In this document: positions 1 through 64,000 of the stretch, piece after piece
Layout of the letters: every line of letters starts with the position of its first letter
How positions within the stretch are numbered: position 1 is the stretch's first letter
DNA from: Ascidiella aspersa
Taxonomy: Eukaryota
Direction: 5' to 3'
DNA length: 64,000 bases
Assembly (NCBI GenBank): GCA_963924565.1
Contig: OZ004613.1
Coordinates: 23,002,001 to 23,066,000, forward strand
Made by a program: the position numbers and the translations under genes
Notes under the pieces: model-generated
Seen by the model: only the letters and a program-made list of their open reading frames with translations
Database searches by the model: none
Told to the model about the DNA's origin: nothing

Positions 1-78
1 GATGTCGGCGCCGAACTGGCGGCCCTTCAGGCTGAGGCGGAGCAGCAAGACTCAGCCGAGCAACTTACCATCTTGCAG
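1..78 (+). CDS. SLC2A: SLC2A exon, partial (DVGAELAALQAEAEQQDSAEQLTILQ)
   Basis: Resembles the GLUT large intracellular loop; donor CAG|gtgac at 79; phase 0 into the next exon. Confidence 0.8.
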
Positions 79-3000
79 GTGACCACTGACCACGGTGTAA
101 TGCAGTGGTCGGCAGCGCCGCGGATCCAATGTGGCCCTTTTAACACTTTTTAGTGGGCTATGGGCTATTTATTTTTATTTGAGTTTATCATATCTTAAAG
201 TTGTGGGCCACACATATGCTGCATTGAAAAAAAATGCTATCCTTACATACTGTATTTTTAAAAGTGTTGTGACTAACAGTTTCTATTTTGTCTAATTGTC
301 GCACCATAGGGTCACCCGGTCATGGCCATCTTTGGCCCACGGGCCTGCAGTTGGACCACGCTGCTCTAAAGTATTAATAGTTTTTCAATTCGAAAAAAAT
401 CTATATATACATTCGAAAATAACCAAAAAAAGATTCACCCTAATTAAAACACTGTAAATTGCCTGCTAGAATTACCCAGCCCTCACTTCGCAAAATATAA
501 GCGTAAACACAGTGTGGCAAAGCCCATTCGTAACGATGTGTTTTGCGGGAAGGTCAAGCTTGAGGTTTATTCGTAATTATTTCCATTAAACTCGCAGCTT
601 TTCCGCTCGCCATCTCTCCGACTTCAACTGCTCGCAGCCGTGGTGTTGGGAGGCTCTCAGCAGTTGACTGGACTTAATGGGGTCCTCATCTACATGAACA
701 ACCTCTTTATTCAGGCCGGTGTGCCACCAGACGCAGTAGCCTACTGTTCCATCGGGGTCACGGCCCTACTGGCTGCCGTCACCCTATGTTCGGTAAGTAG
801 AGCAAGAAACAGTTGTCAAGAAGTTTTTAAACAACCTGATGGCACCTTGAGAATGGCTCACTGAAATTAGTCGGCCTGTGGGATCACCTTATACTATACG
901 GCCTGTGCGACCAATCAGGCCCTCCGGTTCAATTCTTTTAGCCCGCGGCATATTTTCCTAAAGTTCCTCTAATACTTTTATTGACAGTTTATTAACGTGT
1001 TAAACGGCGTATCACAGTTCAAAGTTAAAAAAAAACAGGTTGACAGTTCTATTTATTTCAGGCTCAGGCAATGGGTTGATGTATATTTTACCGCGACCAA
1101 ATTCTTACCAGTCTATAAGGTTGGCCTACGTCAGGGTTTACAACCTTTTTTAGACGCGTATTGAAACCAAGCCTAAAAAAGGTTGATTTTCATTAGCGGG
1201 CCGTATTTTGCGAGCCGTTTGATTTATGTATCTGCGAACGGACATAAATATCCACGCTGTACGTTTCGCACATTATTTTAGTAAACTGTGTAACTGGTAG
1301 GGTTTCTTTATTATAGTTTTTCAGAAGCGAAATTTGCACACTAAATACAAATGTAACTTGATCACATTCCAGGGCATTTTGACACCCTACCAGAAATCCA
1401 GAGCGTCTAAAACGCTCTGCACACCACGTGCGGCGCTTATGAAAACGACTGATGGCAATTGTGTTTTGTCTGCTGCATATACACTGAGTTATACTGCCTA
1501 ACTATAGGAATATATACCAAAGATGCCTGGACGTTTTTTTGTAATTTTGCGTCACAAACTTCGGGTGTGTAGACGTCTGTGCCACATGTTTCTATGTATA
1601 TTTAAAGTATACCTGTATCACCCTTTACAAAACGTTGGTTTCACTTCGATAATATTCTAGGTGCCTTTTTTGGATCGAAAAGGCAGAAAACCGCTTCTTC
1701 TATCTGGCCTGATAATTCAAGGAATTTCGCTGATTCTTTTGACTGTAACCATTGAGATACAGGCATCTGCTGCCTGGCTACCTTACCTTTCTCTCGTTTT
1801 CGCCTCCTGTAAGTAAATTGCGATATTACTGCTATACTTGAAGTGATAATTTGTTAGTGCCGTTTAACCTTAACTCTAAACAGTGCTCCGCAACCGGTGT
1901 GTCGCGGCGTTCCCGGAGCTATGTTATTGGTGTGTTTAAGGGTAGTTTTTAATAATTAGTCGAACTAATGCGATTTTTTTATCTTACTAAGGCAGGTATT
2001 TTAACCTTATGCAATAATCCCGGTGTAAATTTATTAACAGCATATTCCAATATTTTTCGGACAAAAGCCACGTGTAGCAGTAGCACAATGTCACCTGTTT
2101 GCATAATACGTATTTTAACTTGCGTTTTGTAAAATACATTGGGTCATACGTTGCATTTTTTGCATTATGATTCCACAGAACTTAAATATTTAACTTAAAA
2201 TCCGTTGTTATGTATGTTCATTGAGTTGGAAAGGTGACAAATATATGTGTACGAGGTATTTTTAATTGGTACGCTATAACTATATTCATCCAACATTAAT
2301 CCACGGATACAATATTCCCTATATGGTATTAAAAACTCAAAAATATTTTTTACTCGTTTGTCGTGACCACTACCGGGCAGTTTAAAAGGTATTAAAACAA
2401 TACGATCGTTATCAAAGTAACCTGTAAACCGTTGAACTTTGCAGGTTTTGTGGTCGGTTTTGCCATTGGCCCAGGCGCGGTTGTATTCCTAATGGTGGCC
2501 GAATTTTTCCCGCAGACTTCGCGGCCCGCCGCCATGACAGTGGGCACCGCGTGTGTATTCACTGGCTTCGCTATCACCACCATTGTCTGGCCTTACATGC
2601 AGGTGAGTTTTTTAAACTTAATAACGGCCCTGTCCAATAAAACAACGTGTTACCGAACAACAGTAAAGAAACCATTTAATGTGATTTTTGTTTTGAATTA
2701 GATGGATAACAAATCTTTGGTTTGCTTCTGAAACCTATAATATAAGATAGCTCGTTATTAGTGGTAAAATAACGCGTTAACATACAAAGAATGCTTAAAC
2801 TACAAAGTGAATTCAAACCTCACTGAAGGCTAGCTGTTTTTCTAGTTCTAGCCAGCCTTGCCTGCAACACTGATCGACAGAATACATACAAAGAATGCAA
2901 CTATAGTGCAACAAATTTTGATTAAGCAAATTCCACCAAACCACACACCCCCTGTTTGCTGTAAAAGGTCGAAATTTGAGGTTAAATACTGCATTTATGA

Positions 3001-4869
3001 AACTATTCAAGCTAAGGTTGCTTGAAAGCTAGCGTATTACATGGGATGCATGTCATAATGCCACGATATTTCCAAATGGTAAAAAAGGAAAAGAAAGTTA
3101 AGTAGTAAAAAAAAACTACTGATCGCTTTTCTAGCGAAGGTTTTAGCGATTTGCACTCGTTCGCTGCATCCTCCCAAGAACGCCCATATAGGACTGTAGG
3201 TAATAGGTAATTAATAAAAGTAGTAGGTGTGTACCGTTTAACGCAGAGCTACCACCTTCGTTCATTAAGGGTCGAATAACTGTAAGGACTAAAAATCATG
3301 GACAGGATTAGTATATTATTACAAACAAAACTTAATATATTACAAATAAACCCACCCAAAAAGTTATTTAAAATTAAGTTGATATTTGCATCAGACGAAT
3401 ATTTCCGTAAATTAGTCACGCAACTTTTTTGACCTTTATTAACAGAAGTATGCCACTGGACGTAGTTTGGAAGCGCCACTGGTTTAGCTTTACAAACGCG
3501 ATATATAGCCCAAATTCATCTGGAATATATATAGGCCGTAAAAAGATGTGCTCAAATGTAAAACGGAAAATCTGTTGTTTTCTTTAGCCCAATCGTTAAC
3601 ATGACAATGTAGTCATGTTTATCAACATCTACAGCCTATCAAAGTTAATTATCTCACCATTATAAACTGTATAAGGATGATTCGTAGACGATCAATTATG
3701 CAAAATCAAAATCTAAGATTCGGTGAGAAATAAAGTCCAATAGGGGGGTGATCGGCCGCCAACCCCCGAGTTGAAAATATTGTGACTGTGACTCACATGA
3801 GAAAATACTACCATTATGTTATTGTGGTTTTGAGTAAATTACCAACACCAAAAATCACTTTTGATTAACTGCAAGTTTAAAAAAAAATGGATCAAATTTT
3901 GATATTAAAAACATATGTAGTATAGTCGAACAAACGCGTGCTCAAATATGAAACTATATTGTTAAGCCACCAAGCATATTGCCATTATAGTATATCTTTC
4001 ATACAGCGCAATGTGCACGTGCCATGCATAGTGAACACGGTGCGTTTGGGTTAAACATATTTCCCCAAAACAGACTAAAATTAAGAAAAAATTCTTGATA
4101 GTAAAAATTAAAGATAATATAAAAATATCGTTTGGGGGCATGATTTACTGCTCCTCTAAATCGGCCCCTGGAAAGGACACGTCTGACAACACTGCTAGTA
4201 TGTAAAGTATAATGTATCGTGTTACGTTTAGTTGTCCTACTTTATAATCAATGAAAGATACACACACGTAGAACAGGTGTTTAGCAAGTGTGATGTAGCC
4301 CTTCCGAAGTCGCTGTTAGACCAACAATAACTGCTTTCGTATCGTAATAGGCTACACCGAAAAATCATCGCAGACTAACCAATTTTGTCGATCAATGATG
4401 CAAGCAAGTAAAAGCAACTAGCCTTGTAGCAAGCATTAGCACCATGGTTATTTCGCGACACTTTGTGTAGTTTAGTTGGTAAAGCGACGGCACTGCTATG
4501 GCCGGAAGTCGTGAATTCAAATATCACTGAAGGCTAGCTGTTTTTTCAGCCAGTCTTGCCTGTATCATTAATCGACAGATTCTGTTAGTCTGCAATGGCT
4601 TCCAGTGTACTATATAGATATAGCATATAGATTGTCGCTTAAATTGTATTTCCAATGGCACAAAGACTTCGATGGGCGGCTATGCCTACCTTCTGTTTGC
4701 ATCCATCGCGCTGTTGGCGGCTTCCTTTATTCTGTACGCGATACCGGAGACCAAGAACAGGAGCTTCATCGAAACACAACGTGCATTTCAGTCAAGGAGT
4801 CTCGGATGCTTCGCGAAAGAACGCGCCGAAGCTGGCGAGAAAGAAACATTGCGCGGGGGACGACCGTGA
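1..4869 (+). CDS. SLC2A: Facilitative sugar-porter (SLC2A/GLUT, class II-like) gene, 3' part; 5' end lies outside the window. Exons 1-78, 598-792, 1661-1808, 2445-2602, 4666-4869
   Basis: Exons splice in frame via GT-AG (783 nt) and give GLUT signatures QQLTGLN, DRKGRKPLLL, GFAIGPG, AEFFPQTSRPAA and PETKNR. No Trp after GPG, as in class II (GLUT5/9/11). Confidence 0.93.
598..792 (+). CDS. SLC2A: SLC2A exon, TM7-TM8 (LFRSPSLRLQLLAAVVLGGSQQLTGLNGVLIY...TLCS)
   Basis: cag| acceptor, |gtaagt donor, QQLxGxN motif. Confidence 0.92.
1661..1808 (+). CDS. SLC2A: SLC2A exon, TM9 (VPFLDRKGRKPLLL...WLPYLSLVFAS)
   Basis: tag| acceptor, |gtaagt donor, DRxGRK MFS loop motif. Confidence 0.92.
2445..2602 (+). 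CDS. SLC2A: SLC2A exon, TM10-TM11 (FVVGFAIGPG...PQTSRPAA...WPYMQ)
   Basis: cag| acceptor, |gtgag donor, phase-compatible. Confidence 0.92.
4463..4580 (+). mobile_element. tRNA-derived SINE remnant; second copy at about 2746-2882
   Basis: A-box-like tagtttagttggtaaagcg and B-box-like gaattcaaat, followed by a body (cactgaaggctagctgttttt...atcgacag) shared by both copies. Confidence 0.55.
4666..4869 (+). CDS. SLC2A: SLC2A last coding exon, TM12 and PETKNR, stop TGA
   Basis: aag| acceptor in phase 0; PETK motif. Confidence 0.88.
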   Translation, partial: TSMGGYAYLLFASIALLAASFILYAIPETKNRSFIETQRAFQSRSLGCFAKERAEAGEKETLRGGRP

Positions 4870-5844
4870 TTTGAGAAAAGCTAAGTTTGCCGCAAGGTGT
4901 GATTTTCACTCGTTCAGATCTTCAGACTGTTTATTTATTAAAACAGATAAAACATAAAATCATTTCTTAAAATCTTTCAGAAATATATTTTACGCCTATA
5001 AGGCATCGTCAGTTTCTGTACAAAAACAAACATGTAAAAATGCCAATATTGATAGTTAAAAAGTAAAAATATATAACAAATATAATAAAATTAAAAATAG
5101 TAGGATTGCGTATAGGTCTAAAATTATAAAACACCTGCAGATGTCAGATGCAAAACAACAACTCGCGAATGGCATCAAGCGACAACGTGAAAAAAACGGA
5201 AAGAAAGAGAAAAAACACGCAACTGAAAAGCATTTTATCAAAAAATAGATTAATGTTCTGGGCGATTTAAAAGCGATGCGCCCAAAATGTTAATGATCTT
5301 CTTACACAAGGCGATTTCGCGTTTAATTGTGTTTTGATTTAGCAATAAAACAACTTTGAATTGCCCTAAAACTTTGGTTTGAAAAGAAAGTTTTTTTGAA
5401 ATCATGTCTTCAATTCTGTGGAGATTACTTGACGCAATATAACTTTTCCTTGTTGGAATATCTGGATCGAATTTGTCTCGTATCAATATTTACCACTGGT
5501 GTTTTTTGCAATCGAAAATTTCCTTTTTCTTAAATCCAAACTATTGTGAATTTGGTTATAAAGTTGTTTCTTATGTTTCCGTGAAAGATCGTCAGATGTT
5601 AAGCAAGAAATTTATTAATTGCGATAATGTTCCTTGAAGCATATTTTGAAAATCACCAGTTGAAATGTTTCATCGTGATTTGCTTCATTTATTGTTATGC
5701 AAAATTAAGACTCGGTGTGCAATACCAGGAATTGTATTGCTGCGCGAGCGCAATACCAATTTTGTCCTCACCCAAACATGCCCAGACGCCGCACTAAGAA
5801 CACTAAAGTTGAAAAGTTTGTTTTAACGCAATATAATAAACTTT

Positions 5845-6038
5845 GGAGCATAACGGTTGGAGGTTGTAGTAAGACGTAATAAGAATATCAAAGCCCATAC
5901 AGAAGTAGGTATCATTTTGAACGTCTCGAATAACTCTTTATTCATTTTTCAACGTGTTGAATGAATAAAGAGTTGCCGTATTCGAAACGTTCAAGATGAT
6001 ACCTACTTCTGTATGGGCTTTGATATTCTTATTACGTC
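5845..6038. mobile_element. Fold-back element family A, copy A1 (Penelope-like inverted pLTR plus 28-bp tail)
   Basis: Inverted arms 5873-5953 and 5956-6038, tail 5845-5872, exact 12-bp TSD ataataaacttt (5833-5844, 6039-6050). Confidence 0.8.
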
Positions 6039-6893
6039 ATAATAAACTTTAGTTTGGTGTTCCACAAAATTATTTTACTACATAGAGTGTTTCGCGTTTT
6101 AAAACTTTTGAAAAGTATCGATTTATACCCAGCTTATTTTTGGATGTGTTACTACCTTACATTAATACCCTCGTTCGATGAACGATGCTTTTGTATAGCT
6201 ACCTTTTCATCTAACTACGCAAGAATAATTAAAGGACGTTGTTTTCTCGACGTTATTGGCTGTAAAACTTTATAGTTTTTTTTAAAGTGAAGGGCTTGTA
6301 AGGTGTTGTTTTCTTTTAGTTCTCCTGTGTTTTTCTATTCCATATCTTTACTTGTTTACTTTAACCGTGCAATAATTGAAGGGCTTGTTTCTAGTTCTAA
6401 CAAGTTTTCGTTTTCCTTCGCAGTTTCCTTATTTCGTTTTATGCAATAACCTCGACTTAATCGCGTACAGCATTATATCGTAACTATAACTATTTGATTT
6501 TTTTGTAAAATATAATTTAATAACAACAGTCTGTAATTTCGTTATATAATACTTTATATTCCTACATTTTTTTGAAATTAATTTGACAATAAGTAATTTT
6601 GTGACAAAAATATGACAATAGAGTAATTTTGCTGCTGATATCGCTTACCGCAAAAGTGATTGGTCGCAATTTAAAGATTTTTTTTTCGATATTATGAAAA
6701 TTTATTTGTTTGGGTTTATTAAAACGTCAAATTCTTAATATTTCGCTAAACCAACAGAAAGATTTTTATAAAAACATTCTTAAATGCCTTTGAAATTAGT
6801 CCACTTTTTTATTTGTTGATTTGTTATCGTTAACGTTATACTTTATGCGGATTGCTGACCAAAATATACGCATTCAGAGAACTTTGTGTATAG

Positions 6894-7043
6894 CAGTGTT
6901 GTAAAAAGTCATTTTGAATGACTCCAGTTAATATTGTCGTTTGACTCAATGACAAAACTCCAAGTGACGTCATTTGTCCGAAAGACTCAAGTCATTTATT
7001 GAGGTGCAAAGTCAATTCATTAATTTAAGTCATTTAAACACTG
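6894..7043. mobile_element. Short AAGTC-family MITE
   Basis: cagtgttgtaa...ttaaacactg; near-TSD gtgtatag / ctgtgtag. Confidence 0.6.
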
Positions 7044-10000
7044 CTGTGTAGCCTTACAAAAAATAAGTGTGGCGAGGTTTTTCTGCAAACGTGGTCTACA
7101 GTGAGTTTTACACATTTGGTCAAATAGTCCGACAACTACCATTTTAGGTTCCACTTGCCATATATTCGACATACTATAGAGTCGACACCTCTTGCTTTGA
7201 CGAGGCAAATCTTTATCTAATTAACTAAAAAACTGTAGCTGCGGAAGGTAATTAAATCAAAAACTGAATTGAATTTTAAATTTAGTAATGTTTTGATATT
7301 TAGGACTTCAATATGTAAAACGTTTTTGATATAATAAAGTTTAGGTTTTTACGCAATTAACAATATATGGTAATAAATTAAATTACATTTTACATTATAG
7401 GGAATTAAACACGGAACAGGTTAAAACTCAATGCAGCGATTAAACTTTTCTCATGCAACTAAAGATTGCTTTTTATCTCAAAAAACAATGCCACCAGGTT
7501 GCCAGGTTTGAGAGTAAAATACGAAATAAAACTCCTTTATACATTTATTAAAATTCAGTAACAAAAATTAACCATTGAAGCACTGCAGTTCGCAATGTAC
7601 TACAATGGACAGAATCTCAGTTGTTCGGGAGAAATATATATCTCAAAATTGTCTTTTTGTGGTATTTCCAAAGCGAATTGTAATAGATGACTTGGCGTAC
7701 CTCTCTTCTATAGATTCTTGGTCACTGCAACTATAAAACGAACTCGTATTGTACCGGGTATGCTTGTATTTTCGGTGGTTACATTACACTGGGGACGCGT
7801 GACGCCAGAATTACAGGACACAAAGGCAAACAAGATGTCGACCGTCACTTTACGTCGCATCGAATCGAAAGAAAATCAACACCTGTAATTGCAAAGGAGC
7901 ACACAAATGTAGCAGAAGCATTAAAGGGCTGCGGGAAACACTCCTCTGCTCGAAAAATATCGGAAACACGCAGTTCCGTCAACCGCTCTTTCGAGGCCGA
8001 TTCAAAGGGCTATAGCAGAATGCCCTTTTCTAAAGGGCGTGGACAATTAAATACGACCACTAATCTTGAGAAGCCACGTAAATTGGCCGAATGGGCAGGA
8101 AAAAACACCAAAGCGTGAAGTCGCGAAAATGCAGATCAACCAGTTGCTATCTACTACTGCAGAGGTGACTGGCCACCAAGAGAGTGCCAGAATGCCATTT
8201 GAACCAGAAAGCACTGCAAAAGGCCTTTTGACGAGTACGTTAGCAGGGCTATCGGGCGAGTTATTATATGAGCACGGAGTAAATACAGACAGCTGCAATG
8301 TGTATGGTACAACGGCGTGCAGAGGGAAGGATCTTTTTACAGGCGAACAAATTGAAGTCAAATGTTTCTCGTTTGCCACCTCGCTTAAATTCGCTCGTTT
8401 TTCAGCAGCTTAAGCGCAAAAGAATTTGACTACAGTTAGGGTAAGATTGTCTCGGAAGCAAACGCATGTGCGCCAAGAGGCAAAGCGCACACATCTGCAG
8501 CACAAAACACAAACACACAACACGAAGCTATATGAGAGAAGCTACAAAGTTTTACGGGCCTCGATATGAAAATGGCATCTCGCGTCGAAAATCGAATACA
8601 TCATATACAGTATACAGGCAAACGCGAGATGGACACCTTGCTATAGCGACGCAGCGCCTACATTCAATGTGGTTCCGTCAGAGTAAAGGATTATGAGGGT
8701 ATAATGGATTATTTCACCGTGAAATACTGTACAGAGAAACAGCTAGGAACGAAAACCGACAGAAGAATCAATTGCCGAGGGGTCTTGTCACATGAAAGCA
8801 ACTTTATAGGCCGTTATGCACGAATATTTACACGATTCCATATGAGGATCTCTAAAAAAACGCGTGATTTTGCTCGGTACGATTTCAAACACAGGCTTCA
8901 CGTAAATAAATAAAGTTCGGACGTTTAAACTGAAATTAAGAGAAAAATATTTGTCAATTATTTTTTTGAACATATTTTACGAGAAAATTAATCAGTAACT
9001 ATCGTGCGAGTTAATTGCGTTGAATATTAATGATGTCCGAATAGTTTTGGGAAAATATATTGTACAAGTTCCCATCCAATGATTTTCATTTTGTTTGGTG
9101 AGTGCTTACTGTAGACCGCAATTCGGGAAAATACCGTAAAATGGAAGATATACAAACAAAGGATATCATCAAGGCAAAACAAAAAGAAAATCACGTGGAG
9201 CTAAGTAAAATCAATATCTGCATGTTTTCTGTCGCGCTAAAATCAGGGGCGCGTACGACGATTGTGAAACTTATCAGAGCCGGCCGAAGCGACGCGATTT
9301 AAAGCGGGAAAAGCAATGGCGAACGCCGGGCGGTAAAAGCGATTCAAGCGGCGACACTAGCGACGACCAGTTATGCGGCCAACCAGGAAAATTTCACGGA
9401 ATCAAGTTTACGAAAAAATGTTTTGTTTAACTTAAAATTCGCTAAAAAAAATTTCAATTAAAATTTCGGCATCGTGTTCAAAATTTAATTTCAATTAAAT
9501 TTTTTTAACCAAAGGAGTAAATTTTTCTAATTTTTTTTTCTAAAATATTTGCAAAACCGCAACATTTTCAAATAGTAAAATTTGCAGATTTTTACAGCAA
9601 TTCCATCGATAGATATGAATACAGTACAAAGCGACTTTTTTATTTCCATTCGAGGTCGCCGCTGCGGCACGGCGCCTTCGTAGAATGAGGTGCTGAAAAA
9701 AATTCAAGCCAGAGAGAATCGCTTGCATAAAGAAGGTCGCGATGAAGACCGCGATCGCTTCGAGCGCCGGGAAAACGAAAACTTCCAAAGGCCGTTATTG
9801 CGGGATCCAGCAAAACAAAACACGATTCCAATAGATTTTAAACTGACGAATATTTACAGGGGACAAGGGGGGAGCCCAACGGAAAAGTGGCGAAAAGACG
9901 GGCTAAGGGCGGGGTTGGGATTAGGACAACCCCAATCGTGGGGTACCCATCCTACGAAGGTGGTTTTTCGCAAACGGCAAGCGGGTCGCGTAGATTAGCG

Positions 10001-10593
10001 GTTGCCAACCGTGTTTTTTTTGTTTCGATTAAACCCATTTGGTTCAAATTTGCAAACCAGTGAAAAATGGATTTAAAAATCAATTCCCACAGCTTGTCGC
10101 AGAATAAATTATAATGGGCCCATTTGGTGTAACAAACAGAAAATTTAAATGAGGTTAATCGTATTGCTTTAAAACTTGAGTTACTTTCCCTTAGGATGCC
10201 GGGTTGCAACCCCAAAGCTTCTTGCGTACCATTCGGAAAGTCAGTGTTGCTACAGGTTAAAAACTACCGATAGAACGACTTTGTCAAGACCAATTGATGC
10301 CAAAACGTGATTTCAGCGCGAAAGAAAAAATTCTAAACCGAATAAACGTCGTTTTGTCTGCCGCAAGAAACCGCGCGTCAACCGCTTTCGCCAAAACATC
10401 CCGCCATTCCGCCGCTTTCCGAGTTGCAAAAAAACAAAATAAAAATACAAGCCTGCGACGGTGCGCAGCGAGGGCTTACAGAAGAATGTGTGTTCGTTTC
10501 TCAGTCAGGTCTCTCTGTAAAGGCAGAGGAAAAAAAACGGTTTCTCCCCGCCGTTTTCCAGCGTGGAAGGCGAGAAACGCGACCGGCGGGCGA

Positions 10594-10761
10594 CTACTTG
10601 CGATTGCACATGGGCTTGCGGCCGCCGTAGGTCCACACGATTTCGCCAGGGTCTGGACAGGTCTGTGTGAATTCCTCAGCGGCGTCGGCGTTGGCCAGGT
10701 AGCGGTGGATGCCGGTCAGCTCGGAAGGAATCTCGTACTTGAGCATCATTCCGCCAAGGAC
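10594..10761 (-). CDS. CLIC: CLIC last coding exon ([22 protein letters not shown]...EEFTQTCPD...NRK*)
   Basis: cag| acceptor; similarity to the CLIC C-terminal helices. Confidence 0.92.
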   Translation of the reverse strand, partial: VLGGMMLKYEIPSELTGIHRYLANADAAEEFTQTCPDPGEIVWTYGGRKPMCNRK

Positions 10762-13700
10762 CTGCATAAGAAGAGAGATGTTAAATATTTGAACTTGGTA
10801 CTTATTGCGATCCTGATAACTAGGGATGTAGGATAGTAACGGATCGCAGACAAGTGGCAGCACAGGTATTTAACCGATATTAGAAACGCCAATACTGGCC
10901 AGGTACCACATTGATATGGAATTTCCAACTATTCAATTTTGTCTATTTTAATCGTTTGACCATAACTATGACATCATTTAATTCCGGATCGGTCACATTT
11001 GATATAGGAATGATTCCCCCTCGAAAAGGTGATGTTTCAACAATAGTAAGGGAATACTGAGGGTAGCTTAACTACTTAGGTAAACGAAATTTTGAGCCTA
11101 AAACCCTTTAAAAAAATATTCGAACAATTCAATTTTTTCTATTCCAGTCGTTTGACCATAGCTATGAACTCATTTGATTCGGGATCGGTCCGCTGTAAAT
11201 TTTGTCCAAAATATCGGGTATCCGTACATGTAAACTGTAAAGCAGTGGTCGACAAACTTGTTTTGTCGCGGCCCAAAATACTCTTTTTAGAGCTATTTAA
11301 GGCCCAGTACGTAAAACCACTAAAATATAGTAGCGGATTCAGGATATTTGATTCTAAGTTGAAGGAATACACGGCGCCTTGATGCCCAAAACCCTGCCAT
11401 GGCATAATTGAAAACATACTATGAAACGAAGAATATACGCCATATTTGGGCCGCGGCCCACAGTTTGCCGAGCACGGCTGTGAAGTATCGGATATCAACA
11501 ATGATAACTAGCTTTAGGGTCCGAACTGCTACGTTCAATGCGATACCAGTAATATTTTTGACGTCATTACTGGTTAAATAAGCAATATTGATCAAATTGA
11601 AACTACAATGGTAATGATTTTCAGGCTATAAAAATTTGCTTGCGTTAGGAATTTTAACTAGTTGGATCGCAAAACGGATTGTAATGCGCAGTTTAAAATG
11701 GTATCGGACGGAACTGACACCTGAGTATAGGAGTACCCTTACTACTCCTTGGCGTCAAGCATCAGCTCCGATCCGATACTGTCGGACAACTTACTACCTT
11801 TTAATGTGTTCACGTTGTACAAACTAGAAAGATAAAGGCTAACGACCTTACTCTTAAAAAATAAATTACAACCCTTTAACCGGCGTGAATTTTTTTTATG
11901 CTAGACACATTTTGGCGTCCAGGGTCTTATTAAAAATGCGTGGCCTCCAAAATAAAGGAAATACAGTGGCTTTTTCGCGTGGCTTTGGTCCGTACGTAAA
12001 CTGCTACATTAAAGCTATAAAACCCTGTAACAGACTTGGACAACTAGATTTATTTTAGCTTTTTAAAATTAGATTAGAATTAAAATTAGAGCATTTTAGT
12101 TTTTCTTAATTAGATTAGAATTAGAATTAGATTGTTTTGAGTTTTTTCAAATTAGAATTATCGAATTCCTAAAAAAACAAATTTCAACTAAAATTTGAAC
12201 TAGAATAACATACAACCAATTTAATTTAATCGCAAAGTATTCTTATAAGAATGTGATTAGTAAATATGTGTGTGCTAATTTTTAAGCCTTTTTATGCTTT
12301 TTAGACTGTAAAAATTACCTACAACTCGTTCCAACCAAGAGTTTTAATTGAAATTCTGTGTTTCAACTGAGTGACTAAAAATGCCGTTGGACAAAGTAGC
12401 AGTTTTGGAAAAATACGAATTAGATTAGAACTAGAATTAGAGCACACAGGCAATTCATAAATTAGATTAGAATTAGAATTAGCCGCATTTTGCTCTAATT
12501 CAATGAATTAGAAAACTAGAATTATCTAGTTGTCCAAGTCTGCCCTGTAAGACAAAGAAAAGGCATGGGACAGTTAAGAGTGGTCTTATGGCGGTGCCAT
12601 TGATCTCGTATGAAGATCCGCGGAGCCAGTTCTTTGCCACTATACAGCAACTTTATAAATTATTCACGAGGCAAAACGTTACGTTGACAGCGCATTCGAC
12701 TACGCCCGAAACGCCTTTAATTGTAGAGTGGGGCGTGCGCTTAACTGTTAGGAGTCGTATATCTCACAACTACACAAGCGGTTTGATCATTTAATTGCAG
12801 GAACGACACGGTTGGGTGTTTACTTTGGGAGGACAAAATGACGTAACGTTTGAGAATATTACTCTTGCGTATGACCAATTATGAATCGTGTATGTCAATG
12901 TGTTATCAATTTATTTTGCTTTTACGAAACTCCTTTACGGTAATTTCAGGTAAAATAGTTTTTATCAAACCACCAACATTGTCATTCTTTTATAACTGTC
13001 GGTACTAACGATTACAGCCATGCCGTGTAGCCTAAGACCAAGAGCTGGAAACTTTGCAAAAAAGAACGCCCAGTTATCTGTGGGGATGGGGGTGCTAAAA
13101 TCTAGGTTTAAGGAACATCAGCATTTCTCCAATTTGTGGTACCGTGTGCGCAAAGCATCTGATGTAAGGTCAATTGATGATGGTAGCTTGGGGAAACATT
13201 ACAATCGGTTTACTTTTCACACAATATTTTCTGCACATTTACAAAAACATCTGAATACTGGTCAACGTAATTAGCGTGGTAAACGGTTAATTACAGCCTT
13301 TTGCGCTTTTGCGAAGTTAAGTGCGAAACAAGTCAACGAATTTCCTTATATTTGTTATACAAATTTTCGAATATCGGCGAGCTGTCAAAAGCTCACGCGG
13401 TTGAAACTCAGTCAACCTATGGGTACAGCGGGTTGGGAGAATGAGTGAAAAAGGATAAAAGTTGCGCTTGAAGTGGCTTATGTAAATTGACCTAGTGTTA
13501 GAGGCAAGTGTGGCGTTTTGCTCGGGTAGTCCTGAATAAAGCCGATAACGTCCGTGTACAGGTCACTAATTCCGCTATGTAATATATCTGGCTAGCTATA
13601 TGATACTGCTCCAGTACGTTTGATCACTGAGGATTTTCGCTTGGCAAAAAGTAAATTAACCGTCAATGTTGTAATGCCTAGTCTTTTAAGATGGGCTAAT

Positions 13701-16700
13701 GTCAAGGTTTTTAAATGGCTTGGCATGACACAGGTTTTATTGGACAAAATAAATTTGCCTTAATTAAACCTTTCTTAGAAAATGAAACAATCCCGTGATT
13801 TTAGTTTACATAAAAAAATCGGTTATATACCTAAGTTTTGCATATCAAACGGTCGAAAAAAAAAAAAATTTTGCTCGGAAAGTGCGAGCTTGTCAATTTT
13901 AAAGCATTCTAATTTGATATCAACGATGTGACTACAATTACAATAGTTTGAACTGAGAATCGCCCTGCTGCTATTTGCAGGAGACTTGACCAGGATTATA
14001 TCATTTTACAACGAAAAGTATATAACACTGATTACCGGCATACATTGCGGACATTACATAACCCTTAGAAACTTTGATATAACGTAGGTCGCACGGAACC
14101 GTTGTCGCTCTAAAAAGCTATTCGTGTCTAAACTTTTCGGTCGCGCTGAAAACGTGAAGGGATTGCGTGAGTTATATAGATGCGTGTTTGCTTAGCGTAC
14201 AATTACAAACGCTGCTGCGTAGAATAATAGGGCGTGTGCCGATGACACATTAGTCACAATGACTAAACCGACGTAATCGGAGTTTGTTACGTATTTTGCG
14301 ACACAGTATCCAGTTAATTTTTATCGGCAAGCAATGCAACCCAGTATACCAGGCTTCTGTGATTAAGTGCTTGTATAAGTTAATTGTCGAAACGTCGATT
14401 TTACAAAACAAAAAAGGGTTTTGGACTTTCTTAATTTCGTTTCTAGACGTATCCGCAGTTTGGGTGATATTTAAGGTGATCAACTTTAACGTCTAATTTA
14501 GTACACATGCTGTTTACAAACCTTGAAAGATAATTATAAACATTTTTTTGAACTTTATCTATTTAATTCTGTAAAATAAATCAGTGTTTCCTAACCCATG
14601 GGTGGCAAATTAAAATTGGATCGCCGTTTGATTTGGTTGGTTTGCCACTATAGTAGTATGCATAAGATTTGTATATTATTTAATTTGAAACCTATTAAAG
14701 CTAATTTCTTACATATTCTTAGTTTATAAAACGTTCAGATAAGATAAGGGGGTAGACAAAACTATAATTACGCTTGGTATTTAAGTCGCTGCGAAAAATG
14801 GTGGAGAAACACTAGTTTAGGGAAGATTAGGCCAAAAAATCGAATGGCCACATATTTTGTTAAGTTGACATATGTCACTTTAATAAAAATCGACAGGGTT
14901 TCTAATATTTAAACATCAATCTAGTTCACGAGAAAGTTCATGTAAACAAAGGTAAACGGTCATACCTAAGGCATTACAAATCACAAAGCGGTTTAGCAAA
15001 AGTGAAACACCTAAAACTTTTTTATTTTACCCCAGTCCAGTAAATCTGAACTGCAACCAAAGCCATGCAAGGAATAAGGTGCAAAAAAATTGGGAAAAGA
15101 GACACATTTAAAATTGAAGAAAAACAACACGTCTTTCAACTTTTGAGTCTGGTGTCGGAAATAAAAAAGACCATCGATCGATCGCTTTCAAACCCACCCT
15201 TATGATATTGAGCTTGGGCAGTATATTGCAGTCGGCGATTGTCATGGTGTCGCCGTCGATGAACTTTCGTCGCGAGACCTGAGCCTCATCGCTGTCATCG
15301 TCTTCATCGATTTCGTCGTCGAGCGGCTCCATCATGTAGCTGTTGAACTTGGCCAGCGCCGCAGTCAGCTTATGCACCATGGCTGCGCGGGCAAAAAGAA
15401 CGATAAGATTTTTTTTTAATTTGTCGCACGTTTTTTGCAGACGTTTTTTTGATGTTGCTTGATAATTATGAGTTGCGAAGCCACAAAGGTCGAGTAGAAC
15501 GACATCATGTTGATTATTAAGACGTTTCGATACGAGCTTGTATCATAACCAACACCAATATGGTTACTTGGCATATATCTAATATACACTGAGATCTGTA
15601 TACGTTCACATTACAGACTGATATCAGCACGTAGAAATTGTCCTTTTTATGATCCTCAAGTGTTTTTTTATCTACCCTATAGTGTGTGTCCAGCCATTGT
15701 TAGTTAGATGCACGTATGGGTGGGTGGGAATTTCAACGGTTATATAACCCGTGATAAAACAACACCATAGTCAAAGCATTCAGTTTTAGCTCACGTCATA
15801 AACATACAAAAGGTGGTCGCATGGTCGTGTGTGAAAAAGGGCACAGAGGCCCTCGGGAGCGTTGCAACGATATTTCGGTACGTGACGAACACCAAAGGGC
15901 GTTCAATAATGAGGGGCACCCCGTCTGAGCTTAACGAACTGTTTAAAACACATTAGGGATGGCTCGGCATCGAATTAAATGCGGCGACAGCTGAAGTTCA
16001 AGACAAGAAGTGACGCCATAGAAGGCTCTGAGGGCTAACCATGGTCGCCGGGTTTGGGGTTATTAGGGTGATCTGAGCACCCCCAGCAGAAACTGGGGTC
16101 AGCCCCCACCCTCCTAAACAATGATAAATCATACTGTAAAGAACTCTGTATTTCGTTGGATGCGTGCGATTTGGGACTAAATTTCCGTATAATTTCTGAC
16201 AGTTAGTCAATCAGCTACTATATCAAGCATAATTCTCGAAAGACATGAATCTTTTCTAAGAGTTCAATTGTGTTGATTTCGTTTTAAATCTTGCAATAAG
16301 TCACAAAAATTACAAACTGAAATATTGATATTAGAGGTAGCGCAACTTCTTGTTGTGTCTCCTCATAAAAAATGAAAAAATCACACGATGCAGTTAGCCG
16401 CTGCCCCATCCCGGTTCTACAAGGGATCCGGTAAACATAAGACAAGATACATTTACATTTCCAAAACGTCAAAAGCGACCCAATGCATCTGCAGCCAGGC
16501 CCATCTAAATCCGAAGTCAAAAAATCTAAGCAATAAACGAAAAAGCCTCGAAACTGGCGACTTACCCTGGCGCTTCGGGTCGTTGGGGTTGCCTCGGAAC
16601 TTGGCGAGCGCCGAAAACTTGGCGAAGATGTCGTTGCCGACCGTGTTGCTCTGCTGGTGCTTGCAGGCAAGCTTGGGGTAGCGTGGCGGGTAGAGTTCGG

Positions 16701-19700
16701 CCTCGATGTAGTCCTCGCTCTTCTGGATGTCGGTCAGCTCCTCGCCGTTGAAGAGTAGAAAGGGCGGGTTTGCTCCCATAGCCACGTTCGAAAGCTGCTT
16801 CGGTTTCCTGCAGCACGGTTCGCCAACACAAGGTGTTAGAGCAGTGGTTCTCGACCGGGGTGGTGCGGCACGCTGGGGTGCCATTTCTAATACTTAGGGT
16901 GCCAAGAGATATTTGGGTATCTTTGAGAATATGAATATTGCTCAACTCTTATAACCTTTTGTGTAAGATTAGAGTGAGGTAAATGCAAGTATAACTTCCT
17001 AGGTTGTTTAAGGGTTGATGTGTGTTTTTCCAGTTTATTTTTTTGTGAAATTCTATAGTGTTTGTGATTTGTAACATTCTATAGTGAATTTGTGACGAAT
17101 AATCTTGTAGGGTGCCGCAATCTATTTAATATTTCTTAGGGGTGCCGCTAGCCATAGAAGGCTGAGAAACACAGTGTTAAATAAATGCAGGGATAACGGG
17201 CGGCTTTCTAGCAATACGACTGAAATTGGAGTAACGTCTGATGTCGAAATTAACCCAACAAGACCTGGCTATAGCGGGAATTAAATCTCAATATTTTGCC
17301 TAAGCAGCGACCCATCCTAACTTCATCACTAACTCAGACTTGGAAAAGTTTTTTCAAATTAGATTAGAATTATCGTTTCCTAAAAAAACAAATTTCAACG
17401 AGAATCACATTTAATTATTTACAACCAATTTAATTTAATCGCAAAGTATTCTTATAAGAATGCGAATGGTAAATATGTGTGTGCTAATTTTTAGGCCTTT
17501 TTATGCTTTTTAGACTGTAAAAATTACATACAAGTCGTTTCAACCAAAGAGTTTTAATTAAAATTCTGTGTTTTAACCGAGTCACTAAAAATGCCGTTGG
17601 ACAAAGTAGCATTTTTCGAAAAATCCGAATTAGATTAGAACTAGAATTAGAGCACACAAGCAATTCATAAATTAGATTAGAATTGGAATTAGAATTAGCC
17701 GCATTTTGCTCTATTTCAATGACTAGAATTAACTAGTTGTCCAAGTATGCACTAACTGCAACAAAAGAAGGGCGTATCTTTATGGAATCCAAAACCATTG
17801 GCAGCAAGTTTCTGATTGTCGATCACAGTTCCGCTAACGCGCATATAAAACTCAAAGTTTAAAAAACAGGATCAGACATTTAATGCCAGCTAATAACATA
17901 GTCGAAATATATATTCCTTTTAAAAAAATGTCTGATCCTGGTTTTACTCGTTTTTTTTAACTTTGAGTTTTATTGTTTAACTTCGCCAATGTCGTTTTCC
18001 TTGCAGTAGCTTAAACTCCCCCCATTACACACGTCTAACCTAACAAAAAGCAAACTGTCCGGTGCCCAAGCGGCAAAACGGTGGAGTCCAGTTGCTACTT
18101 TTCCTATTTCCGACGAGTTTAGGTATTTTGCGTAGTAGAAATTACTGAGTATTTGGTTTTATTATGTCTTTGGTTCTAATACTCTAGTATTATAGCTTCT
18201 TTCGGAGAATAAAGTATATTTCCATGGGTCTTATTGTGTGCTGTCCTATGTACTTAATGCAGTGAAGGGGTGGGTAAGCTAGATTGGCACAATAGCTGAG
18301 TAGGACAATGCTTACCTTATAAAAGGAGATAAACCTAAACTGCCAAAACTTTTCAAATAAACGTATATTGTTTAAAACATTAAAATCGTATTGTCCCGAT
18401 TTATTTTTTGCCTTGGCTATAAACAATAAAATAAAAAAATAGTTTTTTATTTTCCAAAACGAGCGTCTGTTTATAAATTCTTCTGTGGTTTTGTTTGATT
18501 TAAATCGGCGCAAAATAGTTGTTATATAACCATTCGATTTATTTCCTACACTATAGTATACTGTAATTTAGTCCACGTCAATTTGCCTGGCTACTCACGT
18601 GGCTTTGTCCACCGTGGTGACGTTAAAGACGACCCCCTTGAGCCAAAGCATCATGAATAGACGCTGTGAAAATGGACAGCAGCCGATGCATTCTTTGTCC
18701 GAGCCAGCCTGGCACACAAAAAAATGAGGTTTGCGTAGGTCAGGATTATATTTTTTTCGCGTTTTGGCAACTTTGCCCGGTGGTTCTTAAACCGTGGGTG
18801 TTAGACGCTTTGCGGAAACTTTCACAGGGAATTTGACTGCTTGCCAGCAAAATCAGTGCCGGGCTTTTTCACACTACGATGTTATTTTTTGTGCTGTTTT
18901 ATTGTGAATTGGTGGCACATCATAATTTTTTTACTTTTTTTATAAACTGAGGTTATTTAACCTGGAAAAAATTCCTTTCGAGGTGGCGATACTAATAGTT
19001 TAAGAACCACAGGGTTTAGTTATGAAGTGCTATTAGGTAAAAAACCAAGGGTCTTTCACAGAAAATGTACTATGCTGAATATTCAGCCGGGACTCGGAAT
19101 GTACGGCAACGAAAAAATTGCGGGTTGTTCTTTCTTAGGTTTCAATTACGTGTATTGATATATAAATCATTTTGAACCGAAAATTTCACGACTGAGAAGA
19201 AAAACCAATAGTGAGGCTTTACGTTCTGCTAAACAGGGGTATCTTGAACGTCTTGTCGGCTGCCAGTATAGTTATCTTGCAGCTTAAAACACTGTACTGC
19301 CAGTACGAATATTCCGAGCCCCGTTTTTATATTTTTACTTATAAATAAATTGGATTACATATGGGTCATGCAGTGCGGGGTTGCCACAAAATTTGAAAAA
19401 AAAAATTCAAAAACAATTCCTTGCTATTTAAATACCTGAAATTGGATCACATTTCGAAAAATCAGTATAAATGTAGAAAATTGTTTTTACAGCTGTACTT
19501 TTCAAACATATAACGTACATACAAAAATAAATTTAAGAAAATTCAAAGTCTTTGTGGCAACCCGGCCGTAACAATAAATAAGAGAAACCCAAAAACATCA
19601 AATATATATATATTATATAACTGTTAAAGTTAAAAACAAAAAAAGACAATCATTTGAAGGGCATTAAAAACAAGGCCAGTAAATATTTAACAAATTTTGT

Positions 19701-22700
19701 ACAACAAAAACCCAAAATCTGCGATCACAGTAAAATAAAAACAGCGGTTGTCAGTTGGTTAATGGTTATAGAATAGATTTCCATACCGAATCGCGAATCA
19801 GCGTTTCGATCGTGGGGTTAGGTTTTTCACTTTGGTTTTCGATTATTTGCAGGCAGGAATGTTAGCAACATAGGCAAAAGCAAGACTGCTTGTAAAACCT
19901 TGATCGACTTGTCGTTCGCACAGAGCTCGCCATTCCAGGAAGCAATGCAATGAAAGCGATGATATGACCCGCTTGAATGGTTGTGTTGGCGCCGCCAAGT
20001 TTTAGCAACTGTTTACGCGAAAACTTTAAACGAAATCTCTACATTGCGAGGCTGCGATGGTAACACCTTTTTATTTACCTTAAACTTCGACTGCATAAAT
20101 AGGTCGAGAATTGTGAATTTGCGCTTACAAGATACGGCAAACAAAGGCAATTTTAAACGTCTACTGAAGTATTGTATTTAGAGCAACTTTGTGTCTGTTT
20201 CACGATACACAGCATATATACACAATACACGAATGATGCGTTTGAAGTTACCCATATTCACGCTTCGAGCGTATAAACGTAAAGAACAGTACCTGCCAAA
20301 ACATAGTCAAACAAATGTTCCTGCTCGTAGGAAAAGTCTAATACGAATTGTTAAACCAAGCACTGCAATAGTGCTATTATGGGTATATGTGACTGCATAT
20401 AACAAGTATGTGAAAATATGCAACTATGAATCACATACTAAAGTTGAGGTATGTTCTGTGTTGCTTAATAAAAAAAACATAGCGCACCGTATAGCTGACG
20501 ACGACAAGTGACAAAATAAAAATGATTACGCCATAAAACGAAATTTAACCCTTTTGTGATGCGCTACAATACTAGGTAGAGTAAAACGAACGACATCCGA
20601 AACTTCACTAAGTATTTTACGAAGCTTCGCGTTGTAACACTATTTGCTTGGGTCCTCACAAAAAAGCATGTGTTTGCGTTAGAAGACGTTGGAATTCGAC
20701 AAACATTACGTTTTTACGCGCAATTTGATAGTAAACGGGTTGCCACTTGTTGGGACAAAGAGCCGTAAAAAGCGGCTGGTTACGAACGGACGTTTGCTTT
20801 CCCTTATCGCCGCCCAACCGCATTTTTGAACCGGGCCACCGCCCACAAAGGCCGACAGAAGAGCACACAGCCACCCGCATACCGGCGGATTGCGTCACAC
20901 TATATAAAAGCGGGCGGCCCTAATATAGCGCACCACAACCTTTCGGCGCTGGGCTGCAACGCGCGAACAAAAGCCAAGGCGAAAAATCGGGTTCCAAAAA
21001 AACGGCGCTGTGGTTAATTTTTGCTCTCGTTGCTATTCGATTATAAACTTGAACGCAAATCCGTTGTTGAATCGGGACGAAAGCTGTGTTTACAATCCTC
21101 GAAAAAAAAACTACTTGATTTGTACGTAGCGGTAGCTTTTGCCTGTTGGGTCAACCACAACTCCTCTGTTATTTTGAGTACAAGGCAAGCGTTTGGTAGG
21201 TCGGTGTTCAACGGAGTTATTTTACATGATAACACAATTGGTCCAACAATTAGAAAATGTGTAAAACTGCCAGGCCTTCTAAACGTTTTTTTTAAATGTC
21301 GCAACAAAAGCAAATCCGCATCGTTTCATTATTGATTAGCGATAGGTGACTGTTATGTGACACCGATCCAAATTTCTTTATTTTTTACATTAATTGACCT
21401 TGCTATCGTAAATTGCTAAAACAAAAATATTCACAGAATGTCCTACTGTAGCGTTGACAAAAAAAATTCAGTGGAGTAAATATTTTTAAGACTTTACACT
21501 TGCTTCGCAGGAGGGGAGGGGGGGGGGGGAGCAAGACAACAGGGCAACAGATACATACCCGGGGATTTCTGACTTGTTTTTAACCTACTGAGATAGGAAA
21601 GCACCGCCGCGCCTTTTCAGTTAAAATAACAACAGGGAGAAAGAAATTTTAAAAGCTCAAAACCACGTACGGGAAAACAAAGGACCAATGAAACCGAAAA
21701 CACGTTGGTCTGACGAAGCGCAGAAACCACTTGACAGTTGCATTTGACAATGAACAGCAGCTAGGCCGTGTACAAGCGCGCGTTTCATTTCGTTCAACGC
21801 AATACTTCACGATTCACGCCAGTGGAGCGTTGACGGTTAAAGTTCGTATTACTGTGAAGAATGCGAAATGTGTAAAAACTCCCTGATGTCAATTGAGACG
21901 AAGCGAAACCGACTCAACTCGCAGACCTGTCGAGATGCCGTTTATCCCAAGGGAAACGCGCCCGCGGAATTCCGGGTTGGACTTTGCAAAAACAAAAATA
22001 CAGTCCGGGGTTTCGCAGCGATTTGGATTACCCATTATGTTTTCAAGTCTCTCTATAGCAGTGTTTCTTAACTTTATTTCCAACAAAGCGTAAATATGAG
22101 AGTGACGTTTTGACGACCAAATTCTCTTCACTTTTTACGAGTAAACAAAACAGGAGACAAATAGAATAAATAATTTAGAATTTAATTGATTTGAGTCATG
22201 CCTTGTATTTTTCGCAGTTTTCTCGAATCGTGAAAAAATCCTGCTCAGAACCGATCTAAATACATCAATACATGTGAACTACTGCAGTCGGTGACCCAAT
22301 CAAATTAAACGGAATGGGTTGAAAAACATTGCTTTATATCTATAGCGCGGAAACACGTCTGGTCGTCTGGGGTTTACGAGCGCGTTTAGAATCCGTTCGA
22401 AGCTCGTTAAGCAGCAGCCCTTGGCGGCCTTTTATTTTAAATTCGGATTCGTGTGAACAGCAAACGAAACAGCGCCTTACTGATTACATCAGTGCGACAA
22501 TAATCAACTTTATAAATAGGAGCCAAAATCATAAAGTTGAAGAGAGGCGATTTTCAACGCCAAGGAAACAGCTTTGGCCTAAATACAAAAACAGACCTTG
22601 ATGGGGAGTAAATGCTATTTTAGTAAGAGGTGGCAATACGAAATAGCAAACACATTGCATTGCGGTGCCTAATCTGAGGTCAGGTGCCTAATTTGTTTTG

Positions 22701-25176
22701 CTATTTTTATCTATTTATGCACGCCATTAAAAAGTAATCACATTATACTTTAGAGATTTGTCAACTGAGTAAAAGGTGGCTATAATAAACTGCATTCAGT
22801 ACAGGTAAAAAAAGATCACCGTAATGACCTACGGTTGCGGTAGGATACTAGAGAAGCAGCTTCAGTCTATCGGACAGCTGCGCTTTATTAAAATTAAATT
22901 ACCTGTTTTATATAGGCAAAAGGTAATCACGCTAACGATAGAAACCAACAGACGACCTCGTGCGTCAACTTTGCGTTGCAAAATAAGCGCGAGCACGGCA
23001 AGCGAACACGAATCGACTTTTGTCGCAGTTTGATTTGCCCGACACGTTTGTAAACAAGTCCGCGATGCTTTCACATCGATAGATGGGCGGCAACGACCCA
23101 GCTCTAATTGATTGCTACTGGGCGCTAGCCTAAATCGTATATCGTCATTGCCAGAATGTCGAGTCATTGGCCCAACGCATGGACGCGGTGGTAAGTAGCG
23201 CATTGCAAACGTCTATTATGGCGTCATCACACCTAATCATGCACTTCCACAAAGTGAAGCATGCAAATGTGCTGGCTGCGGAGCACATTAGCAAATTGAA
23301 ATTCGCGAAAAGTTTCGTAGAGTAAAAAAAACACAGTTTTACAAAGTGAAACACGAACAACTTTTTTAACGCTTTCTTTCACAAGTCAAAAAGTTGAGCA
23401 TTTTTGCCATTCTCACGTTTTATAAGCCTTCGGCCCTCTGTGGAATACGAATAACACCAGCGGATCGCGTATCAGTGATTACGTCACGAAACGAGCCCTT
23501 ACAAAAACATTATCTAGCCACTAACCAGCAAGTCACAAAGCAAGTAAACTAAACGACAGGGCAAGGCGGATTACCAGGTTCTAAATAAATCATCAAAGGC
23601 GTTGAACGAACAAAGGTTCACGGCAGTTCGTTTAGGCGCCGCAATTAACTTCGCAAGTCGCAGTTTAAGCCTTTTAGGGTGAGGCGTCATGTGAAGCCTG
23701 AAAGCCCAAGGGACGTTAACAGCTCAAGTTGGCCTCTGTCATCGTTCGCAACACAACAGCAGGGCTGGCCTTACGTTCAAATTAAAAATTTGGAAAATAA
23801 CCGCGCTATAATTTTTGGGGGGGGATTGGCCGTTTAATTTGGTAAAGAATTTTGTGTCGCCGTATGATTTGGTTGGGTCGCTGACTCCAGTAGTTTTACA
23901 TAGCTAGATTCCTTGAGATTGACTCTGAGCAAGATTTCTACAAAGTCTGTGAAAGTTTAAAGCAATACGAAGTTATGGCTCATGTCTATTAAATGTAACA
24001 TCACTTATGCTATTGTCTTGTGTTTTGTTCACTTTAAGCTTACGAAAAGCTTAGTGAATAGATTTGACTCGTCAAGCTTCGCTGTTAAGCTTACGCTTTG
24101 CAATTTAATCGCCGCAAAAAAAGGTTGAGAAACACAGACCTTTAAACGATATGGATTGCCGTGGAACTTATGTAAACCTGTCCCAAACAAGATAACGTTT
24201 TCAGTCGGTTTGGGGCAATGTTTCGGTCGTGCTTTGTCTGTCAAGCGTATACAAGACTAGCGCTTAGTTCGTCGGAAAATCGATGTTTGGCGTTACGCGC
24301 CGTTTGTCAAGCCAAAACGGTGCGATTTAGTTGGCTAGAGAGGCAGCGAATGGTTAAAGCAACGCGGAAAACGTTAACAAACATCCATGCAAAGACGGCA
24401 TAACAAAGCGCAGCAAACAAACACGTTAACTGCCAATGAAAAGGGAAATACCAAATGAATAACGCAGCTCATTAGGGTTGTATGTGCAGCTAGCAATGAC
24501 GAGGGGATGGCAAATGGCAAGTGAAAATCACTCATTATTTTGCCAAATCCTTTTTTAAATGTGTTATGTGTTTAACATTTCACAAGCCCATAGACCATTT
24601 TTATGATGAATATCAACATACATATTGGTTTTCCTGCGTTACTGGCCAACTAAAACGATGAATTAGAAGGCAAAAAGTAATATACAAGTTTGAAAAACAA
24701 CTGTAGATCGTATAATTTACTGGGTATCCAGTATTTGTCCGATTAAAGATCTTTAGAATAATAGCTTTTAGTGGGGCTTAGAGTCTCTCGTACTACACTT
24801 ACTTAAAAAAAATTAAGGGGTTCATTGTGCAGTTTTGTTACGTTTTCGGAGAATATAGGTGTGGTGAACTAAGACAGTTAAACTTTATTTAAAAAAGCGT
24901 CCTCTACGAAGGTTTCTCTAAATGCTCTCGGCACTATAAAAAAAGCAAAGTGTCAGTAGCCACAGTCTCTGGTTAATGGTTACATACATGCGACCGCACA
25001 ATACATTCAGAGCCACAAAACAAAGCCATCAGGTCCTGTTTTTTCTTCAGCAACTGGGTACAATCATCAGCCGGTCTTACCTTGACGAACAAATTAATAA
25101 CGTGCTTTCGGTCGCTCAGCGAATTTTGCTCGCTCCCTTCCGGCGTATACTGGACAGAATTTTCTTCCTCGCTCAT
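10594..25176 (-). CDS. CLIC: CLIC short isoform of 266 aa, starting in exon 25176-25081
   Basis: ATG exon [10 protein letters not shown]...HVINLFVK|gtaag splices in phase 0 to AGSD...; 801 nt in total. Confidence 0.88.
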
Positions 25177-28100
25177 TTTGCTAGGAAGCCCGGTCTCTCT
25201 TCTTGGTGTATGTTTTTAAAAGGAGTATCGCGACACAGCAGCGTGTCAAAAACGGCTCAGCATTAACAGATTACGTCAGGCGGTTTACAAACAGCACAAA
25301 GCCCTGGACTGTAAAGGGAAATTGTTTTTACTTAAAAGCACGCACTCCTCACAAAAAGAGAGCGCACACAGATTTGACGGCGTAAACAGCATAAACCAGA
25401 CTGGCATTGGGCTGCTTAAAAAGGCTACGTAATTTGCTAAGCTAGACCTGCAACGCCTATTAAACACACAACACCACACTTAATGATACTAATAAAAAAA
25501 TGATAAGGCTGAACGTGCTAAGAGGCTGCTGCAAATTTCCCGTCAGTAACCAACTGGGGTTTCACAGGCCGCGAACAAAACGTATCTCGCAACAGAAAAG
25601 ATTGTTCTGGTAAACACCTACACATCATCATAGAAGCGTCTGTAGAGAAACAACTCCCGTGAGCATATAGCGCAGGCTGACTGCGAGCTTGGCGGCAGAA
25701 TCGTACACTGTCATCAGCAGTCCAGCAGCGCGACTGACTCGCCGCTGCTTTTTCGGCGATTACGAGCCACTCGGCAAATTACTGTTTTCGTCGTCACGTC
25801 GGTCCGCTTTGGCGAGGCGAAATGACCGAAAAGAATGGGCTGGTTGTGCAAACAGTTTCTGCCTCACTAAACCGCGTGCCGGGGCACTCTGTTCGTTCGT
25901 TTGCTTTCCACACAGCAAACTTAGCGGGGAGCCCTTCACGTAATAAATAGCTGCGCTCGCCTATTGTTCGCGAAGTTTCTGTCCGCGCCACAATTGAAGC
26001 TCGAATTGACGTTTTGCCAATCGCGCAAGCTATGCACGAAAATGCGGGTTTCGAAGGGTCGCAACCTGCCTTGCGTTGCTAAGAACCTAACACTGGCTGT
26101 TAAAGCGTTCCGCTCAAATATTCCCTGGGTAAACAGCAAGGACAAAGTACAGCTTAATCAGGGCGTCAAGAATCAATACCGAGCAAAAGAACTGACAATT
26201 CGTTTGCTAATCGACTCCTGGCAATTACTACACGCCTCGCACTCAAAACGTAGCTTCTGGCTATCGAAGAAGCGCCTCTACCTGATATGGGCATACAGTC
26301 TCAAATCGCCCGAGGACTAACTGCGGCATACCGAAGCCGGTCGACTTACGTTCTAAACGTCGAGCAGCGGCAGTTTTGTCGTCGGCTTTCGACAGTAGCA
26401 AGGTACCTTGGGGACCCAGAAGACAGGCGGGCCTGAGACCGGCCGGCCGAGAAAGAAAGTTTTTCACGGGTGCGCACTAACACATGGGAGTATGGACAAT
26501 AAACGACGAGCCGCGGCAATTAGTTCCGATTCGCACTTTGCTGCTAGTTGGGCAAACTACGTGCGCGACGGGGCCTAAAACCGACTGAGCGAACAGCACA
26601 GTGCAACTAGCAAGCTGGCTGCGTAGCCAAGCCGTGCTCTAATTATTTATTCAACAGCGCGAAGGTCGTTATAATAGGAAGTGCAGCGCCAAGGACGAGG
26701 ACCGACCGGCGCTGTCTGCGGCTGAGATGTTAATTTAGCTGCTGGACGTTACAACAGAGGGGTGTAGCTAGTTGGCTCACCGTGGCTAATGATTAACTGG
26801 TCCTACGACATGGCAGCTCGGTGCATTGGCAATTGCACATGTCAAACACCGGTTAATCGCTTATATGTAGTTATGTACACGTGTTGCGTCTATATAATAT
26901 CAGCGACGACCCATGGAAATCTGGGGACAGCACAGAACACAACACCAGTGCACCAAAATACCAGAGGTGAGCAATGTTCAAACTCTAAATGCCATTGCGC
27001 TTTTAAACTTTACTTAACACTTTGACGCTTGATTAAACAAAGTTTCCTACACACCCTATTCAATTATAAAATTGTTAAAGTCAAACATTAACAAACACAC
27101 ATATGTGCTTTGTACGCTACAGGGCAATAGACAACTTGACACAACGAAGCAAAATAGGTGGCATATTTTCTTATTATAAAATATTTTCATCATTTGGAAT
27201 ACTTTTTTGTTGATATATGTTTATACATTCAGGTTTTCAACAAACCACACCAACAAATCATATTCGGGGAATGCAAATAGACCTGTAAAATAACATCTCA
27301 GAAAAGTGCACCTTGCAGCTATGTGTTTTTTTTTTTAATTAAACAAAGGTGGTAGCGATTGGCCCAGGTAAACATATTCAGCGACCTACCTTTATAAAAA
27401 GCACAATTTTTTTTTCTTGGTTGTTACCAGGACTTTCATTGCTGTCACCATTGACAACACAGCTTTCACTGGATGATTTCTGTTGAACCAATCATGAAAC
27501 AAATAAATAAAGATTTCCAAATTTAAGGATCATGCAAATCTTAAAAATAAATGTTAAAATGATAGTACCCTTGCTTGTTCATTACTAATTTATTTCTGTA
27601 AAATATAACTTCACCCAATGCATGCTTTAAAGGGAATAAAACATAAACGTCATTAATTTTTTTTCCAATGTTTGATAAGAACTTAGATTTTGAGTTTTGT
27701 TTAATATAAAAAAGGATGGGTTAGTAATATGACTTTATGTATTTCGAGTTAGATTGAACCTTGATAAAGAGAAAAACAACGTTTTCTGTTTGTTCGCCTT
27801 CAGGATTGATAGTTCGAATTTCAGGCTCTTCCTGGAATTTAGAGTTTTATGCAACATTGTAAGTGAAATAACGGTATTATCAAACTAAGTTCTGCGGACC
27901 GATTGCAGTCCACCAGAAAGTTAAAATCGGGCTTACAGCATCGTTCAGATTCATTAACTGATGAACCATAAATTTTATTTGATAGTAAATAATTATGTAT
28001 CATAATATAAGTATATACTTATTTTATTTGTAAGCATATTGTTTAGATTTAAGGGACCCTTTTCATTCAAGTAATGCCAAAAAGTTAAAAAGTAATAAAG

Positions 28101-31100
28101 CATATATACGGAAATAGCCGGACAACCTTGTTTTATTCCATTAAAAAAAAAACTTAGGGATTATTACCAACTCATATATTCAGACATTTTTTTAAATTAT
28201 CACAAATTTGCATTGACCTTCAGCATAAACCAAATTGCCACATTTTGCATAACCTTTTATCAGTAACCTATATGCGATGTTTGACTTTAGATATAAAGCT
28301 GGGGTATATTATCATTTTTCGAAAACATGTAATCAAAACCAAAGTTTAAACCCTAACTTAAACTGCCGATGGTGACTTTTAAACTTTACAATAGGGTACA
28401 TAAATGCTAAATCGGCCAAAAAAACAACAAATATAACCATACATCCTCCGTCTTAAGGTTTTCAATCCCCTGAACAACTTGGTCAGCCATGCTTGCTAGA
28501 GGCACAGGTTCCGCTTTTTCTCCGTTAAGTGATGATGCAGAAGAGGTCTTCTCAAAGTCGAATTGATGCGGCGGAGGGGGCAGGTCGTCCTCAGAAGCTT
28601 GATCTGATTGGTAGTGATGCAAGTAGTCCTCGGACTGTTGTTCAGCAGTGTTGTTGTTGTCAGGGTTAGCGTATTCACTTTCACCCTATTGAAATTATTT
28701 GAATAGGGTTTTCAATACAGGAAATGTATTTAGTAATACATCTGCAAACTAAAGCAAAGTAAAACTCAAGAACATACTTAAAACAAACCTTTGACTAAAA
28801 ATTTAAGCAGTGATCAAAAATCCTATCACATTTTCATCCCGGGGGTTTATTGCTAACATTATTTGGGTTAGGCTGCAAATTAGATTTGGTTATGAGAGGG
28901 TCAAGTATTGTTATTATATTTACAGTCCCATATTTATTTCATCCTTGTAATTTTAATTTTAAAACGTTTCCTTGCTGCAAAAAAAGTGGTAGGATTTTAG
29001 ACCAACGCCAAAACTTGTGCTGTGGACATACACTATAAAGAGTTTTACTCGTATTTTGAGTAACAAGCCAAACCATATTATAAAATTTGCGTATTAAATT
29101 GCTTTTCTGGTTTAGTTTTTTCCAACCAGTCTCACTCTCAACCTTTCTAACTGAATGGATTTTACTGTTATGCTGGTCACTACATTTGATTCAGTGCGGA
29201 GTAGGCCAACTGAATACAATGAATCACATGGTAATCTAAACAAACTACTTTGAAGGCAATACAATGCTGCGTGTTGAAAAGGAAATCGTAGGTAGATGAC
29301 GCAAGCGATTCTCGAAGTAAAGGTACCTACTCTGCCCAACTGCACAACTTTTTAGTCTTCAATAACTCAAAGTATATATTCGCTTTAGGAAGACATTCGA
29401 TCTGCGTTGGGCATATTCTGTTCTAAAAAAGTGCCAAAAACGGCAGACCAGCGTCCGCATATTATACACATATACACAATGCCTGCATTTGCAACAACTT
29501 AAGAATGTACTTTTCAAATCATTTCCTGTGGTACTGATGTGACATATTGTTCGTGCAGGCCTCTACGAACCAGAATAGTGGCACGAACAAGGGCCCAAGT
29601 ACATAAAAGAGTCTTCTGCACTGTGTCAAGTGTTCGTGATGACACCACGCTCTTCTGCCCACAGTCGAGCTTGTTCCTATGATAGCCCTTCGCGAAACGT
29701 CTCAAGCCTTTATATAGGACAGCCACCATGTTTTCCTTTATTAGGAAAAAACTAAGACTGATTTCCCTGAAAATCTGTCTTTTGTATTGATAACAGTTCT
29801 ATTTGATCCGCCAAATAGTGTGTAACTTAAAACAGAGCACTTAACACATTTATGTTATAGACATAGACTAAGGTTTAACATCAGAAATCCGACAGTCGGT
29901 GTTTAAACGTATGTAGGCTACAGTAAACCTTGTATGCCCTACATATGTGACTTGTGTAGACACGTGTGGTTTTCGCGCCCCGTTCGGGCGTAACTCGATA
30001 CCCATACTTTCCAATGGATTTTCATTTGCGGGATAGCCAGACTGTGGTAAAAAGAGTACACCATTGCAACAAATTAATGTGGCCGTATTTAAAAATCTGT
30101 ATTATAAGGCTATAAGATTGGTGCCTTTACCCGTAAACAGGTGACAACATTGACATTAAGGTCCGCTAAAAGATGGTATCGACAACAGTTTGACATCAAT
30201 TTTGTTTTTAGCTATGTTTTACAATACAACGTGTGGTTTGGGTACACTAGGCACGGATCTGTAATGTAGCTTAATAATAAATTTCAAAGCCAAAAAGGTC
30301 GAGTAGATCGACAGCATTATGCTGTCGATCTAACTCGACCTTTTTGGCTTTGAAATTTATTATTAAACGTGTGGTTTCCTATCTGACAAGATAAAATTTC
30401 CCCAAAATACAGTAATAACCACTAAACGGGTTGCCAAACATTTTATCTAAAGCTAAACAGTAGGCTAAACGTTATGGTTGACACGGTAGGCCTATTTGCA
30501 TGATCCAATTTTACCTCTCATTCTTTGCAACAAAACATATACTTTAGTTTGACTGTTGAAGTTTAAGTGTTATCGCATTCCCTACGGGCGATCTTAGGCA
30601 TAAACCATGTATGACCAATGGTAAGAACGGGTGTGGGTTAGTTTTTGGTAAATAAAATGAGTAGGACTCGGGACATGACGGAGTCAGTTTATTTTGCTGG
30701 AGTCGAATCAAGTAAACAACGTAAGACTAACCGAAGCCGATGTGCGCATGCGCAGTAATAATTTCGAAATCGATTATTGAATGTTTTCCAATCACGCGTT
30801 GTGTCTAAATGAGTTACATAATACCCCGCGAGTGTTAATTGATGTATATTGTATGTCCACCCTATGTTAGTTAAGTAAATGGGTGGAACGTGGAATACAG
30901 GCCGCAGAGTCGCACTCCGGACACGGGAATCCCACTCGAGTTTATTTTTTGTGGAGTTCTATCAAAATTTACGGCACCCTATGTTTTATAGTGTGTAGTT
31001 AACTTAACATACGTTTGCTATAGATAATCATGACGGAAAAACGTTATGACTAACTGGTTTTCAAGAAAACAAGATGTAACAGTCGCGTTAAAAGTTAAGC

Positions 31101-31583
31101 AATACCGCCCACTGGCGGATAACATATTTTTGTAAAATAAACTTCAATAAACACAGTTTTGATAGAATATTTTGTAAAGTCAATTTAGATAACTTTATAA
31201 TACGTTTATTTACATGCATTTGTTGCTATTATTATGATAACAATAAGACATAAAATATTAGTATAACTTAAAGCTAGTTGTTTTGAACAGTAGTAATATA
31301 TTGGGTTTAAGCACCACTTGGCTGCAGTTTTTTTGAAGTTGATATATAAAGGAAGCAAATATATTACTAAATATTTTCAGAAAACCCTATCAAAGTTTTT
31401 ATTTCAAAGACACAATGATACAGATTTTAAACCAAGCAGTCCTTTGTAAATGCTACAGCTCTTGTATGGCAATCAATTCGATGGCCACTTGACGAAAAAA
31501 GCTATCGTACTTTAACGCATACAAGTGTAAAATAAAAAGCATAGGCTACATACCTCGTACACTGGGTCGTTAGTGTTATCCAT
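10594..31583 (-). CDS. CLIC: Chloride intracellular channel (CLIC), long isoform of 349 or 355 aa: exons 31583-31554, 28685-28443, (27831-27760 or 27479-27390), 18708-18599, 16807-16566, 15382-15198, 10761-10594
   Basis: Core exons give [72 protein letters not shown] and EEFTQTCP, all CLIC hallmarks. Upstream exons are phase 0 with canonical splice sites. Confidence 0.85.
12031..12542. mobile_element. hAT-type MITE (TIR cagacttggacaactag; subterminal TTAGA/TTAGAA repeats)
   Basis: 17-bp TIR; exact 8-bp TSD ccctgtaa. Confidence 0.9.
15198..15382 (-). CDS. CLIC: CLIC exon (acidic foot loop and ADCNILPKL)
   Basis: cag| acceptor, |gtggg donor, conserved DG..T.ADC.LPKL motif. Confidence 0.93.
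15457..15620. mobile_element. Fold-back family B remnant, copy B3
   Basis: aagccacaaaggtcgagtagaacgacatcat...gacgtttcgatac is homologous to B1/B2. Confidence 0.6.
16566..16807 (-). CDS. CLIC: CLIC exon (KPKQL...[13 protein letters not shown]...YPPRYPKL...DIFAKFSA)
   Basis: cag| acceptor, |gtaagt donor, conserved motifs. Confidence 0.93.
16842..17174. mobile_element. hAT-like MITE about 35 bp from a CLIC splice acceptor; relative at about 56194-56508
   Basis: cagtggttctcgacc...ggctgagaaacacag; ggtgcc motifs; imperfect TSD beginning tgtta. Confidence 0.7.
17335..17749. mobile_element. hAT-type MITE, same family as 12031-12542
   Basis: High similarity to the first copy; exact 8-bp TSD cactaact. 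Confidence 0.9.
17845..17973. repeat. Imperfect inverted repeat (hairpin)
   Basis: ataaaactcaaagtt..caggatcagacattt pairs with aaatgtctgatcctg..aactttgagttttat. Confidence 0.75.
18599..18708 (-). CDS. CLIC: CLIC exon with the CPFS active-site motif
   Basis: [37 protein letters not shown]; cag| acceptor and |gtgag donor. Confidence 0.94.
19376..19565. mobile_element. Small MITE
   Basis: Inverted ends gggttgccacaaaatttgaa / ttcaaagtctttgtggcaaccc. Confidence 0.6.
25081..25176 (-). CDS. CLIC: CLIC alternative first coding exon (short isoform), ends INLFVK
   Basis: ATG, LFVK motif, |gtaag donor. Confidence 0.88.
27390..27479 (-). CDS. CLIC: CLIC alternative internal exon ([30 protein letters not shown])
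   Basis: cag| acceptor, |gtaggt donor, 90 nt, phase 0-0, ends in LFIK. Confidence 0.75.
27760..27831 (-). CDS. CLIC: CLIC alternative internal exon ([24 protein letters not shown])
   Basis: cag| acceptor, weak |gttcaa donor, 72 nt, phase 0-0, ends in LFIK. Confidence 0.72.
28443..28685 (-). CDS. CLIC: CLIC long-isoform acidic, low-complexity N-terminal exon (GESEYANPD...DDLPPPP...LKTED)
   Basis: tag| acceptor, |gtatg donor, 243 nt open, phase 0-0. Confidence 0.78.
30240..30365. mobile_element. Fold-back element family B, copy B1 (31-bp tail plus near-perfect ~47-bp-arm hairpin)
   Basis: Exact 12-bp TSD aacgtgtggttt (30228-30239, 30366-30377). Confidence 0.8.
31554..31583 (-). CDS. CLIC: Probable CLIC long-isoform start exon ([10 protein letters not shown])
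   Basis: Strong Kozak context caccATGG and a phase-0 GAG|gtatgt donor. Confidence 0.6.
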
Positions 31584-33756
31584 GGTGAATAAATGTCAAG
31601 CTTTTTAGGTGCGCTATCTAGAGTCCCCAAAAACAGCAGGGAATTAAATGACTTGAATTATTTCTGAAAACAAGAACGTATAAGTTAAAAATTTTCACTT
31701 ACTGCAGACTTGTCACTAGACATCGATAAATAGCTTTCCCACTAAGCAATGCTTGGAAGACTCGTTTAATTTCTTGGTAACCTAAGCCAGCCTGGTTGAG
31801 TCGTGAGACAGCCTGTACGGATAGTGGGTCTTATCCAATATTACAGCAGCACCCTTTACACAAGCCTAATAACCAGCGAAGCTAACCTACTTATGTCGCT
31901 ATCAAATGGATTCAATATCGAAAGCGGTGTAAGCCTATCTCAGTTTTTCATCGGATTGAGTAATCGGGACAACCGAAACAAGCAGTTGACGTTTATTACT
32001 ATGCCTAACCCGACTTATCCAAACATATTTATTTGCCAAAGCTCCATTCAAAAAAGTTATTTAAGGCAACATTAGCATGGTACAGTATACGTTGATTTAC
32101 TGGTTACTATTCTACGATTACATTTGTTTCACTTGCTTGTTCCATTCAAAAAAACTTTCGTTTTACAGTCTTTATACATAAGCCCATACATAAGCCCTGA
32201 TAAGCTAGCCACAGCCTTTTCGTCACACAATACACCTTTCTCTGCTGTCAGGAAAGCCAAACATGCTGAATAGCGACGGAAGAATGGCGATGTAAGCTAG
32301 TAGCGTAATGTTTGTTGGTTTTTAATTTGCGCTATTCACACCAGGCTGAAAGTGCCTTTGTCGTTGAAAAGCTAAAGGCGATTGGTATTTCATTGCATTG
32401 ACTTATACACTTTTCAATTTGTCCTTTAGTCTGCCACTAGCCTATTCTCAAGACGGGCAAGACCGTGTGATTTTTTAAAGCTTGATCTCATTCACAAACA
32501 GTTGCGAGTGTAAAACGTTTTCGTCAGGTCTGTCCGCAACACTTTCAAGCAGACTTTCGAAACTGTGAAAGTCCTAGCGATCGACTCACATAGACTTTAT
32601 GGGCCTCTCATCTCAACTGTCGCAGTCAAGGGCCATTAAACTGGCTGTAGTCATGTTCTCAAAGGACGTTTTGCCCTGACCACACGTCTCCGGGCTCTCC
32701 TGAAAGCCTGCGAGGTCGACGGCCGTCATATTTACTTTAGCCCTTTCTTCAATAATTAACTGCAGAAGCACACGCGCAAATTACGCGCTCAGTTAGCTCG
32801 ACACGTCACTGAAAGCAAACTACATTGTTAATGGCCCTTTATTAAACCCTAATGCTGCATTGTCTTAATACCGATCTGTAAAATTTTCACCGACAGGGCA
32901 TTTCGCATCGGTTGACTTTCAACCCACTTGAAATCTGTCAAGTAATGTAGGTTAATTGCGTAACCTTTTTGTTCTGATTTCATTTCATGGTCAACCCGTT
33001 TTGCAACAGAAAAATCAAGGTCAGGCCTGGATCTAGGATTTTTGTTTAGAGGGCATGAATGTTTTTCAGATATAACACCACAAAGTTACGTCATAACGTG
33101 GCGTCACAACGTGAAGTGACGACAAAGTTATTCTAAACGTGACGGGATAAAGAAGTAATCTTAAGAAAACTTTGTTCAAGTTTTATGTTGGATAGGTATT
33201 ACGTTTAATGGAAAAACTCACGCAAAGCAAAAAAACGTCATTAAATCGTTTACGTAGTAAACTTTGAAACGCACGACTCATTTGGACTGAAACAAATTTA
33301 TCAAAAGGGTAAATACATACTAGAAACATGAATTGATATATACTAGAAACAATTTTTTTATATTAATAGGCAAAAAATACAGTTTGTTAGGGTCATGGCA
33401 ACGAACATATCAAAATACTTACGAAAGCCATTCTTTAAAACAATATTTTTTGCCAATTTACTATATAGGCCTAATTTCAATTTTTTGTTGTTATGTAGTG
33501 CTTTTCCAATTTTGACTTATTTTACGACTTTTTGCGTTTGAAGAAATTATTGCTCATCAGTCTAAAGGCGCCGTGCACACTATCTCATATGTAGTTACAA
33601 GTAAAATCATATTTTGAGAAACGGCAATTAATTTACACCTATAGCAATTTACAACTCACCTTCTTACAATTCGCAATTGTGGCATGTTGCACAACTCCTA
33701 TTAACTTTATATACTGACTTACAGAATTACATTGCTAAACTAACGTTTAGCTAAAT

Positions 33757-34217
33757 CAGGGGTGCACAACCTTTAGGCTTTTGTCGGCAGCATAAACAGA
33801 CTATATATTTTTCTCACGGCCGCCAGAAGAGATGATATATAAATTTGTTTTGGAATTTGTTCGATAGCTATAGTTGTATCGGCGCCGATCTTATACCAAA
33901 TTGATTATGTATTTTCGCCATGATTAGCTTCATAATGCAGTGAATTTAACCTCGAAAGGATTAGTAGACAAAACTCGCTTTAGCGTTGACAAGTAAACAA
34001 TAAACTTGACGAAACTTGTCAACGCTAAAGCGACTTTTGCGTAATCACCTGGAAAATAACCTTTTAGGCCTTTAGGCCTTAGAGTTTTAATATTGGATAT
34101 ATGAATATTGTCACAAATCACGTCGTAAGTTAGGTAATCTTAAAAAGCTTGCAGTGGCCGCATAAGTAATTGTCCAATGCCACATGCGGCCGTTACTGCC
34201 ACAGGTGTGCACCCCTG
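33757..34217. mobile_element. hAT-like MITE
   Basis: TIR caggggtgcaca / tgtgcacccctg; near-TSD agctaaat / agcttaaa. Confidence 0.75.
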
Positions 34218-34885
34218 AGCTTAAAGAAACCAACGGTATCAAAACGACCCTCACGTGGTTTGTCGGTTTTGCATTTAAGTGCTTCTGCACAATTTGTGCA
34301 AAGTTTTTATTTATCTGACAACACTGCCTGTATAATGCTGATCATTGTGCTGTTTGAGGTTAGTTATAATAAATCTCCTATATGATGTGGAAAATTATGG
34401 CTAAATCGTATCGAACTACAACCCACGTATTTCAAGAAGAGTCCATCATACAGCACTATATAAGGCAGACAAACTGCAGCCTGAAAAATTGTAATATCTT
34501 GCTTATGAACATAGAAATTGCTGCATTCGATTTGGATTATTTCTGAAACTTCTGCGAATTATAATTATAGTCAAATAAATACTCTCAACATGTGTATCCA
34601 TTAACACGTATGACCTTTTCACTATATTTATCTTATATTTTTTCCATATCTTGTTGTTCAACATTTGTTTAGACAAAAACACACATGATAAATTCATTTT
34701 CAGGTTTTATGTAATGAACGCATTGACCCGTGCGACAAACGTACTACAAGGCAGTTTGATCCTATTTTATTCTGATACATACGTCCTCAAAATTTTGAAA
34801 ATAAAGTATACAGTCGTCCGAGCCGGTACCAAATAACGTCATTGTTGTTGGGTAAACTTATACGTAAAACTGCGACAGGCTAAGC

Positions 34886-35871
34886 CAGTGGTTCTCAACC
34901 TTTTATGCTTCGTGGCCCCCTTTGAAAGGCTCTCGATCCTCGTGCCCCCCCCCCCCCCTGCTTTCAAAAATACTAAGCATTATGTTTAAAGTATTTTCAA
35001 TGGTTTTACTTTTTTACGTTAATAACCAATACAGCCATTAATCCACGAATAAATGCACTTACTTTCTAAAAATGTAACAAATACGTCATTTTAATTTAAA
35101 TTAACTTAGTTAGTCATTACAAATCTTGTTCTTCGACGCCACCAAGCTATTTTTTATATTCGGCTCTGTTTTGTACTGAGCCAAGCGATATCACTACATT
35201 AGTCGAAATGATTACTCGATTTTCGTTTTGTTAATGCGCGTTACTATTAGCCTAAATGACAAGCTGCATAAACCCCACTGAATGTTGGCCTAAAAATGAC
35301 CTTTTGAAAACCCGGTAGCGTAGTTTATGCGTTTTACAGTACGGTGAAGTGTTTCTTTTGCAACTGAACGCCCTTAAAGGAAATTGCGAACCGTTGCACC
35401 TGTCGATACACACTAGTTGCTCGCCTAACAGCATTTGTCAGACACTTAATGATTAGGCGAAGGGTATCGGCAAGTAATAATTGGCCGCTCGAAAAACGCT
35501 GACGCCGCACAATACCTGACTATCTACAAACAGCATAATAATTGTTTCGCCACAGCGACAGGTCTCTAACCAAACTTGTCACTCGCGAACGACCAATTAG
35601 GCGCAACTTTCCGCGATAAAACGAATGAAAAGGATATATTATTCTACTTTAAACAGCCCTACTGACGAGTCAAAGCAGGTGTCAGAAAAATGTGTTACAA
35701 AACGTTACAAGAAAGGTGTACACTGTGCAGTCATAATAAAAACACAGAATTAAGTTAGGCTAACTGGTAAATTTGTGGTGACACTTTGGTTTTCGCAATA
35801 TCTAGCTGGAGAGTTATGCCGGTGGCCCCCCCCCAATGACCGCTCCGTGGCCCCCCAGTTCAAAAATCTAG
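34886..35871. mobile_element. hAT-like non-autonomous element of about 1 kb
   Basis: 5' end cagtggttctcaacc; gtggccccc subterminal motifs at both ends; 3' TIR decayed. Confidence 0.6.
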
Positions 35872-38800
35872 TTGCTCTATTTACAATTGGTAAACATACA
35901 ACGAAAAATGTTTCACTGACACATTCGGCTACTTTCGAAAGTTATGCTAACATCAATTGTATAATTGTGATAAGCAATAAGAGTACTTTACCGAGTGTTC
36001 ATTTGCCTTTTAGAAATTAATTTTAATGAAGGATTCTTCATTTCAATACCTAAAACTTCATATTGAGAAATTCTCGTCTTTGCGATCAAGAATATAAAAA
36101 TAAGAGCGGCGAGTTTTAAAATATGCAACTTTTTCGGCGGTTGAGAATCACAGGTTTAAAAAAATGCATGTAAACCCTTGAATTAAATGGTTTACAAAAA
36201 TGCCTGAGTTTTAACGAACACGGATGTTTCTAACTTTGTTGATCGATGGTATTTCGGAGTAAACTACCTCATAAGAACTGTTTTCATGCGCGCTATTAGC
36301 AATGATGTATGGAGAACTCAGTTTGTTAATTTGTTAAACGAGATTTGTACAGCAGTAGGAAGACTAAAACTACATTCTCTAAGATTACCTAGTTTGAAAT
36401 AACAATAGTAAACATGCCACGGGCAGGTAGTAAAACTTGAATTGCACACCAGAATCTAGCGCTAGCCCGAAAAAAATGTGTATATCGTAAGAAAGAAGAA
36501 TATATCCTAAAACAGATGGTGATGTAACAACGTGGGGTATACCACAAAACACCTCAGATGTTGACTAAGTTATTTTTTTGCCCACCACAGACCATGCAAG
36601 TACAACAAATGAGACCTTACTTTGCAAAAATGAACATTCATGTTGGTGTTTTCAAAAGCGTCACAATTACAAATACGAATTAATTGGTTAAAAATAAAAA
36701 GCGGTTATCTAAGCTAAGAAAAGAATAAAAAAGTATATAAATCGCAGACTCTCGTTTGCAAATTATTTACCCAAAGCTTTTTGAACATAACAAAGGTATT
36801 AAGCCAAGGTAGTTAGTAGGTTGCTTATATTGCTTATAAAACTTATTACTAATTAGTGAGGTATTAAAAATGTTTTGTGACCATTCTGAGCATTCAAATG
36901 GCATTGCTTATAGTGTTATAACGTATAGAGAATACGTAATATTATCATTGGACGCAATTCACTTTGGTTACATAAAATTAAACACAGTCAACAGAAAATG
37001 TACCTTCAACGACAGTCGTTAATCGTTAAATAGTGTTCTTACCTTTTATGACATTTGTCGTTTTATTGCGGCACCGTGCGACTCTATTATGCTTCTCTCA
37101 GCGGGAAAATAAGAAGTTAAATCGCTTCCGGGGTTTGTAAGAGTGTTTTTCTCAGGAGGGTCACTGAGTCAAAATTGTTTTCAAAGTCAAACTTTGTTCA
37201 GCATTTTTTCATGCATGTTAAATTGTGATGAAACATAAACTTAATCCACTTGTTTGTTAATTTGTTTTACGAACGTTGCACAAAAATTTTCAATTAATAT
37301 TGCAGGATTTGCAAATATGGTTTTGGGGTAATGTTATACACACAGGTTTATTTTAAAATGATTTTTTTTAACATAACATGAAAATGATTTGGGGAATAAT
37401 TAGGATTTTTTAAAGTGATGTTGTGTGTAAACATAGAAATTACACTGGTTTATGAAAATCCAAGGAAACTTCAAACAACGTTAAATCACAAGCAATATAG
37501 TCTTAAGCTGCAGATTGTTTACGTATCATTTTCCAAAAATTGGCTAAAAATTTTATGTTATTGATGGTCCAAGAAGTTTACAGTGTTCGATATACGTATT
37601 GCTGGATAAAAACGTATAAACCAGTTTACAACAATTACCTTAAATTAAACTGCTGTGCTAGGTGAATTAGTTATTGATACGATAAAATGTTATAAACTCT
37701 CCCTTACATGTGTTTAGCACCCCCTTAATAGCAGACTCACAACGACCCCCTGTAACTCCTTGACGTACCGCCCACGTTGGGAAACACTGGTCTATTTGGC
37801 CGACACACGTAGCTGTATATATCGGGTTTCTTGATTCGAAACCCCTGGTCACCTTTGAAAAAATTGTTACATCAATAAGTACAGTCGCAATGGTTCAAGC
37901 GTGGTGAACCTGCACAGTGCATATGCAATATGCATGTTACCAGGTCAACGAAGCTGGTTCATTCCAGGCTGAATAAAATTTTTGCAGGGGTGAACCAACC
38001 AAAAGGGGTGAATAAGGGTGAACCAACAAAAGGGGTAAATAAGGGTGAACCGTCAGAAATGGATGATAGCTCTGCAGCAAATCGACTACTGCACTGTTCT
38101 TTTTGGTGTTATTTTTTGCTTATTGTAACAGTGAAGTTGGTTTGCACTGAGTGTTGAAGTACAAAATTTTTATGATTGTGTTTTGTGCTTTTGTATGACT
38201 TCATATTTCTGGACTCGAGAACTTTAGCTTGAGTTGATCTTAACAAAAATCGAAACAACCCAAGTCATTTTGTGCTGTTATATAGACGAGAGAGTTTTAT
38301 CATATCATGAGACAAGGGTGAATGAAATCTGGAGATAGACGCTAGGGGTGAACAAAACTAAAAAAGTTTAAGAAGCACTGGGCTAGACAATGAGATGTAT
38401 CCCAGATAACAATACAAGGCGGGGCTTTATAACACATTCCTTAATCTAATTAGTCTGCCAAAGCACAGCCCAAAAGTAAGCATTTTAAATAAATTATGAG
38501 AAATACATCAATGAAACGTTTGTGACGTTTGACGTTTCACAACAAGACAACAGGCAAAGCACGAAGAGCATCTGGCATATCAACTGTTGCCTAGGGGCAT
38601 CGCCTTTCTTTTCCGAAATCACGTTTATTTCACTTGAAGCAGTTAGGCAGGTCATTTTCTTCGAGTGCCCGTAAGAATTTTTGGCATGCATAGCAAATTA
38701 ATTCAGGTTGCCTGTACAAAACAATATTTGTCTGCATGCAATTAGCCAACTACAATGTATGTTGAAAACGTAATGGTGTACTTCGTCATCCATTGTCGAA

Positions 38801-39397
38801 GGTTAATAATTACAACTCTGGTAAAGAAAGGTAATTATCGTTTGGTAAAATAGAGCGCCGGCTTAATCAGTACTCCGGTCCAAAGTAATGTCGGGTTTGT
38901 TTATCATGGCCAGGCTAATGATATGTCAATCAGCAGTTATGACCAGTGCCATTAGTTTCTTTCTGGTGGAGCATTGGCAAGCCTTCAGACGGTCGCTCCC
39001 ACCTTTTAAATTCCGCCGTCCAAACAGAAGAGAGGCAATAAGTAGCTCCAAGCCCAAACTGCTGTTATTGTGTTTGGGTGAACGGGCGAAACTTCTTTTG
39101 GACGACTGAGACGCGAATTAGAAGTGAACATTCGAAAGGAAATTGCGAGGAAGCTTCATTAGCGTTCGCTGTGATTTACCAGTCGCTTTTCTGCCTTAGG
39201 AGGCGCCGGAATTAGGGTTAATTTTACCTTTCACGCCTGCAAGAAAATCGAAAAGTAAACAGTCGTTCTAGTTTGTTTACGTGTTTTTGAATTATAGTGA
39301 CCATACTGAGCTAAGAAAGCGAGAGTTATTTAGTGAACGTCACTGCGAGAAGTCTGTTGTCTGCTTCGGCTGGATTGAAACAAGTCCTCGAAAGAAA

Positions 39398-39455
39398 ATG
39401 TTTGGAAGTAATACAGCGTCATTTGTTTTGCTCCTATCGTGCATCGTATGTCTCG
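39398..39455 (+). CDS. FN3 protein exon 1, signal peptide (MFGSNTASFVLLLSCIVCL-G)
   Basis: Hydrophobic core, G|gtaagt phase-1 donor matching the next exon. Confidence 0.75.
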
Positions 39456-42400
39456 GTAAGTTGAAATTTATAATTGAATCTAAATCACGTTTATAAGCTA
39501 CCAAATTTAAGCCTAATGCAGTTGTTTGTTTTCTAAATTTTGTAAACCATCTGAAAATCATACGTAAACGAATTAAAACCTTAATTGACGCAACTGTTTG
39601 AAAGAACATAAACTATTGTGTAAAGTTAAGAAATAAATCAGCAACTCGCGTTATGTATGTGCGGCATGATATGAGGGCGGCTGTGGCTATAATGATCAAA
39701 TAAATGCGTCCTCTGTGTTACCTGAATGTCCTGCTTCTCTACTTATTTTAAACTGTTTTAGTAGATATATTGTTTTAGTGCACTAAAAAAAGGGAATTTG
39801 GTCATAAACTTGAATGATCACTATTTGATTTTTTTATTGCGACTTATACTGTAATGGAATGCAACCATTTTAATTCCACGTTTGCCCTACAATTCTAAAA
39901 AAAGTTGTTTTACATTTGCGATGAAATTTAATTTTAAAATTTTTCTAAAACCTTGTACTATAGTATAATTTCTGTGACGCACACTAATGGGGGTAAAATC
40001 CACTTGTTTTTGTTTTTTTCATATGGCATTTTAAAGAAGACACTTAAGTAGATTTGAATTCGAAAATACACTGTCATTATGGTTTTGACGATAACTAATT
40101 TAAATGCTCAATTGTACGTTTGTTGTTTCAGGAATTGCTCAACGTCTGCCAACCCCTGTACGTATCACGGTTCCCAGCAGAACCCTGACCCATGTACGTG
40201 TTAATTGGATGCAACCCCCGACAATTAAATATGCAAGGTTTCTTCTAAAGGTCAGTAATTTATCCAAACCAAACGAACTAATGTGAGTATATCCTCCCAA
40301 GCGTACAATGTGGTAAAATGCAGCCCAATGACTTTTTATGCGTTTCAATACCAGCCATATATCGAAAATTGAAGTTAACTATATTGTATATGTGTTTGAC
40401 CAGTGGCTTTTTCCTTCTCTCGACCTTTCCCTAGTTTTGGGAGCAACTGAGTTATCAATTAAGTTTGTCAGTTTAACCTCTTGTAAACAGTCGACTTTAT
40501 TAATCAAAATATTTGGGGACAGCGAACGAATTAACCAGTGGGTCGCGCGACCTTTCCAATTTACGATTTTACGCTTTGCAACCTGTGAGAGCCATATGAG
40601 CCAGACTTAATAGTTGCCTATACGTCACTTTAATGTTTTGTCTGTACCTGAATATTTTGTGTTAAATTGCTGGTAAAATTTGCTCACTTAATTACATTAA
40701 TATTGTACATGCAAATCAGCTTTCTTGCTCTTTGCTTAGTGTGTGATGTATGTATTTGTTTTTTAACAACTTAATTTTCGTATCACTCATAGTTTTAGTT
40801 TGACGACACTATAATTTTATATTATATTTTTACTTGGGCAACCGATGACTAGCTCTAATACCTGATATACTCTTTGTTGAAGAAGAATAGACTTCCAAGT
40901 CGGCTAAGATATTTTTAGAAAATCCAGTAATTTGAAATAGAAATTGACAGATAACACTTTTTTGGGCCGATACCGATAATCGATTTTTTACAATTTTGTC
41001 AACCGATACCCGATACCGATACCGATTATTTATTTACCTAAAAAAATGTTAAACATTTGAATTAATTGAATATAAAATTCAAAAAACGTTTTAGATTATG
41101 TACCTTAATTAATTATTAAACTATTATTTTGCATATTAACTTGGCGTAATGCTAAAACCCATTTTTTTCATTAAAAAATGGGTAAGTTGTTTGTTGTGCA
41201 GGTAAAATTATATCTTATTTTCGTACTAAAATATCGGCCAAAATATCGGCCTACATTTACCGATACCGATATATCGGTAGAAGCCAAATATCGGCCGATA
41301 TTATCGGTAAACGGATATAAGACTCCTAAGACTTCACACCTCTTATATGTGCTTCACCCCATATAATTCCTTTTTAATAAGCGTAATAAACACTTTTTTG
41401 TGAACTAACCCTGATATTGCGTTGTCCAGATTTCTCCACGCGCCACGATCTTGGACCCTGAGAAGCCCGACGACACTTCGCGTACTTTCACCGACCTGCA
41501 GCCCGGCATCGCCTACACCGTGACCCTCCGAGGAGAAACCAGCGACCGACGACGTTCGGCGCCCTTGAGATTTCACATTTGGAGTAGTAAGTGAAAATGG
41601 GGCCTTTAATTAATTTCTAACCGCCGACCAGACTTGGACAACTGGATATATTTTGGCTTTTTAAAATTAGATTAGAAGAACGTGAATGCTAAGTATTCCT
41701 GTTCTGATGTTATTCCTTTAAGCATATAGCCTATGCTTTCCAAATATTACACACAAGTCGTTCTGACCAAAGAGTTGTAATTCAAATTCCTTTTTTCAAC
41801 TGAGGTACTAAAAACGCTGTTGGACAAAGTAGAATTTTTTGGTAAAATTCGAATTAGATTGGAACTAGAATTGGACGCATTTTGCTCTTATTCATTGAAC
41901 TAGAAAACTAGAATTATTTACGTAATAAGAATATCAAAGCCCATACAGATCTAAACGGAAAATTTTCAACAGATGTTGAAAATGAATAAAGAGTTATTCG
42001 AAACGTCCAAAATGAGACCTACTTCTGTATGGGCTTTGATATTCTTATTACGTCTTACTACAACCTCCAACCATTATGCTCCATAGAATTATTTAGTTGT
42101 CCGAGTCTGCCGCTGCCGCCGACACGGGTCACGTAAATGTATGGATGCTTATTATACGTTTTTAACAAAACAAACACTTGTTTTTTTAACAGAAACATTT
42201 TTTAAACAAAACTAGTTCAGAGGACAGTTGCATTGAGACTTTTAGTGATTTAAAAATGTGCCGATCTGGCGCGAGGTATTATTATTTTTTTGGCCACACT
42301 GAGAGACAGATTCGTCATTGTTCCTTTACGTAATATACAAGTTTGCTCAATGACATCGTTGCATTGCGTAATTCTAATTTAGGGGATGAAGATGGTAGTT

Positions 42401-45400
42401 TTAACGATTTATGAAAATAACATACTTTATCGAAGAATATTCAAATAATCAGCGTAATACGGTTTACAGGCTAGGATCGAAGTTACATAAGTAAAATTTT
42501 GTGCTTTATCGTCTTGTTTTAAAAGGGCTGCTTTGATTGCACAAGCACAATGCGTCCCATCCTACTATATAACAAACGATTACATTTGTCGATGAAGGCA
42601 CACAAAACGACACAAATTTCACACAAATATGTAATATTTGGTTAGTAACGCTGAACGAGCGTTTTTGTCACCTGTAAATAAAGTAACATTAAGGGCTCAT
42701 TGAATTAATTACCGAAAAAACTATTTCACGATTTTCGTTAGATGTGTATACGCTGTTCATTTTATAGAATTTATTACAAATTTGACCATTATTTATCTCT
42801 ATACGCCTACATTAAAAACGGATTACTCATTACGGTCGGGTCTACGTGACCTTTGCGATTTTTTAAGTTGACGAATAATACGTTGAAATAGTGACGTTGT
42901 AATCGTGATCGGTATGCGCCTACACTTGAAGTTTTGTCAGAGTAGTCCAGCCAGCTTATTAAAATGACGCGTTTGGTTGGAGCGTTTCGGCTTGCGTAAT
43001 CAATTTGACCTTAAATGCTGAGCTAAATAAGTTGTGTTTAATTTTATTCAGCGTTTGTGTTACGTTTTGTGTAAAACTAATGCTGAATATATTTGTAGAT
43101 GTAGCTAAATCAACCCACATTTTCGCAGTTTTAATTAAATACGTTTTGGATTAAACAGGTAATAACTAAGATAATATTTCTCATACGTTTCATTCCGTCA
43201 CACAATAAGCCTGTTATATTAATAATTCGAAGGTTTTCGTTGTAATCTTATGGCACCAATAACAATTTTTACACATTGAAGCATAATGATTGAGGGTTGT
43301 AGTAAGACGTAGTGAGAATATCAAAGCCCATACAGAAGTAGGTATCATTTTGAACGTTTCGAATAACTCTTTATTCATTTTCAACATCGTTTACTTCTGT
43401 ATGGGCTTTGATATTCTTACTACCTCTTCACACTTGTTTCGGTTTGTAACTATAACTTCCAGACAGTCCGCTTTAAATTTGCACTTAAAAGGACATGCTG
43501 GCGCGCACCAGAGCAGTTAAAGCGAAATCGCCGGGCGGCGCCGTTAACTTCTAATCCTGCCATTTTGTGGTCTCACGCGGCTTTGAAACGTGTAAACAAT
43601 CCGGCTGTTGCTGGCGGAGACGTTTGTCGAATGCAAGTCAAACTCCACTAAGTTGGATTAAAACCTCGAAGTTCGTTTTAGAGCTCGTTAGAAGTGTTTT
43701 CTCCAAACGTTGGCTAAATAACTTACCTCGATTGTCTTAAATCTGGGTGTCCAATGTTGAAAGTTGGACACGGGCATTTATATTTTTGACCGATGTGGAA
43801 TTTTATTGCAAAACTTGACGCGCATTTTGACCGATTCTCGCTTTTATATTGTAATTTTTTCGATTTTCGTTTTTTATTTGTAAATTTTAAGTGTTTTTTT
43901 TTTGTAAAATAGTTTGCTGTAGCCTAGTGATTGTATAACTTTTTTTAACTATAAACACAATTTTTTGTTTTTACAAAAACATGCATATACCCCATCAACA
44001 TTTTACGGACCCCGGCGGTCAAAACAATTTGCAAAGGCCCCCAATATATATTCTATCACGTTGGGTCGTACACCAAATCGGACCAAATCTGTATATCTTT
44101 GGCATACGCTTTGTGTGTTGCATATAACCTTACCTTGATCCGGTATATACACTTGGATATACGGTTTAATTGGATGAAGAGCACTGCTCTTAAACATTTA
44201 ACAGAATAAACAAACCTTTGTTGCACATTAAGTTTAAAGATCGTAAAAGGTTGACAAGCCGTTTCTATCACTGCATGTAACAATAAAAATTCATCTCTTG
44301 GGCATTCAAAATGTCACGACAGTCAACCGACCAAATTATTGTGCATAATATTTAAAGCGTTGAATATTTTTCATCAACAGAACCTAAAAAGCCGAGCAAC
44401 CTGGTGCTTTCGCCGATTAGGCAAGTCAACCTGGCTGTGAAGTTGGCGGAATACGAGGACACCTATTCTGCTCCTGTGGTTGGGGTCCACGTCGACTGGG
44501 AGAAGCCTCAGGGACCCACAGGTGCGTTAGTATTATGCAATACCGGCTGTACTGTTGGTGGAGGTTTTGTAAACAGGTAAACTTTTCCCTTCCGTCGAGA
44601 TTTGATTGCGAAAATTGATTTTCCGTGTCTGGTGATAAGATCAAGTATACAGTCAAAACCGGTTTCGCGATAGGCGCAAAAACTCCGATGGTTTTTGTAA
44701 GCATGTGCGCTTGACTTCGCTTAAAATGCCTACGGCTGTACGGAATTACCGTTTTCTTTTGTCGGTTCCGCACCTGAATGTGTATGCTGATAATAAACTA
44801 ACCCTGATTTAAAGTAACGAAGACGAACAGTCGGCGGCGGTTTTTTAGACGAAAACGTGCCGTCGCGGCTGTCCTATTGCACCCCTTTTTATGACAGCTA
44901 CAAAGCGCTGTGCGTTGTTGGCGTTTGTTGTATAACCAGCGGTTTGTATATGCCGGATTGTGATAATTTGGCGGTTTCAGCAAACTTTTGACTTCGAATT
45001 ACCGGGAAAAATAACAACCACACAAAACAGACAAAATACATTGCCTATAACGGAAAATAACAACCGAAGCAGTGAAAAAAAAAATCGTTGTCAAAGTGTA
45101 GCGTCATCACTAATTTCAAGGATTTCTCAACTAAAAAATCGTTGACCTGTTGGGAATTTGCTATGGATTCCAGGGGTAGCCAACACGTCGATCGCGATCG
45201 ACCGGTGGATTGTCACATTTCACCTGGTCGATCGCGTCGAATATGTGTTACGTCATTACAGTGGCTGTCGCACACAAGCCATTACAAAGACCAATTGTTG
45301 TCTGGACAAGCCTAATTAAGCGTTCTTTGACGTAACAAATTAACCTCCATTACTGGCTTGGAATGCAATTAACGCTCAAAATGTTTAATAAGTGTTCTTG

Positions 45401-48400
45401 TGACTTTTTTACCGAACCAGTCGATCACCATCAAATATAAGTTGGCTACACCTGAATACCATTGTTGAATCGGAATATCTTAAGGGCTCGTTATTTGGCG
45501 TTTCTTACTGTAGGGTGGGGCCCGGTAACTGTCACTCGATAAGAAGTGCCGTTGATATTTAAGTGGGGAGCGTCTGTACTTGTCACAAGGCTCTTAAATT
45601 TGTCCAGCTCGGATCGAAAAGGTCAAGAATCACCACGCCGCTTTAAAAGCGCGTTGACCATTGGTGACGTTTTTGGTTACCGCTAAAGGGTCAAAACAAA
45701 GTTAACGTCAAGAATTCGCGTTTTGTGTATATGCAAAACTACCCGTTAAGGCTCGGCGCTAATTCGATGATCCTTCGCCCTGGCGCGATACCATCTCTGC
45801 GGTAAATCCATTAGATGGGCGAGACGGCACTGCAACACCCGTCTCTCAGCGTTTTTGGCATGTCATAGTTAGAGCCTGCGTTATCTGCCAAACCGGCACG
45901 ACTGGTATTCTGACTCGAGTAGTTTAACCGCGCTAAGAAATGGAGAAGTCAATTTGGCTTAGCGCATTGGTGGAAAATCGTTTTGGATCGAATTTAATGG
46001 TTACTTTATGGATAAGTTGAAAGTTCTTTGGACGTCTCGCGGAAAAACTTATTACAACCGTGACAAATATAAGTTGTTTCATAATAGCCAAAAAAATCGA
46101 TCGCAATAAACATAAAGAGTATATCACACTAGGATTTTAAAGGGAGTAATTTTGATAACCTCAAATAAATAATCTCTTCATTATAACCTGCACAACGCCT
46201 TACAATTAAAGTGGCCTTTTCGTTAAATATAGTATTTTAATCTATATATTGACAAATCACATTTTCGTTGTGATTAAAAATGATTTACAGGCAACTTTAA
46301 AGCATCGGTAATAAAGCATACTATATCAAAGGTAATAAAAGTGACATTGCTGTGGGTAAAACAAGTATGCCGGTGAAAAACAAGTTTCAAACATGAACTT
46401 TGACACTGGCTTGCAAAAAAAGTGCCATTTCGCCTAAACAAAGTGGCTTCAGGTTAGCAGCAGAAACCTCAGCTAAGTGGAATTGACCGAAATCAAGTCG
46501 CACTTTGTCTCGTGTAAACTGTAGTATGATCGAGCGCCTGACTTTGCGGCGTGCAAGTAGTCGGGCGTTCCACAAGTGTGAAAAGACCTGAGTGACCGCG
46601 GCGGTTATAGCGTTGTGGACAATCTGTTTGCCCACCAATCCGTCTCGCATTTAGAGCTCGCGTAAACACAGAACTGCGACGGCAGCTGCATTTTGTTTTC
46701 AAGTAATTCGTCGCGTCTTTGGCGGTGACCAAGCGCATTGCATGTGGCCCTCTGCGAATAACCTGCGTTGCGCTGCATAGACAATGTTCCATCTATCAAA
46801 AAAAAAACGACAATGTTCCATGTATCAAAAAAAACGACAATGTTCCATGTATCAAAAAAAAACGACAATGTCCCATGTACCAAAAAAAAAACGACAATGT
46901 TCCATGTTTGTTGGCCGTTGGACTCATTGTGTTTCGTCAATCTAACGCACAATATAGATAGATATAATAGATTTAAATTTATTTCGGAACAACGGTATAT
47001 ACATGCAAAAAATTATATAAGTTTTGTGTAAGCAATAATTGCGTAAGTTTGTTAAAAGGTAGATGTTGCGTAAATGTTTGGAAATAATAAACTCTGAAAC
47101 TTTTCGAACCGTTTTCAATACAATTTTAACCCATTTCAGTGAGAGCTGAGTGTTATATCGCCTATTCTAAACTAAACAATGAAACTAAACTGGGCGTCTT
47201 TTATGAAAGCGTTGCCCCTAAATATATTGTTTTGTTTGTTATTTATTTATACAATATACGTCGTCAATGGCCATTCGGCCTTATTTCGAGATTATTTGAG
47301 AATAATACAACACATTTATGCGTCACCACATACAAGCACCCTGTTTTACCACGAAATGGCAGAAATCGTCTATACTCCAAACAATTTTGCACTTTTTGCA
47401 AGCCAACATTTGTCAGATGATATTGATATGTTGAGTGTCTGCAACTTCATTGCCTATTAAAATTTGTACTGCCGCCTTTACTTTCTAAAATTAAATACGC
47501 TGTGTATTTTTCTCCTGTTTTAATTGTTGTCACACCAGACAAATAAGATATTTTATTTTTCGACTTCATACCTAAATCCAGTTTTTCGACGTACTTGTAG
47601 GTTTGTCGGGATACAAAGTGAGCATGAACCCGAAAGAAGACTGTGCAATGCTTTATCCTCAGCCAAACAAGGGGGAAGTACCGGATGACACGAGCAGGAC
47701 ATTTGTTGGGCTTACACCGGGTCAGTTTAAAATTACTTACAGCAAATATATTTAATGAAATAACATACATGATGTACCTAACAGCCCTATTCAATACAGC
47801 CATATACTCTTTGCATTTCTATGATAGTTGGAATGTTTATCATTGCTAATTAATTAGGTAGGTTGTTGTATTACGCAAAACCCGCTGTTTGTAATCACCA
47901 ACTAAGTCTTATCAAAATGAATCGCATGCACACAGCGATGGAATTAAAATGTGTGGCATTGGTGGCCAAAATCTCCCATCTTAATTTAGCGTATAAGTAA
48001 GACCAGGCTATGACTCAAAGTTTCCTGCGTTTTTGGTTAAGTAATCCCTTTTAGCTGACATATCTCTGCTTTTGTAGGCAGGACATAAACTTGCTTTTAA
48101 AATTTCGAACTATAGACCTGCTGTTTAGTCATGTTAAAAATGTATATTTTTAATCTTCTTGAACCTGTTTTTAAAAATAATCTTTCTTGAAGCCTTTTAG
48201 AAATATTTAATCTTCTTGAAAAAAATTAAACCCATTTTTTATGGATTTGCTGCAATGCGACACTTCATGATTTGTTTAATGTCGTGACAGGTGGATGTTA
48301 TTTAAACACAGGTTTCTAATTTAATTGTTTTTACGTTCATTCTTGTTTACAGGCCAGGATTACACCTTCACAGTGCAAACCAAGACCGGGCCACCGTACG

Positions 48401-51400
48401 ACCTTGTTCTCAGCGAACCCATTTCCGATAGAGCCGTTGTTCGTAAGTGAAATTAAATAGGCATATCACAAATACTGTCGAAAATTTACACCTCTGAAAA
48501 CTTGTACTTTTTGCGCCCCCTTTTAAGTGCATTGCGACAGCTACCAGTTGGCGGAATGCGTAATTTAAAGCTAATTGCTTCACGATGAAAAGTTGTCGAG
48601 TTGGACGCTTTCCAGCAGGTTAGCCTAAAGCCAAAAGTCATTGAGCTCTTTGATGAGTTTCTCACGTTTACAGCGTTTACAAATTGAGCCCGCCTGAGTC
48701 GAAATCAGGCCGGAGTATTTATACCGTACTTGGGATAATGGACTCTCCGCGGTGTTAGAACTGCTTATTAATTAAGGCAAAACAAGTGGGATTTTTGCCC
48801 TTCAAACGAAACACGTAGTGCCTTAGCGATGTTTGAAATTCGCCTAATAATTTATGGAACCTGACCGTCGGGTTTAGCCTTTTAAGGTGGGATTTATTTG
48901 TAATGCTGGCTGATCGATGGCTGCTGAAAAACAACCCGTACTTTCGTCAATAATACGCATCAAATAACGGCTGAACGGTCTTGCGCTTATTTAACCAAGC
49001 CTATAGAACTGTGTTGATGCATTAAATTTGCCTATCTGAGCAAAGTTGGTTAAAACCTACCCGACAACCTTTGCTTGTAAAAAATACTGAATATACGCTT
49101 ATAAAAACGACGTTTTTAATGTCGATAGAAAAAAGCACATTCCTTTTAGCAACAAAACCGAAGGTTACACTTTCCTTCGACACAATGTAGAATAAGGTTA
49201 AACAGCGCTATAAGTTAGAAACTAAATTTGCAAAGGGTACATATATGTTCACCACACAGGAACGTTTTTCCTTCTCAGTGTTTCTGAACCAATGGTTGCC
49301 ATTTGATTTGGTTGGATCGCCAACTGCAGTGTATGTAACATGGTTAGATTTATCATCATTTCTTCTCAACCAAATATCTTCAAACATTAAGAAAATTGCG
49401 AAAGCAATACGGAGAAATGGCTCATATCAAAATTCAATTTTATGAATGCTATTTTAAATTTTTATTTTTGACTTAAAGCTTACAAACAGCTTCGCTGTTT
49501 TACTGACTCTAAGTACTTGGGAAGCCGTTTAAAGCCTTTGGGAAACACTGTTGTTATATTATGCAGTTTCTTAAAATATCCAAATGTTGTTTCGCATGAA
49601 TATTATAATTGATTGCGTGGCGCAACGCATATAGGATATACACGTGACGCATGATTCCCAACCGCGAGCCACCATGCCTCGGTCGCTAGCTGTTTATTAC
49701 ATTAAGCAGAACTATTTTAGTATATAACGATACCTTGTACAACTATACATGTTGGTGTAACTTACGTTGATTTTTCGTCCAGCACCTGCGACTCCCTTCA
49801 GCGTTGAAGTGACAGAAGAGGGTGCAACTTACGCAACAGTGAGCACCATGGGCCCAGTCGATGGAATACACGATGGACTGTGAGTGGATACAGTGTTGTT
49901 CAATATAAAAGTCGGACTGCCAAGCAAAAAATTCTAACTTTTATCGTTAATTATCATTTTATCTGTTGACTTGTAGAACTTCATTTTTTGTTAATATTTC
50001 CTTTACTCCTAAGCTGAAAATCAGGTGGCACTGATTAACTGCAAATTGTATTACGATTTGGTGTGTCCGATGCTAATATTGTATTCCGATTGCGATACCC
50101 GACAGTTTGGACTGAAAGTATCGTGAATAACTTTAATCGTTAATTGCCATTCAATCAGTTATCTGATAGAACTTCATTTTCTGTTAATATTTTTCTCACT
50201 CATAATCTGAAAGGAGGTAGCACTGCTTAACTGCAAATTGCATTACGATTTTGTATATCCGATACTAATATTTTATTTCCGATACCCGACATTTTGAATT
50301 GAAGGTATCGCGATCTGAAACCTTATAACGTCATTACTACGCACAACCAAGCAATACAGACATATTTGAAACCTCCAAAGAATTCCTTTCCATGATATTA
50401 GGCCAAAATAAGCTTTAGCGTGATGAAGTGTAGTTCCAATCAAGTTGTTAGCTTACCATTTTCTAAAAATAATCCTTTCATGGTAGAAAATGTTGTGTTG
50501 GAACGCAAATCATAGCTGAAATTGTTAAACCATTTTGGTGTCGGATCGTATTTTGATCCGAAACCGAATAACGTCATAACTATGCACAAACAAGCAATAC
50601 AGACATATTTAAAACCTTTAAAGAATTTCTTTCCAGGATATTATAGGCCAAAATGAACTTTTAAGGTTAGTTCCAATCAAGTTGTTATAGTTTATCATCT
50701 TCTAAATGAAATTGCTATACCATTTTTGGGTCGGGCGTCACCGATAGCACTCTAGTATTGGACGACACCTATATTACCACGTGACATCGAGTATCGGCTC
50801 CAAAATGATATTATCGGATATCCTTAATTACGATGTTGATAAGTTTTCGCGCACCTTGCTTTATCCTACTTACACCACGAAAAAGCTTATCAATATCGCA
50901 ATACAATTTGCCGTTGGTCAGTGCCACCTGATTTCCAGATTGATCAAACTTATATCACTTGTGTGACTTGTTCCGACCTGTCAACATAACACTAATACAA
51001 ACATTTTCGAGCGAAAGAAATCGATTGCAGCCTTTAAGAGAACATTTTCTAAAATCAAAACGTCGCGATAAAAACACTTTCGTGATAAAGGCACATACGT
51101 CATGATAAAAACACATTAGCGACTAATTTTCGGATTTTGCACCGGCGTGACAACGTTCTTTTGCTTTCCATTAAAATTGACTGCAATTTCATCGAAAATG
51201 ACCGGGATTACAGAGCACGATAACAACTTACAGCCATACCTCGTCGCGTTTTTGGTTTGGTGCAGCCATATGTACATATTATGTAAAGCATAGCCGTGAA
51301 ACCCTGTTCCGTGCAGATGCCATCTCGAACTCGGCAAAAGTGCGCCAGTTTTCGCTTTTATCACCTTGCATCTAGAGCACCTCGGGCAAATGACCTTATT

Positions 51401-54400
51401 GCTGGTCTGTTTGCATCTCTTCTCCAAAGTTCCGCCTTATTTATCCGTATGCAGAAATTGTAAAGCCCGATACAGATTCTTTGTGGGTTGCTAGTGCAGT
51501 CTGACAACTCCTCGCGGCCTTTATTGAACTTGTTGTTTGCTGAAACGAACAGCTAACCGGATAGACGGCCTATACCGAGAAAGGTCGAAGCAATACCGTA
51601 GGGCAGACGAAGATTTCGTTACGTGGCCGCGTTAATGACGTTTAGGCACGACTTAAGCGCGTGACAGCAAAGCACTAGCAAGAATACTGCTGATGCATAT
51701 AACCACTTCGACGATTGCGCGTTAATTTAGAGCACAGTTATTTTCCGTTTAGTGTCGTTCGATTAAGTAAATCGCAGTTTTACTTGCAGTTCATGCTTTT
51801 TTCCGAAAATTTGAAATTAACACGTTGTGATTACCGGGCCCGCCTTTATAACTATACTTAGGTTTATTTTTTATTTTCTCGCTCTTCCTGCAAATTTAAT
51901 TAACATAAATTCGCTTGCGCGATGAAAACTCTCCAGTTGTAATCAAATTAATCGTCCTCTTTGAGAGCGCCTTTCAAAACCATTGGTCTTATTACCGAAC
52001 CCATTTGAGTCACTGACTTATCTCAACCTACCAGTGCGGGTTTATCAAACATTGTTTTACTATATATGTAGTGTTGGCAACAATTAAGATGTTGCCATAA
52101 TGTATATAAAACTGAATTGTCGTACGCTACCGGCATAAAGCAGGCACAAACCTGAAAGGCTTTCTGCTAAAATTTTCGATTTTTTTTGTCCAAATTATCC
52201 AGCTTTAAGTTCCCGAAAAGATAATTTGATTAAAGCAACAACAATCCTCTTTTGAAATATCGAAAAATTAAGACAGCATTCTATATTATAAACTCATGCA
52301 AAAACGCTCAACTCATTGGTCCCAACGTATAGGTTTCTCGATTTTCTATCTTTGTTTCAATTGAATCCATCTCTCCGACCTCACAGGGAACTGGTACTTG
52401 AGCCGGACCACGGTGTCATCGGCCCGCCCAGCCTTGACCCGATCTACAACCGCTTCAACGTGTACACCATCACAGGCTTGCGTCCAGGCACCACCTATAA
52501 GCTTAACGTCTACTCCGTGTCCAAGGGCGTGAGAAGTTGGGAGCCCTTCACCGTCGAAATCAATACGAGTAAGTTTGCGTTTCGTTTTGTGGTGAGATTG
52601 TTCATATTCGGACGCTTATGATGTTTGCACTTGGTAGATTCAGTGTGCGTGCCTCAGAGAGTAATTCCTGGAAAACAATTCACTGTATTAAACACTTTAT
52701 TGTAAATTGACTTTCGCCACAGCCAACTTAATTTTAAAACAACCCATATATATATTAAAGGTAATAACCTCGTTTGATTCCGAGCATTTACAAATTGCAA
52801 ATTCCACAATTTAGCCAAAAGTTTATTAAATTTAAATACTTATAGCAACAAGCCTTTTACCTAAATTACTTTAGTCAAACTCAGGCAATTGCAAATAGAA
52901 TTAGGAAAAATTAAGAAGTGTTTCACAAAAAAACAGTTAGATTTTTCAGTGGTATAAGGGCATTTGGTCAAGCCATTTATTGAACTCATTCTAACCCTTA
53001 TAATTTACGTCGTTTTTGTTTTTCACGTTTTTTTTTATAAATTTGATAAGTTTCCCAAATAAACTCGAAGATCCTTGAAAATTCTTGGTTGCATCATTAT
53101 ATAACATCGTTGCTGAGCTTGCGTCGATGTCAGCAGTTTCTAAAAACTTTTGAAAGAAACCAAACAAACACCTCTTTAACCTTATTGCTTGTGTGACAAA
53201 CTCCCTTCGTTAATCGTATGCTGTTTATTTTCTCAAGAGCGTTGGCTTGTTTAAGTAAAAGGCGTCTGAGTTGCTTTCCCAGCAGACAGGTTCAAACAAA
53301 GGCGACAACGATAACCTTTCCAAGCCGAACCCCGACAGGTTCGACCTGAAAGTGGAGACGAAATGTCGCCCTTTTGTGGTAATCCAGTTAAAACTGTCTT
53401 TTCGCGCTTTTGGCGTGTAATTGCTTGTCGCAAATCCCCCCTTCGCGATTATTGCTGTCGGCAGGTCAGTTTGGGCAGTTTTAAAAAAATGCCCACTGGC
53501 TCTAAGTTGTGGTTAAGATTTTTGAACGTCTTGGCCACCTCTAAAGAATAGTTTCGTTTTGTACAACCGTTGATGTGTATGTGCCGTGAATTTGCTTCAG
53601 AAGATGGACTATCGAAAAAAAAATGGGCCGACGTCTCTTGCAGTGGTCGTGTAAACCGGCTTGGTGTTATATATATGAGAATGTTTGTTTGGAACAGCAA
53701 GCGATTAACCCCAATTAAATTGTTCCTAAAAAGAAGTGCTCCTAAAAGACCGAACAAGTTTATGAATACGGCTGATATTTTTACTTGTTCAACTATAGGG
53801 TTGCTACCCTTCAAACTATTGCTGAAAATAGCGATAATTGGCCACTGATTTTTTTTACTTTAACTTTAAAGTCGTTGAAGAGTGTTAAAACGCGGTTATG
53901 CCTGTCCAATATACCCGTTAATCGTTTTTAATATGTCCTTAAATTTAGCTGTGCTGTCCCTTCTTTTAATTTGATTCTGGTAGATTAAAAAATAGAAATT
54001 TTTGCTGAAATTTATTTCAATTTTAAAGAACCAACTGCGCCAATGCTTCTCTCCGTGACGTCATTCGACAGCACGTCCGTCACGCTTCAGTGGGATCAGC
54101 CTCAAAGTGATGTTGGTGAAGGCGAGGTGGTGGATTACCTTCTTCGTTATATGGATATCGAGGTATTCAATCTGAACAAGTCTTATTTTTTCACTTTTTT
54201 AACAGGCATACAAATTAGCGTAACCTGACATAGTTTCTCTATAAAAACTAAAAGCCAATGTGCCTCGCCATCTTATTTAGTTTGGAGCTTACTAACAATC
54301 ACAAATTTAACCTTTATTATAGACTATAATTTTTCGTGTTACAAAAAATATACGCACCTGTATAAGTAAAACTAAACCCGGCATTAAAATGTATATTATC

Positions 54401-57400
54401 TTCCGAAGCAGAAAACGAACATTATATAGTTCTGTTTATCGTTATCAAAAGTAATGGTTCTGAACACTTTAATTAAAAAATAAAAAGAAGTCGCACATTG
54501 AAAAGTCCCGGGAACCCGAATTTAAATAACCCCTCGGTTTTAAAGAAATCCGTACTTAAAAAAACAAACTGAATCCATCTTCCGCCGTAAATAACTATGA
54601 GCGATGTTTTCGTTAAGGGCACCGTTGCTGGCGGCAGCGAGACCATCAGAGTGCAGCCGGGCGCGACAAACGTCCATGCCAGGATCCAGAAGCTGGTACC
54701 TGGCGTCACTTACAAGTTCATGGTGTACACGAAGACCGATGGAAGCGACCCCACACTACAGGGCGACGTTGTTCAAACCACGCGTACGTACTCCGTTCAT
54801 TGTTTTAACAAATTTATTGGTTTTGGGTATACTGCAATGTTGTAAACAAGTAATTTTAAAATTACTGAAGTCCTAGTCAATTTGTAAAATAACTTAAGTC
54901 CAAGTCAAGTCTTTTTCTAGAATAACAAGTCCCATTCCAAGTCATTAGATGCCCAAGTCAATTTCCAGTAAAGTCATTTTAAGAGCACGTCAAATTCAAG
55001 TCGTGTTATTTACTTATAATAAATTAAGCGTTTAACTATTAAAAATGGTAAACCCGTTTGATTATAGGCAATAACTCACCGAAAATGCAGGATACAGCGA
55101 TTTACAATATAGCAAATTGTTTTACGTGCAAAAATGGAGATAAAAACCCAATTCTATTAGAAAAAAAATTAATGAAAACACTTTATTTAAACCCAAGTTA
55201 ATTGACACAATGTCCAAGTCAAGTCATTTCGGTCAAAAGACTTAAGTCAAGTCAAGTGATGTCACAGTGACTGATGTGTACTAATGTCAAGTCATTACGT
55301 CATTACAACACTGGTATACTGTGCACCGATCTGTAATGTAGCTTAATAATGAACTTTATAATGAAAGCCAAAATGTTCGAGTAAGTCGACATCATCTTGA
55401 TAAATACGCTTCGAAACGTATTTGTATAATCGTCAGTTAATGTAACTATATATTGTAAGGTTTGGACAAATTTCAGTCACATTAATTGACGACGATTCAA
55501 GTATACGTATCGAAACGTCTTTATTAAGATAACGCTTGTTTATTCGATCTTTCAAGCTTTGAGATTCATTAATTATCAAGCTATAATTGGTTTTGCCCGT
55601 AAAGTGTAAAAATCCAAGAGATAAATCTAAAGAAAGGGAAGATATAAAACGCAATCTAAAATTTTAATATCGTATCGCGTCTTTTTGCATCTGTTTCAAA
55701 TTAACAAAAAATACTTAAGACATCAAGTTCGTCCACAATGCACTTAACCTACATTACATGTTCGATTTAAAGCAATGTATTTAATTAACCAATGGAAAAA
55801 TTAATCCTATATCAAGAAAAAGGATCGTGATTACTTGATATCGCTTTTCTGCGAATCGAAACGTAAAGGTCACTTTTTAGAGTTTTTTTTAACTGTTTGT
55901 TATCAACTTAGAGTGATTAATATTTGATCAACATTAGCGAACATCACTAAACCAACTATTGTTGTTTTGAACGCATTTAAAACCTTTTCTTCTAACAACA
56001 GTGGTTACGGGGATGTTGCTTATTAAAATATTTTTTCGTTGTTATATAAACAAATATATTGCATGTTAAATGCTAAAATTCAAGTTGTCTTTGAGACAAG
56101 CACTCGATATAACACGTAATAGGGCAACAAACGAATAGTTCGTTTAGCAAGAAAACCACTTTAACTGCATCATATAGCGTACAATAATCTAATTCTGTGT
56201 TTTTTTTAACCGGGGTGCCACGGCGCCGCAGTGTGCCATCTCTATTGTTCGCCGATAGGTATTTGAGAATTTTTAAGAATCTTATATTTGCTCAATTAGT
56301 AAGCTTCTTGATACAACTATTTGTGTACGATTGGAGACCATTAAATTAAATGCAAATTTTGTATATTTTTTAAGTTGATCATGTTGTTCCAATTCCATTT
56401 ATAGCGACATTTCAGTTCAATACTCAACAAAAATTCCAGTCGGGGTGCCGAAAGTCCATTTATTATTTTTGAGGGTTGCTTTAAGCCATAAAATATTGAG
56501 AATCACTGATCTAATTATTATTTTTTTATTTAAATAGTGCCACCCCTTCCGGTGGTGGCCACCATGGACCCAACAAACGGCGGCGTCATTCTGGTGTTTT
56601 CCCGGCCACCCATTGGCCGATGTCCAGTCACCAAAGTCCACGTGAGTCCTGGCAAAACGGACACGACACCAACTTTCTATGAGCTCGGAGAGGTTCGTAT
56701 AGTATAAGTTATGACTCTGTATGTATCAATATAGTCTTATATAGAAGGGTAAATAGTTCTGAACTCGGTCAAACTAAAAGTGGTAAGACAAATTCATAGA
56801 ATGCTTAACACATTTGTTTAGTTAGTGGTTTGATAACATTGAAATAAACTTAAGTTAAGCCTTAGCAATTTGCATATATAATTTGGCGTAAATATGATAT
56901 GCAATCACAACAGATAGATGTAAATAAGTCACCACATTTTTGAGTGCAATTAAGTCAATGTACTATAGCTTAAGACAATAAAACACTAGAAATCACGCGT
57001 ATTTTTCGCCTTTGAAGGAGATCTACCTGTCCAACTTACCGAGGGAGGAGCGCTATACGATCCACGCGCGCTGTGTGAGCAACAATTTGGAGGGTCCTGA
57101 ACTCACAGTATCGTCACGAGCCATCGTCGATCCCGAGACCGGGCGCATTCGGAACCCGGCCAACTTGCCGAGGAGAGCGCTGCCCTGTATCGTAGCACGT
57201 GAGTTTTTCTCTCTGTTAAAGTTATATAGTTGTGGTTGGTTTAAGATAGTGGCCCACAAAGAAAATCGCGACAATCTTAATTATTACTTATGTTGCGCAT
57301 ACGGCAACTTTATTTTCGGTTTTCGACAGTACAATTTTGCCTTATACTTATAGTCTAGTTGCTCTTAGAGATTCAGTATTTATTTTATAAAAAGTTTCTT

Positions 57401-59390
57401 TGCCCGTAACATACACAATTTGCCATTACAGTTTTTATATATTGTAAAATATATATTTTATTAGGTTTTACGATGGAGAAAAATTGCAGATTATTAACTG
57501 AACTGAGCAACTACCCTAATGAAAATGAATATTAGTAACATTATAAAATTAAACGTTATAACATATCAATGCAATTTGCTAACAGGTTGGAAATTACCCT
57601 GATTGGCAAGGCTATATAAATTCGCAATACGATTATAAGCTATCTGATGGATGTGATTTCGAAATGAAAAACACTTGGGCACATTAGCCCGAATTCCGCA
57701 GCAACGTTTACAGTATATTATAAAAAAATACCATTTATCGCATTGCAGGAAACCTACCGCGGGTTTTACCGAGGCCCGAAGCGGTGGCGCCAGATTCATG
57801 CTGTGGGGCTCGACCCTACCACTCATCCACTCAGAGCTGCTGCGGAGAAACCCTTCTTCGACAAGGTGCGTACCAATGTTCTAATCACATAAGGCAATGA
57901 CTTGACTTCACTTAAGTGCGCTTAAGTCATTGATTTCATGTGACATAACTTAGGTCAAAATTGCTTGGCTTGACTTGACTCAAGTCTTTTAGATAAATAA
58001 CTTGGGTGAAATGAAGTGTTTTCATTAAGAATTTTGGTTTTAAAATTTGGACATTCATTCTAATTGTTGCACATAAAACAATGTGCTTGCTGTATATTGC
58101 GTTTTCGGTCTTTTTTAGTTGAGGTATAGCTCATATAATCGGACAAGAAAGTGTAATTTTACAACAAGGACTTCACTTAGAATTGACGCGCTTAATTGTG
58201 ACTTAACTGGGACTTGACTTGCTATTTATTCTTAAGACTCGACACTGGACTTAAGTTATTTTAAAAGTTTTATTTTACAAGTGATTTGACTGAGACTAAA
58301 GTCATTTCAAAATGCTGTATAATCTCAAAGGAGAATAAAAGGCTTTGTAATAGGGTATCCAAACGGAATTAAAAATTGACAGCAGGTGTCTGCGTGTCGA
58401 TCACTTATTTGTTTACGCGTATATAAATTAATAAAACTCAGCGTTCGAAATACATAACTTCCTCAACCGAGATGACTTGTCCTGCATGACTCCTAATAAG
58501 CTGTATACCACCTGCTTGCTAAATAATTCGTAACTGATGTTGTTTCAGTAAACTTGTTTATTTAGATTGAGTGCATTTTCGTTAATTTGCAACTTGACGA
58601 CTGTCAGCTGTAGATGTTTTTTTTTATTGACAAAACTATCATTCGATATTTGGCAAACAAAAATCCCTACAAGCTTATAGGACATGCAAAAACTGCATAT
58701 GTTCAACTTTAAGCGTACGAACACAATGGTTACATGTGACACAGACAAAATTCTAACAACTACCACCCATCTACAGCAGCGTTTCTCAAACTTTCCTAAA
58801 AGTTTTGCCTGGTGGACCCTTTGCAATTATTTTGATATTTCGCGGCCCTATTAAAATTCAAGGGTCAGTTGACCCATTGTAGTACACTAGTGCAGTTACG
58901 TTACTTTCTAATGTAACAACTTTCTTACTAATGCGAACGATTCGCTGATAGCAGGTAGTACATCATAATAGGTGCTTTATGATCACAAGAGACATCATAA
59001 AACACTTTGTTCTATCGAATAATAAAGCATAACTAAAGACTAATATTGATGACAGATAATGTTTAAAACATAGTCTAATGTCAAAAAAACATTCGCTAAA
59101 GCCTAATGGTAACAACTTAAAGACCTATTCTCATTGCGGACCCTCTGAAACTGTTGTACGGACCCCAGTTTGGGAACCGCTGATCTACAGTCTAAAGTCT
59201 AGACCAACATCTCATTTAATCTTTTACTACCCTACCCCAGTTTTTAGTAAACAATATTCATAACTATTTTCTTGTTATTCAAGAGCTCAACCAGATGTGT
59301 TGCAAGTCAACCCCGTACACTAAGACGATTTCCGTGTGCTGCTTTGACGGCATCGTGCGGCCACAAAACGTGGGATGCGATGGTGTCTAG
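39398..59390 (+). CDS. Secreted protein of 607 aa: signal peptide, 5 fibronectin type III domains, C-terminal di-cysteine (galaxin/usherin-like) repeats; 14 exons
   Basis: All 14 exons join in frame via GT-AG (1824 nt). FN3 motifs V.W..P and (D/G/K)L.PG..Y.(V/F/L) recur. No transmembrane segment before the TAG. AATAAA at 59539. Confidence 0.88.
40132..40250 (+). CDS. FN3 protein exon 2 (IAQRLPTP...VRVNWMQPP...LLK)
   Basis: cag| acceptor and |gtcagt donor; FN3 A-C strands. Confidence 0.85.
41430..41586 (+). CDS. FN3 protein exon 3 (...TFTDLQPGIAYTVTL...)
   Basis: cag| acceptor and |gtaagt donor; tyrosine-corner motif. Confidence 0.88.
41921..42083. mobile_element. Fold-back element family A, copy A2 (reverse orientation), nested in a hAT MITE
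   Basis: Same sequence as A1; exact 12-bp TSD tagaattattta (41909-41920, 42084-42095). Confidence 0.8.
41974..42009 (+). ncRNA. Minimal type-I hammerhead ribozyme-like motif, U3-A8 variant
   Basis: TTGAAAA-T-GAATAA(AGAG)TTATTC-GAAAC-GTC; helix I is only about 2 bp. Confidence 0.5.
43277..43426. mobile_element. Fold-back element family A, copy A3
   Basis: Tail, arm and short inverted arm homologous to A1; TSD degenerate. Confidence 0.72.
43351..43386 (-). ncRNA. Minimal type-I hammerhead ribozyme-like motif, U3-A8 variant
   Basis: Minus strand reads TTGAAAA-T-GAATAA(AGAG)TTATTC-GAAAC-GTT. Confidence 0.45.
44381..44521 (+). CDS. FN3 protein exon 4 (PKKPSNL...VHVDWEKPQGPT)
   Basis: cag| acceptor and |gtgcgt donor. 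Confidence 0.85.
45171..45454. mobile_element. MITE
   Basis: TIR caggggtagccaac / gttggctacacctg; gtcgatc subterminal motifs. Confidence 0.65.
46780..46907 (+). repeat. Minisatellite, about 4.5 copies of gacaatgttccatgtatc(a)nc
   Basis: Adjacent ~28-bp units with a variable-length A tract. Confidence 0.9.
47601..47720 (+). CDS. FN3 protein exon 5 (LSGYKVSM...TFVGLTP)
   Basis: tag| acceptor and |gtcagt donor. Confidence 0.85.
48353..48442 (+). CDS. FN3 protein exon 6 (QDYTFTVQT...SEPIS)
   Basis: cag| acceptor and |gtaagt donor. Confidence 0.85.
49783..49879 (+). CDS. FN3 protein exon 7 (PATPFSVEVTEEGATYATVS...DG)
   Basis: cag| acceptor and |gtgagt donor. Confidence 0.82.
49935..50725 (+). 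repeat. Two consecutive local tandem duplications (about 190-bp and 240-bp periods)
   Basis: aacttt.atcgttaatt...gatacccgaca occurs twice; ataacgtcat.acta.gcacaa.caagcaatacagacatattt...agttccaatcaagttgtta occurs twice. Confidence 0.75.
52387..52568 (+). CDS. FN3 protein exon 8 (...ITGLRPGTTYKLNVYSVS...)
   Basis: cag| acceptor and |gtaagt donor; FN3 motif. Confidence 0.9.
54029..54162 (+). CDS. FN3 protein exon 9 (PTAP...STSVTLQWDQP...YLLRY)
   Basis: aag| acceptor and |gtattc donor; FN3 motif. Confidence 0.88.
54618..54783 (+). CDS. FN3 protein exon 10 (...IQKLVPGVTYKFMVYT...)
   Basis: aag| acceptor and |gtacgt donor; FN3 motif. Confidence 0.88.
54835..55313. mobile_element. hAT-type MITE rich in AAGTC repeats
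   Basis: TIR caatgttgtaa / ttacaacactg; exact 8-bp TSD gtatactg. Relatives at 6894-7043 and (reverse) about 57875-58320. Confidence 0.85.
55481..55524 (+). ncRNA. Degenerate minimal type-I hammerhead ribozyme motif (family B)
   Basis: ATTAA-TTGACGA-C-GAT...ATC-GAAAC-GTC-TTTAT; the opposite arm keeps CTGACGA (minus strand, 55436-55430). Confidence 0.5.
56538..56692 (+). CDS. FN3 protein exon 11 (PPLP...VILVFSRPP...ELGE)
   Basis: tag| acceptor and |gttcgt donor; open and phase-compatible. Confidence 0.78.
57018..57198 (+). CDS. FN3 protein exon 12 (EIYLSNLPREERYTIHARC...PCIVA)
   Basis: aag| acceptor and |gtgagt donor. Confidence 0.82.
57749..57865 (+). CDS. FN3 protein exon 13 (..DSCCGARPYHSSTQSCCGETLLRQ)
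   Basis: cag| acceptor and |gtgcgt donor; di-Cys repeat. Confidence 0.82.
57875..58320 (-). mobile_element. Degenerate AAGTC-family MITE in reverse orientation
   Basis: Many gacttgactt motifs; reverse-complement similarity to 54835-55313. Confidence 0.6.
58777..59182. mobile_element. hAT-type MITE
   Basis: TIR cagcgtttctcaaact / agtttgggaaccgctg; exact 8-bp TSD atctacag. Confidence 0.88.
59284..59390 (+). CDS. FN3 protein exon 14 (LNQMCCKSTPYTKTISVCCFDGIVRPQNVGCDGV*)
   Basis: aag| acceptor, di-Cys repeat, TAG stop. Confidence 0.82.
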
Positions 59391-59538
59391 GTGGCGCTAT
59401 TTATTGCAGAAAGAGATTTTAGTAATTTGCTGCATGTCGTAAATTGTTCGTTTCATGTTGCTTTCCATTTGATTTAACCTGTTCCACGACGCGTCCTCCA
59501 TTGTGTATAACCTTTGTCCAGAGTGAATATTTAAAACC

Positions 59539-59544
59539 AATAAA
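59539..59544 (+). terminator. Candidate polyadenylation signal of the FN3 gene
   Basis: AATAAA about 150 nt after the stop codon. Confidence 0.5.
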
Positions 59545-60154
59545 GTCATTTGTTGCTTCACTTTGCACGTGGTTATACTTGAATAATCAGTACACATAAA
59601 CAACAGGTTATAGATCAGGGGGGTCCGCAAACGTCTTTCATAAAAGGTCAGATAAAGCACTGAACAACGCAGGCCAGATACAGAATTTTGTGTCGTACTT
59701 TATGAACTTAAATGTAGTTAAACGACGAAAATATAAGGAACTATATATGCAATGAAGCCTGTAGTTAGCCTTAATAATTGTTCGGTTTAAAATTTTGTCA
59801 AATTTAGTTTTAAATGGCATTCGACATCATTTTAACTGTACTTTATCTTCATTAGGGAAACATGCCGCGGTCAGAATTAATTCACCCGGCTTGGTGACCC
59901 CTGGGTTAGCTTAACATGAAGTTGAGGCTATAGTTCTGAGTATCAGTCAGCAAATATAAAACGTATTGCCTGTAAAAACACTGTCTGATCATGAGTTGGA
60001 AAAACACAGTTTTTGGTACTTCGTTTTGCACCAACTAAAATTTTCGCAATTTCTCATTGAACTCTTTGTTAATGTGGTTTAACCATTTTGCAAAATGTGT
60101 AACATTATATTATTAGCAAACTCTTAACTTGTTTTCGATTTCTACTTAAAGCTA

Positions 60155-60947
60155 TAGGGATGTCCAATATGTACTCGGATAGTAACGGTGCCAATCAGAT
60201 ATCAAATTAACATAAGAATTTCAGCCATGGTTTACGATATAACCCTGCTGTTCTACTTTGAAAGGACTTCTTCACATTAAAGAAATGTTTGGCCCAATAA
60301 CTTGAAAAACAAATCTTTTAAACACTTTAATGTAATACATTTTGCTTGTTTGACTAAGGCAGTGGTTCTCAAATTTTTTTAGAAAAATTGCGCAACGGTC
60401 CCTCAGCAACTTTTTAAATTGCTCACGGTCACGGTCCCTTAAAAATATACACAAAATAACATTTGTTTTTAATGGTATCAATGGGATGGGTGCAGTTGCT
60501 TCTTTGCTATCAGCTCGGCTATGTTAACCTCTAACGAATCACTTTTTTGTGTGGAGCAATCACGAACAGTTTTAAAACCGTGACCGTACAGCTCACATTG
60601 ACAGCGCAGCAAGCTGTAAAAACGTAACTCTCATTAGCACAATGCAATACTATGACGTCACAATGGACAATTCAACTCAAATTGCGCGATAACGTGAGTG
60701 AACAACTAATCAGCTTGCTTTGGAAAAGTAAGTATCCTGATTTTTTTTTGCACAAGAGGTTTTCTTCTTCAGGAGCGTCGGGTTGTTGATTTTTTGTTGG
60801 GTGCTTCGCGGTCCCAGAAAATTGTCTCGCGGACCCCAAAAGGACCGCGGACCCCAGTTTGAGAACCACTGGACTAAGGAATGATGCCATTTTGTATCCG
60901 ATCGGATCGCGATGCTTTTTATCCAAAATGCCGGTCGGACATCCCTA
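60155..60947. mobile_element. Older MITE (TIR tagggatgtcc) with ccgat-rich subtermini; relative at about 10821-11790
   Basis: tagggatgtcc...ggacatcccta; shares ggatagtaacgg with the 10821 copy. Confidence 0.6.
60360..60871. mobile_element. hAT-type MITE nested in an older TIR element
   Basis: TIR cagtggttctcaaa / tttgagaaccactg; exact 8-bp TSD gactaagg. Confidence 0.9.
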
Positions 60948-63900
60948 CTAACAGCCAATGTTTTTGCGATCTTAATATATTTGTTTCTCATTCTCTTTTA
61001 GGGGCTCAGAAACCTTAGAAGTGGTGAGACAAGTGTTAAGTATTTCGAACCCAAAGAATAAGAATTGAAGCAGTGCATTCATTTGTCTAAACGAGAAACA
61101 TAATTAAATATATGTTGAAATCTTGTTGTTTTGACTAATTAGTTATAAAAATTATTACATATGGGTACATCATGCATCTATTCCTAAACATTCTTTACTG
61201 TGCAGCCGTCTAAGTTGTAAAGTCATTGGATATTTAGCAATTACACAATGTCCAGAAAACAAGAAAACGTATATAGATTTCAACAAAGCATTGTAAACAT
61301 TTACCGGAAAAGGTACCAAAAATTACCGATTTGCTTGGTCGCGATAACCCGCATAAGCCATAATTACTTTGGTTGAATCTTACAAGGCGAACTCTGAGTT
61401 CTTCCAATATTGATCGGCCCAACTGATCTGTCCTAGACCGTGTTACGAGGCGGAAATGTACAAATAAACAGCAGCCGATGGTCCCAGCACCTGCGCGGGA
61501 TGCCTTAAATAGATTACCCTCCACGGTATTCACTTGCCGTGACGATTAGCGACAGTTTATTGCTAAAACGACAAACAGCACAGTCGCAGGCTTCAAACGC
61601 GAATTAGATGCTACCTCTGGGCCGCAGTCTTCACATTTAATATATACTGTATGTCTGTATCGTACGGCGTTACGGGAACTTGTAATCCAGCAGGTGTCGC
61701 GCTGACCTACAGTTTATTTGGAAGTCGTTTGAGCGAGTTTCCGCTGACATTTAAAGCTTCCTCGCGCACAGTTTTTTACGCAACTGCTGTAAACAATAAG
61801 ACTACAATGACGTAAATTTAAGCTTTTTTCGTCGTTAAATAAAGCGCCGAAAAACATATACAATCGTACTTTATCAACGGTTTTGACACGACACATTGGG
61901 GCCAAAGATATTATATTTTCATTTAATGCTACCAATACGTTTGTCTATAGCAAATTAACCTAGACCTAGAGATTGTTTTTCCGTGATTGTAAGTAATCAA
62001 TCTAGGACTTAGCTAGTTAGATATTTTTAAAATTACAGAAAAAATTCAACTGTTACAAACAAAATAAAAACGAGTGATAAATAGACATACAATTGTGCGA
62101 TTCTAAGAGTAACTATAATCCACTGCTACAACAGTACTCCGTTTGTAAAATGCGACTCCTAAATTTGGGAGATAAGCTGAGACCTCCACACGAAGGCTAC
62201 TCGAGACAGCGTTTCGAATTCAGGCCGTTTTCGTCATGCCGCTATATCCTTACCAAATCTCAATGAAAATGCCTTAATTTTCTAAACATCCAACTCGAAG
62301 TGGGCCCGCTGAAGGGGACAAGTGCCCGTACCCGGAGCCCGGGGGCCTGGTGTTTTGTCGTCAAATAGCTGCCACAATAGAGAGTGACGTCACGCGGGCA
62401 GCTCTCAAAGGGCCCTGGTCAGCGCGTGTGACCGACGGCGGATCGGTTTCGCCCGGCGCGCAAGTTTGCGCGATAAGGTTACCGGGCTTTGCACGCAAAT
62501 GCGCGTCGATCGCGGCCTCTTGCAAACAAGCGGTCGGAAGTGAAACTTAAGATCGGCACACAACACGGAGCAAGTGGCTCCCCCCTTCATTTTAGCCCCA
62601 CTCCGCACCCGGCATCGGGAACTTTGGGTTGCTGTTTAGGGGTACACGCGCCCACGTCTCTCTCGAAAGCCATCGGCGTTTAAAGGTTTAAGGCGCAGCT
62701 GAAAAGAAATGCTGGGCTAATTTGGTGCCAGTCAAGCTGTTACCCGAGGCCGATCAACAGCTCGACGAGGTTTACGCCGAAGTGAACTCCAAGTGCCCGA
62801 CTCACTGCCCCTCTAACAACGGCTTGTTGCCCGGTAATTATTTCAACTTATCGAGGGTATTGTTACAGCGAGATTCCTCTTCTTTAACTTCTTTTTCAGG
62901 ATGTTTCGACACTAGCATATTTGATTTTGACACCGTAAGCGCTTTGGTGGCCGTATGCAACAAAGCTGGTAAACATAACAAAAAAAAGGTAACAACTTTA
63001 ATTTTTATAAATAATTTCCTTCGACATATTTTCGAAAAAGTTCTGTCACATCCACGCATGCTCAGTTTTAAAACTACAAGCCATGAGTTTCATTTAAGGC
63101 GGGATACTTTAATTGGTACTTCACCAGGTAAAATTTGTTCAATTATTTTTGAAATTAGGCAATCTGATCCTAGTATATGTTGTACATAGAGATTAAGTCC
63201 AATGATCCTCACATAACCAATAAAATACGTTATAAACGTTGTAATGTGAAAGTTATTCAGATGTACCATAGAGACTTATTAAAGAAAGAACAGTTTTCCG
63301 CATCACCTTTTACATTTTACATCATCCGTTAACATGCGTATACAGAAGATACAAAATGGCGCCCGAACCTAACTGCTGTTTACTGTTCAGCACACATGGG
63401 TGCAGGGCAGAAAGTGTCAGAAGACAGCGCTCTCTGTTGCCTCAAAACAATGCTGGTGTGCGAAGCGCGGTGAGCGACCAAATGCAAGACACGAACGAGT
63501 AGAACCGGAATTCCTCTTCGCTGCCTTTTCGCCCAAATCCTCAAGATAATTTCGCTAATGCGCCAGTCGGCTTTTGCCGTTGGCCTGGGGTTTGCACTGG
63601 GGGCGTTGTAACGCGATCCCCGGCCAGCAATCGAGAGTGCTCTGGGCCGCGGCAAAGTCGTCAATTCTCGTCCGATACGAGGCAAGGCCTTCTATTCAGT
63701 CAGGGGTCGCACACGCCTGATTGAATTCCGCTTCCTAAACGCTCATCGCCGACAAGCGAGGCTGTCAAACTTGTAGTGCGATTTTCTCACGCCCCCGGTC
63801 CCTTATAACATTGCATATGTAGCTTTCCGCGCCGCTGTGCAATCGCTTCATTTTTGGAGTGCGAGTGATTCAGAGCTCGCGCCTAAGTCAACTCATCCTC

Positions 63901-64000
63901 CCCCAGGCCGCTCTACTCGCAGCAAGATTAAGCAGCGCGATTTCCGCTCCGGCTAATGTGGCTGGATTTTGTGTCAACTTGAAAACACCCGACCATTCGT

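Follow-up and report, generated by a model that had tools for sequence, protein, structure and literature searches.

A probable 5′-truncated Penelope-like element in a CLIC intron of Ascidiella aspersa and what its miniature hairpin relatives may record of integration

The insertion and its host intron

The window, i.e. the whole 64,000-nucleotide stretch of contig OZ004613.1 that was analysed, contains a CLIC chloride-channel gene on the minus strand, and one intron of its long isoform carries a short palindromic insertion. All positions refer to the window; features without a strand are listed as unstranded.

28685–31552, minus strand: host GT-AG intron of the CLIC gene, long isoform (5 spliced RNA reads)
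30228–30239, unstranded: left copy of the 12-bp target-site duplication (TSD), AACGTGTGGTTT
30240–30270, minus strand: 31-bp tail of the probable Penelope-like element (PLE), a 3′ extension of the terminal repeat that encodes residues of the element's likely N-terminus
30271–30317, minus strand: tail-bearing arm, 47 nt, the 3′ end of the pseudo-LTR (pLTR); 1 difference in 78 bases relative to a long natural copy
30318, unstranded: central T with a template match in neither arm, non-templated or a later mutation
30319–30366, plus strand: inverted tail-less arm, 48 nt, element positions 32–78 counted from the tail end
30366–30377, unstranded: right copy of the 12-bp TSD, AACGTGTGGTTT

The next CLIC intron was located at 27480–28442 (8 RNA reads). 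Translation of the exons gives an N-terminal extension that is acidic and ends in '..KIVLFIK', and a downstream exon matches CLIC structures with E = 1.7e-14. A sequence-only reading of this DNA had placed the insertion in the first intron of the long CLIC isoform, which was confirmed by the RNA reads in the sense of the first intron after the ATG exon, a non-coding exon further upstream being possible. A separate first exon of a short CLIC isoform lies near 25083–25180, the CLIC exon at 27479 has an in-frame stop just after the donor, and contigs of run X4 span the CLIC intron region unspliced at 22000–27479; the unspliced cover and the stop at 27479 possibly represent a retained-intron or short isoform.

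The exact 12-bp TSD, the 31-bp tail and the near-perfect palindrome described in that reading were all found, the hairpin measuring 96 bp with a near-perfect stem of ~46 bp and the total insert 127 bp without an internal ORF. AACGTGTGGTTT occurs only twice in the window when both strands are searched, and since neither pair of flanking bases agrees, the repeat length is exactly 12 bp. Base 30366 is at once the last base of the arm and the first base of the TSD, corresponding to a 1-nt microhomology, and the tail-less arm carries one extra A near 30332. Compared with longer copies, the tail-bearing arm breaks off precisely at the ATG with which the ORF likely starts; this point lies downstream of the hammerhead motif described below. 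Folding of the plus strand gave −79.7 kcal/mol (z = −14, none of 200 shuffles as low); the CLIC pre-mRNA corresponds to the minus strand. A search of the window against Rfam at gathering scores returned 0 matches.

Relative to a young long copy, the insertion differs by one tail base, one inserted base in the right arm and the central T. With 2 private differences over 125 bases and an exact TSD, the copy belongs to a young subfamily, which bears out the young age proposed earlier, and the near-perfect stem is accounted for by this recent origin. X1 and X2, which stem from the same study (X1 possibly being the source), each provided one contig that leads from within the right arm across the TSD to the flank. 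No empty allele was detected, as judged from the lack of an element-skipping joint among 15 of 60 joints at an X5 depth of only ~3–6. X2 departs from the reference at 30184, 44 bp upstream of the TSD, and continues with ~700 bases of other sequence, likely a second, polymorphic insertion.

The copy itself is passive, being devoid of RT, endonuclease and hammerhead; its probable fate is neutral removal by splicing, together with the intron and with no effect. Family sequence was found in 496 RNA reads on the hairpin, 99% of which continue into unlike sequence, as expected of other loci. No sign of A-to-I editing was seen at the hairpin: the A>G differences that the RNA shows at 30273 and 30279 have similar shares in a DNA run and are thus subfamily variants.

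Longer copies and their coding capacity

The insertion is a member of a repeat family termed family B here, with a further family, A, in the same window. In longer family-B copies the terminal sequence is followed by a short non-coding stretch and then by an ORF with a reverse transcriptase (RT). Pfam RVT_1 scored above cut-off in 2 of the 4 ORFs scanned (E = 1.2e-7 and 2.5e-9), and the RT has DKG and YVDD motifs; three partial ORFs gave no Pfam match (0/3), and a PDB search with the family RT returned nothing below E 0.2. The long-copy protein is 51% identical to database proteins with RT and GIY-YIG, and the top database relatives carry RVT_1, several of them also GIY-YIG. Its C-terminal domain (VVYKLTCSCGASYIGQTRRNL..RVKEH) shares 48% identity with P0001 over 303 aa, and the aligned region of P0001 carries Pfam GIY-YIG. 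The CCHH motif of the endonuclease (EN) is present as VVYKLTCSCGASYIGQT-R-H-H-E-N and aligns to the Pfam GIY-YIG region of P0001 and P0002. The family's own EN region gave no direct Pfam GIY-YIG match (0/3 at E 0.01, 0/4 at E 1). Between RT and EN no CX2-5CxxC zinc finger was visible in the alignment, and this absent linker would fit the Penelope/Poseidon clade by the criterion given in PMC8557442.

On the minus strand, tail arm plus tail form an open frame from the ATG at the hairpin centre. In longer-tailed copies this frame runs on to PKYIGIYYGKAF; of 120 homologues compared, P0079 gave the best match, a weak one (score 48) to its N-terminus. No full-length or intact copy was found, and the N-terminus and the source copy thus remained unseen; in this search one query began in another repeat and only 3 matches included a part of the ORF, and the tail end was prolonged by 2 to ~35 nt in some copies, none of which reaches the ORF. 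The copy at locus L163 is a short direct tandem. Two further ORFs were noted at other loci: a transposase-like one of 640 aa, presumably hAT-like, which splits a long B copy (L046:3428–5347), and an LTR-integrase-like one adjoining a B copy (L044:5485–6201).

Since its terminal sequence is the same as in longer copies with RT plus a GIY-YIG-like domain at the C-terminus, the insertion at 30228–30377 is very probably a 5′-truncated PLE, consisting of two 3′-end copies head to head, one of them with the 31-bp tail.

Hammerhead motif

Just upstream in the longer copies lies the motif CUGAAGA-U-GAUAC..GUAUC-GAAACGUC with a 5-bp helix I, which by its sequence matches the minimal hammerhead described for the pLTRs of metazoan PLEs in PMC4209133 (for dimeric hammerheads, see PMC6765202). 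Common to the hammerheads of PMC4209133 and the long B copies are CUGANGA with one extra base, a helix II with G10.1-C11.1, GAAA-CG-UH, a palindromic helix III and the 5-bp helix I; the U3-A8 core variant of the same paper recurs in family A. Unlike those hammerheads, the motif, known here from sequence, is confined to the longer members, and the copy at 30228–30377 stops short of it. For seven sequences from three families of this genome, 84% of the cells in helices I and II were paired, with changes on both sides in 8 of 10 pairs; slid controls were 19–41% paired, a lenient comparison since the structure was drawn from the same sequences. A search of 8 loci against Rfam at E up to 10 gave 5 matches, none to a hammerhead family. 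Hammerhead-like cores of other families flank B copies at L137:2841, L019:2788, L072:2930 and L163 (minus strand, 2255), and these are probably more PLE families.

Family A and further repeats in the window

Apart from the insertion in the CLIC intron, the following copies of both families were annotated.

5845–6044, unstranded: family-A copy, sister PLE family, same design
41920–42082, unstranded: family-A copy with a U3-A8-type hammerhead core at 41976
43280–43428, unstranded: family-A copy
55313–55583, unstranded: older family-B copy with tail, both arms and a degenerate hammerhead core at 55486; 74–79% identity to long copies
15452–15546, minus strand: older family-B fragment without tail end; no inverted arm found

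Longer A copies lead into an ORF homologous to that of family B (46% identity over 419 aa to the B RT, 42–43% over thumb and EN; RVT_1 at E = 3e-10), and their hammerhead core is UUGAAAA (the U3-A8 variant) or degraded, in the same layout as in B. At the DNA level the ends of A and B are marginally alike, 41 and 64 of 2000 shuffles scoring as high, and tblastn of PLE proteins against the window gave no match. The two families had been described as sequence-unrelated, which agrees with the marginal likeness of the hairpin DNA but not with the long copies, where homologous RT and EN and the same hammerhead layout are encoded. On this homology A and B are sister PLE families, and their common design is inherited. 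Of the proposal that one mechanism acts on two lineages, the single insertion mechanism for both families stood, but the lineages turned out to be related.

A T-run/GG junction at the tail had also been noted; among the first 30 copies, 29 have a T before the tail, so that this feature is general in family B. Some of these junction T bases are element-derived, the element running on as AAGTATATTGG.. past its usual end. The copy 'B2' with a tttt|gg junction could not be recovered, the other family-B pieces of the window being 15452–15546, without a tail start, and 55313–55583, with CACT|GG.

Copies of A and B lie in or near the same CTAG-ATAA motif (window 41920–42082; L010/L011; L028), at least two such cases being inside one other repeat family (window 12031–12546, 17347–17753, 41629–42113); the motif is possibly an insertion hot spot common to A and B. 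At L030 a family-A hairpin is located ~140 bp from a B hairpin. The window also holds a short hairpin with 26-nt arms (96%) at 33969–34039 that matches neither A nor B, a 27–29-bp minisatellite at 46780–46907 and a degenerate repeat of ~193–243 bp at 49935–50643.

Genome-wide census of family B

The search of the organism's own genome (308.6 Mb) yielded 1076 candidates; 40 were scored, many of them with 99% identity across the first 78 bases. Exact matches to the first 25 tail bases occur at 374 genomic sites (reversed control: 0), and arm copies at least 90% alike were estimated at ~1,300 from an X5 read depth of 8,295 at ~6.3-fold coverage. The tail end is common to all copies and the inner ends differ. 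For the census, the 374 exact matches were taken in order of their coordinates up to the 72nd, minus one retrieved before, giving 71 tail ends; 10 copies with shared flanks were dropped, leaving 61 independent copies, a sample chosen for an intact tail.

A TSD was detected in 39 of the 61 copies (23 exact), compared with 4 of 400 mismatched pairs. TSD length was 9–16 bp with a mode of 12 bp (19/39), and the TSDs showed a symmetric bias, with a terminal T in 29 and an initial A in 21 of the 39 against a background of 31% each. An inverted arm was present in 45 of 61 and both TSD and inverted arm in 34 of 61. Element length in the 61 copies was 46–387 bp and tail length 25–45, with a median of 30–32 (n = 31 clean junctions). 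The tail arm measures 29–333 bp in these copies and up to ~1.7 kb in long ones, which shows variable 5′ truncation from a fixed 3′ end. Arm lengths vary freely among the 61 independent copies, so the arms are not fixed TIRs, in line with the earlier expectation. Copies without TSD or tail had been named as evidence against the shared design; 22 of 61 lacked a TSD at the threshold used and 16 of 61 an inverted arm, but PLEs normally vary in this way.

A minority of B copies (L157, L159, L163) end 13 to ~35 nt past the usual tail end; the outer start site is a range of positions, not a point. B copies on C1 with flanks in common (L192–L195, L196–L201, L179–L180) were multiplied by segmental or tandem duplication.

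Alternative explanations and integration mechanism

The outer ends of family-B insertions occupy two almost constant positions ~31 nt from each other, and the inner ends are free. In 17 of the 45 inverted copies the tail-less arm extends >15 nt deeper into the element than the tail arm, in 17 the reverse holds, and in 11 the two agree within 15 nt. At their centres, 18 overlap by ≥1 nt, 5 are blunt, 10 have 1–5 extra bases and 12 have more.

These data bear on how the same element could have become a hairpin. Self-priming by fold-back of one strand, maybe on an antisense template, has been proposed for the Penelopes of A. vaga, and palindromes at inverted junctions are read in this way in PMC3846280. 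Self-priming would suit the copy at 30228–30377, which is perfectly symmetrical with both arms ending at position 78, as well as the 18 of 45 centres that overlap by at least 1 nt. However, the depth of a fold-back copy is limited by that of the strand being copied, and the tail-less arm exceeds this limit by >15 nt in the 17 copies mentioned, and in L016 it reaches ~1.2 kb against ~0.15 kb of tail arm; only 4 of 45 copies are symmetrical within 3 nt, although later deletions could blur this picture. Fold-back is therefore considered unlikely. As it cannot exceed its own template, and as nothing in the tail-less arm could have served as template for the tail, the arms were most likely templated separately, and we regard it as probable that they were separately primed.

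If the hairpin were a non-autonomous element in its own right, one that is transcribed and mobilised anew by PLE proteins, this would explain that most copies are short (46–387 bp) and that family sequence occurs in the 496 RNA reads. However, no two independent copies inspected have the same centre, copies with identical centres also have their flanks in common and are segmental duplicates, and 99% of the RNA reads continue into unlike sequence, as from other loci; this explanation is very unlikely. Still less credence is given to an exapted intronic dsRNA, i.e. a miRNA-like precursor or an editing substrate regulating CLIC. The ~46-bp near-perfect stem in a transcribed intron would be compatible with such a role, but it is explained by recent origin, the A>G differences at 30273 and 30279 are also in DNA, and Rfam had no match in the window.

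Terminal inverted repeats together with a long TSD are known from Mutator- or FB-like elements, and a MITE or fold-back DNA transposon of this type, to which the short AT-rich hairpin, the 9–16-bp TSD and the high copy number might point, is refuted by long copies encoding RT and EN instead of a transposase, by the one-sided tail, owing to which the inverted repeat is not terminal on that side, and by continuously varying inner breakpoints, arm ends and lengths, leaving it a negligible probability. A LINE or SINE was rejected, as the 3′ end is unique coding-frame sequence and not poly(A) or a simple repeat.

Separate priming of the two arms was further examined at the outer junctions. Microhomology at the tail-less junction was 1.65 versus 0.74–0.93 in permuted data (two-sided, n = 31, at most 5 of 20000 as high) and at the tail junction 1.97 versus 0.90–1.22 (two-sided, n = 38, 0 of 20000 as high), with junctions placed against two reference copies and not against each copy's true parent; the AT-rich target preference was partly controlled and could inflate the overlap. 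Decay after insertion can also make arms shorter. The asymmetry of the arms and the microhomology speak in favour of priming from both strands of the target.

According to the proposed mechanism, the insertion would be made by the element's own RT and endonuclease. The endonuclease would nick both strands with a spacing of ~12 nt, and the resulting 3′ ends, frequently with T or TT as their last bases, would each pair by 1–5 bases with the element RNA and prime a cDNA of their own, one starting at the tail end and the other ~31 nt further in. Both cDNAs would stop early, their inner ends would be joined, and gap filling would give the TSD. On balance, we lean towards reading the miniature hairpins as a genome-wide fossil record of this process, i.e. 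of a double nick with a 12-nt stagger, after which the two 3′ ends anneal to the element RNA by a few bases and prime at two start sites ~31 nt apart.

Relation to known systems

In L1 twin priming, two target 3′ ends prime on the element RNA, giving an inversion inside the TSD; the second primer lands far inside, so that little is duplicated. In family B, by contrast, the two primers would be placed ~31 nt from each other, the hairpin contains almost the whole sequence twice, and there is no poly(A).

The layout of TSD, tail and inverted pLTR is already in print for PLEs (PMC3846280, PMC8557442, PMC8969392). The sequence-only reading had missed this published Penelope signature of head-to-head inverted ends, a 30–40-bp tail and a short TSD. 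In PMC3846280, the EN+ PLEs Pen2a_Av and Pen2 of Adineta vaga are described with a 31-bp tail, an inverted pLTR and an 8–10-bp TSD. Family B resembles them in the head-to-head inverted pLTR, the 31-bp tail at one end, the short TSD and the AT-rich targets (PMC3846280); the cover of the first ORF codons by pLTR and tail, described for those elements in the same paper, may also apply to family B. It differs from these A. vaga examples in its TSD mode of 12 bp versus 8–10 bp, and the copy at 30228–30377 is only 127 bp long with no internal ORF; self-priming is the explanation favoured in PMC3846280.

For PAc, a Poseidon PLE from Anolis carolinensis, cutting and extension of both strands in vitro are reported in PMC11167929, with two RT start sites that bracket a tail of 30–40 nt. 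PAc and family B are alike in having RT with a C-terminal GIY-YIG and a hammerhead near the ORF start, and the insertion proposed for family B would have in common with PAc that both target strands are cut and extended, at AT-rich sites and from two start sites (PMC11167929). The PAc start site is described there as non-homologous to the cut DNA, in contrast to the 1–5 nt of excess microhomology at family-B junctions; PAc is of a different family, likened here by description (PMC11167929). Neither a two-primer model for PLEs nor ascidian PLE palindromes were found in the literature covered, subscription journals and Repbase lying outside it, which is weak evidence of absence.

Conclusions

The single insertion in the CLIC intron matters little: its retroelement class is a known one, and the genome has at least 374 such stubs with the tail. 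As the stubs resemble MITEs or miRNA precursors, mis-annotation is possible; a longer copy scored 60 bits on a miRNA model, below the cut-off of 90. Taken together, the stub junctions are a large natural data set on the integration step of PLEs. If the two-start-site mechanism is true, a single step would account for tail, inversion and TSD; the self-priming model would then need revision, as would the view, taken from the in vitro data, that the start site has no homology.
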